Part shown: in pieces, positions 1 through 64,000 of the stretch
How positions within the stretch are numbered: position 1 is the stretch's first letter
How the letters are laid out: each line of letters opens with the position of its first letter
Assembly: GCF_036588685.1 (NCBI RefSeq)
Contig: NC_086377.1
Location: forward strand, 58,838,001-58,902,000
Direction of reading: 5' to 3'
Length of the DNA: 64,000 bases
Source of the DNA: Mytilus trossulus
Lineage: Eukaryota
The notes under the pieces: model-generated
What the model was told of the DNA's origin: nothing
Seen by the model: only the letters and a program-made list of their open reading frames with translations
Databases searched by the model: none
Translations under genes and position numbers: made by a program

Positions 1-483
1 AAATAAGCGAAAATTTACACCCCGCGAAAATAACCCGCTATACGGTATTTTGTTATGTATATCATAGCTCTTTAACTTCACAGGGAATCATATTATAAAA
101 GTTGCTTATATCAACACAATTTAATAAATCAATATAATGTTATTATTGCATATACAGGAAACTGCCTTTATATATAGATTTAATTTGTATCTGATAGTAT
201 CCTTATAATACAAAATGTTGCAATTGAATAAAACATTTCTAAAGTAAAATAAACATATGCGGTACTTTGAGATCACCAGACAACATCGTTATTACATGTA
301 CCAATAGGAGTACCTGCCTGTATAAGTTTAAGGTACATAATGTATGGATCAATAGATTTCAAAAGGTTTCGTGACAGAAAGAACAGACGAGCGTTGTTGT
401 CAGATCAATTAAATTGAAGCGCAGACTCAAAATTGTTATGTTCATGAGATACCCTTTATGAAAGTTAATATGTTAAATTTTAG

Positions 484-639
484 TATCATCTGGATCTAAC
501 ACAACAGTGGTAACAGGAACTACACAGCCACCCCAGGGCGCAGGTGGTTGTCCAGCTTTTGATGCGTCAACCTGCGATATGAGTTGTGTTGCCATGGATT
601 CTAATGGATGTCTAAGCTGTCACTGTCCAGACACAACCG
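484..639 (+). CDS. Gene A exon (Thr/Gly linker + 6-Cys antistasin-like module); upstream exons lie outside the window
   Basis: tag|TATCATCT...ACAACCG|gtagat; 156 nt, phase 1-1; SSGSNTTVVTGTTQPPQGAGGCPAFDASTCDMSCVAMDSNGCLSCHCPDTT. Confidence 0.85.
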
Positions 640-1372
640 GTAGATAAATTACGAGAGTAGCATTTTAACAATCATTTGCTGGCACATACAACATAAACAT
701 TCTATCATCACAATATACTGTCCTCTTGAATCACGTTGAAAGTTCTCATCTTTCATTAACATACGTTAGACCAACATAAACAAGAATATCTTTGTTTAGG
801 GGCCAGCTAAAGCCCGCCTTTGGTGCGGGATTTTCTCACTGTGTTTATAACCCATTGTTGGCCTTTGGTCGTGTTGTTGACTCCTCAACACATCCTCAAT
901 TTTCATTCTCAATTTAATGATAAAAATTTAATAATCGTAATAAAGCATATTATGTTCAACGATTAATAACACGTCGGAATATGGAGTAAGATATATTGTT
1001 TAAAGTAGAATATATATAATCGGTCCCAAAAATGTTGAGTAGTTCTTAAAAACATACTGTTATTTGTTATTTATTCCCTACATCATTGTTTATCTATAGA
1101 AAAAGGATGAATTCTGGCTAGATATATTGTTTAGACACATTGACTGTTGAAAACCTATGTTGTCGTTTTGACGTTCAGCTGTTGTAGAATAAATTCATCA
1201 TAGATACCAGGATTACAATGTTGTTTGCTAGATAAACGTTTCATCTATCAAATGACTCACTATTGAATCTCGATTTAAAAATATAGATTGAAACGAAGAC
1301 AAAAATTCTTTACGTTATTGAGGTTATCGTTCAAACAATACCCATTATGATTCTTAATTATTTACATTCAAG

Positions 1373-1528
1373 TATCATCTGGATCTAACACAACAGTTGT
1401 AACAGGAACTACCCAGTCACCCCAGGGTGCAGGTGGTTGTCCAGCTTTTGATGCTTCAACTTGTGATATGAGTTGTGTTGCCATGGATTCAAATGGATGC
1501 CTAAGCTGTCACTGTCCAGACACAACCG
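1373..1528 (+). CDS. Gene A exon, near-identical duplicate of 484-639
   Basis: aag|TATC...ACCG|gtaggt; 156 nt, phase 1-1; 9 differences from 484-639, 8 of them synonymous. Confidence 0.85.
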
Positions 1529-1579
1529 GTAGGTACATTACAAAAGTATCTTTTTTTCTAAGCACGATGAAGTTTAACT

Positions 1580-1705
1580 GAGCCCGTATTCATAAAGCTA
1601 CGTAGTTAAGGTTTTCAATCGTAATACTAATTTATCGTTTGACATGGAGAAAAATCCATCCTTTGGAACAAATCTGAACTAAAGTAGCTTTATGCATACG
1701 AGCCC
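1580..1705. mobile_element. Small MITE
   Basis: 22-nt imperfect TIR gagcccgtattcataaagctac / gtagctttatgcatacgagccc; absent from the homologous intron after 639. Confidence 0.65.
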
Positions 1706-2084
1706 TGTCTTTTGGCGGCACATACAGCTTTGACTATCTCTTTGCACAATATACAATCCACTTTTGATTTTGATTATATTTCATTAACACATTGAGACCA
1801 ACAAGAACAAAGAAAACATTTATAAAAATAAATCGCATTTATAAAAATTGACTTTTCAATAATGAATATAACTGAGTATGTAATACTGTTGTGAGTAGAC
1901 TTCATTTATGAATATTAAGTGACAAGATCAACTTATTCAAGATGATAATTTACCAGGAAATGTTCAGTATATGATGAAAGTATTACTTTTTCAAAATAAA
2001 CCGTTAAGGTAAGCATGTGCTTATCATATTAATACATTCTCACACACTACCAAAATATTTAAATGCAATAAAATTTTGATATAG

Positions 2085-2249
2085 TGGCTTCTGTGACGAC
2101 TACTACAGCTGCATCGGGAACAACAGCTTCATCAGGAGGTGGACAAGGAGCTGGTGGATGTCCTGCCTTCGATGTTTCTACCTGTGATATGAATTGTGTG
2201 TCAATGGATGCTAATGGTTGTCTTGGTTGCAAATGTCCTGTTTCAACAG
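2085..2249 (+). CDS. Gene A exon (Thr-rich linker + 6-Cys module)
   Basis: atag|TGGCT...ACAG|gtatgt; 165 nt; ORF 2084-2278 contains CPAFDVSTCDMNCVSMDANGCLGCKC. Confidence 0.85.
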
Positions 2250-2439
2250 GTATGTTGTGTTTTGGGTACTTTTCTTAATTTTTCTGTCTGTTGTTATTTC
2301 AGTTCAGGGGACATATTTGACTTAACATTATGGTAGTCTATAGCTTCCTTTGTTGTACGGAAACATTTATATTGTTGTAGCTGTTACGTTAACCTGAAGA
2401 CATCTTCCATATATTCATATATATATATATATATATAAA

Positions 2440-2580
2440 CAATTTAGTGCAGGCGATTTGGTGTCACGATATCACAGTAGCATGGGTTCGAATCCCGGCG
2501 AGGGAAGAACCAAAAATTTGCGAAAGCAAATTTACAGATCTAACATTGTTGGGTTGATGTTTAAACGAGTTGTATATAAA
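2440..2580 (+). mobile_element. SINE-like fragment next to a (TA)n tract
   Basis: Pol III B-box-like GGTTCGAATCC at ~2485-2495; interrupts an intron segment that is duplicated at 2868-3043. Confidence 0.5.
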
Positions 2581-2788
2581 CATTTTATATATTGAGGTTT
2601 TAACTTTATTTCGATTATGCTGGAATATGAAAGTTTTTTAATCATGCAATTCTCTCAAGCCGAAAGTTTGTTTCTTTGAATTATAAAAAAGAAGATGTGG
2701 TATGATTGCCAATGAGACAACTATCCACTATCCACAAAAGACCAAAATGACACAAACATTAACAATTATAGGTCACCGTACGGCCTAG

Positions 2789-2840
2789 TTGGTTCATGGA
2801 CGACAACAGCTGCAGAATCGGATAAACAGCTTCCTCTGGA
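2789..2840 (+). pseudogene. Decayed gene A pseudo-exon
   Basis: tag|tt ggt tca tgg acg aca aca gct aligns with exon 3044 (tag|ta agt tct gcc acg aca aca gct); a repeat (2685-2785) separates it from its pyrimidine tract; Cys module missing. Confidence 0.6.
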
Positions 2841-3043
2841 CATATTGTAATTTCAAATGCGAAGTCAATAGCTTCCTTTATTGTACGGAAATCTTTCTAT
2901 TGTTGTAGGCAATATGTTAACCTGTAGACATCTCTGATAGATTCATATATTTATTGAGTTTCAAACTTTATTTTGATTATGTTTGGATAAATTGTTGTAA
3001 ATCTGGCAATTATCACAAGCCAAAAGTTTTTCCTTTGAAATAG

Positions 3044-3202
3044 TAAGTTCTGCCACGACAACAGCTACTGCATCAGGAACAACAGCTGGAGGTGGCCAAG
3101 GAGCTGGTGGATGTCCTGCCTTCGATGTCTCTACTTGTGATATGAATTGTGTTTCTATGGATTCAAATGGTTGTCTTGGTTGCAAATGTCCTGTAACAAC
3201 AG
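3044..3202 (+). CDS. Gene A exon, paralogous to 2085-2249
   Basis: atag|TAAGTTCT...ACAACAG|gtatgg; 159 nt, phase 1-1; CPAFDVSTCDMNCVSMDSNGCLGCKC. Confidence 0.85.
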
Positions 3203-4320
3203 GTATGGTGATACTATTAGGCATTTCCCTGTCATAAAAATGTAATGAGTTGAAATAAAATACAATTTAACGACAATAGGTGTTATCATACATACTTCAG
3301 GTTAATATGCCGGCTTTCGATTGGTCAATACGAGGTGATTAACCTACTCTATCCCACGCTTTATGACTTCTGTGCTTACTTAAATACGGCTGAATGTGTT
3401 TACCAGACGTGATATATAATATCTTTGAGTTTGAAATTTGATAGACTTTGCTATTGTTATATTTAGTATAATAAATCAAATAACATATTTGAGAGTGCGG
3501 TAGAGCAGATTTTTAACCCTCGAAAAGAGCTTGTTATAGTTCGTTTCTGTGTGTATTACATTATAACGTTGTGTCGTTTGTTTTCTCTTATTTTTGAGTG
3601 TAAATTCACATTGCGATAAGACGTGTAACGGTACTTGTCTATCCCAAATTCATGAATTTGGTTTTGATGTTATATATATCTTATATTTGGTATTCTCGTG
3701 GGATTTTGTTTATGTGTGTTACATTTTAGTGTTGTGTTGTTGTTCTCCTCTTATATTTAATGCGTTTTCCTCAGTTTTAGTTTGTTACCCCGATTTTGTT
3801 TTTTGTCCATGGATTTATTACGAGTTTTGAACAGCGGTATACTACTGTTGCCTTTATTTAAACTTGATTTTTCCTCGGTTGACATTTTTTCCCGGTGTAA
3901 CAATTGCTTCAACCTTCTCTCGCCTATATCTTATTTTTATATTGTCAAGACAAGTTCATTGAAGTTTGATAACTCTAATTCAGAAAGATATCCCTATTTC
4001 TTTTCTACTATTTCACCAAAAAATCATACCTTTGTAACCTTTATATCAAATTTTAAAGAGTGGCTTTTAACAGTTTTAAAATATGTTCAAAGTAAGTCTC
4101 AATTACTGAATTCTACGATTCCAAGTCAGTATATTGTATGACCTATGGGCATTTTGCTATGTTCGTTCGTTCGTCCCTCTTTCTCGCTTCAGGTTAAAGT
4201 GTTGGTCAAGGAAGGTAGTTTTTTGAAACGTAATGTATGCATGAACATATTAATTATTAAGAGTGTTAAACTCTAATTAAGATTGGTATTTACAATTGAA
4301 AATGATGTGTATTTTACCAG

Positions 4321-4500
4321 CCGCTCCTGCAACAACAGCGGCAACTGCTGGAACTACCATTGCGGCAACTTCTGGAACTACTAATACGCCCTCTGGTGGA
4401 AACGGAAACAATGGCGGTTGTCCAGCTTTTGATACAAATCAGTGCGACATCAAATGTACAAAAATGGATGTCAATGGCTGTCTCCATTGTGAATGTCCAG
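4321..4500 (+). CDS. Gene A exon (Thr/Ala-rich linker + 6-Cys module)
   Basis: ttaccag|CCGCT...CCAG|gttggt; 180 nt; CPAFDTNQCDIKCTKMDVNGCLHCEC. Confidence 0.85.
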
Positions 4501-6273
4501 GTTGGTTTAAAATTATTTTTTGAATGTGAAGATATTTCTTTTAAAGTATATATTGCATTTGTAAAACTGTGGCTATGCTATATATTGATCAACATCATTT
4601 TTTTAACAAGGACATAAACTCAATACTGAGCTGAAGGACGCCTCCGGGTGCGGTAATTTCTCGCTACATTGGAGACCTGTTGGTGACCTTCTGCTGTTGT
4701 TTTTTTATTTGGTCGGGTTGTTGTTGACACATTCCCCATTTACATTCTCGATTTTATTATCATCATAGATACCAGGATTAAAATTCTATATTTACGTCAG
4801 ACGCGCGCGTAAAGATAGCTTTATTGTGTTAAATAATTTGAAGTTTTCTTTTTACATAGACTGATACTATTTCAATAAAACATATATTTTCTCTGTAATT
4901 TCTAACATGTTAAAGTAAACATCAAATTCCTTATTCGCAGGGTGTTTTTACGTCACTAACGTAAATATGAAGTCTTATTTACTAGCTAAAAGAAGGGAAT
5001 TATTGGTTTTATCCTTCTATGGATATGTTTATATTTTGAATCCTTTGAAAACAACTGACTTGTCAGATAAGATGCATATAACTGAACCTTCTATTTCCAT
5101 CAATATTTTATATATATATGGGAACACATTGATTCGAATTTTGTTGGAATCATTCGTTTGATATAATTTTTAGCTTGGAATAAATTTTTATTAAGTATTA
5201 GTATTAGGATTATCTCCGGTATTGTAGGTCGCCGAGGAGAGCTTCAGACGTGACAAAATTTAATTTTCTATCATTGCATTTTGAATGTTAGTACCAGAAT
5301 GTATCATCGGTTCAGAAGTTAGTGCTTAGCTCACTTAAAATTGTTGTTGGCAAATTATAAAGAAACTGAGGATTTAACTTACTCATCGTTGACTTAGATG
5401 TAATTGTATGGTTGTACCTGACAGAAGTTTTTACTATTGGAAGATTTTCAATTTAAACTTATATTCATTTGGCAGAGTTGAATTGACAGGTTGTTGTTAA
5501 GTTTCCTCTGGTCATATGGCTTCTCAAATATTCATGCGGTATGGGCTTTGCTCATTGTTGAAGGCCATACGGTGACCTATAGTTGTTAATGTCTGTGTCA
5601 TTTCAGTCTTTTGTGGATAGTTGTCTCATTGGCAATCATACCACGTCTTCTTTTTTATATTTCACGTATTCAGGTATTTATACATTTTTTTTTATTCCCA
5701 CCTCCAAGTTTGAGCTTTCCTGTTAAATGTTTATACTGATTTGATATACAAAGGTTAAACTATGGATACTAAAAAAAAAAAAACCCAAACCCAAACAGTT
5801 ACGTTATACTTTGTCAAACATTTCATCATCTGTAAATTATAGGATGCAATTAAAACAGTCTGCTTGTATTCTTGGATTTTCAATTTTACAGAAGCTATAA
5901 ACATTCTTTGTACTGTGAAATGTGATAACTACTTTCCAAACAAGGACAAATGTTAAAGGTGACATGATTATAGATAGTAGAGGGTTTGGATGAGGTTTAC
6001 CGCATAGAGAAAAATAGGCAAAGAAAAGTACAGAAAAAGGGCAAACAATATAAAGAATAGAGAAAAATTGGTAGAAAACAATATAGAATAATGGGGTGTT
6101 AAACTATAAAGAATGGAAAATAATGCTGAAAATCAATAAAGGACCCCATTCAGACCCAAATAGCACATAATGATCAACTGTTTTTGTCCTGCTGGCCGAT
6201 GAATCTTATATACAAACCATAAATTGTGAATCCTCTTGATTTATAATTGCCACTGTATATTTCATTTTTTTAG

Positions 6274-6435
6274 TTTCCAACAATAGCACAGTTAATACTT
6301 TTGGTCCTGGCACACTTGGAGGTGGTACAGGGGGAACATCTAGTAACAATGGTGGATGTTCTGCAATAAGTCCCGGATGTGATATAAGCTGTCTGCAAAT
6401 AAACAGTAATGGATGTGTCATATGTTCTTGTAAAT
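6274..6435 (+). CDS. Gene A exon (Gly-rich linker + 6-Cys module)
   Basis: ttttag|TTTCC...AAAT|gtacgt; 162 nt; CSAISPGCDISCLQINSNGCVICSC. Confidence 0.8.
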
Positions 6436-7115
6436 GTACGTATAACGAGTTAAGGACATGTTATGGAAGCTTCTATATTTACTTTAGTTTACAAGTAAAG
6501 GAAATGGTAGAACAGGAAGTATATTTATACCTTTTGCATTCGTAGATAAAATATATGTGCTAGTACATAACTCACATAAGCATCCACAGTAAACTAAATC
6601 ACTATTACATGTAGAAGTATAACTACACACTATCTCTATTTTTAATGTTTTTTTTAGGTAAAGTTAAAAGCAATTTCTGAAAATGTAATGCTCTTAATAT
6701 ACATTTGCCCTCTTGTTGTGTTGCTTTTTTCAAATATGATGAATCATGACCAACTTTCGGTTTTCTCAAATGAGGTAGGGGTGTTTTTGACTTGGGCTGG
6801 TCTCGCAATCATTGGAGGTTAAGAATGGAAATTCAAGTGTTGTTACTTATTTTAGGTTTATGCAATTTGTAATTGTATTATGAATGTAATCGTCATTGAT
6901 AATAAGATAACACAAGTATATTATAAATACGTTTTTTTTGGTGTTATTAAACTTTGCTGTGGCAAAATTTTAGAAATTATTATAAATTAAGGAATGTATC
7001 TCCCTCATGCAAAGCTCTGATTCTTTTCACGGATTTGGCTTTACTTTTTAGACCTTTTGGATTATAGCTCTTCATCTTTTATATAAGCTTTGGATTTCAA
7101 ATATTTTAGCCACAC

Positions 7116-7159
7116 GCATCACTGAAGAGACACGTATTGTCGAAATGCGCATCTGGTGC
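7116..7159 (+). ncRNA. Type I hammerhead ribozyme in a retrozyme-like repeat (~6945-7180), sense strand in the last intron of gene A
   Basis: gcatca-CTGAAGA-gaca(cgtat)tgtc-GAAA-tgcgca-TC^tggtgc: complete core, stems I and II pair, palindromic stem III. Confidence 0.85.
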
Positions 7160-7479
7160 AGGAAAATTGGTACCGTTAATGTTATTAAAGGACATTTCAT
7201 CTACATATGACTCATCAGCAAAGCTTGAATAAATTAAAGACGTTTTCCCTTTCTGTTATATAGAAAAAAAGAAAAATAACAGAAGTCGACGACGGTAGAC
7301 AAAATCTTTACATAAAAAAAACCAAAATAAATCATCTCTACAAGGCAACGGAATCGAACTTTAATGTTTGTCAAAATGAGCTTTCGGCTTGTGGATTCAG
7401 AATTTTATCTTGAAGACAATTTTTTGACTCGCTGAATTATTGCTTTGTTCCTACAGATTGTAAATCATTTTAATTTCAG

Positions 7480-7697
7480 CAACAACAATAAAACCGTTGG
7501 TTCGTACAACAGAAGCACATGTCACACTTCCAACAACAACTACAGCCCCTGTGACAACGACAGCCATTTTGACAACAAAAGTACCAATGGCAACAACATA
7601 TTCAAATGTTTGTCCACCAATCAGATGTGTCGCTCCATGCAATGTTGGAATAACATTCGGACCAGATAATTGTCCTATTTGTAAATGCAAAAATTAA
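7480..7697 (+). CDS. Gene A terminal exon (Thr/Pro mucin-like stalk + antistasin-like module, stop)
   Basis: tttcag|CAACA...; in frame with ORF 7497-7697; CPPIRCVAPCNVGITFGPDNCPICKCKN*. Confidence 0.85.
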
Positions 7698-10600
7698 ACG
7701 ATTTACAACTGAATAATTGAAATTATTTAGATCCACATGATTATGATTACGATAGTTTTTAATTCAGTAATACCTAATTTTTATATTTTCAAGTTTATTC
7801 TGAAGATGCAAATTAAATGAAATAGTTGTAACTTTTTAGGTGTTTAGGGTTAAATGTTAAATTTGAACTATTTATTTTGATAGATGCACCGCTGAGAAAA
7901 AACAAATATTTTCGAAGTACTCTTATCATGGCTAATTGAAAGGACGGGTGAAGTCTACACACGTGACAAAATCAAATGCTTAAAGTCATATGAAACGAGT
8001 TTCTATGCACATCTTCATACCAGTGTACATCATTTTCGTTGGCAGTATTTTGCCCAAGATCACTGTTATCTTTCTAATATTGTTTTACATATACGGTGAC
8101 CTATAGTTGTAAATGTTTGTGTCATTTTGGTCTTTTGTGGATAGTTGTCTCATTGGCAATCATACCATATCTTATTTTTTATATTACATATAACTCCATT
8201 GCTTGATTAATTTAAAATTTAAAGAATGTCATAGATCAAATTAATTCGTTCACCGTATGTTCACTTGTTTTTGTTAATATCTTTTTTGATTAAGTTAAGC
8301 CATTTCAAGCGATATTTAATAGTGTGTCTTTCTTTATTGTAATGTTGCACTATTGTTTCAGTGAAAGTTGGCGCCTATTAAAACATTTTTAACGCTGCAT
8401 TTGTTTGCCCCTGTCCTAAGTCAGGAACCTGATGTTCAGTAGTTTATTAATGTGGTTCACAAGGGTTTCTTGTTTTTATATATATATATATAGATAAGAC
8501 CGTTTAAATTCCTGTTTGAATGTTTTGAAAATAGTCATTTGTTCAGCCCTTTATAGCTTTTTGTTTGATGTGAGCCAAGGCTCTGTGTTGAAGGTCTATA
8601 ATGGTTTACTTTAAAAAAAAATGTAAACATAGATGGAGAGTTGTTTCATAGGCACGCATACCACATCTTTTGATGTCTTGTGATCATAACTAAAGGTTAT
8701 CTGATCGTGATAATGATAAACAATCAACACATTTTACAGAAAGTAGGTAAAAGAAAGATGAATGGATCGAGCCACGATATTTATTTTCTATTTTACATGT
8801 ATTTTCATTTGTAAATCCAACTTTTCCTTAACATTGATTTGATGTATTTAAATTTTGTCTATTCCACTGCATTCTTTCATTACAGTTTTGCCGTCACACT
8901 AGCGTTGTGTGTGATACTGAAGATCTACCGAATGGACATAGTTTAGGTCCCTACATAAGAAAAAAATACCATTGATTATAGTACGGGAAGACACAAATAA
9001 ATTAGCAATACATTATAGGAAGAGCAAATTGATACGTTTAGAGTATCTGAATTTCTACAGATTGATATTTTACGATATCTTTAAGACCCCTCCCCCCAGA
9101 TTATCTGTTTATCGTTCAATTACGTCGGTTTCCTCAACCTAAGGCATTTTAACGATTGACGAAAGCAAGCTTTATACTGTCGCCTAATACATTGTGACGT
9201 CGCTTATAACTTTTCCTCAGGCATTGTAACGCCGCTCTCGTCTCATTGCCGTGATACGATAATTACAATGCAGCGATTTTCTGACATATTAAGGAGTTGG
9301 TATAGAGTAAAAAAATTTTTTTTTCTAAATAATGTTTACAACAAAGACAATTAATTATAGTAAATAACAACTAATTAAATAACAATTAAGCTAATAACAA
9401 ATATATTAAACAATTAATTATAGTAAATAACAACAAGGAATAAGTTCAATCCTTAACTATCAATATTTCTCATATATCTAGGCTAAGAAATTAAGTCGAC
9501 ACTGTTATGAAAAGGAGGGAAACAGAAGGGACATACTAATTAAAATGAAGAATTAGATAATTGTCTACTGTGTTATTAAGCTGAATCACCTTCTTTAGCT
9601 GCATACATTTTATAACTAGTTCTATATGTAGGGAAAGCGGTAGTATTTAATTTTCCCAGCATTAGGTTGGCCTTTTGTGTACCCAAGACAGATGAAGGAA
9701 GTCAAACTAGGAGCGCTGTGATTGGATGTAAGGGTACCAAATATTTTTTTATTTATCTATAGATAACTGCAGTGTGTAAATTTATAATTTAAATTTTAAA
9801 ACCTATTGAAATATTTTCTAGAGAATTATTCAAAAAGGCTTCCAAAATTTCATAAATTTGGTGCAAAATGACGGTGGGCATGGATAACATAAACCAGCTC
9901 CGTTGGAAATTGGTCATGATACTATTTGGCTGCAATTTTTAGAATACAGCAAAAAAGTTCTAACACCACACATAACTGTTTTATCCAGGTTTTTATTATA
10001 AAAACTGGTAAATTTAGAAAATGTTAGTATTGTCGCCTATGGCAGAATAAATAGTACCGTTTTCCCTGTATGGTAAATGGATAAAACATAAAGCATGAGC
10101 GACACGACGGGTGCTAGATGCGGAACAGTAGCGGGTGACTTTTATGTAGCACATGACTTAATCCCCGGCTTTTTGTGGGACTCAATCTCTTGTTTTCTAT
10201 ATACAGATGATTGGACTTCCTATTTTTTTCGTATTTTGATTTTTTTTACCATTGTTTTTTTTTATCGTCGACTTAAGAGTTTTGTATATCCTCTTGGTAT
10301 TCCGACTTTTTGCGGGAGTGTTAAATAATTTTCAATAGCATTTGAGCAAACAAAAAAGATTAGAAATATTGATACTGAGAGATTAAAATATATTTTGAAA
10401 TTACTATTGCATTTGATTATACTATTTAAAAAAAAACCCTATACAGATAAATAGATGATTGCTAATGAGACAACTATCCACCATAGTTCAAATGTAGTAG
10501 ATGTTAGCAACCGTACGTCCTCTAACCGTGAGAAATCCGATTTCGTATTATTGGTTAAAAAAGGCCCCAACAGGAAATATATGAAGTTATTCAATTGAGA

Positions 10601-11532
10601 AAAAAACTGCCTAATTCATAACAAAACTTTCACCGTAAAATCCAAACAAAACATAATGAATAGATAGAACTGCCTCCTAAAACACACAAAAAAGATAATT
10701 GGATGAAATTGAGGGAGAAGATACCATAATTAGTCGGTCAAAACTTGAGAATACACAGCAGATGAAAGTTGTGTATAAAATACAAACAATACACCGAAAA
10801 GTTGTGTAATCACATGGGAATGACGATGATTTATATTAATAATAAATCATATAAATAATTACAAATAGTATCTGTTAAGAATACTTAAATAATCAGAAAA
10901 TTTCATATTCGATAATTTTTACACGTAAAAAAAGTAGATTTTTATATACATTGCAGTCAGAGAACTGGCCTTTATCGAGTACATCACCTTTATATATTTT
11001 TTTGTAATCATAATTAATAAGACACTGTGATGAAAATATACACAAAAGTCTCATGTTTGTATATGTTTGAGTTCGATAAGCGCAGTGAAATTAGTGTACA
11101 ATTACCACTTTATCGATCGTGAAATCCTAATCTGCATCCTAAAACACATCAATTGTGTACATGTTTTGAATGTTATCATGTGTAATTCTTCACCATTGTT
11201 TTAAAATGTCTCGAAGAATTTTGATCCGTTGATTGACAAACAAATAAGTAAGTATATATAATTTTGACACACTGGTTGTGTAAAATAAACAATTGACACA
11301 ACCAGTTAAATACATGTTTACTGACTTCCTTGTTCTCTTCAAAAGTAAAAGAGTTAACGACGAAACGTATTGTTCATTTATGAGAAAATTATATCAGTTT
11401 TGGTCACTAATTAAACATAAATATACACAAATTTTTGCAAGGCAACATTGTTTATGTTAAACAAAGAGTAATGTTATGCCATTTAAAAACCTACTCTTAA
11501 CAAAACTGTAAAGATGTGAACTATGTTTAGGT

Positions 11533-12050
11533 TTATGTTGACCTTATGGCTAAAACGGCTGCTTTGCACTATGAGTACAGACACATCTTTGCATCTGGAA
11601 AAGTTTTAAGGCATAGCATGCGCTATATAAATTAAAATCAAATGTATTGTATCTTTAAGAAAATTGAAAACTTAACTGAATTTGCAGTGCACTTTTTTTC
11701 GTCCCTGCAGAAGATGATAAAATAAACAAAAGTTGAGTTTCGCTTGATATGGACCACTCAGACACACACTTTAAATCGCCAATTTTTGTCAGGTATCTAT
11801 TGCCTATGTCAATTAATACAGACGACTTCAATTATTACATGTGGGGAAATTCTCAAACCTACAGGAATGAAAAAAGTGCACTGCAAAAATCCTGTCAAGA
11901 TTTTGTTTTTCTTAAACATGAAATATATTTGAAATTTGTTTATCTAGGGCATGCTATTCCTTTAAACATTTCGAGATGCACATGATTGTTTGTACTCTGA
12001 ATACTTTTTGAGGTGAAAATGCAGCCATTTTAGCCAAACGGTCCACATAA
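11533..12050. mobile_element. MITE, ~520 bp
   Basis: ~38-nt imperfect TIR ttatgttgaccttatggctaaaacggctgc... / ...gcagccattttagccaaacggtccacataa. Confidence 0.65.
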
Positions 12051-13841
12051 ATCTTAAGTGATAATAAGCTATAATCTATCTATAAATGACAGATCGACAC
12101 ATCCGGTAAGCTTTTCGGACATTGATTGATTTTTTTTTTATAAATAATACTATAATTCACAGCATTACTATCACATAATAAGCAACCATAAAATAAGCCA
12201 TTAATAACTTGAATAAAGCTGCATAAATTTTAAATCATAACCATAAGTATGTTTTTACTGTGATAGCTATACAAACGTTGAAGGAAGTTTCAAAATCAGA
12301 TGATCTTTTAAATCACTCACTGTTATTAAAAAAAATCTCCATTTTGAAAAGAGATCCATTGATAATGATCATGTAAATTTTGTGGTTTAAATTTTCTGGA
12401 TTTTTCAAATGTTTTTATCCACAGGTCAAAGAAAATATTTGGTCAAACTTTAAGAGAATTAAATGAGCCTAATGCATTTTAGTCAAAGCATTGGGTACCC
12501 CTTTACATTAATTTTCTCTTATTCATTTTAACTAATCAATTGCTTGAATGGAAAAATTGTTGTTCTTAAAATGTCCTGTATCAAAAACAGGAATATAACA
12601 GCTGTTATCTAGAGACCGTGTCTATGTTTGTCGTAGTCTGTTTTTGTTGTAATTCAGTGTTCTTGTGGTTCCGTTGTTTTCCACTCATACATGTTACAGT
12701 TTCCCACGGTGTTTGTTTGTTTCACGGATTTGTATTTGCTTAATTGAATTATGACTATTGAACAGTGGTATACTACTGTTGCCTTCATTTAATAAAGGCA
12801 ATATATGTCTAGATATAAAAAAGAAGATGTGGTATGATGCCGGAATATATACGTCATATCTGTGTTTTGATTGTATATTTACGTGAAATAAGTATATGAA
12901 TTGTGTTGAAAAATTTATGTGCAACAAAAAATTTAGCTTACGAGTCTTTTCGACTCTTCAAATAAGATGTACATCATGTTTATGATTTTATAGACATAAA
13001 ATTAGTCAACAGTAAATATTTAAGTGATATCAAATTGAATACTACGAGGACGGATTTAAAAACTTATGATTTATCCAGAACGGAAAATAACTCAAAACAT
13101 ACGTTTCACCTTCCTGTGAATAGTATCGTTTTCTATATTTTCTCAGAACTAATATATATTATATTGACTCATATATCATTTGGCAGTTTCTGGATTAAAT
13201 GCCGTAAACTTATATTTAATGATATGCCTCTTTATAACATAAAATGGAAAATACAGCAGGAAAAATTAAAACGTTCAGTTTTTGTCAAATACATTCAAGT
13301 AGACTCGGCGTACGAAAAAAAAACGTTCACATGAAAATTAATTACAAATAATACGATCTCAGGTATACATATTTTTATCTAACATATTTGCTTTAACTTT
13401 TATGTTTATGTCTGAGATATTTTTCTTTGGGACACAATCATAAGTAATAAGAAAATATCCAGGCAATTGACTTATATAATCAACGACTTAATCAAGTCTT
13501 CATGCAAACTGTGAAGTATACATTTAGATATAAGCTAGTGCAACAACTCTCTGCAAGAGTGGTCAAGAAATAACTTATTGGAGGGCACAATTTCTGCCCC
13601 TGTTTTGTAGAACGACCATATATTTTTTATTAGGAATAAACAGGAGGATATATTTGAGATGGATGGTTGTTAGATGGCCAGCTTATATATCCCAGTAGTA
13701 GTTACTAGTATATTTCACTTGCCTTTCTTTTTGGGTTAAATCGTTCTTGATAAAGTTAAAGTCCATCAATATTGAAAAAAAAGTAAGATTTCCGTTACCT
13801 GGCAGGGCAGGCAAAACGGAAAGTAGAAGAGAATCTTAAAT

Positions 13842-14222
13842 AATAACGGTACCAATTTTCTTGCACCAGATGCGCATTTCGACAATACATGTCTCTTCAG
13901 TGATGCTCGTTGCCAAAATATTTGAAATTCAAAGCATATTTGAAAGATGAAGAGCTATAATCCAAAAGGTCCAAAATGTATAGCCAAATCCGTGAAAGGA
14001 ATCAGAGCTTTGCACGAGGGAGATACATTCCTTAATTTATAAAAATTTCTATCATTTTGTAACAGCAAATTTTAATAACACAAAAAAATCCGTATTTTCA
14101 TGCCAGTACCGAAGTACTGGCTACTGGGCTGGTGATACCCTCGGTGACTAATAGTCCACCAGCAGAGGCATCGACCCAGTGGTAGTAATAATATTAACGG
14201 TACCAATTTTCTTGCACCAGAT
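13842..14222 (-). mobile_element. Retrozyme-like element: one 351-nt monomer plus short terminal redundancy, with an intact hammerhead at 13863-13906
   Basis: aacggtaccaattttcttgcaccagat occurs twice, 351 nt apart; minus strand reads gcatcaCTGAAGAgacatgtattgtcGAAAtgcgcaTCtggtgc. Confidence 0.85.
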
Positions 14223-14780
14223 TAACATACGAACACGAACCTGGATATAATTGCAACGCGTCGGCAGGACATGAATAACAATTATAGAATTTGTTTTATT
14301 TTGTATGACCATCTCGTTTTTTTAACCGAAACATAATATGAACGATGTAGTAACTCCACATTATGAGATACCAAAATCATGTTCAAAATAGAAATGTCTA
14401 TGTATGAAAAATGATGATTAGGGGTTAAAATATGATTTTTAATTTTTGATTTTGAGAGGGGGATGGTTATATTCAAACAAACACATTTACAGAGCCTTTT
14501 GTTAAATTTGGAAAAAGTTACCTTCTCAAACATGTCAAATATCCATATTCCATTTATTTTTAGGACCAATATCCCATATCCCTAAAATCAAAATGGCAAA
14601 TATCCCGTATCCCAATATACCCAATACACGCCTCTCCAATGTTATACGTAAATTATGAAAAATTTATTATAAAACCTTCGAGTTTTATTTGTTACTACTT
14701 TTTTTTAGGACAAAACAGTGTGTTGAAAAGGACAGAGACATGTTACCTCATATGTAATTGGAAACTTTATCGAGGCAAAC

Positions 14781-15003
14781 ATGGCGACCAAAGAAGAGGA
14801 TAATTTTCTACGCGTTGTTTACTTAAACTACCGAGTAGGAACAACGGCGCTAAGGAGGTATTTTGACAGCGTCCATCCTAATTTGCCAGCCGATTTGTCA
14901 TCTCCATCAAATAAGGCAATACTCGCAAGCCTGCACAAACCACCTAGAGGACAAAGGAGAGTATTGTACCAGGAGCAATGGGATATTTTATACCCTCCTA
15001 CAG
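14781..15003 (+). CDS. Gene B coding exon 1: N-terminal part of a DZIP3-like HEPN domain
   Basis: Acceptor at 14707-14708, ATG 14781, donor ACAG|gtaatt (phase 1); EEDNFLRV..GTTALRRYFD..LYQEQWDILYP motifs typical of the family. Confidence 0.85.
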
Positions 15004-15456
15004 GTAATTTGAAAAAAATGGTTGAAAAAGATGTGGAAAATCAATTTAACCATGCCGTAATACAATCACAGTAATTAATAATAAACACTTGCTTTATGTG
15101 AAAAGGTGTGTATTAGTATCATAAGTCGTTATAAGAGCACACAATGGAAAATAACGCCCATTTATCTGTTTAATTACATCAGAAGAGATACAAATGAGAT
15201 ACATATTTTTTGGGAAACTCCTGTAAGAGTGACCCATCACAAAAAAAATTACTAGCTCCCCCTGCCTTGGATGCCCTTAAATCTTCTAAAAACAAAAAAA
15301 AATAACTTTTGTATAGCGGACACACTTGAAAAATATCTAAATAAAAAATGTTTAAAATGAATAATTCATTAGGATCTCCTCAGATTATCATTGAAGCGTT
15401 TGCGATGGAAAGGTGAAGAAAACGATGAGATATTTGATTTTAATACTTTTTTGTAG

Positions 15457-15701
15457 GGGCACCTGTAGTTTCTTCTGCTAAATTAGATGTTACTTTAATG
15501 GTTTGTCTTCTACGGAATTTACCACCAATGGTTGCTCCACCAACCCCGAATGGATTTGATGCCTTACCACTATCTAGTGACGTGTCTAATGGTGCTCACA
15601 TAGCTCGAATAAAATATTATAAAAATTTCATTGTTTCGCATTCAAAGGATGGAAAACTATCCGATGCTGATTTCAACAAAATATGGATTGATATGGATGT
15701 G
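15457..15701 (+). CDS. Gene B exon 2: HEPN core
   Basis: ttgtag|GGGCA...GATGTG|gtatga (phase 1-0); SSAKLDVTLMVCLLRNL..PPTPNGFDALP..IARIKYYKNFIVSH..DFNKIW. Confidence 0.85.
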
Positions 15702-16099
15702 GTATGATTATTTCATCTTTTAATCTTATTCAGCATGTGGTCGTTGCGTGACATCTGAGACAATGCGATTATAACTAAGAAACTTTAAAATAAGCAAAAT
15801 AATTTCTCATTTGAATATTTCCGTATTGATATTTCTCAGTTCCAACTTTAAAGTGAGATTGTGAGAAACACTTTGACAAAAACGGTACCACTTTTACTGC
15901 ACCAGAGGTACATTAAATTATACATACTAGAGGTGAAATAATCCAAATTTCGTAACCTTATACACACGTTAAAGATCGGATCAAACAAAAAAGACATAAA
16001 AATATAGATAAATTCCATATTGACATTTCAAAGTTCCAACATACAAAACTTAAAAAAAATCGAAATAAAAAAAAAATGTCTATAACTTTTTTTTTTATA

Positions 16100-16585
16100 C
16101 TTTTTGGAATTTTTGGTTCTCAATGCTCTTCAACTTTGTATTTGTTTTGCTTTACAATTTTTTTATCTAAGTGTCATTAATGAGTCTTAAGTAGACGAAA
16201 CGCGCGTCTTAAATTATAATCCTGGAACCTTGATAACTATTTACACCACTGTGTCGATGCCACTGCTGGTGGACGTTTCGTCACCAAGGATATCAACATC
16301 CCAGTAGTCACCACTTCGGTGTTGACAAAAATATCAATTGTAAAGTAATTTTAATAAATTTGTTGTTGACAAAACTTTAATGATTTCGAAAATATAATGA
16401 TTCTCCTATCCCAGGAATGGATAACCCTTAGTTGTTTTTGGCTCGACTTTTTTTTAAATTTTTGGTCCTAAATGCTCTTCAACTATGTTCTTGTTTGGCT
16501 TTACAACTATTTTGATCTGAGCGTCACTGATGAGTCTTATGTAGACGAAACGCGTGTCTGGCGTATTAAATTATTATCCTGGTAT
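16100..16585 (+). mobile_element. Retrozyme-like tandem repeat in gene B intron 2 with two hammerhead motifs 350 nt apart
   Basis: gtagacGAAA at 16191 and 16541; second copy (16520-16564) gcgtcaCTGATGAgtct(tatgt)agacGAAAcgcgtgTCtggcgt has an intact core, first copy is mutated (ttaatga). Confidence 0.85.
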
Positions 16586-17745
16586 CTATCTACACTTGTC
16601 AATTTTTAACTACACTAATCATCAAAACTAATGTCCAACTGAAGTCATATCAATGTTTTGATGCATGTAGAGGCAAAAAGAGGCGATTATTTTTCAAGTC
16701 CAAAATGAGCTTAGTTTACCGTTAATAAACCTCACAGACTGCTATCAATTTACGAAAATTAACGAATATCACGGCCCACACCATGTGTAAATTTCAAACA
16801 ATCTAGGGCTTCCATGAATTATTTCGATTCTAATAAGACAAATACGGTCATTAAAAAACTGAAGCGAGGGTGGGTATGCTGTGTGTGTGGCTGTTCTTTT
16901 TTACTCCCTGTTGGATAAAGCTCAAATATCTTTATAAATATGTAGCTTGCGTAGGTTATTTCGTGAACAGCTGCTTGTAAAAAAACAACTTTTTAATTCT
17001 TTAAATTCTCAAACCCAACATTTTCCATTTTTTATTTACATGTTTTTCTCGTAAGCTTCCGTCAAATCCAAAGTTGACATTAAGGAGCTGCCATATTGAC
17101 TTGCTGAAATGAGTAAATATGCGAATAATGCAATAGAATAGAAAATAAAACAAAACCTACCTCAAAAATCAGTTTTAATACAAGATCATACGAATTCCGA
17201 TGGTTCACGTAACAGAAAGCTTTCAACTTTAGCGGTTTCATTTGTATGACGTCAAGTTTTGAAATGACTTAAACGCGCCAAAAAGATTAAAAGACTTTCG
17301 CTGAATTTTATTTAATTTCTATTTTGTTGATTTTTCCGAGCTCTTGTGCATTACTTCTTTTTATAATGCATACGAATAAGAATAAAAGTTATTTTGTCTT
17401 TTTTAAATTTCACTTTTTAAAACAATAAAATCGGCAAAGGGTCTGCAAATAGGTTCCAATACATGTAGATTTACGTGGGAAGTATATTGTAACAGCCCCT
17501 ATTATATATATCTCTGAGTCTGCGCTAAGTATATTTTATCGAGAATTTTATCACAGTGTTGTTTACAAAACTACAGATGCACGTCATATTAGAATATTTA
17601 ATATTCCAAATCAAAACTATTTCAAGTTGTTACACTATGATTATCAAATTAAATGATCGAAGATAATTTAAAAGAAAACTTGTAATCATATTTGTTTTAT
17701 TTTGTTAAATATAATGTTTATGCATGTTCTTATTATATTCTAAAG

Positions 17746-17968
17746 GCCATTAATGGTTTAGGAAACCAACAAGATATAACAGATGCGGCAGATGCCAAAA
17801 CTAAAGTTTTAGACTTTAAAGCTATTATGGAACACTTGGATATTAGGATGGAAATTAAGCGAAATCGTAAACGATCTTTGGAGCATTCAGGAAAAATAGT
17901 CGAGCACGCCAGCAAAATAGCAAAACTTGAAACAACTGTTGAAAATTTGAACATTGGCCATGGCAAAG
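17746..17968 (+). CDS. Gene B exon 3: end of HEPN domain + coiled coil
   Basis: aaag|GCCATT...AAAG|gtgacg (phase 0-1); AINGLGNQQDITDAADAKTKVLD...EHASKIAKLETTVENL. Confidence 0.8.
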
Positions 17969-18054
17969 GTGACGGTTAATGAATAATGTTTAATAACAGA
18001 TCTTGATGCAAGACAAATACATCACATATAACTCTTATTTCTATAGGCAGCATT

Positions 18055-18345
18055 TTGATGATCCTTTTCAAATTCGTACTTTATTATGCTTGATTTTCAG
18101 TGATACTTTGGTAAGAATTTAGATGATCCTTTTCAAATTCGTACTTTTTTATGCATGATTTTTTAGTGATACTTTGGTGAGAGTTTAGATGATCCTTTTC
18201 AAATTTGTACTTTATTGTGCATGATTTTTAGTGATACTTTGGTGAGATTTAAATATTCCTTTTTAAATTCGTACTTAATTATTCATGTTTTTAGTGATAT
18301 TTTTGTGAGAGTTTAGAAGATCCTTTTCAAATTCGTAGTTTATAT
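18055..18345. repeat. ~65-bp minisatellite, ~4.4 copies
   Basis: gatgatccttttcaaattcgtacttt...gtgatactttggtgaga recurs at 18057, 18122, 18187, ~18251, ~18316. Confidence 0.85.
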
Positions 18346-18584
18346 AACTTTTGAATCGAACACCACTGTGATTCAAAATCTTATGCATCCTGGGTAATAT
18401 TTTCAAAAGTGTACACCAAAACATCGTGATTGGTTAATAATGTCATAAACAATGGAAATTCGAGCAATGAAGTGACGTTATTTTCGTTTGAGGGTACGAA
18501 CGATGAAATTACCCATGATTCTTTAGATTCCGAAACGGCCAATTGACGTACATAATTCTTATTCTGCTATTATAACGAGTATAT

Positions 18585-18960
18585 AGATATAGGAAGATGT
18601 GGTGTGAGTGCCAATGAGACAACTCTCCATCCAAATAACAATTCAAAAAATAAACCATTATAGGTTGAAGTACAGCTTTCAACACGGAGCCTTGGCTCAC
18701 ACCGAACAACAAGCTATGAAGGGCCCCAAAATTACTAGTGTAAAACCATTCAAACGGGAAAACCAAAGGTCTAATCTATATAAACAAAACGAGAAACGAG
18801 AAACACGTATATATTACATAAACAAACGACAACTACTGTACATCAGATTCCTGACTTAGGATAGGTGCAAACATTTGCAGCGGGATTAAACGTTTTAATG
18901 GATCCAAACCTTCTCCCTTTTTCTGAAACAATAGCATAACATCACAACATAGAAAAACAT
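18585..18960 (+). mobile_element. Abundant interspersed repeat family beginning gaagatgtgg..gccaatgagacaact
   Basis: Related copies at ~2685, ~10455, ~23570 (+) and ~5537-5660, ~8090-8185, ~8330-8670, ~21830-22280, ~36930-37145 (-). Confidence 0.75.
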
Positions 18961-19071
18961 TGATTGTTCTAAAACAAGCTTGATATCAACAAAAAGTGTG
19001 AAGCCTTTATAGATGTTTTGTTTTACTTGTTTTACTAGATTAGTTAATATGCGTTCATTCTTTTTTCGTAG

Positions 19072-19143
19072 TTGAGCAATCAAGTGCAGACAATGCTAGC
19101 AATATAGCAATACTAGAAACAACAGTGGAATACATTGAACAAG
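19072..19143 (+). CDS. Gene B exon 4: coiled-coil mini-exon
   Basis: ttcgtag|TTGAG...CAAG|gtaata; 72 nt, phase 1-1; DNASNIAILETTVEYIEQ repeats the end of exon 3. Confidence 0.75.
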
Positions 19144-19329
19144 GTAATATCAATAGTTTTCTAATCGAGCTTGATGTGTTATAAATACATTAGATATTAC
19201 ACATCTAGCTACATTTTATAACAAGTTTGATGCTAGTGATAAACTTTAAGCCTTTTCCAGAGCTTTTTTTTTAACTCGTTTTAGTTGATATCTGAATATG
19301 TTTTTGTACTTTTTAATAAAATTTTATAA

Positions 19330-19532
19330 AAGAGGGACGAAAGATATCAAAGGGACAGTCAAACTCATAAATCTAAAACAAACTGACAACGCCATGGCTA
19401 AAAATGAAAAAGACAAACAGAAAAACAATAGTACATATGACACAACATAGAAAACTAAAGAATTAACAACACGAACCCCACCAAAAAGTAGGGGGTGATC
19501 TCAGGTGCTCCGGAAGGGTAAGCAGATCCTGC
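19330..19532 (+). repeat. Interspersed repeat family beginning gagggacgaaagata..agggacagtcaaactcataaat
   Basis: Related copies at ~25110-25315 and ~45866-46055. Confidence 0.7.
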
Positions 19533-19584
19533 TAAATGAGAGAAAGAGTTAGTGGGTTCATTATATTTTCATCGTTATTTTCAG

Positions 19585-19629
19585 AAGTAAAGTCAGTAAG
19601 GATAGACGTCGATGTCAATGGTCCAAAAG
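19585..19629 (+). CDS. Gene B exon 5: linker micro-exon
   Basis: tttcag|AAGTA...AAAG|gtgaat; 45 nt, phase 1-1, open (EVKSVRIDVDVNGPK). Confidence 0.6.
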
Positions 19630-19823
19630 GTGAATACTTTATATAGACTATTTCACATACTTTTTTGCTACCCCAGCGAATGGGATAAATTATTATTTTA
19701 TAGATCAACTGTCAGAATTTAGTCCATTCTATGTGGTAAATTCTCTTTTATTTTTTTATTTCAATTTCTATTTTTTTTCATAATATGATGCGGATACATA
19801 CAAAGAGAGACATATAGATTCTT

Positions 19824-19967
19824 ACACTGCAACAAGTGTATTACGATATTTCTCCACTCGAGACAGTTAAATTTTATTATTTAAAGCGCGAGGCTTGCCG
19901 AGCCCTTTAAATAATAAAATTTAACTGTCGAGAGTGGAGAAATATCGTAATACACGAGTTATAGTGT
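19824..19967. repeat. Long palindromic core of a non-autonomous element; diverged second copy at ~20500-20665
   Basis: Arms 19836-19886 and 19905-19955 are almost perfectly complementary around cgcgaggcttgccgagcc. Confidence 0.8.
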
Positions 19968-21089
19968 TGGAATCTGTTTCTCTAATGCTTTTTATCGTTC
20001 TTTTTCAAAAAAAATCAGAAAATTGTGCTCTTTTTATGCGACGTCATCAGCTAAGGTCTCCTTTTTTGATGACGTCACAATAGGAAAATTGAGAAGAAAA
20101 CAAAACATTTTGACATCATAATCAAATTTCGACTAATCATTTGCCGAGAACAGATTTTTCACTAGTGAGGAGAAATATTTTTCTCACACCGGTCAGGAAA
20201 TGTGAAAATAGCACAAAAATTAGAGAAAACTAATTTTCCATGTACAACCCTTTTATTATCAAACCAAAATTATTTAGTTACTTTCATTTTTATTGTTTCT
20301 TTTATTTATTAAAAACAACTGATTTATTAAACCTACATTGTAACTAATAAGAATTAAGCCTCAGATATAATAAGGATTAATGGATTTGAAATGCCTCTAA
20401 AGACTGGTTGGTATAAATATACATGTTGAATGACTGCTTATGTTGAAAAATGTAATATATTGTATTTCATATATATGTACCAAGTTGTACTTTAAAAAAT
20501 AGATTCTACTACTGCATCGAGTGTGAAACGATATTTATCCACTCGAGACAGTCAAATCTTCAAATTTAAAACGCGAGTCTCGCTGAGCGTTTTACATATT
20601 TATTTAAAATTTAACTGTCAAGAGTGGATAAATATCAGATAACACCAGCTTCGGTGGTGGCACCTGTTTTTGTAATGATTATCTAACAACATATGCAGGC
20701 AAACTTATTTCTTCTTTTTGATTGATCTGCAAAAAGATGTGATCTTTCTATTTGACCTCATCAGGCATGGTCGCCTTTTTTCCTGCCGTCACATTAGGAA
20801 ATTCAAAGGAAATCAAGAAAATCGACGTCACAATTTGATTTTAACAAGAACTGAAATCAAACGAATCATACGTTAATTTTTTTTTTATAAAATGGGTGCC
20901 GAAAGGGATAAATTGACGATAAATTGGAGAAATAAAATTAACTATAAGAGGAAAACAACGACACAACAGAAGCACTAAAACACAACACACACGGAAACAA
21001 ACTATAAGATAACAATAGCCATTTTCCTGACTTAGGACGGGACATTTTAAGATAACATTTTAAGCAAATCACTTAAATTTGTTCATTAG

Positions 21090-21407
21090 GTGACTTTATG
21101 GAATTTAAAGACAAACTCATACATTCAACAATGCTTGACAAAGAGGTTTTGGATAACCTAATTTCTAAATGCGTTCTGACACTAGATGACAGAGAAGAAA
21201 TTGTTAACTGTGATAACCAATCATCTCGTAACAAAAAGCTCTTAAAATTACTCATCAATCGACCATACCACACACTCGGTATACTCGTTGAAGCAATGAA
21301 AGAGTCTGAGCAAAAGAGCCACACTTTACTGCTTTCCAAAATGGAGGCCAAGGTCGAAGACAATGTTATGACATTACAAAATGAACCACTCATAGATGGC
21401 TTATCAG
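21090..21407 (+). CDS. Gene B exon 6: CARD-like death-fold domain 1
   Basis: cattag|GTGAC...TCAG|gtaagc; 318 nt; VLDNLISKCVLTLDDREEI..QSSRNKKLLKLLINRP is a CARD pattern; same length as paralogous exon 50660-50977. Confidence 0.85.
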
Positions 21408-22313
21408 GTAAGCTTTATTTAAGCGGATTAAAAAGTTGGTTATTAACAGGTAGAAATTGTTAAAGTATTTACCAAATGTATTGAAACAAAAGCATTTGTA
21501 AATAGGAAACTGCTATATACACTTTATCAATTCGTTTGAAGTATTTGAGATTGTGATTTTCTTATTTGCGTATTACTTTCGTTTAGAATTGTCCTCGGAG
21601 TTCGGAGTTTTTGTTATTTTACATTAGAGTAACTGCGAAGTAACTCATAAATCGTACTTTCGTATTAATTTGAATTGTTGACACAATTGGTAATGTTTTT
21701 TTGTTATTCAATGTTAACTGTTTTGTATTTTATCCCAGTACACCATTTTGTCCCAGACTAAAGTTTTCTTTTTGACCTTGTTCTTAATATATATTTTGAT
21801 CTTTATCGTATTTAATGTGTGTCATAGATCAAATTTACTTGTTGAGTGTACGTTTTCTTGTTTAAGTCAATATATCTTTTTAATTGAGTTAATCATATAA
21901 GTCATTGGTTTTTTTCAGTGGGTTTTTTTCATTTTTAAATGTTACATTACTCATTCATGTTGAAGCGAAGGTTGGAACCTGTTTAAACGCGTTTCAATTA
22001 TATGAACCTGGCCTAAGTAAGGAATCTGTTCAAAAGCTGTCGTTTTTTGAAGTTTATAAGTGTTTCTCGTTTCTCGTTTAGATACAGATTACAGCAATGT
22101 TTTCCTGTTTGAATATTTTAACACTAGTATATGTGCATCCCTTTGTAGCTTTCTGTTCGATGTGGGACAAAGTTACATGTGTATGGCTATACCTTAACTT
22201 ATTATTGTTTACTTTGTACACAATGTGACTTAGTTTCAGAGTTGTCAAATTAGCACCTAACCAAATCTTCTTATTTCTATATAGAGTTTTTGTTATAATG
22301 TATTATATTTCAG

Positions 22314-22628
22314 ATACAGAGAAACAAATCGTTAAAGTAATCAAGTGTTATAACACAATAGTCCATAACATTGACATTGAAAAAACTGGAATTCTATACA
22401 AACTCCATGATATTTTAAGTGAGGAAGAGAATACAGAAATGACACCAATGGATGTTTCTGTGGAAGACAGAAATAGAGGAATTTTAGGAAAAATCATTGG
22501 ACACAATACTTCATCTGCCTACAAAATCTTCCTTGAAGTTCTTAAAGAAGATAGCTGTTATAATGAATATGCTACAAAAATAGAGGAAACAGATGTCACA
22601 CAATTTGACCTCCAGTTACTAAGTATTG
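22314..22628 (+). CDS. Gene B exon 7: CARD-like domain 2
   Basis: tttcag|ATACA...ATTG|gtaggt; 315 nt; EDRNRGILGKII..SAYKIFLEVLKED; homologous to 52365-52682. Confidence 0.8.
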
Positions 22629-22707
22629 GTAGGTCAACGAACAAAATATTAAAAAAAACCCCAACAAAATTAGACATTTATAATTTATTTTTACAACAAT
22701 GTTACTG

Positions 22708-22960
22708 TAAGGTGGTACCTAACACTAGAGGGAGATAACTCTGTAAAATCAGCTAAACGTTTAATTTACATTGTGTTGTTAAGGGAATATTAAGTTTTTG
22801 AATGATCAAAATAAGTATTTGTCATTGATAAAATGGTTGGTTCAAATGTTTTGAAATTTTTATATTTTTTGTCAAAGGGTCAAAGTAAATACTTTGTCGA
22901 AATTTTATAAAAATTAAACAAGCCAAATTAATTTTAGTGAAAGTGTTGGGTACCACCTTA
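22708..22960. mobile_element. MITE, ~250 bp
   Basis: TIR taaggtggtacctaacact / agtgttgggtaccacctta. Confidence 0.8.
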
Positions 22961-24376
22961 AGCCCCAATCCCACTAGACCAAGATCGCACCATGCTCTAT
23001 GCGATCTAAAATAAATTCATATCGTGGTGAGGTCGGGGTATGAGCGGCATGAAAATATAGATTTTCGTTGCTTTCACGATGCTACTAAGTCCTCATTACG
23101 CGTCTACAATGATCCCTCTACGATTATACCTCGTTCTTACCGGGCTTATTCTGCGACCTCACTATGCTTATCAAGATCTGTCTACGCTCATCACATTCTC
23201 ACTACGACCAAACCCCGAGTTATCCGATTGCAACACGATCTTACCACGCTTCTATTGCGATTATAGCACGTTCTTACCACGATTATACTACGTTCATACC
23301 GGAATTTTACTACGTTCTCAGCAATAACGTGAACATCGTGTTCCATATTAATACAGTCCCGTTCCTTCTTTTTTGATTAATACGTAGATTTCTAGAACAC
23401 GTACGCGTGGGTCGGTGGTAGGGGGTTATGTATAGGCAGAGGGAGCTCTGATAGTAACGAATCCTGATCAAGCAGAGATGTCGGACAGACCAATCCTACC
23501 TAAATTATACCCATTCCTTGTCCATAAAGCTCAAATGAAGATAGCAGAGATGACACAGATGTGTCAATAGATATAGGAAGATGTGGTATAAGTGCCATTT
23601 AGACAACTCCCCATCAAAGTAACAATTTATAACTGTAAACAATTTAAGGCAAAAGTACGGCCTTCAAAACGGAGCTTTGGCTCACACCGAAAAGCAAACT
23701 ATAATGGCACCCAAAAATTACTAGTGTAAAACCTTTCAAAATCAACGGTCTAATCTATATAAAAACGAGAAGCATGAGTTAGAGAAAATGGACGAGAAGT
23801 CCTTATTACATACAGACAAATAAAACCTGGAGAGATTTAATGTATTTTATGTGAAAATGACAATGAGAATGATGGTCGTAGTATGAACGTAGTCAAGTCG
23901 TAAGAAGAGCGTGATGAGGACGGCAAGGGCGTGCTAGAATCGAACTATGGTCGTGAACAGCGTGGTTTAGTCGTAGGGGAAGCGTATTTTGGTCGCGGCG
24001 AGAACGTGATGGTCGTAGTGAGATCGTTATAACGTCACTGTGAGATCGCAGTGCAGTGTCTCCGAATAGCATCATGCTTTCGCTACGCTAATGCTATGCT
24101 CTAGCTACGCTCTCGCTACGATGGTACAGCGACCTTTGCGATCCAACCGCAATCTAAGTGCGCTCTCACTACGATTCTACCACGATCCGATTTAGCCACG
24201 ACCACACCACGATTGTGTTGAACATGTTCAAAGTTGGCCACGCTTATTACGATCTTGAAGACCTCACCACGACCGTGATACGACCTTACTGAGATCTACA
24301 CGATCGTACTACGCTCATCAAAATTTGCATTTTGTCATAGATCGTAGTGCGATCGTGGCCTAGTGGGACTGCGGTA
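22961..24376. mobile_element. Non-autonomous DNA transposon (~1.4 kb, PIF/Harbinger-like termini) with another repeat inserted at ~23570-23770
   Basis: Imperfect TIR gccccaatcccactagaccaagatcgcac / gtgcgatcgtggcctagtgggactgcggt; many short acgat(c) subterminal motifs. Confidence 0.7.
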
Positions 24377-24559
24377 TTACAATTTCTTGTTTCCTTATAT
24401 GAAAACCCTTCAACATAAAAATGGTCGTCTTTAAGTTAAAACCATAAAAAAACAATATTTTGTATACATTTTAATAGAAACATAAGTCTTTTGTATTCAA
24501 TTATAAGCATAAAACCTTTAATACCTATTAGCATGTCGTAAAGTTATATTGTATTGCTA

Positions 24560-24945
24560 ATTTGTGAATTTCTCTATCCTGAATGTTCTTCCATTTATTT
24601 GTATTGTAGAACTGTCATGTAATGTTTTCAGTTTCGTGTTATATTTAACATTGTCATAAAAGCGGGAGGTTTGGCATGCCACAAAACCAGGTTCAACCCT
24701 CCATTTTTTTTCTTAAAATGTCCTGTACCAAGTCAGCGAAATAGCAATTGTTATCTTATTGTTCGTTTATGTGTGTTTTCCATTGTCGTTTTTTTTTGTT
24801 CCACTTCAGTGTTTCTGTTGTTTCATTGTTTTTTCTTATATTTGAGTTGTTTTCCTCAGCATTAGTTTGTAACCCGGATTTGTTTTCTCTCAATTGATTT
24901 ATGACGTTCGACGTTCGAACAGCGGTATACTACTGTTGCTATTTC
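24560..24945 (+). repeat. Interspersed repeat family ending gaacagcggtatactactgttgc
   Basis: Same terminus at ~3830-3858 and ~12760-12790. Confidence 0.65.
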
Positions 24946-24990
24946 TATGTTCTAATAAATGTTAATATATATATTTCCATTATTATGAAG

Positions 24991-25059
24991 GAAAACAATG
25001 GAGGGAAGGAAAGATAATTGAAAAAGAAAGAAAAAGAAGAAAAGAAAATGGAATGACTG
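24991..25059 (+). CDS. Gene B exon 8: basic micro-exon
   Basis: aag|GAAAA...ACTG|gtaaat; 69 nt, phase 1-1; GKQWREGKIIEKERKRRKENGMT; 3' end and donor conserved at 56376-56414. Confidence 0.7.
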
Positions 25060-26336
25060 GTAAATATAATTTCAAATATTGTCATTCCAATATGTATATA
25101 TTTGACAAAAGAGGGACGAGCGAAACCACAGGGACCGTTAAACTCATAAATCGAAAATAAACTGACAACGCCAAGGTTAAAAATGTAAAAGACTAACAGA
25201 CAAACAATAGTACACAACATAGAAAAATAAAAATTAAGCAACACAAGCTCCAACAAAAACTATAGGTGATTTCAGGTGCTCTGGAATGGTAAGCAGATCC
25301 TGAATCACATGTGGCATTTGACAATGTATACTTGAAATTATGTATGTTATGCAATTATGCCTATTACCAAACTATCCGCAGATTTACGCATTTTGTGTTA
25401 ATACAAGTTCATGTTGATGAACTTGATTGGAAGATAATTAACTGCAAGTTATTATCTACTAAAAGTTTCTGTAGAACATAATACAAATTTTGGTGCATAT
25501 AGTAAAACAGGAACTGCGTCTCATTCCATATAACTTTTATTCAGACCGCTTTTTGTTGCAAAATTATAAGTTTCTTATGAACAATGATGTAGACTTTTTG
25601 TCGTTTTACTTTTTTGACGATTGTTGAGCTGTACATGTACAGACTGTGTCCCTTGTCCTTTTATAACCATCTAACTGTGTGTTGATTTGCATGACGGGTG
25701 AAGCTTATATAAGATTTCGTCATACCACAGTTTTTATTTATTTGTTTCCCTTGATATTTTATTTTTTTGTATTTGATTTGTGTTATCAAAACGAGAAACT
25801 ATTGATTCATGGTGGCTATTTTTGGCTACCAGTTTTTAAAAGTGGAAGAAGCTGGAGTGTCGCAAGAGAACCACAGACCTTTGGTAAACATACGAAAAAT
25901 CATAGTCAATAAAGAATGTAGTCGAATGCACCTTACAAGAGAATGACTCAAAATCACAACATTAGTGTTGTCGGGAAAGTGATAGAAAAATTTGACTACT
26001 TGGACATCGAAGACCATCCTAATTAAGGGTTATAATTTAGCTCCTTGGTATCATATCAACCTTCGTATATGACTGATAAAAGATATAATCAAAGTAATTG
26101 AATTATTATTCTTCAAATTATTAACTATTTTCTGTTCTCGTTTGAATCAAAACAATATTTACATGTATTAGATTATTAAAAATATTTCGAGTTTATGTCA
26201 TTTATGAAGTAAAAAATGTTATAGTTGTTCTAAACATTTATGTATTTAAAAAAAGAAAGATGTTAAATTAATAGTATTGTTAATAGAATTATAACACAAT
26301 TAATAGGCTTCATGTTTTTTTTCATTACCAACATAG

Positions 26337-29300
26337 ATTTGATGATTGATAAAGTAGAAACATGGAAAAGGGATGACAGTCTTTATATCGAAACTAGAGC
26401 GTCTAATTATGTTTTAAACTGTGTCAATAAACACTCATGTGTAAGTGTAATAGGACCGTCCGGTTGTGGGAAAACGGCTCTTGTTCGACATGTTTCTCTC
26501 CAAATGGAACAAAATGGATACACTATATTAACTGTGATCGACGCGAGAGATATAACAGATAAGTATAAATCTGGCAGAAAAACATTGTACATTGTTGATG
26601 ACATATGTGGAAATTTTACTGCCAACCAAACTCGGTTAGAAGAATGGAAAAAATCAATGGTTGACTTAAGGAGTATTTTAGAATTTGGTAATTGTAAGTT
26701 GATTTTAACTTGCAGACTTCAAGTTTTTCAAGATAAGGGGTTTGAAAATTTAGATATTTTCAAAACATGTGAATGTAACTTAATTTCTAAAGATTTAGCT
26801 TTAACAATTATTGAAAAAGAGACCATGACAGCACAGTACTTTGGGGAACATGCTTCAGAAGGATTGAAACACTTAGGGGAATATGATTTTCTCCCCCTTT
26901 TATGTAAATTTTATTATGTAGAGAAAGACAATCCACAATTTAAACTAGACATGTTTTTCAATGATCCTTTTTCCTTTTACAAATATGATTTGACTCATAT
27001 GTACAACGATTGTAAAGAAGGTAAGTACAAATACTGCGCTCTACTATTGTTAGTTATCTTCAACAACGGGTTAAAAGAGAAGAACATTACAGGTAAGGAT
27101 CCTAAAGTTTTGGAGATTATAGAAGATCTCATAGAGGTATGCGACATAGAGGAAAATATTACAGGTAGAAAACTAAAGAACCAGATTGACATTCTGATAG
27201 GAACATTTGTGACTTATGATGAAGGCACATACCAAACAATCCATGACAAGCTGTTTGATTTCCTAGCTTTTTTTTTTGGAACGCAACATCAAATTATAAA
27301 CATATTGATAAAACATGCCGAAGACAGATTTATTCGTGAGCGATTTGTTTTTAAAGATTACAATGAAAGTACACATTATTCTATACCTATTTCTGATTTC
27401 AAATTGCAATTAATGTACATGAAAAGAGTATTTGACGATATTATAGGTTCAAGTAAAGTGAATACAAACATAGTAGAAAATGAAAATTTTAAAAATGTAA
27501 AATTCCGCACTATGATACTTGATTTCATGAAAAATCTTTCCAAACATGAAATAACTATCATCATGAAGAAAGCAAACACTAATTTTCTCAATACCATGTT
27601 TGTCCTGAGACAGAATGATATACAAGACAGAGGTAAAGATATGTCTTATGAATATAAATGTTTTGGTATCATTTTACCCGATGATATGATACAGCAATAC
27701 ATTGAGAAATGGTTTGATGCTTTGACAATAACTATTTCCACAGAGGCATTTTTGGGGGAGAACAGGCTTGTCAAATGTGGGAAATTTCAAACCGCCTTGA
27801 ATTCCTACATAAGACAAATAAACGTCGCTTCTATCATTCAGACTGGAAGTTCAGATTTCCTCAATACAATGTTTGTCATAACAGAAAATGGTTCTCAAGA
27901 TATGACTCAGAAACAAAATGCACGTTTTGGTATTGATATTCCAGAGGATTTGTTACAGCACTACATTGCCAGATGGTTTGACGATTTGACAAAACATGTC
28001 GGGAGGATGATAGTAAGGAGAAATCATGGTATGAGTTACTTGCATTCAGGTAAGCATAAAACATTGATGCTTGACGAATTCATGAACAAGAATAGACCAT
28101 TGACGAATCCTACATTTCGTATTGCCCTACGCACTTACATGAGGCAGCTAACTACAGTCAAAATTGCGTCACTCATTCATACCGCAGAGGACGCTTTCCT
28201 TAATACAATGTTTGTCATGACAGAGAATGACATTAACGACAAAGCTGAGAGCCGATATGAATGGTTCGGTATTGTTATTCCTGATGAAATTTTACAACAA
28301 TACATTGAAAAATATTTTCATCGCCTGACAAACGAATATAGCGTGGTGACAGATATACATAAAAATAGAGCATTGAGAAATATAAAAGTTCACACTGCCT
28401 TACGAACGCACATGAAACAACTTACAAGAGAGGAAATCGCTTTACTTATTCAGAATTCCGTGCATATATTTTTCAATATAATGTTTGTTATGACAGAGAA
28501 GGATATACAAAATAGTGAACAAAGCCAATTTGCATGTTTTGGTATTGTTATTCCGGATGATCTGTTACAGCAATACATTCAAAGGTGGTTTGATGAGTTG
28601 ACCAAAACGCATACAGTAGAGGCTGCCATAAGTCAAAATAGACCATTGGTTAGTGACAAATTTCTAAGTTCTGTACGTACTCACTTGAGACAACTTACCA
28701 TAGAAAACATCGCTTTAATCATTCAAACTACAAAGGCAGATTTTATTGATAAATTGTTTGTGATGACCGAAGCGGATAACCGAGACAACGCTGCAAACCG
28801 ATATGAATGTTTTGGAATTGTCATTCCAGATGAACTGTTACAGCCATATATTGAGAAGTGGTTTAATTATTTAATCAAAACGTTTTTTGTAGTGTCAGCA
28901 ATATCTAAAAATAGACCACTAAGTAATGTTAAATTTCGCAGGGCTGTGCGTACACACATGAAGCAACTAACCACAAAAAGCATCGCTTCAATCATTCAGA
29001 CATCATATGAGGATTTTATCAATACAATGTTTGTCATGTCAGATGAGGACATCAAAGACAACGCTGAGAACCAACATGAATGTTTTGGTATCATTATTCC
29101 TAATGATCTATTACAGCAATACATTCAGCGATGGTTTAATGTGTTGAAAAAAACACAGTGTGTAGCAACTGCCATAGAGAAAAGTAGACCAATGATGAAT
29201 GTTACATTTCGCAGAGCTGTATGTTCCTATATGACACTACTAACCACAGAAAACATCGTTTCGATCATCGAAAATACAAACGAGGATTTTATTAATAAAA

Positions 29301-32300
29301 TGTTTGTTATGACAGAGGATAACATCAAAGACGACGCTGAAAACAAATACCAATGTTGTGGTATTGTAATTCCTGATGATTTGGTACATCAATACATTGA
29401 GAGGTGGTTTTATGATTTGACCAAATCGCAGTTTGTAGAGACCACCATAGTAAAGAATAGACCGTTAAGTAATGTTAAATTTCGTAATGATGTACGTACC
29501 TTCATGAGCCAACTTGCCACAGAAAACATCGCTTCAATCATTCAGAATACACATGAGGATTTCCTGAATTTAATGTTTGTCATGGCAGAGGATGACATCA
29601 AAGAAAACGATGAGAATCGATATAACTGCTTTGGTATTGTTATTCCTGTTGATAGGATACAGCAATACATCCAGAGGTGGTTCAATTATTTGACCAACAC
29701 GGATTCGGTAGAGGACATGATAGATCGAAATAGACCATTGTTGAACGTTACGTTTCGTTGTGCTTTACGTGACCACATAAGACAACTTACCACTGAAAAC
29801 ATCGCTTCAATCATTCAGAATACACATGAGGATTTCCTGAATCTAATGTTTGTCATGACAGAGGATGACATCAAGGACAACGCTGATAATCGATATGAAT
29901 GGTTTGGCATTGTTATTCCTGATGATCTTTTACATCAATATGTGCAAAGGTGGTTTGAAGTAACGAAGGAAACAAGTGTATTAAAAAAGACCATAGAAGA
30001 TGGAAGGTCTGTTACATATTATACCACAAGCAATGGATTGGAAATATTATTAAATAGAAGTAGACCATGGCAAAATTTTAAATTTCGTAGTGCCCTACGA
30101 ACTTATTTGAACCAGTTAAGCATAGAAACAGTCACTTTTCTTATTGAGCGTAGAGATGATTTTTTTGTCAATATAATGTTTGTCATGACAGAAGATGAAA
30201 TAAAAGACAACTCTAAGAATCGATGGGAACAAGTTGGTATCGTTATTCCCGAAGACCTACTACAAATATACATTGGTAATTGGTTTGAACGTTTGATTCA
30301 AACCAGTGAGTTCAACAGATTCATAGACCGAAACAGACCTTTAAAGAATTTTGCTTTCCGTACTGCCTTGGGAAAATTTATGAGACAAATAAACTCAGAC
30401 AAAATCGCTTTAATCATTAGGAATGCAAAGGATAATTTTATCAATAATATGTTTGTCATGACAGAAGAGGAAATACAAGAAAACTCTGCTGATCGATATT
30501 ACTGTTTTGGTATTGTTATTCCTGATAATCTGTTAGATGACTATATCAAAAGATGGGTTAATTCCTTACTCAGAACCAATGTACTAGAAAAATTCATAGA
30601 TCAAAGTAGACCACTGAAAAATGAAACATTTCGGAAAGCGTTAAGTAACTTCTTGAGACAACTAAGCGCAAAAAACATTGTTTCAATAATTACGAATGCA
30701 AAAGATAATTTTGTCAATCAGATGTTTGTTATGGCAGAGGAGGACATCAGAGACAACGAAAAGAACCAGTATAAAAATTTTGGAATTGTAATTCCCGATG
30801 ACATGTTACAACAATACATTGAGAGGTGGTTTGATGATTTGACAAAATCGAAGTGTGTGGAGGCCACCTTGAATAAGAATAGATCATTGACAAATGTTAA
30901 TTTTCGTAACGCTGTTCGTTCACACATGTGTCAGATAACTGAAGATAACGTCGCTTCAATCATTCAAACTACAACAGTTACTGCTGATTTTGTCAATGTA
31001 ATGTTTATTCTGACAGACGAGGAGATAAAGGAGAACTCTGAGAACCGATATGAATGTTATGGTATTATCATTCCTGAAGGTTTGTTACAGGATTATATTC
31101 AGAGGTGGTTTGGTGATTTAACCAAAGCGCATTCGGTAGTGGACGTGATTGATAAAAATAGACCATTAGTAAATGATACTTTTCGTAGTGCTATACGAGC
31201 CCACATGAGACAACTAACTACAGAATATATCGCTTCAATCATTCAGACAACAAATGAGAATTTCCTGAATTCAATGTTTGTAATGGCAGAGGATGACATC
31301 AAAGAAAACGCTAAACACGGACATGTTTGTTTTGGCATTGTAATTCCAGATGACCTATTACAGCAGTACATCGAGAAGTGGTTTAATGATTTAACGAAGA
31401 CCAAATCGGTGAAGGAATTTATGGATAATTGTAGGCCTTTAAACAACGGACTATTCCGTACAAGTTTGCGTAGCTACACAAAAGAACTAAACATAACAGA
31501 AATCAGTTCACTCATTCAGACTGGAAGTAGTGATTTCCTTAACACGCTTTTTGTCATGACAGAGGATGACATAAAAGAAAACACTGAAAATCAAATCGAT
31601 TGTTTCGGTATAGTAGTTCATGATGATATTTTACAGCAATACATCGAGAGATGGCTTCTTCATTTGTCTGAGAGATCTGAGACAAACAGGTACATAAATG
31701 AAAATAGACTTTTAATTAATGTTACCTTTTTTACTGGATTGCAAACTTTCATAAGACACTTAAACACAGGACAGATCACCTTTTTCATTCAGACAGGAAG
31801 CAATGATTTTCTTAATAGAATGTTTGTTATGACAGAGGGGGATATTAAAGGCAACAGTAAGAATCGATATGAATGTTTTGGTATCGTGATTCCTGATGAT
31901 GTATTTCTATTACAGCAATATATTGCGAGATGGTTTCATAGCGTGACTGAATCCAATTCGGTGACAGAATATATGAAGGTTAATCGGCCTCTGTTGAATG
32001 GTACTTTCCGGACTGCGTTGTGTAGCCACATGAGACAACTAGACAATGAAGTAATTAGAACCCTTATTCAGACCGGGACTAGTGACTTCCTCAATACAAT
32101 GTTTGTCCTGTCAGAGAATGACATAGCCATTGACAATGGTGAATATCGGGTTGAATGTTTTGGTATTGTTATTCCTGATGAGATGTTACAGCAATACATG
32201 GATAGATGGTTGGATTGCATGACAAAGGCTGACTCCGTGATAGAATTCGTAGGTGTTAATAGGTCTTCTATGGGAGTTATATTGCAAGCCGAATGGGAAG

Positions 32301-32332
32301 CATATATGAGCCAGATGGATTCAGACAAATAA
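26337..32332 (+). CDS. Gene B exon 9: nSTAND3-type P-loop NTPase followed by 17 x 91-aa tandem repeats
   Basis: catag|ATTTG; uninterrupted ORF; Walker A GPSGCGKT (26453-26476), Walker B LYIVDDICG, sensor LILTCR, PLLC, HDKLFDFL; MFV anchors 273 nt apart (28208, 28481, 29027). The nine exons sum to 7506 nt = 2501 aa + stop. Confidence 0.93.
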
Positions 32333-32342
32333 TCTCTGCGTC

Positions 32343-32835
32343 TCTGGAGCTGGCATGTCAGTTAACTGCTAGTAGTCTGTTGTTATTTATGTATTATTGT
32401 CATTTTGTTTATTTTCTTTGGTTACATCTTCTGACATCAGACTCGGACTTCTCTTGAACTGAATTTTAATGTGCGTATTATTATGCGTTTATTTTTCTAC
32501 ATTGTTTAGAGGTATAGGGGGAGGGTTGAGATCTCACAAACATGTTTAACCCCGCCGCATTTTTGCGCCTGTCCTAAGTCAGGAGCCTCTGGCCTTTGTT
32601 AGTCTTGTATTATTTTTATATTAGTTTCTTGTGTACAATTTGGAAATTAGTATGGCGTTCATTGTCACTGAACTAGTATGTATTTGTTTAGGGGCCAGCT
32701 GAAGGACGCCTCCGGGTGCGGGAATTTCTCGCTACATTGAAGAACTGTTGGTGACCTTCTGCTGTTGTTGTTTTTTTTATTTTGGTCGGGTTGTTGTCTC
32801 TTTGACACATTCCCCATTTGCATTCTCAATTTTAT
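32343..32835 (+). mobile_element. 3' end of the Penelope-like element, inserted ~10 nt after the gene B stop codon
   Basis: Reverse complement of 52905-53392; absent after the gene C stop; shorter copies at ~795-917 and ~4630-4757. Confidence 0.85.
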
Positions 32836-33899
32836 AATACATGGGGTAGTGGTATTGATTTTTCTTAATAAGACGACAAATAAATATTTAAGTTAGTGTT
32901 TATCTATGCTTCAGGAGTACCTGATATCATCCAAAGTTTTTGATTGGGATTGTGTTTCTCAGACTTAAGTTTTCTTTGTTGTGTTTTGTAAACTGTTGTT
33001 TGCCTGTTGTTTGACATTTTAAACGAAGCATATCGGGAATTGGTGGCTTAATGTACAAATTATGAACGGAATTAATATATGTGTATTAATATTGATAGAA
33101 TATTAAACATATGCAACTAAGTATGGATGAAAAACTAAATGAGATACAGATTTGTGGATATGGATGGTATATAAAACATAGTTTACAAAGTATGGATGGA
33201 ATATGAAAGTCATATAGGTATGATGATATTGATGGTATACAAAAAAGGCAACAGTAGTATATTGCTGTTCGAACATATTCTACAATGTAGGAATTGAAAA
33301 ATGCAAGTTATATATGTATTTTGTTACTTATTGCATAACATGCATATTTTTTCAAAGTAAGACAAAATGAAAGTAGTAAATGAAAGATTCAGGTAAGATG
33401 ATACTGATTGCATATAAAACGTATTCTACAAAGTATGTATGGAAAAATAAAAGTCATATAGGTATGATGAAATTGATAGGAGATAAGACATATTACGTAT
33501 AGTACGGATAGAAAAGTCATATATTTATTTTGATATTCATTTGATATGAAACATATTCTACCAATTATTTCTATGGACGGAAAGAGATGAAAGTGTATAT
33601 ATTTATAATATCATCATTAATAGTTAATAACAGTTTATGTTAAGAGATACAATGTTGAATGTCAAGAGGTCATAATTAAGTTCAGTTACGGTCGCACTGT
33701 CAAGGAAGGTAAGTTCCATATTGTGAATATTAACAGCAAGAATATATACCATGTGCGTCGTTCTAAAACAATGGAAATGGTGAAAAAAAGAAAACGGAAA
33801 CATTTATTCCCTACTCCACAGTATTTTAATAACTAACCGCTGATATAATTATACAATTTAACATGTTTTTTCTTGTCAAAAATTAAAAGAAAAAAATTG

Positions 33900-34645
33900 T
33901 AAGGGTTCCTTGGAACCCAGTGTCTCGCCTACACTTTCTGTTAATCGCAGGCTCAACAAAAATGACAAATCAATAGAATATTCCTGTTGATACTATCTTT
34001 TGATTGCAGGAATGCTTAAATCTAAGTTTGGTAAAAATCCAGGAAACTTTATGAATATAATTAATATCTAAAAACTTTAACTGCAGACTGAATTTTATGT
34101 TAACTGGAAGCTTTTGATCATAAACAAGCTTCTGTACAAGTTTGGTACGAATCCAAAATAATATGAGAGAGTAATTTTAAAATTTTAGAAAGTTTAAACA
34201 CAGAGTGAATGTGTTGTTTCCATATCAAAGTAAAATATGAAAAAATAGATTTACTGTTTTATAAAATTTACTTCTGGTTACTATCTTATGGTCATAAACA
34301 AGCTTCAGTCCAAGTTAAGTGCCAACCCATGATAGTTTAAGAAAGTCATAGAGTGAATATCATGTTTCTCGGTAGAAAAACTAAGTCCATTTATGAATAA
34401 ATACGGAAAAAATAGAATTTTATTTAAAAACAAATTCCTTCTGGATACTTTCTTATGATTATAAACAATTTTTCTGTCAACATTTGGTAGAAATCCAGGA
34501 TAGTTTAAGAAAATTATTAAAATTTCAAAAACTTTAACCACAGAGTCAATATTTGTGGACGCCGCCGCCGACGACACTGACGCCGACGACGGAATGTAGG
34601 ATCGCTTAGTCTCGCTTTTTCGACCAAAGTCGAAGGCTCGACAAA
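33900..34645 (-). mobile_element. Helentron-associated (HINE-like) non-autonomous element
   Basis: Terminal hairpin gggttccttggaaccc, internal degenerate tandem units, (gac/gcc)n microsatellite and subterminal ttcgac..gtcgaa inverted repeat, A-tract ends. Confidence 0.6.
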
Positions 34646-37600
34646 AAAGATACTAAATGTTATTTGAATTTTATTCATTTGGGCCAGATTGACGTTCAGA
34701 CGATAAACACTTCCAAATTGTTTGGCTTCCAGTTTATTATTTCATTGTTTATTGTCTTTTTATTGTTTATTGTTTTTTATTGTTATATTTGTATAGGATG
34801 TATGTTTTTGTAGAACAGAAATTGCAGTTATTTTACATTTATTATCAAATATGGATTTATTTTGCATTAATATCTTTAACTTAGACTTCATCTATAGGAC
34901 AGCTTGAAAAATGTATGGAAAAAGACTTTTACTTTTTATTTTTTTAATAAAGAATATACCTTGTTATCAACTTATTTGTTTGAGCAATATGCGTTTGTTT
35001 TTGTATCTTATTTATAAGAAAAAAACTTTTACTTTTTATTTTTTTATAAAGAAGATTATGAAAATATATGTACATGTCAATAGTTATGTATTTGGTAAAC
35101 AAAATTAAAAGATTTCTTTGTTTATCAACAATTCATACATTTGTTTTTACATAATCTTATAACTTTATAGCATCACTTAAAACGGAAATTGCTCTTTAAT
35201 ACCTTGTTATCAGAATATTTGTTTGAGCAATATGCGTTTGTTTTTGTATCTTATTATTCATATGTTTTATTTTTATAGATTCGTAGCGTAAATATTGATT
35301 TAGTTTGTTTTTGATTTCTTTATTTTATTGACATTTTTTTTCATTTTTTTTGTCTTTATGATATCTGTGCTAAAATCAAAGTTAGTGTAAGTATTTTTTA
35401 CACAAATCATCTGCATGTATTGATGATTATGACTATAACCCTCCGTTGTTGTTTTTTAAATCCTTACAAAACTTGCTAAGTTGTATAGTTCTTTGTAAAT
35501 ATGTTTGGTTATGCTTGTTAGTTATACTGATGTTTGTCATGTAACATGGTTGGATTAAAAATATATTTTACACTTCGAATATAGCTGTAGTAATAATTAA
35601 CATTCTTAAAACTATCTATCCTTTAGAAAAAAAATGTCATTTAAATATTTCGTATTTGTAATTTAAAAAAAAAGTTAATTTCACAATCGCGTTTATTTCA
35701 TTTTTCAAACTATTTTTACCATTGGTATTGTAAACCTATATCAATATACTGTACACTCTTTGTAAAACGATTCTATTTTACACTTTAGTCCTTCTGTCAA
35801 TATCTTATAGACATTTTCACCCATTTTTATTGACATTAAGTATCAAAAATACGCTTGAATAAAATAAAATTTCGCCGCGATAATTGTTCTTTGTGCTCAT
35901 GCGGTGTAAATCACTCATCAACCAATCAAAATAAGAGAGTTCATAATATTAAGATGAACACCTGCTTTACGCTCTAAAGATTTCTTCACCCGAGTAGTGG
36001 CACTTCTGTAAGTTCCCAACATGTTTGCTAGACGAGTTGATGTCGTTCTTTGTGGCATTTCTATGTCATTTATAGTAATGAGTTTTGATCGATGTTCATT
36101 TTGTAACTTTTGAAGTAATACTGTATTTTCATCATTTTTCGTTGGATAAAAATGTTTTCCATGGGTACAGGTGAACCGCAAATTTATATGTTCAACTAAA
36201 CACAAATTTCTGTCAACTTGTATGCAGACTTGTCAAAACCACGAAATCACATATCCAAGAAAAGGCAACTGTTCCACAATCTACGAAAATAGGTACCCAT
36301 GGAAATAAATGAATCCACAGTTCATTTGTTATGAGTGTTGTATGAATTCAAGAATATAGATAGGCAGAACAATGATCCATATTTATTTGTACCTTTTTAA
36401 TAAATGTGTTATTTCATTTTTGATTTTATTTCAATCAGATTATATATGAATGCATTATATTTGTAAATATAATTTGAGAATGGATTCATTAATTTTACCT
36501 TTTATATCATTTTTTTGTTTCAATTAACTTTAATGTGAATGCACTTAATTTGTAAATATGATTTGAGAATGGATTTGAATAAATCTGTGATGAAAAAGAA
36601 AAAAGACAACACAATAACATGTGGTCAGCCAATAAGAAAAAAAACCATGTATATTAAGATGAATTGCTTATAAAATTTTGTAACCTGTTTATAATTATTT
36701 GCTTAATAAAAAAGATGAAGATTCATGATATTTTTAAAATTGATTTGGATATGATAGTTTTACGTTGTGGTGGACCGATACGATATCGTCATATTGCATG
36801 ATGTTTGATCTTGGGAGATAATTATATTATCTGTAAATTTATCTCACATTTCAATATGTCTAATTCCCAATTTTGAAATTTGGATTGACAATGATAATAC
36901 ATGTGTATGATTCATGCGTGTATTTCATACGTGTTTCTCGTTTTAATATAGATTAGACCTTTGGATTTTCCCATTTGAATGGTTTTACATTACAAATTTT
37001 GGGGCCTTTCGTAGCTTGCTATTCGATGTGAGCCAAGGCTCCGCGTTGACGGCCTTACATTGACCTATAATGGTTTACTTTTATAAATTGTTATTTGGAG
37101 TGAGAGTTGTCTCATTGGCACTCATACCGCATCTTCCTATATCTATATAGCATAAAACGATTATCCTGACATAACTTACTTACATTAAAAGATATATGTC
37201 TATAAACTCATCATAGATACCAGGAGAATGTCACGATAAAGAAAGAGGCCTGGTGCTCAGAATAGCCGTTAAAGAGGTTTAGTTTTGGACATGCAATTTA
37301 TATTACAGAGAGGGTCAAGAAAATAATGTAGACGAGGGTTTTTATTCGGATATTCGCTATCTTGGAGTTCACTTGTAGGATTGAATTTGATCAGCAGAGT
37401 AAACATGGTAAAGAGTTTTGTAATAGAAAAAATGAAAGTAACAAAAATACTGAACTTTAAAGAAAATAAAACCTTTATCCAAGGGCAACAACAAAAGCTT
37501 CAACACACGACACGAAAGGAAAGAAACTGTAATATTCCTGACTTGGTATAAGCATTTCTTTATGTAGAAAATGGTGAATTAAACCTGATTGCTCATTTTG

Positions 37601-37674
37601 CTCATACTGTTCCGAATAAGCTAACATCAAAATCTCAAGACTAAGCTGGCCAGCTCTACTCACTGAATTTTTTT

Positions 37675-38952
37675 TAGCTCACCTGGCCCAGAGTGCCAAG
37701 TGAGTTTTTCTCATTTCTTGGCGTCCGTCGTCCGTCGTCGTCTTCCGTCGTTAGCTTTTACAAAAATCTTCTCCTCTGAAATTACTGGGCCAAATCAAAC
37801 CAAACTTGGCCACAATCATCATTGTGGTATTTAGTTTAAAAAATGTGTGGCGTGACCCGGCCAACCAACCAAGATGGCCGCCTCATGTAAAAATAGAACA
37901 TAGGGGTAAAATGCAGTTTTTGGCTTATAACTCAAAAACCAAAGCATTTAGAGCAAATCTTACAATTGTTTATCAGGTCAATTACTATCTGCCCTGTAAA
38001 TTTCAGATGAATCGAACAACCTGTTGTTGTGTTGCTGCCCCTAAATTGGTAATTTTAAGGAAATTTTGTCCGTTTTCGCTTATAATCTTGAAAATTATTA
38101 TAGATAGAGATAAACTGTTCACAACAATAATGTTCAGCAAAGTAAGATCTACAAATAAGTCAACATGATCAAAATGGTCATTTGACCCCTTAAGGAGTTA
38201 TTGCCCTTAAATAGTAATTATTTACCAAATTTTCGTAAATTTTGTAATCTTTTAAAAAAATCTTCTCCTCTGAAACTACTTAACCAAATTTAACCAAACT
38301 TAGCTTCAATCAGTATTAGGGTATCTAGTTTAAAAAAATGTGTGCGATGACCTGGGCAACCAACCAAGTTGGCCGCCATTTCTAAAAATAGAACATGAGA
38401 GTAAAATGTAGATTTTGGCTTATAACTCTGAAACCAAAGCATTTTAAGCATATTTAACAAGAGCTTAACTTGTTTATTTAGTAAATATCTATCTGCCCTG
38501 AAATTTTCAGATGAATTTGACAACTGGTTGTTGGGTTGCTGCCCCTGAATTGGTATTTTTTAGAGAAATTTATCTATCTATTTGATCATTATCTTGAATA
38601 CTATTATAGATAGAGAAAAACTGTAAACAGCAATAATATTCAGCAAATTAAGAACTACAATTAGGTCACAGTTGACCCCGTAAGGAGTTATTGCCGTTTT
38701 AGTAAGTTTTTAACAATTTTCATGAATTAGGTAAATTTTGATAAGTTTTAACAAAATATTTTCTCTATTACTAAAGGGCCAAGTTTATTACAGATAGAGA
38801 AACTTGTAAATGGCACAAATGATCAGTAAATTATAATTTACAAACAAATCACCATCACCAAAACACAATTTTGTCATGAATCCATCTGTTTCCTTTGTTT
38901 AAAGTGCACATACACCAAAGTGAGCGACAAAGGCTCTTAAGAGCCTCTAGTT
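37675..38952 (+). mobile_element. Helentron-associated (HINE-like) non-autonomous element with ~495-bp internal repeats
   Basis: T-tract + agctcacctggc..gccaagtgag, (cgtc)n microsatellite, aaaatcttctcctctgaaa at ~37763 and ~38257, 3' hairpin aggctcttaagagcct + agttt; truncated relative at ~46330-46612. Confidence 0.75.
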
Positions 38953-41417
38953 TTATAAACCATGTTTACAAAAGAACAATTACTAAAAAAAAAATCTTAA
39001 AAAAGACATACATGTTTAAAATTTCGTTATTTTGTTTTAGTTTGCCAACACGATTTTTTATATATTCGAATCATCTTCTTTTGTGGCCATTTTTTTTATT
39101 CTGCTTTCGATGTTGTTAATGCTCTACCAAAATTTGGTTTAACATGATAACGAGGGTCCTGCTGCTTCAAATTTCAAATTTGATCTAGGCCGACATAGGT
39201 ATGCGTGTATGCATCGACCATTAAATAGGGAGGGGGGCATAGATTTGGATTCCGAAAATATGTTTTGAAATGTAGGCCTTTTTTTTAACTCCAGTTTCTG
39301 GCCAACTGTGAAATCAATTTCATTTAGACAAAATCGGGACCAGAAATAGCTTCATACTAAATTCGAGGGTCTAGCCTGTTTATTTTAAATTTGACCCAGG
39401 CCCCTCCCAAATATATATGATTGTATAAAGAAAAACCTTTTGTTTACCGCATACACTAGTTTGATTTGTCATTTCGGAATTGATCATTTACTTTTTCTGG
39501 AGTGTTGGTAGTGGGGAAGGGATATAGACACGGAAATTTTGTTCTGAAAAATTATCTAATGGACAAAATGGAGGCATTTTCTTACTAAAGGTGTTGGCAA
39601 ATTGTGAAGATCAGGGCCATACATATCTTCATTTTAAATTCATAGTATCCCTCTTCTTCTCCCATTCCCCACACACCCGTATTTAGGATGATACATGGAT
39701 GCTATTTTAGAAATGTTAGAATCCCACAAACGTGGATTCCACATGACATATTCAAAATACACATTGCCACAATGCATTTGAGCAAAAAGTGATAATACGC
39801 AGTTTGCAAAATGTACAAAACGTACAAATCTAACAGAATTAGCACTGTGAGAGTATATGCAGAACACAGCTGTTGCATGCATTTTTGGCCGATATTGGAC
39901 AATAAGGGTATTGTAGATTGGGACATACTCTGTGCCTTGCAACATACCAACTATAGACTGATCAAAGAGTTGTTACCTGAGTTCCAACGTTAAGAGAGTA
40001 CGTTTAAATTCGATACACAAGGCATATAATTTAACTTCCAAAGTCTTACCGGACTTGACAGCGTAATTGTACGTCCTGCTAAGCCAAACAGGCACCCCAG
40101 TATAGGAAGGGCTTGAAATTGAGGAAATAATTTTCCAGTCACTTTTGATTATGCTCAAAGACGGATAACTGAAAAAGTTAAATAAAACAATAGAAGTCAA
40201 CCGAGCAAACTAAGAAAGAAATAGCTAAATACAGAAGCAGTCCTTGTTGTTACAATCGTCATTCAGTTCGTGTTTAGAAGAAAACAATCGACACGACAAT
40301 AAATACCGATAATAACACTATTACAACCTCAATCCAAAGCCCAATTTGTACGTGTCTATACATACAAAAATATATTTTACTTTTTAGAAATTTAACTTCA
40401 ATACTCTAAGCGTCAAAAAATTTAATCCATTCACCGGACGCACAGTTTATATTTCGTTTATGATGTTCTGGTGTGCTGTCGGAAATTCATGCGCGTTGTC
40501 CATGTTATTTGGTTAACATGTTGTAATGTACTATTATAATACATATGTATTTCTCTGCGCTGAGTATTCTTGCGATTCTTTGTACTGTATTCCTGTCACG
40601 TGATATTGACATTGAAGTGGTATTGCTTACGTTACATAAAAAAGCGGGATGGTTGACAACCAATAAAATCAGGTACAATTCATCATTTTTTCTTCAAATG
40701 TATTGTACCACGTTAGAAAATGTTGGTCGTCATCTACCATGTCTACGTTTTTTTGTTTTGAAGAAACTGTTTTTATTGTAATCAAGAGAGTTCCTGTTGT
40801 TCGGTTGTTTTCTACTTATGGTGGATGTGTTCCATCAGGAACATATAATGCTTATTTATTCCTAATAAATTGGATGGTGTATCCTTGAGTGATGGTCTGT
40901 TTTAACAACTTCTTGGATAGCTTTCTCCTATTTTGGTTATGTCCACGTATTTAGATTCCCATTTCTCCTTGATTTGTTTTAGGTCTTTAGATCTTAAGTT
41001 AATCAATAGGAAATCTTTTATTTCAATTGACTACCAAGGAAACACGTAAATGAGGCTTTTAAAAAGGTGTCTTCCCTTTCTGTTTTTTTTTCTTTGTAAA
41101 TTTCATAGGTAATTTTATTTCATTATTTATACGTTTCACCCATTATTTTCAGTTCTTTATATATTAAAGAGAATTCGCTAATATCTATTTCTTATAATTT
41201 GAGTCGATTTTTCTCTATTCTTTATAGATTTTGCCTATTATTTCCTATTATCTGAGATCCATCGTATATACATCCTGCGTATGTGTAGATTTCGTGTCCT
41301 ACATGACACGGGCACCATTAGTTTATGTTAATTTTTATTTGGCACAACATTTTGGAATTTTGGGTTATCGATGCTCTTCAACTTTGTACTTGTTCGGTTT
41401 TATAACTATTTTGATCT

Positions 41418-41463
41418 GAGCGACGCTGATGAGTCTTATGTAGACCAAACGCACGTCTGGCGT
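41418..41463 (+). ncRNA. Hammerhead motif, probably inactive, in a retrozyme fragment
   Basis: CTGATGAgtct(tatgt)agac then CAAA instead of GAAA. Confidence 0.65.
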
Positions 41464-41959
41464 ACTAAATTGTAATTTATGAAGTATTTAGATGCTGATG
41501 TTGTGAGTATGATGTCTGACTGATGTCAATTAACATTGGTTTTTTTTCAACAACGAAAAAGAAGGAAACCAGATTAAATGAAGATTGAACCTAGATAACA
41601 CATATGTACTTTTGAAGATAACCCTGAATAAAATAAAACTTTTTTTTTCTGAAAATGATTTGGTGTCTATCAATTTAGAAATACGGACTAAAATATTTTG
41701 AAATTCAAAACATAACCAACTATTTTTATGGTTGTTTGGTTTTTGTTTAGACTCAATATAAAATATGACGTATAATGCCAAAGAGAACAATCGTCATACT
41801 AAAACAACTTACACAAATAATTACAAATATAGGTCCTCATCGAGGTCAAGGCTTTATGACAAACAGCATACACGTGCTCATTTAATGACCGCCAACAAAT
41901 AATACCTGGTTGCTTGTTGTAATAAATAACAGGTGATCAATTGATAGAGAAACAACCAA

Positions 41960-42610
41960 GAGAAGTACAGAAACACATCAAAACGGACATAACCCTAGAT
42001 AGTTGATGTATTTAGTAAAGATTTTACTGAAAGATTTTATCTGTAGACTCATTTGAGAACACATAATGGTAAAAAAAATCTTTATTTGATGTATGTGTAT
42101 ATTGTTTAGTCAGCAATTGAATTTACGCATCGAAATAAGAATTCACACTTAGTCTAATAAAAAAACATGTAAATGTGATATATATAAAGGCTTTAATCGA
42201 ACTTATTTATGAATTAATGGACACAAAACAATATAAACAATGCTGAAAAAAAGTTTTACTGTAATGTATGTATGAGAGGGTTTACTCGACTTAGTAACAC
42301 ACAAGGGAGATAAACCCTATACTTATGATTTATGTATTGAAGGATTTACTAAAAGATTTACTCGAGAACACATATTGGTGAAAATTGTTGTAAATGTTTT
42401 TGTCAAAAACCGAACTTACGAACGCATATAAGAATGCACACTGTAGAAACACCTTTAACATGCGATGTATGTATTGAAAGTCTTAAATCAAACTTATGAA
42501 TTTGAGGAACACATGATATTAGACGCAGGTGAAAAACCTAAAACTTGTCTTGTATGAATAAAATGGTTAAGTCGACAAGCGAATTTACTGAATTAATGCG
42601 TTTAAACACT
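41960..42610 (+). pseudogene. Decayed C2H2 zinc-finger array
   Basis: 42404-42470 reads QKPNLRTHIRMHTVETPLTCDVC; further H..GEK/GDKP-like linkers and CxxC remnants with stops and indels. Confidence 0.7.
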
Positions 42611-42689
42611 TTGGAATGTTCAAAGCACCGTATTCAAAAGAAAGGATGTATAAAAACAGAAACATTGGAAGGACTGTTGTCAAAACATT

Positions 42690-43790
42690 GAACAATAAAA
42701 TTGAGAATGGAAATGGGGTTTGTGACAAAAAGGACAACAACTCGACCATAGAACAGACAACAGCCGAGAGTCACCAATGGGTGTTCAAAGCAGCGAGTAA
42801 TTGTTGCACCCGGAGGAGTCTTTCAGCTGGTCCATAAACAAATATATATGCTAGTTCATTGATAATGAACGTCATATTGAACTCCCAATCATACACCAGA
42901 AAATAAATTAAAAAAGATACAAGACTAACAAAGACCGAAGGCTTCTGACTTGGGACAGGCGCAAAAATACGGCGGGGTTAAACTTGTTTTTTGAGATCTC
43001 AAACTTCCCCTTTACCTGAAAAAATGAACGCACAGTAAAATCCAGTTAAAGAGAAGTTGGAGTCCGATGTCAGAGTAGGAAACAAAAGAAAATTAACAAA
43101 ATGACAATGATACATAAATAACAACATATTACTAGCAGTAACTGACGGTCCAGTTCCAGACCTCTATTAAACTGATTGAAAGATTATGTCTTCATCATAT
43201 GAATCTTAGACACAACCCCTGCTGTTAGCGCTGACGTATTATACCATCATGAAATTTATGAGATGAAAATAACCTGTGTCATGCCAACATCTGGTTTTAG
43301 TTAGAATACATGTGTTTAATTCCGATGAAAATACCCTATAAATGAATCAATATTAAAGCCAAAATATGCAATCTTTAATGATATGACAACAGTATCGTTA
43401 CCATTTCCCTTATCAATAAGTATGCTTAACGATTTTGTTAGCTTTTGCGGTGAATACTGACATTTTCGTGCTTTGTTAAGAATATTACCTTAAATTATTG
43501 GATGTGAAAAACCCGAACGTATGAGATGTCAGCATTTTCAGTTTTATATACGAATGATGTCTTTATACTGATGATATAATTTAGTAAATGTTTTGACTTG
43601 TTTATGATATGCAAAACCCTGGTGTAATAGTTTTTCATTTATACATAAATTTCTCTCGCTAAAATCTTATATGTCGTTGTATACACGAGAAAATCGTACA
43701 AGTTGAGATATATAAACACCATAAGATGGTGACAGATCAACGTATCTATCTAAGAATTGATAATCAGCAATAGGATATATAAAAATCATC
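42690..43790 (-). mobile_element. Older truncated copy of the Penelope-like element (RT C-terminus + 3' UTR)
   Basis: Colinear with 52905-54030, including aaaattgagaatggaaat and cgtacaagttgagatatataaacacc. Confidence 0.85.
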
Positions 43791-44152
43791 TGTTTAATCA
43801 TAAATTTTTGTATTGAGGAAGTTCGCTTGACATATTTTGGGATTTTTGTCAGATTTTTCCTTTTGAATGTTTTTGAAAAATACCCATTGACCCCCGTTTT
43901 TCTATTTATAAATCTTGTACGTCTGTAAAAGTCTTATACAATTTTAATTATTTTTCGATAGTTTTTTAGAACTTTTAAAATTTGCCAATGATAAAGCTTT
44001 GTAAAGTCAAGACAGAATATTTTCAATGATTCGTGTTAAATTAGTGTTACGCTCTGCGCACATTAAGAACCCTTGCAACACCTTGAGAGGTCCATATGTT
44101 GCTTACTGTAAAATAAGCTTTCTCTTGTTTGGCTTTATAAATATTTTTATAT

Positions 44153-44198
44153 GAGCGTCACTGATGAGTCTTATGAAGACGAAACACGCGTCTGGCGT
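44153..44198 (+). ncRNA. Type I hammerhead ribozyme in a retrozyme fragment
   Basis: gcgtcaCTGATGAgtct(tatga)agacGAAAcacgcgTCtggcgt. Confidence 0.8.
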
Positions 44199-44799
44199 AC
44201 TAAATTATAATCCTGGTACCTTTGATAACTATTCTCACAATATCCAATTTACATTCATTTGTCAGTCCAATTTTCGCCAATCTCCATCGTTTGTTGATCA
44301 AGATCCACATTACCTACCTATAGAAATAATTGATGATTTTTTCTCGATCTGACCCTGTATGAAACATTCTACATTAAACAAACAATCAATAAATCAATCG
44401 GTAGAAAATTTTATTTTATACATAGCTCATTTGTCATTAAACTCCAGTTAGCGACCGATAGCATTGTGCATTTGTAGTGAAGTAGTTTCAATGTGAGGAG
44501 CCCACATCTTATAATATTGTGTATATTGTCAGGGTACATAAGCTTTAATTATAAGTTGAGACTTACAACTCAACTCATTTAATTTAATTGTTTGAATTGT
44601 TGGTTGCCCAACGTCTAGTTAGAAACGCCGTTCAATTGAGCAGAGAGGTTGAATTAGCCAGGAAACGACATAATGTATTAAACTTACTCTAAAGATTCCT
44701 GGAAAATAGCAGAAAACTGAAATCATCAATATTAATCATGCATCTATTTCATTCTTAATATTTCTATGAAGCTTTGGTGCCGTTCTCCACCATTTTACG

Positions 44800-45865
44800 A
44801 AATGGTATGCAGTGATTCAACTGTTTGAACCTATAACAGTTAAACATTTCTATCGCGATCGTATTTATTTAAAATTTATCTGAATTTGATTTTGTACTAA
44901 CACTTTTAATATGACAATCTATATTATGTCTGTAAGTAAAATTCAACGTAGGAGTTACGTTTTTATGGTCATTTGATAGAAAAAATAGTAACAAAATAAA
45001 TAGTTTCATCGATTAATATTCGTCATGATTCTAAACATATATTTATTTGTTTTTCGCAATTCGTAATCTGTACTGATAAGTCCTTTATACGCACGTGACT
45101 AAATGTCAATGATTACGCAATTTATTATATAAGACTTAGAACAGACCACCCTGATAACCGACATCGATGGATTACACATAGAAATATGAAGTCGTATACA
45201 GATTTATAAGTAAGTATCTATAATAACTAAATTAATTTGTATAAATGATTTTTGCTGGTTGAAAATAGCTAGCCATAGCCCGATCCTTTACTTACTGCGT
45301 ACCAGCGAAACAAATCCTGTGGAAGTTAAGATGTTAACTCTCACTGAAAAGTGAGTGACTGAGTTACAGAATATATTCATGAAACTTTTATGCCTTTCTT
45401 CTTTATTGATGACGAAATGTTTTGAATTAATTTATAGTTATTAAATTGTTCGAACCTATTCTTATAACACATTTCTATGGAGATTGTATTTATTTTTATA
45501 CTATCCGAATTTCATTTTGTATTAAACATGTTATCTGAAAATCTCATTTGTGTCTGTTAATAGAAATTCAACATACGAGTTGCGTTTTTATGGACTCTTA
45601 GTAATAATGATAATAATAAAAAAAGGTTTCACCAAGTAATTTTTGTGAGAGTGCTTCACACATGATAATTCGTTTTCCCACATTTTGTAATATGTACACA
45701 TGTACTAATAATTCATTGGTATTGTACATGACTAAAATACATTGATAATGCAAGTTATCATTTTAGACTTTGAGCAAGCCATCATGATAGCCGACATTGA
45801 TGAAGCATCAAGTGATCACGAATAGAAATATGAATTAGTATACAGATATATTAGTAAGTATTCAG
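44800..45865. repeat. Old tandem duplication, ~400-bp arms, period ~625-645 bp
   Basis: aacctat..acatttctat..gtatttattt at 44829 and 45453, through tatacagat..agtaagtat at 45196 and 45839. Confidence 0.65.
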
Positions 45866-48629
45866 AAGAGGAACGAAAGATACCAAAGGGGCAGTCAAAC
45901 TCATAAATCTAAAACAAACTGACAACGCAATGGCTAAAAATAAAAAAAGACAAACAGACTTACAATAGTACACATGACACAACGTAGAAAAAAACAAAAA
46001 AAACAACACGAATACAACCAAAACCTAGGGGTGGTCTCAGGTGCTCCGGAAGGGTAAAATAATGCAAATTAATGTATATGAATAATTTATATTTGGTTGA
46101 AAAATTTGGACAATTTCTTTTGATAACTGAACATATCATACAAAAAGGTAAATATACCAAGGAGTATAAACTTGACAGACAATTTATATTGTTGTAGGAA
46201 TCAATAGTACCACAGAATTTTGGCAGAACAACTTGCAATCCTAGTAAATTAATATTGGAGCCAAACTCATCTGCTAGTTGTGCATGTTGTGCGGCTAGCA
46301 CTCCCAATTTTATTTCAACGTGACAAAAATTGTCAATTGACCCCATTATCATGATTATTGCCCTTTTAAGTCAGTTTTCACAATTTTTCGTACAATTTTG
46401 TAATCTTCTACAACAACTTCTCTGAATTTACAAGGCCAAAATAAACCAGACTTGGTGTAAATAATCCGTACGACCTTTGAGTATCAAGATAATCGCCATG
46501 GCTAAAAATAGAACAAAGATGTAAAATGCAAGTTTTGTCCACTATTTTGAAAACCGTTATGAATAGAGATAGTTTGACGCTGGCTCGTTCATGCCTTTAG
46601 AGCCTCTAGTTTAGTTAAAGATCATTATTTTAGTGGGTGTATTATCTTCATATTAACTTGAAGCTTTGGTATGTTCACGCGTTATACCTCTAATAATCAA
46701 CATTTTGCAACTCAATCAAAATTTAGACATAGAAATGCTACCCTTGATTCTTTTCTTGAACTCACAAAACCTTATGTAGAGAAAACAAGAGTTTGTTTAC
46801 ACTCATATACCTCTTTCTCATTAAATGATACAAAAGAGGCTATCATAAAATAAGGAAAACATTGAGCAGTACAATAGATTAAAACAACTATTCAACAGAG
46901 TGTTTCACGAGTCAAGATCGTGATTTAATGCAACAAAGTCCTTTTAAATTGGCTGATTTGATATCAAAAATAAAATAAATAACTGATTTATTGACATTTG
47001 TGATAAAATTGTATCAAAGTTAACACATGTAAGATTAGAACTAATAACATTATGCATCATGTGGTTGAATATTTCAACAGTATTGTTTATCAGAAAATAT
47101 TCAGTTAAGATAATTTGACAAGATAAAACTTGAAGAATGATATGAAATGTGCTACAAATAATGTGTACCGCATATGTGATATGTTTATATTTTATCAAAG
47201 CAAAAATTTTGTAAACGTCAAATATTTGTATAGCGAATACCTTGCTATTACAAGTACATTTATAGGAAAAGACGCGTGCACTTTCATTAATAGCACATTT
47301 TGACATTTTTAAAGATCGTGATTTCTTTGTCTATTCTGTGTAAAATGTTAAATCATGTTGCATGCATCACATCGTTTCGGATATTTCAAAGATGGCTAAG
47401 ATCTGTTTTGTCACTAAAGTAATACCGAGTTATCGAAGTAACATGATATTTGTGATATTTGAACACATTTTAAATCTTAAAAGAAGATTTTCTTAATATA
47501 TTTGATAAAACATTTAAAATATAAAACAACAATACGAATTCAAGGGATGAACATAAAATTAAATATAACAAGGACGGAAAATATTAGTTACATTTTGTGT
47601 TAGTGACCTAAAATGATATATACAGGGTCAGTAAATTCCATATGGGGTGAGAGCGCACACTATGTAACGAATGTATCTTACCGACTATCTTTACTTGTTG
47701 AATTGAGACTAAAGTTGTCTTATTTGCTATCATAACACATATTCTTACTTCTGTATTAAAGTGTTCAAGTGTTCAATTTAAGAACCTTCTTTAATTGATC
47801 TGCACTATACAACAAATGTTAACGAAACAAAACAACGATTAATATTTATTATCAACAACCACACCATACTGTGCCGAATACAACAATGTGAATATTTTTT
47901 TTTTACAAAAATTGGTATATTAATTTCATCTCAGAACGATTTTATGAAATTTTAAAAGAATTTGTGACGAAGCTTAGGATCAGCAATAGACACAAAAGTA
48001 AAACGGAAGATAATACAAACAGACTCCCCATTTAAGAGAAGCGAAATATACAAGAGGGACATACATAATCGATAATCAAAAAGAAGGTTCATAATGACAA
48101 ACTAAATCCATAATATTTTTCATGTAGGTGTCTAATACATTGAATACAACATTTACAAACAAATATTTGCGTTTAGCCCAAAACAGTTAATAGCTTTGGG
48201 ATACACCAAAACGGAAAAGGCTTTGACACAAAAATTTGTTTAGAACAAAACAGATTGTTAGGTTAAAATGTGGCTATTGTGCAGTATTAGTATTGAAGAA
48301 TCAAACATGCAAATTAAATAGATATACAAAAAAAAAAGAATTTATGTATTCGTTAGTTGCAGACAAATAAAACGTTTATATATTTTTTTCAAATCGAATT
48401 GAATCTATGCATGTTATTTAGAATATGACTGGACAATAGATTAAGGGTTTATTTAACATAAGGTAACTTTCAGACCATATTTTCTAATGCAGGTTCACAA
48501 TTTTTTTATACTGGAAAGTAACTTTAGACTTGATAATTTAAATCATCTATAAGCAATGTAGCATGGGTTTTAATTTCTAAGTATATAATATTTAATTAGT
48601 TATCAAAAGTACCAGGATTATAATTTTAT

Positions 48630-48675
48630 ACGCCAGACGCGCGTTTCGTCTACATAAGACTCATCAGTGACGCTC
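48630..48675 (-). ncRNA. Intact type I hammerhead ribozyme in a retrozyme fragment (~48595-48838)
   Basis: Minus strand gagcgtcaCTGATGAgtct(tatgt)agacGAAAcgcgcgTCtggcgt. Confidence 0.88.
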
Positions 48676-49527
48676 AGATCAAAATAGTTAAAATGCCAAA
48701 ACAAATACAAAGTTGAGGAGCATTGAGGACCAAAAATTCCAAAAAGTTGTGCCAAATACGGCTAAGGTAATCTACTCCTGGGGTAAGAAAATCCTTAGTT
48801 TTTCGAAAAATTCAAAGTTTTGTAAACAGAAAATTTATACTATGAATTAAAAGAAAGTGAGTCGAAGGTTAAGACTTCGCACGTTATGTTTGTGATTGGC
48901 GGTACATGTTCGTGCATTCATTTTGACTGCTGTAAATTTAAAAAAAAAGACCTAGTGTTCTCATACACATGCGATATGAACATGAACTATTATAGTTTTT
49001 TTTTCACTCCACGAGACACAAAGATCGAAGTGATAGTATTTGTAAACTTTTGCAAAGTTGGATATTAATTGATTTGGCTATAACTTCAAGGTCCAATTTA
49101 GTAATAAGCTGCTCGCATATTTATATAGTACCACATTCTTGTTAATAGATGTTTTGGATATAAGAGTTCCAAATTAAAAAGTAAATCAAGAAAAGCACAA
49201 TGTTGCACAGTATTCTGTAATGATAATTACTACAATATGCTTTTGATTGGAATTCTTAAAGATAAACGGGAACAAATAGCAAGTAACATTTTTTTAAACG
49301 GACTAAACAATCTTGATTAAGTAAATAGTCTGCATAGGATATATCATTCTTACATTGATTGTTACTTTGATATTAATTTCTTTTTAATTTGAAATATATC
49401 ACTATATTTATACATCAGTTAAGAAAACAATGTGAACTATATTGAACACCATTATAATATTGATAAGTACGCAGTACACATATCACTTCAGGTTTGTTGT
49501 TGTAGAACGACTGTAGCAACACAGATA

Positions 49528-49546
49528 ATGGAGACTCACGATAGAA
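49528..49546 (+). CDS. Gene C probable first coding exon (METHDR)
   Basis: tgttgtag acceptor at 49504-49505, ATG 49528, perfect donor A|gtaagt in phase 1, joining in frame to 50660. Confidence 0.55.
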
Positions 49547-49623
49547 GTAAGTGTACATATGTCGGTTACAAAAGTCTCATACTTAGTTTAGTTTAAACAT
49601 ATTTATTTATAGTGGATTGGGAA

Positions 49624-49936
49624 ACAAGTTTTGCAACTTCTATTAATCCCTTTCCACTTTGCGGGTGCGAGTGCTGCCTTGTAGCGGCATTAGCCTGCTC
49701 TTTTTCGAAATCTACAAGGGTGTCTTTAACGTGCAAGAGATATGGCTCTCTCTTAACACGGGTCAGCCATTTATCGTCCCCGTCCGACGGACTATCATCG
49801 TTTCCTCAAGACTATACTCGCAAATGGTGTCAAGGGAGAGCCGAAAATTAAGTCTCTGAAATTTTCATCCCAGACGGGAATCGAACCAGGAACCTTTGTG
49901 TTAGTAGTCCGATGCACTAACCACTACACCACGGTT
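49624..49936 (-). mobile_element. tRNA-derived SINE
   Basis: Minus strand ccgTGGTGTAGTGGttagtgcatcggactactaacacaaaggttcctGGTTCGATTCCcgtc (A and B boxes) followed by a ~240-nt body. Confidence 0.8.
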
Positions 49937-50659
49937 CATACTTGACCATCGAGTTAAAAAAAAAATGCAATTTGCAAAAACTAAAAGTATACAGTTTTAT
50001 CAACTGTTAATTAAAGAACAAATTGCATAAATTTTCATTACATGATATAAATTAGAACCTTATAGTAACCACATAGTTTTTCTTGCTTTTTTTGAAATCT
50101 TACTGAAATCTGTCATTTTTCAAATTGAATCAATTATAGCGACCATTAAAAAAACCGCTTTCATAACCGTTTTGGTAAAACAGTGACATCAAACAATAAC
50201 TGTTCTGCGCTTACATGACAAATTTATGCTTTACATTCATTATTGAAACAATTTTTAAAGGATTACAGATTTTTATCATAACTGAAGAAATATATGAGAT
50301 CTTCACACTTTAGAAATAAATTATTCTTGACTTAGATGTAGAACTTCTCAGAGATACTTTGACGAAAAGTATGGAGAAAATACGATTTGAATCATATTTC
50401 ATTGTCCTTACAAAATACATGCACATGTATGCCTAAAAGGTACGATATGTAAACTTTTTTTTCTAATTAAGCACTTATCATGTTTCATCATATGATATAT
50501 ATTAAAAGGGGCATAATCCAATTAGAATCATAACTCATCGTCCTTACACATGCATTACCTGTATGTATTTTTAAGATAAGATATGTTAAAAAAAAGGATG
50601 CGACAATCGATGATTTCTCTAATATAGCACACATCATGTATCATCTTTCTTTATTTCAG

Positions 50660-50977
50660 GTACTTACCAAGAATTCAAGGTTGACCTCATACAGTCAACA
50701 ATACTTGATACGGATGTTTTAGATAACTTAATTTCAAAGTGCATTCTAACTCTTGACGATAGAGAGGAGATTGACAGCCTTTTAGATCAATCAAATCGTA
50801 ACCAGAAACTCTTAGAAATACTGATGCATCGACCATACAATACCTTTCCTGATTTTGTTGAAACGATGAAAAAATCGGATCAAAAGTGTCACAGTTCTCT
50901 TGTTGAAAGAATGGAGGCCAAAGTCTTAGATAAAGACTTGACTTTACAGAAAGCACAACTCACAGATGAAACAACCG
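50660..50977 (+). CDS. Gene C CARD-like domain 1 exon
   Basis: tttcag|GTACT...ACCG|gtaatg; 318 nt, open; VLDNLISKCILTLDDREEI. Confidence 0.85.
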
Positions 50978-51416
50978 GTAATGTACCTTATTTTGAAATG
51001 AGTGAAACAATTTTTTTTTGTCATGTCAAAGGCTTTCATATGTTATTATTTTGTATGGATGGTGCTTAGTGTCGTGTTACGGAGCGCACATAAGCTTTTG
51101 ATTGTTCAAAGTACGAACACTCCAAAGTTTAAAGATGATAACCAAGTTCTATGCTGAGCCATGAACTGCTTGTAGTTCTTACGTGTATTACGCTTTGATT
51201 TTGTAATAACCCAATCATAGATTAACTTCGACGGATTTGTATCCACATTTTTACAATTTGGTGTCTCATGCTCTTTAACTTCTTTTTTATTTTCGTTTAA
51301 CAGCTTGTCTGTTTCAACAGCCAATGACAATTTTTCAATGAATTCACTAAATAACGGTGACTTATAGTTGCTGATCTCCAATTCTGTTAGTTAACTACAT
51401 TAAAGGATGCTTATTA

Positions 51417-52246
51417 AAGTGAAACCTGACTAAACCGAATTCTGCATAAACCGATGACCTGTATAAACCAAACATGTTCTAAAGCAGGGATGGGGTAATT
51501 GAAAATGTAATGGTAATTGAGTGTAATGCATTACAATTTTCCATGTAATTGAATTTAATGTGTAATTGAGCATTTTTTTTTAATTACATGTAATGGTAAT
51601 TTAATTAATTACATTGAAAAAGGCATGTAATGCTCAATTACTTTTGAATTACATTTCAATTACATGTACTTCTATTGTGTTAAAGATAAGGATTTATGTT
51701 TCATAATATAAATTGTAAAATTATATTTATTTTTTTCAAATATTGATATAACATACTTTTTTTAATATATAAAGTCTGTAATTTATTCTGAATTTTTTTT
51801 AATTTTCTATTGCTGTCAAAGTGTACAGACCAGAGAGATTCAGACTAAATGACACAACATTTAAATAACTAATGATTGTCACATGCCACGCTTAAACTTT
51901 GCTTACATGAATATTTTACACATTATTTATTAAATATATGTATAATATTATTAAAAAATATCATGATGAAATGTAATGTGTGATTTAACTAATTACTTTA
52001 GTAAAGTAATTGTAATTTTATTAATTACATTTCCAAAACTGTGTAATGTGTAATTAGTATAATTGATCATTTTTGCAATGTAATGTGTAATTTAATTAAT
52101 TACATTCCAATGTAATTGACCCAAAGTCTGTTCTGAAGCATCATCGTATCAACTAGTATGCGTTTTGAACCTGAAAACACCGAACATCGGTCAAAACCGA
52201 AAAAAGTGTTAAGATCGAAAAGGATCGGTTGAAACAGGTTTCACTG
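51417..52246. mobile_element. Tc1/mariner(pogo)-like MITE hosting a nested hAT-like MITE
   Basis: TA|aagtgaaacctgactaaaccga ... tcggttgaaacaggtttcactg|TA. Confidence 0.7.
51485..52130. mobile_element. hAT-like MITE with (tgtaat) subterminal repeats
   Basis: cagggatggggtaatt ... aattgacccaaagtctg, flanked by an 8-bp TSD ttctaaag / ttctgaag. Confidence 0.75.
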
Positions 52247-52364
52247 TAATAAACTATAAACGATTTTCAACTTTTTGCGTTATATTTCTAAAAGCAAGGA
52301 CATCATATCCTTTCGTAAACATTTGCTTTCAATAACGTTTATTTTGTAATCTTATATATTTCAG

Positions 52365-52682
52365 GTATAAAAGATGCTGTTAAATTAATCAAATGGTATA
52401 AAATTATAGTTCATGAAATTAGCATCGACAAAACTGGAATTCTAGACAAGCTATTTACTAAAGATGTTATAGACCGTGAGATTCATGAAAAACTTTCATC
52501 AGTAAATATGACTTCACACGAGAAAAATAGAAGACTTTTGGGAAAACTTATAAGAAAAGATATTTCGTCTGCCTTTCCAATTTTCCTTGAAGTTCTGAGA
52601 GAAGATAGCTGTTATAAGGATTATGCCGAAAAGATAGAAGAAACACATGTCACACAGAACGACTTAGAATTATTGAATATTG
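52365..52682 (+). CDS. Gene C CARD-like domain 2 exon
   Basis: tttcag|GTATA...ATTG|gtaggt; 318 nt, open; EKNRRLLGKLI..SAFPIFLEVLREDSCY. Confidence 0.82.
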
Positions 52683-52904
52683 GTAGGTTATAAATATTTT
52701 GAATATGTATCATAATGATATGAAATTTGTTACAATATAACAGATTGCTTTTTAAGATCTACAATTAGTCTTTTTTTTTAATTTAAATTGTAAAAAGTAA
52801 AATCACAAAAAGTACTGAACTCAGAGGAAAATCAAATCGAAACGTCCCTAATCAAGGCAAAATTCAAATGACAAAACACATACAAAACGAATGGACAACA
52901 TTAC

Positions 52905-55900
52905 ATAAAATTGAGAATGGAAATAGGGAATGTGTCAAAGAGACAACAACCCGACCAAAAAATAAAAACCAGCAGAAGGTCGCCAACAGGTCTTAAATGT
53001 AGCGAGAAATTCCAGCACCCGGAGGCGTCCTTCAGCTGGCCCCTTAACAAATATATACTAGTTCAGTGATAATGAACGCCATACTAATTTCCTAATTGTA
53101 CACAAGAAACTTAAATTAAAATAATAGTAGACTAACAAAGGCCAGAGGCTCCTGACTTGGGACAGGCGCAAAAATGAAGCGGGGTTAAACATGTTTGTGA
53201 GATCTCAACCCTCCCTATATACCTCTAACCAATGTAGAAAAGTAAACGCATAACAATACGCACATTAAAATTCAGTTCAAGGGAAGTCCGAGTCTGATGT
53301 CAGAAGATGTAACCAAAGGAAATAAACAAAATGACAATAATACATAAATAACAACAGACTACTAGCAGTTAGGTGACATGCCAGCTCCAGACTTCAATTA
53401 AACTGACTGAAAGATTATGATTTCATCATATGAACATCAGGCACAATCCTTCCCGTTAGGGGTTAAGTATCATTCCATCATAACATATATGAGATGAACA
53501 TAATCCGTGTCATGCCAACAACTGTTTTTAGAATAAATGTGTTAAGTTCCGACGCAAAGACCTTATCAGTGACTCAATATTAACGCCAAAATATGCAATT
53601 TTTAATGACTTGACAACAGTATCGTAATTAATTCCTTCTTAATAAGTCTATTCAAAGGATTTGTAAGTTTCAGAGGTGAATACTGACACCTTTGTGCTTT
53701 CTAAAGAATATTTCCATAAAAAACTGGATGTGAAATACCTGAACGTATAAGAAGTCTACATGTTGAGCTATATTTACGAATGATGTCTTTATACCGATGA
53801 TAAAATTTAGTAAATGTTTGGACTAGTTTGTGATATCGAAAACCCTGGTGTAATAATTTTTCAGTAAGACATACATTCCTCTCGTTAAAATCTAAAACAT
53901 TGTTACATACACGAGCGAATCGTACAAGTTGAGATATATAAACACCGTAAAATGGTGACAAGGGAACGTCACCATCTAAAAACGGATAATTAACGATAGG
54001 AAATGAAAAATCATCCCTTTTATCATAAATTTTAGTATTCAGCTTTCCGTTAGTGATATAGATATCAAGATCGAGGAAAGGGCAGTGGTCATTGTTAGTA
54101 TTAGCCTTATTTGAAGTAAGTTCAACAGGATACATTTCATTAATATACATACTGAGGTCGTCATTATTGAGAGCCAAAATATCATCCAAATATCTAAAAG
54201 TATTATAAAATTTGTTTACCAGATGTTATTTCGATGGGTTTTTGTTTTTTTTGGTCATAAATTGTAACTCATAACAATGCAAAAACAGGTCCACAATAAG
54301 TGGTGCACAGTAAGTCCCCATTGGAATTCCGATAATCTGACGATATACGGAACCCCCAAAGTGAACAAAAATGTTATCTAGTAAAAATTCAAGGGCATAT
54401 ATAGTATCAAAGCATGTCCATTAACAGAGTATTTTTTGTATTGCTACTAAAAAATGACCTAAAAATTCTGATTTTTTGAATGCCCATTTAATTAGGTGTG
54501 TTATTTTTTTCTTAATGAGAATGTGAGGCAATGTGGTATACAGGGTAAAAAAATCAAAACTTTGAACAGATTCAAAATCACCAATATAAGCATGCAATTT
54601 ATCAAGTACTTCCAACGAGTTCTTGACACTCCAAAAGTAATTTATTCCACTATTTTCGAAGGCCTTATTTGAACAATTTATTATCAGTTTTTTAATTGTA
54701 CCAAGTGTGCTGGTAAGATGAATAATCAATTAAGTAGTTGCACAATGGCTTGAAGACGAAATAAATCTATAATTGTAAGGGGTTTTGTGTAGCTTCGGAA
54801 GCCAATACATAGTAGGGACTTTCATTGTATTTTGCTCTGCTTGTAAAGCGGTGGCTAAAAGTTTATGTTTGTTACAGATTTCGTTTTCAGAAAATGGAGT
54901 CAGTTGGAATGTTGGTGAATTGGTGATTTCCTTTTTAAGAACCACAATGTAAAATTTACGTCAAACAATAATAATATTATTAGCAGCTTTATCGGCCGGG
55001 ACAAAAATAAATTCCTTGACTAGTTCTTATAGTTTATGTTTGATACGAGAAATAGGTTTATTGTGGTTCTTGTTAATAGTAAAATGTTCTTTAAAATGTT
55101 GAACACATATATCAACTATCTTCATTACTGAATTAAAAAAAGAGTCCACAGATTTTTTTGTCAACCTTTTCCTGTTTTATCCATTTCATACAGTATGGAG
55201 TGAGTCGTGGATGATATTACGACACTCTTTCCATTTAATAATTGACGGGGGACGATATTTAGGTCCTTTACTGAGGAATGATTTTAACTCTCGGTCTTGA
55301 ACGATGTTAAGATCTCCTGTTATAACATGGGAAATGGGTCCATAAATATATTCGGAATTACTGCAATTACATGAAGTAGGTGTATTTTCACTGATATTAA
55401 CATCTTTACACAATTGACTATAATTAAACACAAATTTCCGGGTAGATTTCTTGTAAATATAGCAAATAAGAGGCAGCTTAGTATTGTCAAAATATCCAGG
55501 AATTTGATCTTTAACAGAATGGTCGTTAAATATACAGGCAATATTTACAAAATCAAAGCCTTTATTGACATACTTAATTTTAATAAAATGTTTCTTTTAT
55601 GAACTTCAGGGAGATCAATTTTTGGAAATAATTTAGAATAACAACATGCCATGATAATTTGAACAATTTCATAATACGGACTGCTATATGAAATTGTGTT
55701 GCAATCCTCCAAAATTTTATTTAACTTATTAACCGGTAACGAACAGAGTTTTGTTAACAGATAATGTCTGCCGTTGTTTTTTGAAATAGAAATTAGGTCC
55801 AAAATATTGGTATGATTGGCCCGAAATTTTCTTTGATTGCGATTTGTTCTACGACCGTGAGAACGTTTTTTCGAACAGTTTCAGAAACTATATCCAAAAT

Positions 55901-56015
55901 GTTAACGGAATTGGTTCTAGATATATTACCAATTCCAATTATCATTTAGACCGAGAGGGTAAACTGTCTGTCATTTTTTAATCCTATTTATTTCAATTAT
56001 TTTCCGTTATCGTAC
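52905..56015 (-). mobile_element. 5'-truncated, degenerate Penelope-like retroelement with N-terminal endonuclease (Naiad-type)
   Basis: Order on minus strand: GIY-YIG C-terminal motif E..RIKK*QTVYPLGLND (~56008-55940), CxC linker SCNCS, KGPKYR, PADKAANN, YWLPKLHK, FDF.TLYT, GIPMGT, RYLDD (~54195-54181), PFLDL, YDKRDDF, YGVYISQLVRFAR. Confidence 0.9.
53427..53491 (-). promoter_or_regulatory. Candidate form-2 SECIS element in the 3' UTR of the Penelope-like element
   Basis: Minus strand catatatgtt-ATGAT-ggaatgatactt-AA-c-ccc(taac)ggg-aaggattgtgcc-TGAT-gttcatatg: core quartet, 12-pair helix II with 2 mismatches, AA bulge, mini-helix. Confidence 0.7.
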
Positions 56016-56375
56016 AAGTTCAAATGGCAAAACACATAAAACACATTTTCCGTGATCGTACAAAATTCAAATAACAAAACACATAAAAAACGAATGGACA
56101 ACATTACGTCTATACAACGTTTTAGAATGTTAAGTATTAAGGTTAATAGGTTCCAAAGAGTAACCGAAACGTTTTGATTTGTTAAAACATCTTGAAAATG
56201 GACAATTCACCAATGAAGTTACGTGTTTTCCAAAATAATGAAATAATATACAATCCTTGAGATTCTCAAACGTAGAAAATTTCGTTTACTTTAAATTTCA
56301 TACTTTTTATTACAGTGTATAGTTTGGGACTACTTACATATGAGTATATGCATATATCGTGTAATTCTATTGTAG

Positions 56376-56414
56376 GAAACAGAATTAGAGAACGGAAAAG
56401 AAATGGAATGAGTG
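56376..56414 (+). CDS. Gene C basic micro-exon
   Basis: ttgtag|GAAAC...AGTG|gtaaat; 39 nt, phase 1-1; GNRIRERKRNGMS. Confidence 0.7.
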
Positions 56415-57081
56415 GTAAATATATATTGTGTACCATTATTGATAAAATCAATACAATGTAAACTTTAAGGAAAAACTGTGTTTGAAGATTTGGAAAGAAG
56501 ATAGAGTTTAGTTTGGCCTTGTTAAATCTATTGAGTTCTTATCAACTAATTTAAATTTATGAAATACTTGAATTAAACTGCTGCCAACCTTCACAACGGA
56601 CACATTTTTTAATAGGTCAACGTACAGTGTTTAACTTTTGAAAAAGTTCTTACTGTTTGGTTCTAAATTATTGACTCGCTCACACAAAAACACATAGTAA
56701 GAACACTTACTAAAGACAAAAAGTTATTCTGTTTGGTCCTTCATGTCAAGTTAAGAAATAAACAGATAAAGTCACATAGCATAAAGTCTATCCTAAACAA
56801 AACTGGTCGCATTTTTAAAATGTTTCCGGTGGGTTACTTCATGCATGTCAAGAAGAATAATAAAAACAGTTATTCCCTCATAGTATGGCCGCCATTCTAA
56901 ATTTCCAATGCTTAACGAGATTATCCAAATAGTTAGACCTAAATGAGTCGCTATCTAAATATTGGTGCTTGTTTTTTCTTATCTGTATGTTCAAAATATA
57001 TAAAGAATAAATTATAAATGACACTTTCTCTTTTTATTTACAATTAAAATATAAACAAGTAACCAACTATATGTTCTTAAG

Positions 57082-60000
57082 ATCTTATGGTCGATCAAAT
57101 AGAGAAATGGAAGATTGAGAGCAAAATTTACGTCCAAACTAGAGCGACGGATGTTGTACTTTCAAGTATGAACTGCAACAACTGTGTAAGTGTCATAGGA
57201 CCAGCTGGAAGTGGGAAAACTGCAATTGCTAGACACGTAGCCCTCGAAATGGAAAGACTTGGATACACACTTCTAACAGTGACTGATGCAAAAGAAGTAA
57301 AAGATCTATACAAATCAGACAGAAAAACGTTGTACATTGTTGACGATATGTGTGGAAATTTTACAGCCAGCCAAAGTCGGATAGAAGAATGGAAGAAATC
57401 AATGAACGACATTAAGGGTATTCTTGAAAAATGGTAATTGTAAGTTGATTTTAACATGTAGACTTCAAGTTTTTCAAGATAAAGGGTTTACAAATTTAGA
57501 AATCTTCAAAACATGTGTATGTAACCTGAGGTCACATAGTTTATCTTTAACGTCTGAAGAAAAGGAAAAAATGACGGCAGAGTATTTCAAGGAACATGCA
57601 ATAGAAGCATTAGCTTGTTTAAGTGAATATGAGTTTCTTCCATTTTTATGTAAATTATATTATGTACAGAGAAACAATCCAGAATTTAATGTCCGACTTT
57701 TTTTGGATGATCCATTTTCATTTTACAAAAAAGAGTTGCCTAGCATGTACAATGACTGCGCAGAAGGTAGGTACAAATACTGTGCTCTACTTTTGTTAGT
57801 TATATTCAACAACAAATTAGAGGAAAAACACCTCACAGGTAAGGATCTTAAAGTTAAAGAGATTATTGAAGTTATCATAGACGTATGTGAAATAGACGAA
57901 AATATAACAGGTAGGAAACTAAAGTCCCAACTTGAAATACTGACTGGCACGTTTGTGACTTTTGATGAAGGCATCTACAAAACCATTCACGACAAGCTGT
58001 TTGATTTTTTGGCTGTTTACTTTGGAACGCAAGAAGAACTTATAAGCATATTGATAAAGTATGCCGAACCTAGATTTGTTCGGGAAAGATTTTCTGTTAC
58101 AAAAGACATCGAAAATGAATTCCATGTTATACCTATATCTGACGACAATTTGCAGATGTACATGAAACGAGTTTTTAAAGATATGGTAAGTTCATGTGAT
58201 GTTAATCATAACATAGTAGAAAATGTGAATTTAAAGAACATCAAATTACGCACTATGCTCCGTGACTTTATGAGAAATTTTAATAATCATGAAATAATTG
58301 CCTTATTGGAGACAGCGAGCACAAGTTTCTTGAATGTAATGTTTGTCATGAGAGAAGAAGACATCAACGACGAGGTTGAAAATAGGTTTAGGGAATACCA
58401 AAGTTTTTCAATTATTCTACCTGATGATTTAGTACAACAATACATTTACAGGTGGTTTGGTGATTTGACGAAATCTAATTCCATGAAGGCACATTTTAAG
58501 GATAATAGGCTTTTTAAAAGTGTAACATTCCGTATTGATTTAAACTCCTCTATGCGACAAATAAACCAAGAGACAGTTGGCTCTATCATTCGTACTGGAA
58601 GTAAGGATTTCCTAAACAAAATGTTTGTCAAGACAAAACATGATATCAAAGATTTTGCAAAGGAACAATATGAATGCTTTGGTATTGTTATTCCTGAGAT
58701 ATTTTCACAACCTTACATTGATAGGTGGTTTCAGGATTTAACAAGAAACAGCTGGGATACACGTCTTGATGAAATATTTTTTGAGGACAATTCTATCTTA
58801 TATTTATGTTTGGCACCAATTTGGTTCCGTGAAAAAACTAACTTCGAAGAAAATAGACTATTGATGAATATACCATTTCGTGATGCCGTTCGTACCTCCA
58901 TGAGACAACTAACCACGGAAAAGATTACTTCACTCATTGATACAGCAGAGGACATTTTTCTCCATACAATGTTTGTTCTGACAGAGGATGATATCATTGA
59001 CAACGCTAAGAAAACATATACAATGTTTGGTATTATTATCCCCGATGACTTGCTTCAGCAATACATTGAACAGTATTTTGATCGCCTTACAAACCCAAAT
59101 TTGATGGTAACACTCATGAAAAAAATTAGAGCTTTTAAAAATGTTAAGGGTCGCACAGCCCTGCGTACTTATATGAAACAATTAACTAAAGAGAAGATTG
59201 CTTCACTTATTCTGAATGCAGTGTTTACCTTTGTCAACAAAATGTTTGTCATGACAGAGGAGGATATCAAAGACAACACTGAGAACCAATATGAATGTTA
59301 TGGTATTGTTATTCCTGATGAATTAATACAGCAATACATTCATAGATGGCTTGCTCATTTGACTAAAACGACATCGATAAAGGTTGCTTTCGATAAAAAT
59401 AGAACAATGGAAAATGAAATATTTCGGTTTGATTTACGTAACCACTTGAAACAACTAACATTAAACAAAATTGCTTTAAACATTCAGACTTCAAGTGATG
59501 ATTTTATCAACAAAATGTTTGTCATGACAGAGGAAGACATAAAAGACAGCGGTGAGAACCAATATGAATGTTTTGGCATTGTAATTCCTGATGATCTATT
59601 GCAACAGTACATGAAAAGATGGAATGTTTGACTGACACCAGTGATTTAGAGAAATGCATAGATGCTAATAGACTATTTAAGAATTCTGCTTCTCGTACTG
59701 CCTTGTGTAACTACATGAGACAACTGAACACAGAAACAATCGCTTCACTCATTTCGGACGCAAAGGAAGATGTTTTCAATAAAATGTTTGTAATGACAGA
59801 TGAGGACATAAAAGACAGCGCTGAAAACCAATATAAATGTTTTGGTATTGTTATTCCTGATCATTTACTTCAGCATTATTTTGAGATATTGGTCAAACAT
59901 TTGACTAAAACCAGTGGGATCGAGAAATGCATAGATGAAAATAGACCATTGAAAAATGATACATTTCGTACTGGCTTATGTGATTACATGAGACAGTTAA

Positions 60001-62210
60001 ATACAGAAAAGATCGCTCCTCTAATATTGAATGCCAGTGCTGATTTTGTCAACAAAATGTTTGTCATGACAGAGGAAGACATAAAAGACAGCGATGAGAA
60101 CCAATATGAATGTTTTGGTATTGTAATCCCTGATGATCTATTGCAACAGTACATGAAAAGATGGTTGAAATGTTTGACTGACACCAGTGATTTAGAGAAA
60201 TGCATAGATGCTAATAGACTATTTAAGAATTCTGCTTCTCGTACTGCCTTGTGTAACTACATGAGACAACTGAACATGTAACAATCGCTTCACTCATTTC
60301 GGACGCAGAAGAAGATGTTCTCAATAAAATGTTTGTCATGACAGATGAGGACATAAAAGACAATACTGTGAACCAATATAAATGTTTTGGTATTGTTATT
60401 CCTGATCATTTACTTCAGCATTATTTTGAGATATTGTTAAAACGTTTGTCTAAAACGAGTAATTTAGAGGAATGCATAGATGAAAATAGACCATTGAAGA
60501 ATGATACATTTCGTGCTTCCTTATCAGATCACATGAGACAGTTAAATACAGAAAAGATCACTTTTCTAATGTTGGATGCCAATGATGATTTTGTCAACAA
60601 AGTATTTGTCATGACAGAGGAAGACATAAAAGACAACACTGAGAATCAATTTGAATGTTTTGGTATTGTAATTCCTGATAATTTACTTCAGCTTTACATT
60701 GAGAGATGGTTAAAAGGATTAAGTGACATCGGCGATATAGAGAAATTCATACGAGCAAATAGACCATTTAAAAATCAAACATTTCGTTCTTCCTTATCAG
60801 ATCACATTAGACAGTTAAATACAGATAGGATCGCTCCTCTAGTTTGGAATGCAAATGATGATTTTCTCAACAAAATGTTTGTCATGACAGAGGATGACAT
60901 CAGAGACAACACTGAAAATCAATATGAATATTTTGGTATTGTTGTTCCTACTGATCTGCTAAACCCTTACATTGAGAGATGGTTGAAACGTTTGACTAAA
61001 ACAAAAGAGTTACAGAAACACATAGATGAAAATAGACCACAAAAGAATGCTTTATTTCGTAATGCATTTCACACTTACATGGAACAGACAAACGCAGATA
61101 AAATTGCTAATCTGATTCAGATTGGAAGCACAGATTTCATCAATACAATGTTTGTCATGACAACAGATGAAATAAAAGACAACGGCGAAACCAGTTATGC
61201 AGCAAATGTTGCCATTGAAATTCCTCAAGATCTACTACAGCAATACATTGAGAAGTGGGTTGTAGGCTTAACTATAACCAATGAGTTTGAGAAATTTATA
61301 GATACAAATAGACCTTTGAAGACCGCCAAATTTCGTAATGCCTTGTGTACCTACTTCAAACAACTTAACACAGAAAAAATTGCTTCTTTTATTTTGAAAG
61401 TTGATGCGGATTTTCTTAATAAAATGTTTGTCATGACAGATGGTGACATCAATGATAACGCTGTAAACCTATACGAACGATTTGGTATTGTTATTCCTGA
61501 TGATATGTTACAGCAATACATTGAAAGATGGTTTCTCCATTTGTTTGATAGACCCCAGACAAAGAGTTTTTTGGATGGTGCCAGACTTTTGATGAATGCT
61601 GCATTTTGTACTGCCTTTCGAAACTTCATCAAACAGTTTAACAGAGAACAAAAATACCTATTTCATTCAGGCAGGAAGCATAGATTTTCTAAATACAATG
61701 TTTATCATGACACATGATGACATTGTAGACGACGGTGCTAATCGATATGAATGGTTTGGTATTGTAATTCCTGATGATCTTCTTCTGTTACAGCAATACA
61801 TAGAAAGATGGTTCAAAAGTGTGACAGAGGCCAACTCGGTGAAGGTATATATGAATGCTAATAGGCTTTTAACGAATGCTTCCTTCCGGACTGCACTTCA
61901 TACATACATGAGCCTACTTGACACAGACGAAATCGAAAGCCTTATTCGCACTGGTAGTAGTGACTTCCTCAATACAATGTTTGTTCTAATGGAGAATGAC
62001 GTATTCAGTGAACACTCTTATTATCGATTCGAAAGTTTTGGTATTGTTATACCTGATGATATGTTACAGCAGTACATAGAAAGATGGATGGATTGTATGA
62101 CAAAGACCGACTCCGTGATGGAATTTGTAGGTGTCAATAGGTCTTCTATGAGTATTATATTGCAGACCGAATTGGAACCATATATGACCGAGGTAATTTC
62201 AGAAAAATAG
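57082..62210 (+). pseudogene. Gene C terminal exon: nSTAND3-type NTPase + 14 x 91-aa repeats, broken by four frameshifts
   Basis: ttaag|ATCTTATG; Walker A GPAGSGKT; ORFs 57087, 57424, 59619, 60329 and 61596 are colinear with gene B; indels at ~57430 (+1), ~59622 (-4), ~60278 (-1), ~61652 (+1). Confidence 0.85.
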
Positions 62211-63359
62211 TCTTTGGATCCGGAAACATGTTGTTTTTAATTTGTTTTTCGTAATACTCAATACTATATGAATCGCAATAGGATAAATAAATAAAAAAGA
62301 GAAATCACCTTTGTTGTTGCATTATATAAGAACTTTTGTTTTACTTTCTTTTTTTGCATACCCATTTAAGGGTAAACGATACAGTTTTGATCCCACGGTG
62401 AGGTCTTACGAACACATGCATACAAGCTATGTTTTACCTAGGAAATTCAAATATGTAATAGAAATAACCTTCGTATGCTACTAAGGGTCTCACTTTTAAA
62501 TTTTAATCAAAATTTCAAAATGTATTACAAATCTTTGAAAATAATAAATTTCTTTCAAAGTTTCATCGTTTAGAAAAAGATTGGCATTTTTTACTGTATA
62601 TTCATACTTTACAAAGTATGGATGAAAAAATGGTAAGATTCTGGTAATGTGTTACTGATTTGTAACAACAAAGTATGAGTGAAAAAGTAAAGTAATGTAG
62701 TCATCATGAAATAATGTTTAACAAAACAGAATTGGTAAAATGAAAGTGATAGAGGTAAGTTGACATCAAAGATCATCAAACAACGTTATTTTTTTGTTTT
62801 TTTTGTTTTAAATAAATTTCAAAAAGATACTATAATTCAGTTTATCAAAGGTCGATCGGTCGTGCCGAACAACAAAGGTGAGTCCTATTTTTACAACAAA
62901 ATCATATTTCCACCTGAGCAATTTCACAATTGATGAAACAGGTGAGAAAAGAGACCAAATATTTGATAAGACCCACCTTATTTCTGCAATATCTTATCAT
63001 GTGTCAATATTTACTTAGTGTGCATCAAATGCTAAATCTTCAATCAACATCAGTAGATTTTATATATAGGAAAAAAAGTCTGCCTTTTTTCATTAAATGT
63101 TAAAATTATCTGCCTTTTTATAGTGAATTTTATAAATACATACCTTTTTGTAATTATTTTTATAAATGTATATGTATATGTCATAATTTGTATTTATCTT
63201 CTGTCAGAGAATAAAAATTAACATTTGCGATGTGACTTTTCCCATCAACAGCTCAATCATTTAAATTGTCTATTATATTGTAATGACGCACCTTTTGACA
63301 GTTGAATGTTTCATAAAGATTGGAATTCCTTATTTTGTTAACTTGATTAATTTGTTGAT

Positions 63360-63518
63360 NNNNNNNNNNNNNNNNNNNNNNNNNNNNNNNNNNNNNNNNN
63401 NNNNNNNNNNNNNNNNNNNNNNNNNNNNNNNNNNNNNNNNNNNNNNNNNNNNNNNNNNNNNNNNNNNNNNNNNNNNNNNNNNNNNNNNNNNNNNNNNNNN
63501 NNNNNNNNNNNNNNNNNN
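63360..63518. other. Assembly gap (159 N)
   Basis: Run of N. Confidence 1.
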
Positions 63519-64000
63519 TAAAATTTGTCTTCTTTGATCAATTAATCATATAATGTAAACGTGACTCTGAACTGTTATATTTAACTGTTTTATTATTGTT
63601 ACAAAATATTATATTTAACCAGTTATATATTTGATTTGTTTTGATTACTTTGATAAGAGTTGAACACTTTTGTGTTATATTGATATGTTGGAACAAATCA
63701 TTTAGTAAACATTTAGGAGGTGATTCTGTAAATAATATTTATTCTTTAAACTCATTAACGGTGAAATAAAAAATCGATTATTTCTTAACAAATATTTTGT
63801 ATTTGATGTTTTATAAAGAAATAGTCTCAATACTCAGGCCTGGCGTCTTTAAACGTATCTTTTCATTTTAAGCATGACTTGTAGTAATGCCAACATTATG
63901 TAAACTCATTGTTAGGTAATGATGTATATTATGATATCATGGATATTTCTTACTTAGTTTGGTAAATAATCCTTCATAAGCTACTGCAGCCTTATATGAT

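What the first reader, a model, noticed from the sequence alone, without database searches (positions are those of the whole stretch)
14781..32332. NLR-like receptor with HEPN + tandem CARD + nSTAND3 and an unrecognised 91-aa repeat array in the sensor position
Seen: nine phase-compatible exons give one open ~2501-aa protein, ending in 17 tandem 273-nt repeats (consensus ~ DFLNxMFVMTEDDIKDNxENRYECFGIVIPDDLLQQYIERWFxxLTKTxxVxxxIxxNRPLxNxxFRxALRxYMRQLTTExIASLIQT). Known: STAND receptors follow effector-NTPase-repeat sensor logic, DZIP3-type HEPN domains are predicted RNases, CARDs recruit caspases or adaptors, and bivalve nSTAND3 proteins commonly end in ankyrin repeats. Inference: this is an innate-immune sensor with two effector types (RNA cleavage and death-fold signalling), a NOD2-like tandem CARD arrangement reached independently, and a sensor repeat that matches no LRR/ANK/TPR/WD40/ARM pattern I recognise.
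Basis: partly seen in the sequence, partly recalled or inferred. Interest (0 to 1): 0.92.

Follow-up and report, generated by a model that had tools for sequence, protein, structure and literature searches.

The report
Mussel STAND receptor with new repeat
This is a real, spliced mussel gene for a 2,501-residue NLR-like immune-type protein whose tail is 17 copies of a 91-residue helical unit found only in Mytilus, made by copying the piece that follows the protein's own nucleotide switch; the gene class is known, this repeat is not.

Summary
Nine exons (14781-32332, + strand) all have AG/GT splice sites and compatible phases. They give 7,506 nt, which is 2,501 codons plus a stop.

Domains found:
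- HEPN_DZIP3 in exons 1-3.
- A coiled linker.
- CARD in exon 5, and a second CARD-like domain in exon 6 (profile-profile 98%).
- An nSTAND3 NTPase with an NB-ARC-like fold (Z 14.8 to Dark and CED-4).
- One degenerate plus 17 clear 91-residue units.

One RNA contig joins the HEPN/coiled exon to CARD1 with exactly the 117 nt of the two mini-exons between them. The CARD2-to-NTPase junctions rest on phases and orthologue models only.

The repeat has no Pfam, PDB-sequence or confident fold match. It looks only like a generic alpha-solenoid (Z 6.9 or less), although the AlphaFold model is confident (pLDDT 92.6). It matches 53 of 1.84 billion cluster representatives, and every named one is Mytilus.

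The unit is homologous (hhalign 96%, E 1e-9) to the single module after the winged helix in ankyrin-type relatives. Intermediate relatives carry 3-8 units followed by ankyrins.

The HEPN motif is K-N-x4-H, not Rx4-6H, so RNase activity is doubtful. The sensor role is untested.

The scan noted ankyrin-type relatives elsewhere in this genome.

The parts
14781..15003 (+). Exon 1: start codon and N-terminal part of the HEPN_DZIP3 domain; donor GT, ends in phase 1
   Evidence: Weak Pfam HEPN_DZIP3 match, profile 4-41. 93% identical to residues 1-75 of the M. coruscus orthologue P0001. Splice and phase check.
15457..15701 (+). Exon 2: core of HEPN_DZIP3. It carries the motif K-N-F-I-V-S-H at 15621-15641 in place of Rx4-6H
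   Evidence: Pfam 59.9 bits, E 3.1e-16. Motif alignment with 35 relatives. Coordinates.
17746..17968 (+). Exon 3: last HEPN helix plus the charged coiled segment
   Evidence: In P0001 the HEPN match runs to residue 179, inside this exon. RNA contigs start at 17745 in runs X2 and X3 (table 8).
19072..19143 (+). Exon 4: 72-nt mini-exon (phase 1 to 1), coiled linker
   Evidence: tblastn of P0001. Splice check. Together with exon 4b it accounts for the 117 unplaced nt between the exon 3 and exon 5 pieces of X2 contig 9.
19585..19629 (+). Exon 4b: 45-nt mini-exon (phase 1 to 1)
   Evidence: tblastn of P0001 residues 253-270, 78% identity. AG/GT sites and phase.
21090..21407 (+). Exon 5: CARD 1 (phase 1 to 1)
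   Evidence: Pfam CARD 31.7 bits, E 1.6e-7. RNA contigs in X1, X2 and X3. X2 contig 9 joins it to exon 3.
22314..22628 (+). Exon 6: second CARD-like death-fold domain (phase 1 to 1), one uninterrupted exon
   Evidence: No Pfam hit on its own. 52% identical to P0003 346-450, where Pfam CARD matches. hhalign against the CARD1 family gives 98%, E 1.7e-13. RNA contigs cover 22325-22629 without a gap, and one continues 22 nt beyond the donor.
24991..25059 (+). Exon 8: 69-nt lysine/arginine-rich linker exon (phase 1 to 1)
   Evidence: Match to P0001 443-467. AG/GT sites and phase. No RNA evidence obtained.
26337..27343 (+). Start of exon 9: NBD-HD1-WHD core of the nSTAND3 NTPase. Walker A is at 26453-26476, Walker B at 26585-26602, and the WHD motif T-I-H-D at 27236-27253
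   Evidence: Pfam nSTAND3 81.9 bits. AlphaFold model pLDDT 89.5. Foldseek top hit is EfAvs5, then NLRP, Apaf-1 and Avs4. VIA Z 14.8 to Dark and 14.5 to CED-4 over model residues 1-336.
27344..27583 (+). Unit 0: degenerate first copy of the repeat unit, directly after the winged helix
   Evidence: Repeat profile positions 19-89, E 3.5e-6 genome-wide. Same secondary-structure pattern as the repeat units in the model.
27584..32329 (+). Array of 17 units of 91 aa (273 nt). Loop insertions lie at 27992-28057 (R2) and 29990-30046 (R9). The stop codon is at 32330-32332
   Evidence: AlphaFold model of four units: pLDDT 92.6, pTM 0.86. Each unit has a positional orthologue in M. coruscus.

Best explanation
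An intact, transcribed nine-exon gene of Mytilus trossulus encodes a 2,501-residue STAND (nSTAND3) protein with NLR-like logic. The order is:
- an N-terminal HEPN_DZIP3 domain with Lys in place of the catalytic Arg;
- a coiled linker;
- two CARD-type death-fold domains;
- an NBD-HD1-WHD nucleotide switch;
- a rigid alpha-helical superstructure built from one degenerate and 17 clear copies of a 91-residue unit.

The unit is not a borrowed repeat family. It is the family's own single module that follows the winged helix, amplified in tandem. Relatives show the stages:
- one copy plus ankyrins;
- three copies plus ankyrins;
- five to eight copies, then two more, then ankyrins;
- 7-18 copies and no ankyrins (this clade).

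Inferred, not shown: the array keeps the switch closed and binds a ligand along its variable loop face. Nucleotide exchange then oligomerises the protein, which clusters the CARDs to recruit CARD-bearing caspases or adaptors. The HEPN domain acts as an RNA-binding or weak nuclease module.
For: Gene model:
- All nine exons have canonical sites and fitting phases.
- Orthologue P0001 (M. coruscus, 2,447 aa, 92% identity) carries HEPN, CARD and nSTAND3.
- X2 contig 9 (758 nt) places exon 3 and exon 5 with 117 nt between them, equal to exons 4 plus 4b.
- Introns outside multicopy elements have near-zero depth.

Domains.

Switch fold.

Repeat:
- 17 units.
- Confident four-unit model with pTM 0.86.
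- Only 53 of 1.84e9 cluster representatives match, and all named ones are Mytilus.

Origin of the unit:
- A single copy, profile positions about 18-85, sits after the NTPase core in 30 ankyrin-type relatives.
- hhalign gives 96.4%, E 1e-9.
- The graded series of architectures.

Constraint on the array:
- Each unit is 78-97% identical to its positional orthologue in M. coruscus, against about 43% between units.
- dN/dS among units has a median of 0.39.

Variable surface: entropy peaks at unit positions 42-56, the same loop that carries the R2 and R9 insertions.
Against: - No functional data of any kind.
- The CARD2 to exon 8 to NTPase junctions have no RNA evidence here.
- The RNA nature of runs X1-X3 is a guess by the tool, supported only by the intron-less contig.
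- The one raw RNA run laid (X24, another species label) had no reads on the exons.
- The HEPN domain lacks the Arg of Rx4-6H.
- In sister proteins the units sit between the switch and the ankyrins, so they need not be the ligand-binding part.
- Variability at positions 42-56 could simply be a relaxed loop.
Confidence: 0.6

Rival explanations
1. The array is a spacer, oligomerisation scaffold or purely autoinhibitory arm, not a ligand sensor. This clade lost its ankyrin sensor and acts as a helper, adaptor or decoy for other nSTAND3 receptors.
For: The unit derives from the linker module after the winged helix. In the sister clade 5-8 units precede a terminal ankyrin array. Array length and unit order are conserved 1:1 between two species rather than being reshuffled. 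Overall dN/dS is 0.39.
Against: The array is terminal and very long (1,580 residues). Variability is concentrated in one loop and short helix per unit, with insertions at the same site, as expected of a binding face. C-terminal units diverge faster (78-85% identity) than the switch (95.8%).
Confidence: 0.3
2. The unit is only a very divergent member of a known alpha-solenoid class (HEAT, ARM or MIF4G-like), so the repeat is not a new kind.
For: All structural neighbours are alpha-solenoids: CRM1, importins, AP2, PP2A-B56, MIF4G, PUF and designed helical repeats.
Against: The best scores are Z 6.9 (70 residues) and Foldseek E 0.011 with TM 0.31 or less, below the tool's stated noise level for helical repeats. 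The period is 91 residues, with six helices and a two-strand bridge, against 35-45 residues for HEAT and ARM. No Pfam repeat model matches. The origin from a post-WHD module is shown.
Confidence: 0.15
3. The nine-exon model fuses two transcription units. Under this rival, the HEPN/coiled exons and the CARD-NTPase exons are mostly made as separate proteins or alternative isoforms.
For: The neighbouring paralogue (50659-62207) has CARD exons but no HEPN match in tblastn. Relatives exist with CARD only or HEPN only. No read evidence for exon 6 to 8 to 9.
Against: X2 contig 9 links exon 3 to exon 5 through exactly 117 nt. X3 contig 18 extends 194 nt upstream of exon 5. Three M. coruscus models carry HEPN, CARD and nSTAND3 together. 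All phases fit. Exon 9 begins in phase 1 behind a polypyrimidine tract and AG.
Confidence: 0.1

Closest known systems
Mytilus nSTAND3-ankyrin proteins with HEPN_DZIP3 and/or CARD N-termini (for example P0008, P0011, P0022, P0036)
   Same: Same NTPase family (37-45% identity), same N-terminal domain set including tandem CARDs, and the same post-WHD module, which is the ancestor of the unit.
   Different: They end in ankyrin repeats. This clade has no ankyrins and 7-18 copies of the amplified module instead.
Bivalve HEPN_DZIP3-NACHT receptors (Pinctada fucata, PMC9646362)
   Same: N-terminal DZIP3-type HEPN on a STAND NTPase with a C-terminal repeat domain. Expanded, clustered immune-type gene families.
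   Different: The NTPase is NACHT, not nSTAND3. The repeats are LRR, TPR or WD40. 194 of 202 Pinctada HEPN domains keep Rx4-6H, whereas this gene has K-N-x4-H.
Bacterial Avs5 (SIR2-nSTAND3-helical repeats; PDB 9jap, 9nc9; bioRxiv 10.1101/2025.07.08.663546)
   Same: Best Foldseek match of the switch module (E 2.4e-7). Same Pfam NTPase family. Effector-switch-helical repeat logic.
   Different: The effector is SIR2. The repeats are TPR, Sel1 or PPR. There is no relation to the 91-residue unit.
Apaf-1 / CED-4 / Dark and vertebrate NOD2
   Same: CARD(s) before an NBD-HD1-WHD switch. Fold match Z 14-14.8 over 270-290 residues. NOD2 also has two CARDs.
   Different: Different NTPase clades (NB-ARC and NACHT). 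Their sensors are WD40 or LRR. They have no HEPN. The tandem CARD arose within the Mytilus family.

Membership tests
STAND NTPase, nSTAND3 (PF20720) | Match to the family model above the curated cut-off | tested here: met
   81.9 bits against a cut-off of 27.2, E 5.2e-23, residues 25-174 of the exon 9 ORF.
STAND NTPase, nSTAND3 (PF20720) | Walker A (GxxxxGK[ST]) and Walker B (hhhhDD) intact | tested here: met
   G-P-S-G-C-G-K-T at 26453-26476 and L-Y-I-V-D-D at 26585-26602.
STAND NTPase, nSTAND3 (PF20720) | NBD-HD1-winged helix fold | tested here: met
   AlphaFold pLDDT 89.5. Foldseek to EfAvs5, NLRP9, NLRP3 and Apaf-1, E 2e-7 to 1e-5. VIA Z 14.8 and 14.5 to Dark and CED-4 over model residues 1-336.
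STAND NTPase, nSTAND3 (PF20720) | Nucleotide-dependent oligomerisation | not testable with these tools
   Needs biochemistry.
HEPN (DZIP3/hRUL138 type, PF18738) | Match to the family model above the cut-off | tested here: met
   Exon 2 alone scores 59.9 bits against 27. The orthologue P0001 scores 102.4 bits.
HEPN (DZIP3/hRUL138 type, PF18738) | Catalytic Rx4-6H motif | tested here: not met
   The motif is K-N-F-I-V-S-H (15621-15641). The Lys form is conserved in this subclade, while ankyrin-type relatives have R-N-x3-H.
CARD (PF00619) | Match to the family model above the cut-off (first domain) | tested here: met
   Exon 5 scores 31.7 bits against 23.9, E 1.6e-7.
CARD (PF00619) | Second domain is also a CARD | tested here: met
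   No direct Pfam or PDB-sequence hit. It is 52% identical to P0003 346-450, where Pfam CARD matches. hhalign of the exon 6 family against the CARD1 family gives 98%, E 1.7e-13 over 86 columns.
CARD (PF00619) | Six-helix death fold; homotypic binding to a CARD partner | not tested
NLR in the strict sense (NACHT plus LRR) | NACHT NTPase domain | tested here: not met
   NACHT scores 15.2 bits against a cut-off of 26.7, while nSTAND3 scores 81.9.
NLR in the strict sense (NACHT plus LRR) | Leucine-rich repeat sensor | tested here: not met
   No LRR model matches at E up to 10.
Known solenoid repeats (ANK, LRR, TPR, WD40, ARM/HEAT, PUF) | Sequence match to a repeat model | tested here: not met
   None in Pfam for one unit, three units or the whole ORF. 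None in PDB sequences with the unit profile.
Known solenoid repeats (ANK, LRR, TPR, WD40, ARM/HEAT, PUF) | Fold match well above background | tested here: inconclusive
   Foldseek best E 0.011, TM 0.31 or less. VIA-wide best Z 6.9 over 70 residues. Second look best Z 6.1. All are generic alpha-solenoids below the tool's stated noise level. No single-unit model was made.
DUF7661 (PF24697), listed for these proteins in precomputed annotation | At least one stretch that matches on its own | tested here: not met
   The whole-protein 51.8 bits is a sum over units, and zero stretches pass. One unit gives 13.2 bits, E 0.09. There is no match anywhere in the genome at E 0.01.

The most novel reading that the evidence does not exclude
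A STAND receptor lineage built a new ligand-sensing superstructure from its own post-winged-helix linker module by tandem amplification, and then discarded the ancestral ankyrin sensor. This would be a documented route, with living intermediates, by which NLR-like proteins invent sensor domains. The 91-residue unit would be a new repeat fold class.
Probability: 0.3. Interest if true: 0.7.

Novelty: new variant of a known kind. Interest (0 to 1): 0.55.

Why it matters
Bivalves have very large, fast-changing families of STAND receptors, and the origin of their sensor domains is an open question.

In this case the origin of a sensor-position repeat can be traced step by step within one genus. The single linker module, the short arrays ahead of ankyrins and the pure 17-unit array all still exist.

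The unit is absent from Pfam and from solved structures. In precomputed annotation it is mislabelled through a summed weak DUF7661 score. A proper family model would therefore correct the annotation of dozens of Mytilus proteins.

The gene also shows that 'HEPN = RNase' should not be assumed for this subclade.

Tried and rejected
- **Pfam on one unit, three units, unit 0 and the region between the NTPase and the repeats.** Only sub-threshold hits (DUF3977, RQC, prok_STING, DUF7661). I rejected them as summed chance matches of homologous units.
- **PDB sequence search** with the unit profile and with exon 6. Nothing below E 0.3.
- **ESM Atlas** on two units. No usable hit.
- **Winged-helix idea for the unit,** prompted by the weak RQC hits. 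Rejected: the model places the true winged helix (hairpin plus T-I-H-D) before unit 0, and known NB-ARC structures align only up to model residue about 336.
- **Raw RNA reads of run X24.** No reads on the exons, so no start, end or expression level could be read.
- **The look-up of encoding contigs for the M. coruscus orthologue DNA,** wanted for dN/dS.
- **Literature searches** for nSTAND3, HEPN plus Mytilus, STAND NTPase plus bivalve, and NLR, mussel and ankyrin. No paper describes this repeat.
- **The joined nine-exon protein** was never assembled for a search or a fold. Exons were searched singly by reference.
Full report
**1. What is in the sequence**

The + strand holds a 2,006-codon ORF at 26312-32332. 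TRF reports a 273-nt period inside it. Splitting the translation at the recurrent F-[LIVF]-N-x-M-F-V motif gives 17 consecutive units.
- Thirteen units are exactly 91 residues.
- R2 is 113 and R9 is 110 residues, each with an insertion.
- R12 and R16 are 93 residues.
- The last unit stops after 81 residues.

The units are 36-62% identical to R7. Invariant positions are F1, F6, G25, I26, Y36 and R58 (alignment A1). In a six-frame search of the whole assembly each unit scores E 1e-28 to 6e-41. A degenerate copy, unit 0, lies directly upstream and scores E 3.5e-6. The array is far beyond chance.

**2. The gene model**

tblastn of the closest database protein placed eight blocks. That protein is P0001, from M. 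coruscus, 2,447 aa and 92% identical. A ninth 45-nt exon was found with P0001 residues 253-270.

I checked the exons one at a time:

| Exon | Coordinates |
|---|---|
| 1 | 14781-15003 |
| 2 | 15457-15701 |
| 3 | 17746-17968 |
| 4 | 19072-19143 |
| 4b | 19585-19629 |
| 5 | 21090-21407 |
| 6 | 22314-22628 |
| 8 | 24991-25059 |
| 9 | 26337-32332 |

Every acceptor is AG and every donor is GT. Every split codon begins with G. No exon has an internal stop. The lengths sum to 7,506 nt, which is 2,501 codons plus a stop. Everything was done exon by exon by reference.

**3. Transcript evidence**

HEPN-to-CARD link:
- Run X2 holds a 758-nt contig (record 9). Its positions 510-731 lie on 17745-17966 (exon 3) and positions 77-392 lie on 21088-21403 (exon 5).
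- The 117 unplaced letters between them equal exon 4 (72 nt) plus exon 4b (45 nt).
- The 76 and 27 letters at the contig's two ends fit the start of exon 6 and the end of exon 2 by length only.
- X3 record 18 (460 nt) covers exon 5 and runs 194 nt further upstream.

Exon 6:
- Records 13, 14, 15, 20 and 21 cover 22325-22629 without a gap. Exon 6 is therefore one piece, unlike the M. coruscus model, which cuts an intron into it.
- Record 14 continues 22 nt past the donor.

Depth:
- Depth is about 4-55 on exons and near zero on unique intron sequence.
- It is enormous on three intronic multicopy elements.

Limits of this evidence:
- The tool only guesses that X1-X3 are RNA. The intron-less contig is what argues for it.
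- The raw RNA run X24, from another species label, has no reads on the exons.
- The exon 6 to 8 to 9 junctions rest on three things: phase, the acceptor context at 26335-26336, and orthologue and paralogue models that carry CARD and nSTAND3 together.

**4. Organism**

The assembly's contigs C5 (88,129,055 bp) and C11 (71,253,669 bp) have the same lengths as the contigs that carry RefSeq Mytilus trossulus proteins. G000 is therefore M. trossulus. No identical protein was returned by the 5.8-billion-protein search.

**5. N-terminal domains**

HEPN:
- HEPN_DZIP3 is clear. Exon 2 scores 59.9 bits and the orthologue scores 102.4 bits over residues 53-179.
- An alignment with 35 relatives shows that the ankyrin-type proteins carry R-N-x3-H (Rx4H).
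- This gene and its subclade carry K-N-F-I-V-S-H instead. The catalytic Arg is Lys and the spacing is one residue longer.
- In Pinctada, 194 of 202 DZIP3-type HEPN domains keep Rx4-6H, and that motif is the basis of the RNase prediction (PMC9646362). RNase activity is therefore doubtful here.
- The Lys form is conserved across species, so the domain is under constraint.

CARDs:
- Exon 5 is a CARD (31.7 bits).
- Exon 6 has no Pfam or PDB-sequence match of its own.
- It is 52% identical to P0003 346-450, where Pfam CARD matches best.
- The profile of exon 6 homologues aligns with the profile of CARD1 homologues at 98% probability, E 1.7e-13 over 86 columns.
- Tandem and even triple CARDs also occur in ankyrin-type paralogues. 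This is a family trait.

**6. The switch**

- nSTAND3 scores 81.9 bits. Walker A, Walker B and a WHD T-I-H-D motif are intact.
- The AlphaFold model of 26336-27856, built with 50 homologues, has pLDDT 89.5 and pTM 0.82. It shows NBD, helical HD1, a winged helix with its hairpin, three helices, unit 0 and then R1.
- Foldseek puts EfAvs5 (SIR2-STAND) first, followed by NLRP9, NLRP3, Apaf-1 and Avs4. Avs5 is itself annotated with the nSTAND3 model (bioRxiv 10.1101/2025.07.08.663546).
- VIA-align gives Z 14.8 to Dark, Z 14.5 to CED-4 and Z 14.0 to RPP1.
- All of these alignments end at model residue about 327-336. Unit 0 therefore starts where known NB-ARC cores end.

**7. The repeat: fold**

- Four units (28742-29833), with an alignment of 28 unit windows from this gene, its paralogues and database fragments, give pLDDT 92.6 and pTM 0.86.
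- Each unit has six helices and a two-residue strand pair. The high pTM over four units indicates fixed packing between units, that is, a solenoid-like rod.
- Foldseek against the PDB has no hit below E 0.01, and TM is 0.31 or less.
- The Foldseek-independent search of 48,161 chains peaks at Z 6.9 over 70 residues. The second look peaks at Z 6.1.
- All neighbours are generic alpha-solenoids: HEAT, ARM, MIF4G, PUF and designed repeats. The tool's own note puts the noise level for helical repeats at about Z 13.
- I conclude there is no recognisable family. I cannot claim a new fold, because no single unit was folded alone.

**8. The repeat: distribution and origin**

Distribution:
- The unit profile finds only 53 of 1.84 billion cluster representatives at E 0.001 or better.
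- All those with names are Mytilus. The rest come from unnamed Logan assemblies.

Architectures found by running the profile over the homologues and mapping ankyrin motifs:

| Class | Examples | Layout after the switch |
|---|---|---|
| Typical relatives (30 proteins) | P0019-P0064, e.g. P0022, P0036 | One partial copy (profile positions about 18-85), then ankyrins |
| P0020 | P0020 | Three units, then ankyrins |
| About 45%-identity clade | P0008-P0016 and loci L012-L014 | 5-8 units, a gap, two more units, then terminal ankyrins |
| This clade | P0001-P0006, P0010, L011, both window genes | 7-18 units and no ankyrin |

- hhalign of the repeat profile against the single-copy module of the ankyrin-type proteins gives 96.4% probability, E 1e-9.
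- The array is thus a tandem amplification of the family's own post-WHD module. This agrees with another first-stage note (s1-820585), which I tested here.

**9. The repeat: evolution**

- Each unit is 78-97% identical to the unit at the same position in M. coruscus, against about 43% between units. The same insertions occur in R2 and R9.
- The array therefore predates the species split and is not being homogenised.
- The switch is 95.8% identical and the repeats 89.9%. The last units are the most divergent.
- Among canonical units, median dS is 0.97 and median dN/dS is 0.39. The duplications are old and under purifying selection.
- In 63 units of the clade, the core hydrophobic positions are nearly fixed.
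- Variability peaks at positions 42-56, at the end of the long helix, the loop and the short helix. This is where the R2 and R9 insertions sit.
- This pattern fits a variable binding face. It also fits a merely tolerant loop.

**10. Mechanism**

Shown:
- Architecture.
- Partial splicing.
- Folds.
- Origin of the repeat.
- Constraint on the array.

Inferred from established STAND and NLR behaviour:
- The C-terminal superstructure holds the switch closed and receives the signal.
- Nucleotide exchange drives oligomerisation.
- Clustered CARDs recruit CARD partners.

The HEPN role is open because of the Lys. The main rival is that the array is an arm or scaffold rather than the sensor, because in sister proteins it sits in front of ankyrins.

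**11. Novelty**

- HEPN-STAND-repeat receptors are known in bivalves (PMC9646362). Lineage-specific expansions with HEPN, death-fold and STAND domains are described in PMC8195603.
- The proteins of this clade are already in public databases as uncharacterised products.
- New here are the recognition of the 91-residue unit as a Mytilus-restricted repeat family without any model, its derivation from the post-WHD module with surviving intermediates, and the Lys-type HEPN.
- I class this as a new variant of a known kind.
- The scan's first stage also noted ankyrin-type nSTAND3 genes on other pieces of this genome. Those notes are unchecked.

Noticed in passing
window 50659-62207 (+): A second paralogue lies in tandem. 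It has CARD1 (50659-50967), CARD2 (52358-52683) and an NTPase-plus-repeat exon from about 57081 with about 14 units. The big exon is broken into at least four reading-frame pieces (57424-59631, 59619-60281, 60329-61717, 61596-62210) and has a frame change near 57412-57428. tblastn found no HEPN exons. It is probably a pseudogene, unless these are assembly errors.
   Followed up: partly
G000 C5 58.06 Mb (L011), 62.75-62.91 Mb (L012-L014); C11 3.116 Mb (L015): All multi-unit genes of this genome lie on one chromosome. There is one more ankyrin-less gene with 9 units (L011), and three genes of the intermediate type with 5-6 units, a gap and 2 more units (L012-L014). L015 is a typical single-copy relative.
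   Followed up: partly
window 18300-19100, 19300-19700, 22700-23100: Intronic stretches have contig depths of 10,000-250,000 in all runs and many rearranged joints. These are highly multicopy, transcribed mobile or satellite-like elements. A 65-nt tandem repeat (4.5 copies) lies at 18053-18343.
   Followed up: no
window 22477-22576 versus P0001 residues 428-445: The public M. coruscus gene model cuts an intron into the second CARD exon and shifts frame. M. trossulus RNA contigs cover this stretch without a gap, so the public model is probably wrong there. It also lacks 17 residues in the NTPase region.
   Followed up: partly
whole gene 14781-32332: No identical or near-identical M. trossulus protein came back from the 5.8-billion-protein search, although other RefSeq M. 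trossulus nSTAND3 proteins did. This gene may be unannotated or marked as non-coding in the public annotation.
   Followed up: no
window 63360-63518: A run of 159 N (assembly gap or mask). Left untouched.
   Followed up: no

Follow-up and report, generated by a model that had tools for sequence, protein, structure and literature searches.

The sensor repeats of NLR and other STAND proteins (LRR, WD40, TPR and ANK) are usually taken to be modules of ancient origin, recruited and then shuffled. A 64,000-nucleotide stretch of Mytilus trossulus DNA, referred to here as the window, carries two paralogous genes in which an nSTAND3 NTPase is followed by a long tandem array, and raises the question of whether such an array was recruited from elsewhere or was built from the receptor's own parts. 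The best explanation overall, which we consider probable, is that the array consists of amplified copies of the receptor's own post-winged-helix domain (R0), that ankyrin repeats were lost later, and that the array may now act as the sensor.

Organization of the two paralogs

The reading frame of gene 1 is open at 26267..32329 on the forward strand; translation from the first ATG, at 26312, yields 2006 aa. The large terminal exon (26337..32332, forward strand) is a single stop-free ORF that holds the NTPase, the winged helix, R0, 17 repeats and the stop codon. We infer from the sequence that this exon starts near 26337, because the alignment with P0001, the M. coruscus ortholog, starts at DLMIDKVE (nt 26336), immediately downstream of a pyrimidine tract and of an AG at 26335-26336. 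The nSTAND3 P-loop NTPase (26384..26833) matches Pfam PF20720 at aa 25-174 (E 3.1e-24; 85.9 bits vs the curated Pfam cut-off of 27.2), with Walker A GPSGCGKT at aa 48-55 (26453-26476) and Walker B LYIVDD at aa 92-97 (26585-26611). Helical domain 1 and the winged helix occupy 26834..27289, as placed by an AlphaFold2 model and VIA-align; the model (pLDDT 87.8) predicts helices over residues 166-294, then a beta hairpin (300-309) and a further helix (312-323). The IHDKLFDFL motif, which contains a conserved histidine, lies at aa 310-318 (27239-27265), and H311 is at least 90% conserved over 69 family members.

R0 follows at 27290..27544 (aa 327-411; HMM, hhalign and AlphaFold2), and the array at 27545..32329 (aa 412-2006) comprises 17 tandem units of about 91 aa, or 273 nt, delimited by unit table and HMM. 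Each unit scores 114-141 bits with the repeat HMM, and Tandem Repeats Finder reports a period of 273 across 28202-29956. Two units, 2 and 9, are lengthened by one insertion apiece, of 19-22 aa, at the matching place between helices a3 and a4. The ORF ends directly after unit 17, and P0001 ends 3 aa past its last unit. A tblastn search with three ankyrin tails found no ankyrin match anywhere in the window.

Exons encoding a DZIP3-type HEPN domain and a CARD region lie upstream at 14781..22629 on the forward strand. They were located exon by exon by tblastn with the N-terminal 480 aa of P0001 (70-93% identity), at approximately 14781-15005, 15453-15701, 17746-17958, 19071-19178, 19584-19640, 21089-21406, 22307-22477 and 22576-22629. 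P0001 is 92% identical to the window ORF over aa 1-411 (NOD-WH-R0), and Pfam assigns it HEPN_DZIP3 at aa 53-179 and CARD at aa 286-348. Gene 1 thus has a tripartite layout, with HEPN_DZIP3/CARD exons upstream and the NOD and array on the large exon. Judged from its sequence, it is a mussel NLR-like STAND receptor of the nSTAND3 clade.

Paralog 2 has CARD-region exons at 50659..52683 (approximately 50659-50967, 52358-52531 and 52630-52683, forward strand), found when the N-termini of P0001, P0003 and P0006 served as tblastn queries; the same queries matched no HEPN exons of this paralog in the window. Its large exon (57081..62207, forward strand) encodes NOD, winged helix, R0 and 14 units in four open pieces and three frames, with breaks near 57412-57428, 59595-59631, 60257-60281 and 61596-61717. 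The NOD itself is divided, aa 9-124 and aa 119-419 falling in different frames. Paralog 2 is a probable pseudogene, or else the frame breaks are assembly indels; the open pieces were searched separately and unrepaired. Its R0 (58036..58287, forward strand) scores 31.1 bits with the 17-unit HMM over positions 3-90 and shares 57% identity with its gene 1 counterpart. The 14 units (58291..62192, forward strand; HMM and alignment) include one split by a frame break, and together with the 17 of gene 1 they give the 31 repeats that an earlier note on this DNA had counted.

Homology of R0 to the repeat unit

The earlier note had claimed that the segment after HDKLFDFL aligns in register with the repeats in both paralogs, and this claim holds for each. 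When the 17-unit HMM was run on the N-terminal 411 aa of gene 1, the sole match was aa 329-410 (26.7 bits, E 2.4e-10), which spans model positions 3-90 of 91. A 30-unit HMM scores the same R0 at 36.0 bits, and 2000 shuffled R0s reached a maximum of 12.6 bits (mean 1.4, sd 2.0). A six-frame scan of the whole window confined repeat HMM matches to the two paralogs. Identity between R0 and the units of gene 1 is 23-33%, compared with 29-62% (mean 46%) among the units, and about seven acidic-loop residues are missing from R0 relative to the units. A profile of 13 single-copy R0s matched the repeat profile with an hhalign probability of 98% (E 1.8e-13, 82 columns). Per-column variability in R0s and units is weakly correlated (rho 0.30), but one circular shift gave 0.36, and the correlation is given no weight here.

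In AlphaFold2 models with pLDDT 87.8 and 91.7, R0 and R1-R3 share an identical predicted order of elements: a1, a2, b1, loop, b2, long a3, a4, a4' and a5. VIA-align of the NOD model gave Z scores of 15.4 for NLRC4, 14.7 for NOD2 and 13.9 for NLRP3; these alignments begin at model residue 1, enter HD2 of the solved proteins and the first half of R0, and end near residue 369. R0 alone had no specific fold match (Foldseek best E 0.35; VIA-wide Z at most 6.5), and R0-R1 alone found generic helical, HEAT/ARM/MIF4G-like chains in VIA-wide (Z at most 6.5). An ESM Atlas search with a part of R0 returned scores of at most 0.82, at noise level. Comparison of the unit with LRR, WD40, TPR, HEAT/ARM and ANK gave no significant profile or fold match in Pfam, Foldseek or VIA-wide, and single units had no Pfam match below E 0.05. 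Multi-unit pieces matched DUF3977, DUF7661 and prok_STING in Pfam, but these matches were rejected: single units reach only 13-14 bits (E 0.05-0.1), and the totals arise by adding up weak per-unit scores. When PDB sequences were searched with profiles of NOD+R0 and of the unit, only P-loop matches appeared, plus a non-significant VPS28 (E 0.03), and no sequence relation between R0 and HD2 of solved STAND proteins was detectable in either search.

Ordinary members of this very large mussel family carry R0 as a single copy of 80-90 aa, built of five or six helices plus one small beta hairpin and followed by ankyrin. As the earlier note had predicted, the repeats-only HMM finds exactly one full-length match (positions 2/3-90) in each of about 40 ordinary Mytilus nSTAND3-ankyrin proteins, starting 2-5 residues past the end of the NOD/winged-helix homology. 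The same spacing, 2-5 aa after NOD-WH, holds for R0 in about 140 Mytilus proteins drawn from every clade examined. An R0 HMM also places it directly after the NOD in a clade whose NOD is only about 26% identical (20-39 bits), as well as in other divergent members. Of 488 candidates in the window's own genome, at least 101 scored matches continue through R0 in one open frame. The proposal that the unit is the NTPase module's own subdomain stands for the mussel family and is not established for nSTAND3 proteins generally. The NTPase and array do share one 6-kb exon, which had been said to fit an origin by duplication; the fit is real, but throughout the family NOD and C-terminal region normally lie on one large exon, so the sharing is not specific evidence.

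The repeat profile was also searched against 1.84 billion representative proteins. It gave 56 matches, 55 of them besides a single spurious row from Styela clava; most rows carry no source name, and every other source that is named is Mytilus. Likewise, homolog searches gave no homolog outside Mytilus among named matches. The Styela protein, P0109, was rejected as a repeat carrier, its row being a sum of 21 tiny matches at profile positions 15-59 to a Cys-rich repeat.

Phylogeny and direction of change

A NOD tree of 109 sequences places all 22 multi-unit proteins in a single clade (SH-aLRT 97); the remaining 87 are single-unit. An apparent second unit in P0012, a member of this set, was not confirmed on re-examination. 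When more divergent members are included, midpoint rooting leaves the multi-unit clade (99) nested at a depth of three nodes, and P0204, the most divergent sequence, falls on the far side of the tree; the root is given by the midpoint and divergent paralogs (P0204, P0064, a far clade and an 'extra' clade) and not by a true outgroup. In a tree of units, all 66 repeats fall together with the R0s of multi-unit genes in a single clade (98), into which gene conversion could have pulled those R0s. When the R0 backbone was fixed to the NOD topology, other placements of the repeats were rejected (delta lnL 37-47, AU p 0.005-0.027; IQ-TREE -fast searches, three seeds for each constrained tree). Homology of unit and R0, nesting of the multi-unit clade and grouping of the repeats with that clade's R0 together support the claim that the post-winged-helix domain was amplified and that no foreign repeat was brought in.

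The sequence of events may be reconstructed as follows. The ancestral mussel receptor would have had one R0 followed by ankyrin repeats. In one lineage R0 was presumably duplicated in frame and then amplified in tandem as 273-nt units, so that the new array would have arisen between R0 and the ankyrin repeats. One sub-clade, the sister of the window's, keeps both array and ankyrin, and the window's sub-clade probably lost ankyrin after the array had grown. The ancestor would thus not have lacked a sensor, contrary to what the earlier note implied. Since the window's sub-clade is without ankyrin, the 17-unit R0-derived array makes up the entire C-terminal region.

The opposite direction, in which an ancestral multi-unit array collapsed, R0 is its cap unit and hundreds of single-unit nSTAND3-ankyrin genes lost the others, is unlikely. 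The unrooted tree has one change between multi- and single-unit states, so gain and loss are equally costly if the root lies on the multi-unit stem. Moreover, an unconstrained AU test on the unit alignment does not reject repeats on the far-clade side (p 0.56); by itself that alignment, of 89 columns, leaves the distant R0 clade unplaced. However, the midpoint and the divergent paralogs, including the far and 'extra' clades, root the family away from the multi-unit clade. The window's own genome has a great many single-unit genes, spread over at least 12 contigs, whereas there are about seven multi-unit genes, all inside a 5-Mb stretch of the chromosome-scale contig C5, and arrays occur only at 58.06-62.91 Mb of that contig. 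Repeat HMM scores also fall from the R0s of the multi-unit clade (26-47 bits) to those of others (10-30 bits) and of the far clade (about 0). Finally, the multi-unit protein that branches off first, P0026, is the one with the fewest units (R0 and two or three more), and it retains ankyrin.

Amplification of R0 need not have begun by slippage within one gene. The extra units could have come by unequal crossing-over with the R0 of a neighbouring paralog, with expansion later, a route that we rate as slightly less probable even than collapse. Family members are clustered in tandem, and a sister-clade array holds in its middle a remnant of an R0 tail and first ankyrin repeat, beyond which come another winged helix and another R0 (blastp E 5e-36 to aa 229-520 of the window ORF). 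The junctions of the window array are clean, however, with neither winged-helix nor ankyrin remnant, and in the unit tree the repeats fall with their own clade's R0. Crossing-over is in any case a variant of the main explanation, since the unit would still be the family's R0 and not a foreign repeat. That the 91-aa unit is a recruited foreign helical repeat, or resembles R0 through convergence or composition, is very improbable: R0-unit identity is low and the fold is generically helical with weak HEAT/ARM-like matches only, but the HMM and profile-profile matches are full-length, in register and far above shuffled scores, the predicted order of secondary structure is the same, and the unit occurs in no protein outside these receptors among the representatives searched.

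Comparison with known receptors and possible function

The closest comparison is with the ordinary Mytilus nSTAND3-ankyrin paralogs (for example P0019-P0063, and L013-L026 in the window's own genome). They have the NOD-WH-R0 module in common with the window gene at 35-47% identity, and are also alike in their CARD or HEPN N-termini and in placing NOD and C-terminal region in one large exon. They differ in passing from one R0 directly to ankyrin, whereas the window gene has R0 and 17 R0-derived units without ankyrin. In NLRC4, NLRP3, NOD2 and Apaf-1 the equivalent place, between the winged helix and the sensor repeats, is that of the arm, or HD2. R0 has no detectable sequence similarity to HD2 of STAND proteins; as a constant domain directly after the winged helix, whatever the sensor, in about 140 proteins, it agrees with what is expected of an arm. 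We know of no tandem amplification of HD2 in the NLRC4, NLRP3, NOD2 or Apaf-1 families, and a literature search for it in these families found none.

The nSTAND3 NTPase family is also carried by bacterial Avs5 (SIR2-nSTAND3; bioRxiv 10.1101/2025.07.08.663546), and EfAvs5 (PDB 9jap) is the top Foldseek match of the gene 1 model (E 3.8e-7). Avs5 differs in its SIR2 effector and its TPR, Sel1 or PPR-like sensors. Fungal NLRs have ANK, TPR or WD repeats of high internal conservation (PMC13449251; PMC4986451). They resemble the window gene in that C-terminal repeats of STAND proteins were amplified in frame and in tandem, with unit number varying among paralogs. The fungal arrays, however, are built of pre-existing, widespread repeat types, whereas the window unit is the receptor's own non-repeat core domain and belongs to no Pfam family.

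By analogy with other STAND receptors, the array may form a ligand-sensing, autoinhibitory solenoid. Its binding surface would probably comprise the variable acidic loop and the insertion-tolerant site, and binding of a ligand would free the NTPase for oligomerisation and for signalling through CARD/HEPN. Whatever its function, a new repeat type would have come from the receptor's own core, since the array probably consists of copies of a domain that is single-copy in about 140 relatives. The broader reading, that a superstructure-forming repeat class was born from the NOD arm domain and replaced ankyrin as the ligand-recognition surface in one lineage, is tentative, and we hold it to fall a little short of an even prospect.

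Copying a non-repeat core domain in frame until a solenoid results would be a different route to sensor-type repeats. If the array proves to be the sensor, the family offers a tractable system for the origin of new recognition surfaces. R0 and the repeat also constitute an unannotated domain family that lacks a Pfam model, with R0 present in hundreds of mussel immune-type genes, and a definition of the R0 domain would improve the annotation of bivalve immune repertoires. Because intermediate architectures survive within one genus, the evolutionary steps can be compared directly. Three stages are alive as genes: one unit with ankyrin, array with ankyrin, and array alone.

The receptor genes and their shared domain

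Gene 1, the NLR-like receptor of the window, has an open frame on the forward strand at 26267-32329 (first ATG 26312; 2006 aa), and its large exon, judging from the sequence, probably starts at about 26337 behind an AG. Exons upstream of it, at 14781-22629, were matched exon by exon to the HEPN_DZIP3 and CARD part of P0001, the M. coruscus ortholog. The nSTAND3 P-loop NTPase occupies aa 25-174 (Pfam, E 3.1e-24), and the motifs comprise Walker A GPSGCGKT, Walker B LYIVDD and the winged-helix motif IHDKLFDFL at aa 310-318. Its Pfam match, motifs, fold and architecture all place gene 1 in the nSTAND3 STAND clade. The NTPase, helical domain and winged helix (together NOD) are followed by a single domain at aa 327-411, referred to here as R0, and then, from aa 412 to the stop, by 17 tandem units (R1 onwards) of about 91 aa each, with a period of 273 nt in Tandem Repeats Finder and a unit-to-unit identity of 29-62%. 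GC content is low (about 32%) across the window, and non-coding stretches are long.

The second copy, paralog 2, has a large exon at 57081-62207 on the forward strand with the same NOD, an R0 of its own and 14 units, which brings the total to the 31 repeats counted in the earlier note. Its frame is broken four times (near 57412-57428, 59595-59631, 60257-60281 and 61596-61717), and it is either a pseudogene or a carrier of assembly indels; its open pieces were searched separately with the frame unrepaired. The exons upstream of it match the CARD region only, with no HEPN exons found. A run of 159 N lies at 63360-63518.

The same note had proposed that R0 aligns in register with the repeats and is present in both paralogs, and this is borne out. 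An HMM of the 17 units of gene 1 gives a single match in the N-terminal 411 aa of that gene (aa 329-410, model positions 3-90/91, 26.7 bits, E 2.4e-10), and R0 of paralog 2 scores 31.1 bits with the unit HMM. Against a 30-unit HMM, the real R0 reaches 36.0 bits and the best of 2000 shuffles 12.6. A six-frame scan of the 64-kb window found no unit matches beyond the two paralogs.

Homologs of the first 411 aa of gene 1 amount to 66 proteins, of which all named ones are from Mytilus and seven are Logan-derived rows without a source name; most combine nSTAND3 with ankyrin and have CARD or HEPN at their N-termini. As predicted for ordinary nSTAND3-ankyrin proteins, the repeats-only HMM finds one full-length match each in about 40 of this set, beginning 2-5 residues past the end of the NOD/winged-helix homology. 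A single-copy R0 profile, built from 13 genes on other contigs of the same genome with nothing taken from array-bearing genes, aligns with the repeat profile over 82 columns (hhalign probability 98%, E 1.8e-13). The R0 profile also matches directly behind NOD in further divergent members and in a clade that shares only about 26% NOD identity with the window gene. The window's own genome contains a very large nSTAND3-R0 family (488 first-look candidates on many contigs; 101 scored, all with E <=1e-76), with dense clusters on contigs C8 (54-69 Mb), C11 (2.9-3.9 Mb) and C10 (8.6-9.2 Mb), and at least 101 scored loci run through R0 in one open frame. R0 is therefore an invariable component of these mussel receptors, and R0 and the repeat unit are homologs.

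Origin and later history of the array

A NOD tree of 109 sequences unites all 22 proteins that have further units behind R0 in a single clade (SH-aLRT 97); the remaining 87 have R0 alone. When more divergent members are included and the tree is midpoint-rooted, this multi-unit clade (99) takes a nested position, three nodes deep, and the most divergent sequence, P0204, falls on the far side. The reverse direction, in which multi-unit genes are ancestral and single-unit genes arose by loss, would explain the tree as well as gain does if the root were placed on the multi-unit stem. The root is thus the main caveat, being set by midpoint among sequences that, where named, all come from Mytilus. 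Among 1.84 billion representative proteins the repeat profile has only 56 matches, and in the window's own genome arrays are confined to contig C5, 58.06-62.91 Mb.

In a tree of 104 units, one clade (98) takes in all 66 repeats together with the nine R0s of multi-unit genes, and at the 89-column scale of this tree the unit data alone leave a distant R0 clade unplaced. With the R0 backbone fixed to the NOD topology, trees placing the repeats away from their own clade's R0 are rejected (delta lnL 37-47, AU p 0.005-0.027), and the tree grouping them with it is not; each constrained tree comes from -fast searches run with three seeds.

The multi-unit clade divides into three. In P0026, R0 and two or three further units (3 or 4 in all by two counts) precede ankyrin; a sister clade carries 4-12 units ahead of ankyrin; and the window's clade has 7-18 units (three in one 561-aa sequence) without ankyrin. 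Since ankyrin stands behind the units in P0026 and the sister clade, the array was born in a receptor already equipped with an ankyrin sensor. It expanded in the space separating R0 from ankyrin, and at a later stage it was left as the only C-terminal region. The sharing of one 6-kb exon by NTPase and array, cited earlier in favor of in-frame amplification, does fit such a process without being evidence specific to it, because NOD and the C-terminal region share one exon across the whole family. Units 1-4 of the window gene are positional orthologs of those in a M. californianus relative, and its middle units cluster together in the unit tree, which points to later internal duplications.

In the sister clade (P0008-P0016 and, in the window's own genome, loci L027-L029 at 62.75-62.91 Mb of C5), the array is broken by about 330 aa of non-unit sequence. 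This break contains a remnant of the R0 tail and first ankyrin repeat, followed by a second copy of the HD1 end and winged helix (30% identity with window aa 229-520, E 5e-36) in which the conserved His is lost, and then by a second R0 and further units. The arrangement suggests that two tandem paralogs, each already with R0, units and ankyrin, were fused head to tail.

Fold, putative function and annotation

The AlphaFold2 model of aa 1-706 has a pLDDT of 87.8 and a pTM of 0.76, and that of R0-R1 a pLDDT of 91.7. R0, R1, R2 and R3 share one order of elements in both models (two short helices, strand, loop, strand, long helix and three shorter helices), with the loop shortest in R0. The best Foldseek match of the gene 1 model is EfAvs5, an nSTAND3 protein; in its NOD part, the model aligns with NLRC4, NOD2 and NLRP3 (Z 13-15), and these alignments extend beyond the winged helix into their HD2 and the first half of R0. 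R0-R1 alone gave nothing significant in Foldseek (best E 0.35), and in VIA-wide it reached a Z no higher than 6.5, against generic HEAT/ARM/MIF4G-like chains. As neither profile nor fold comparison matched the unit to a known repeat class, it belongs to none. Literature on nSTAND3 and on Mytilus STAND/ankyrin receptors, including the papers defining nSTAND, yielded no account of the R0 domain or of arrays built from an arm domain.

If gene 1 works like other STAND receptors, its C-terminal repeats would bind a ligand and hold the NTPase in a closed state, and release would permit nucleotide exchange, oligomerisation and CARD/HEPN signalling. Candidate recognition surfaces on this analogy are the variable acidic loop and an insertion-tolerant site that separates helices a3 and a4. 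Extra stretches of about 19-24 aa (19-22 aa in gene 1) occur there in unit 2 (27818-28156) and unit 9 (29795-30124) of gene 1 and in unit 2 of paralog 2 (58573-58917), falling in adjacent, not identical, MAFFT columns; in the gene 1 model, low confidence inside the chain is confined to the unit-2 insertion (568-582).

Pfam DUF3977, DUF7661 and prok_STING pass their curated cut-offs on window 28202-30001 and on P0001 only via summed weak per-unit scores, and public annotations of these proteins with any of the three are likely wrong. P0185-P0189 and P0210-P0221, metagenome proteins from ENA and JGI/IMG with NOD, R0 and ankyrin at about 30% identity, group with the M. trossulus paralog P0190 and probably stem from DNA of the mussel host within environmental or symbiont metagenomes; they are annotated there as EcfA2 or uridine kinase.
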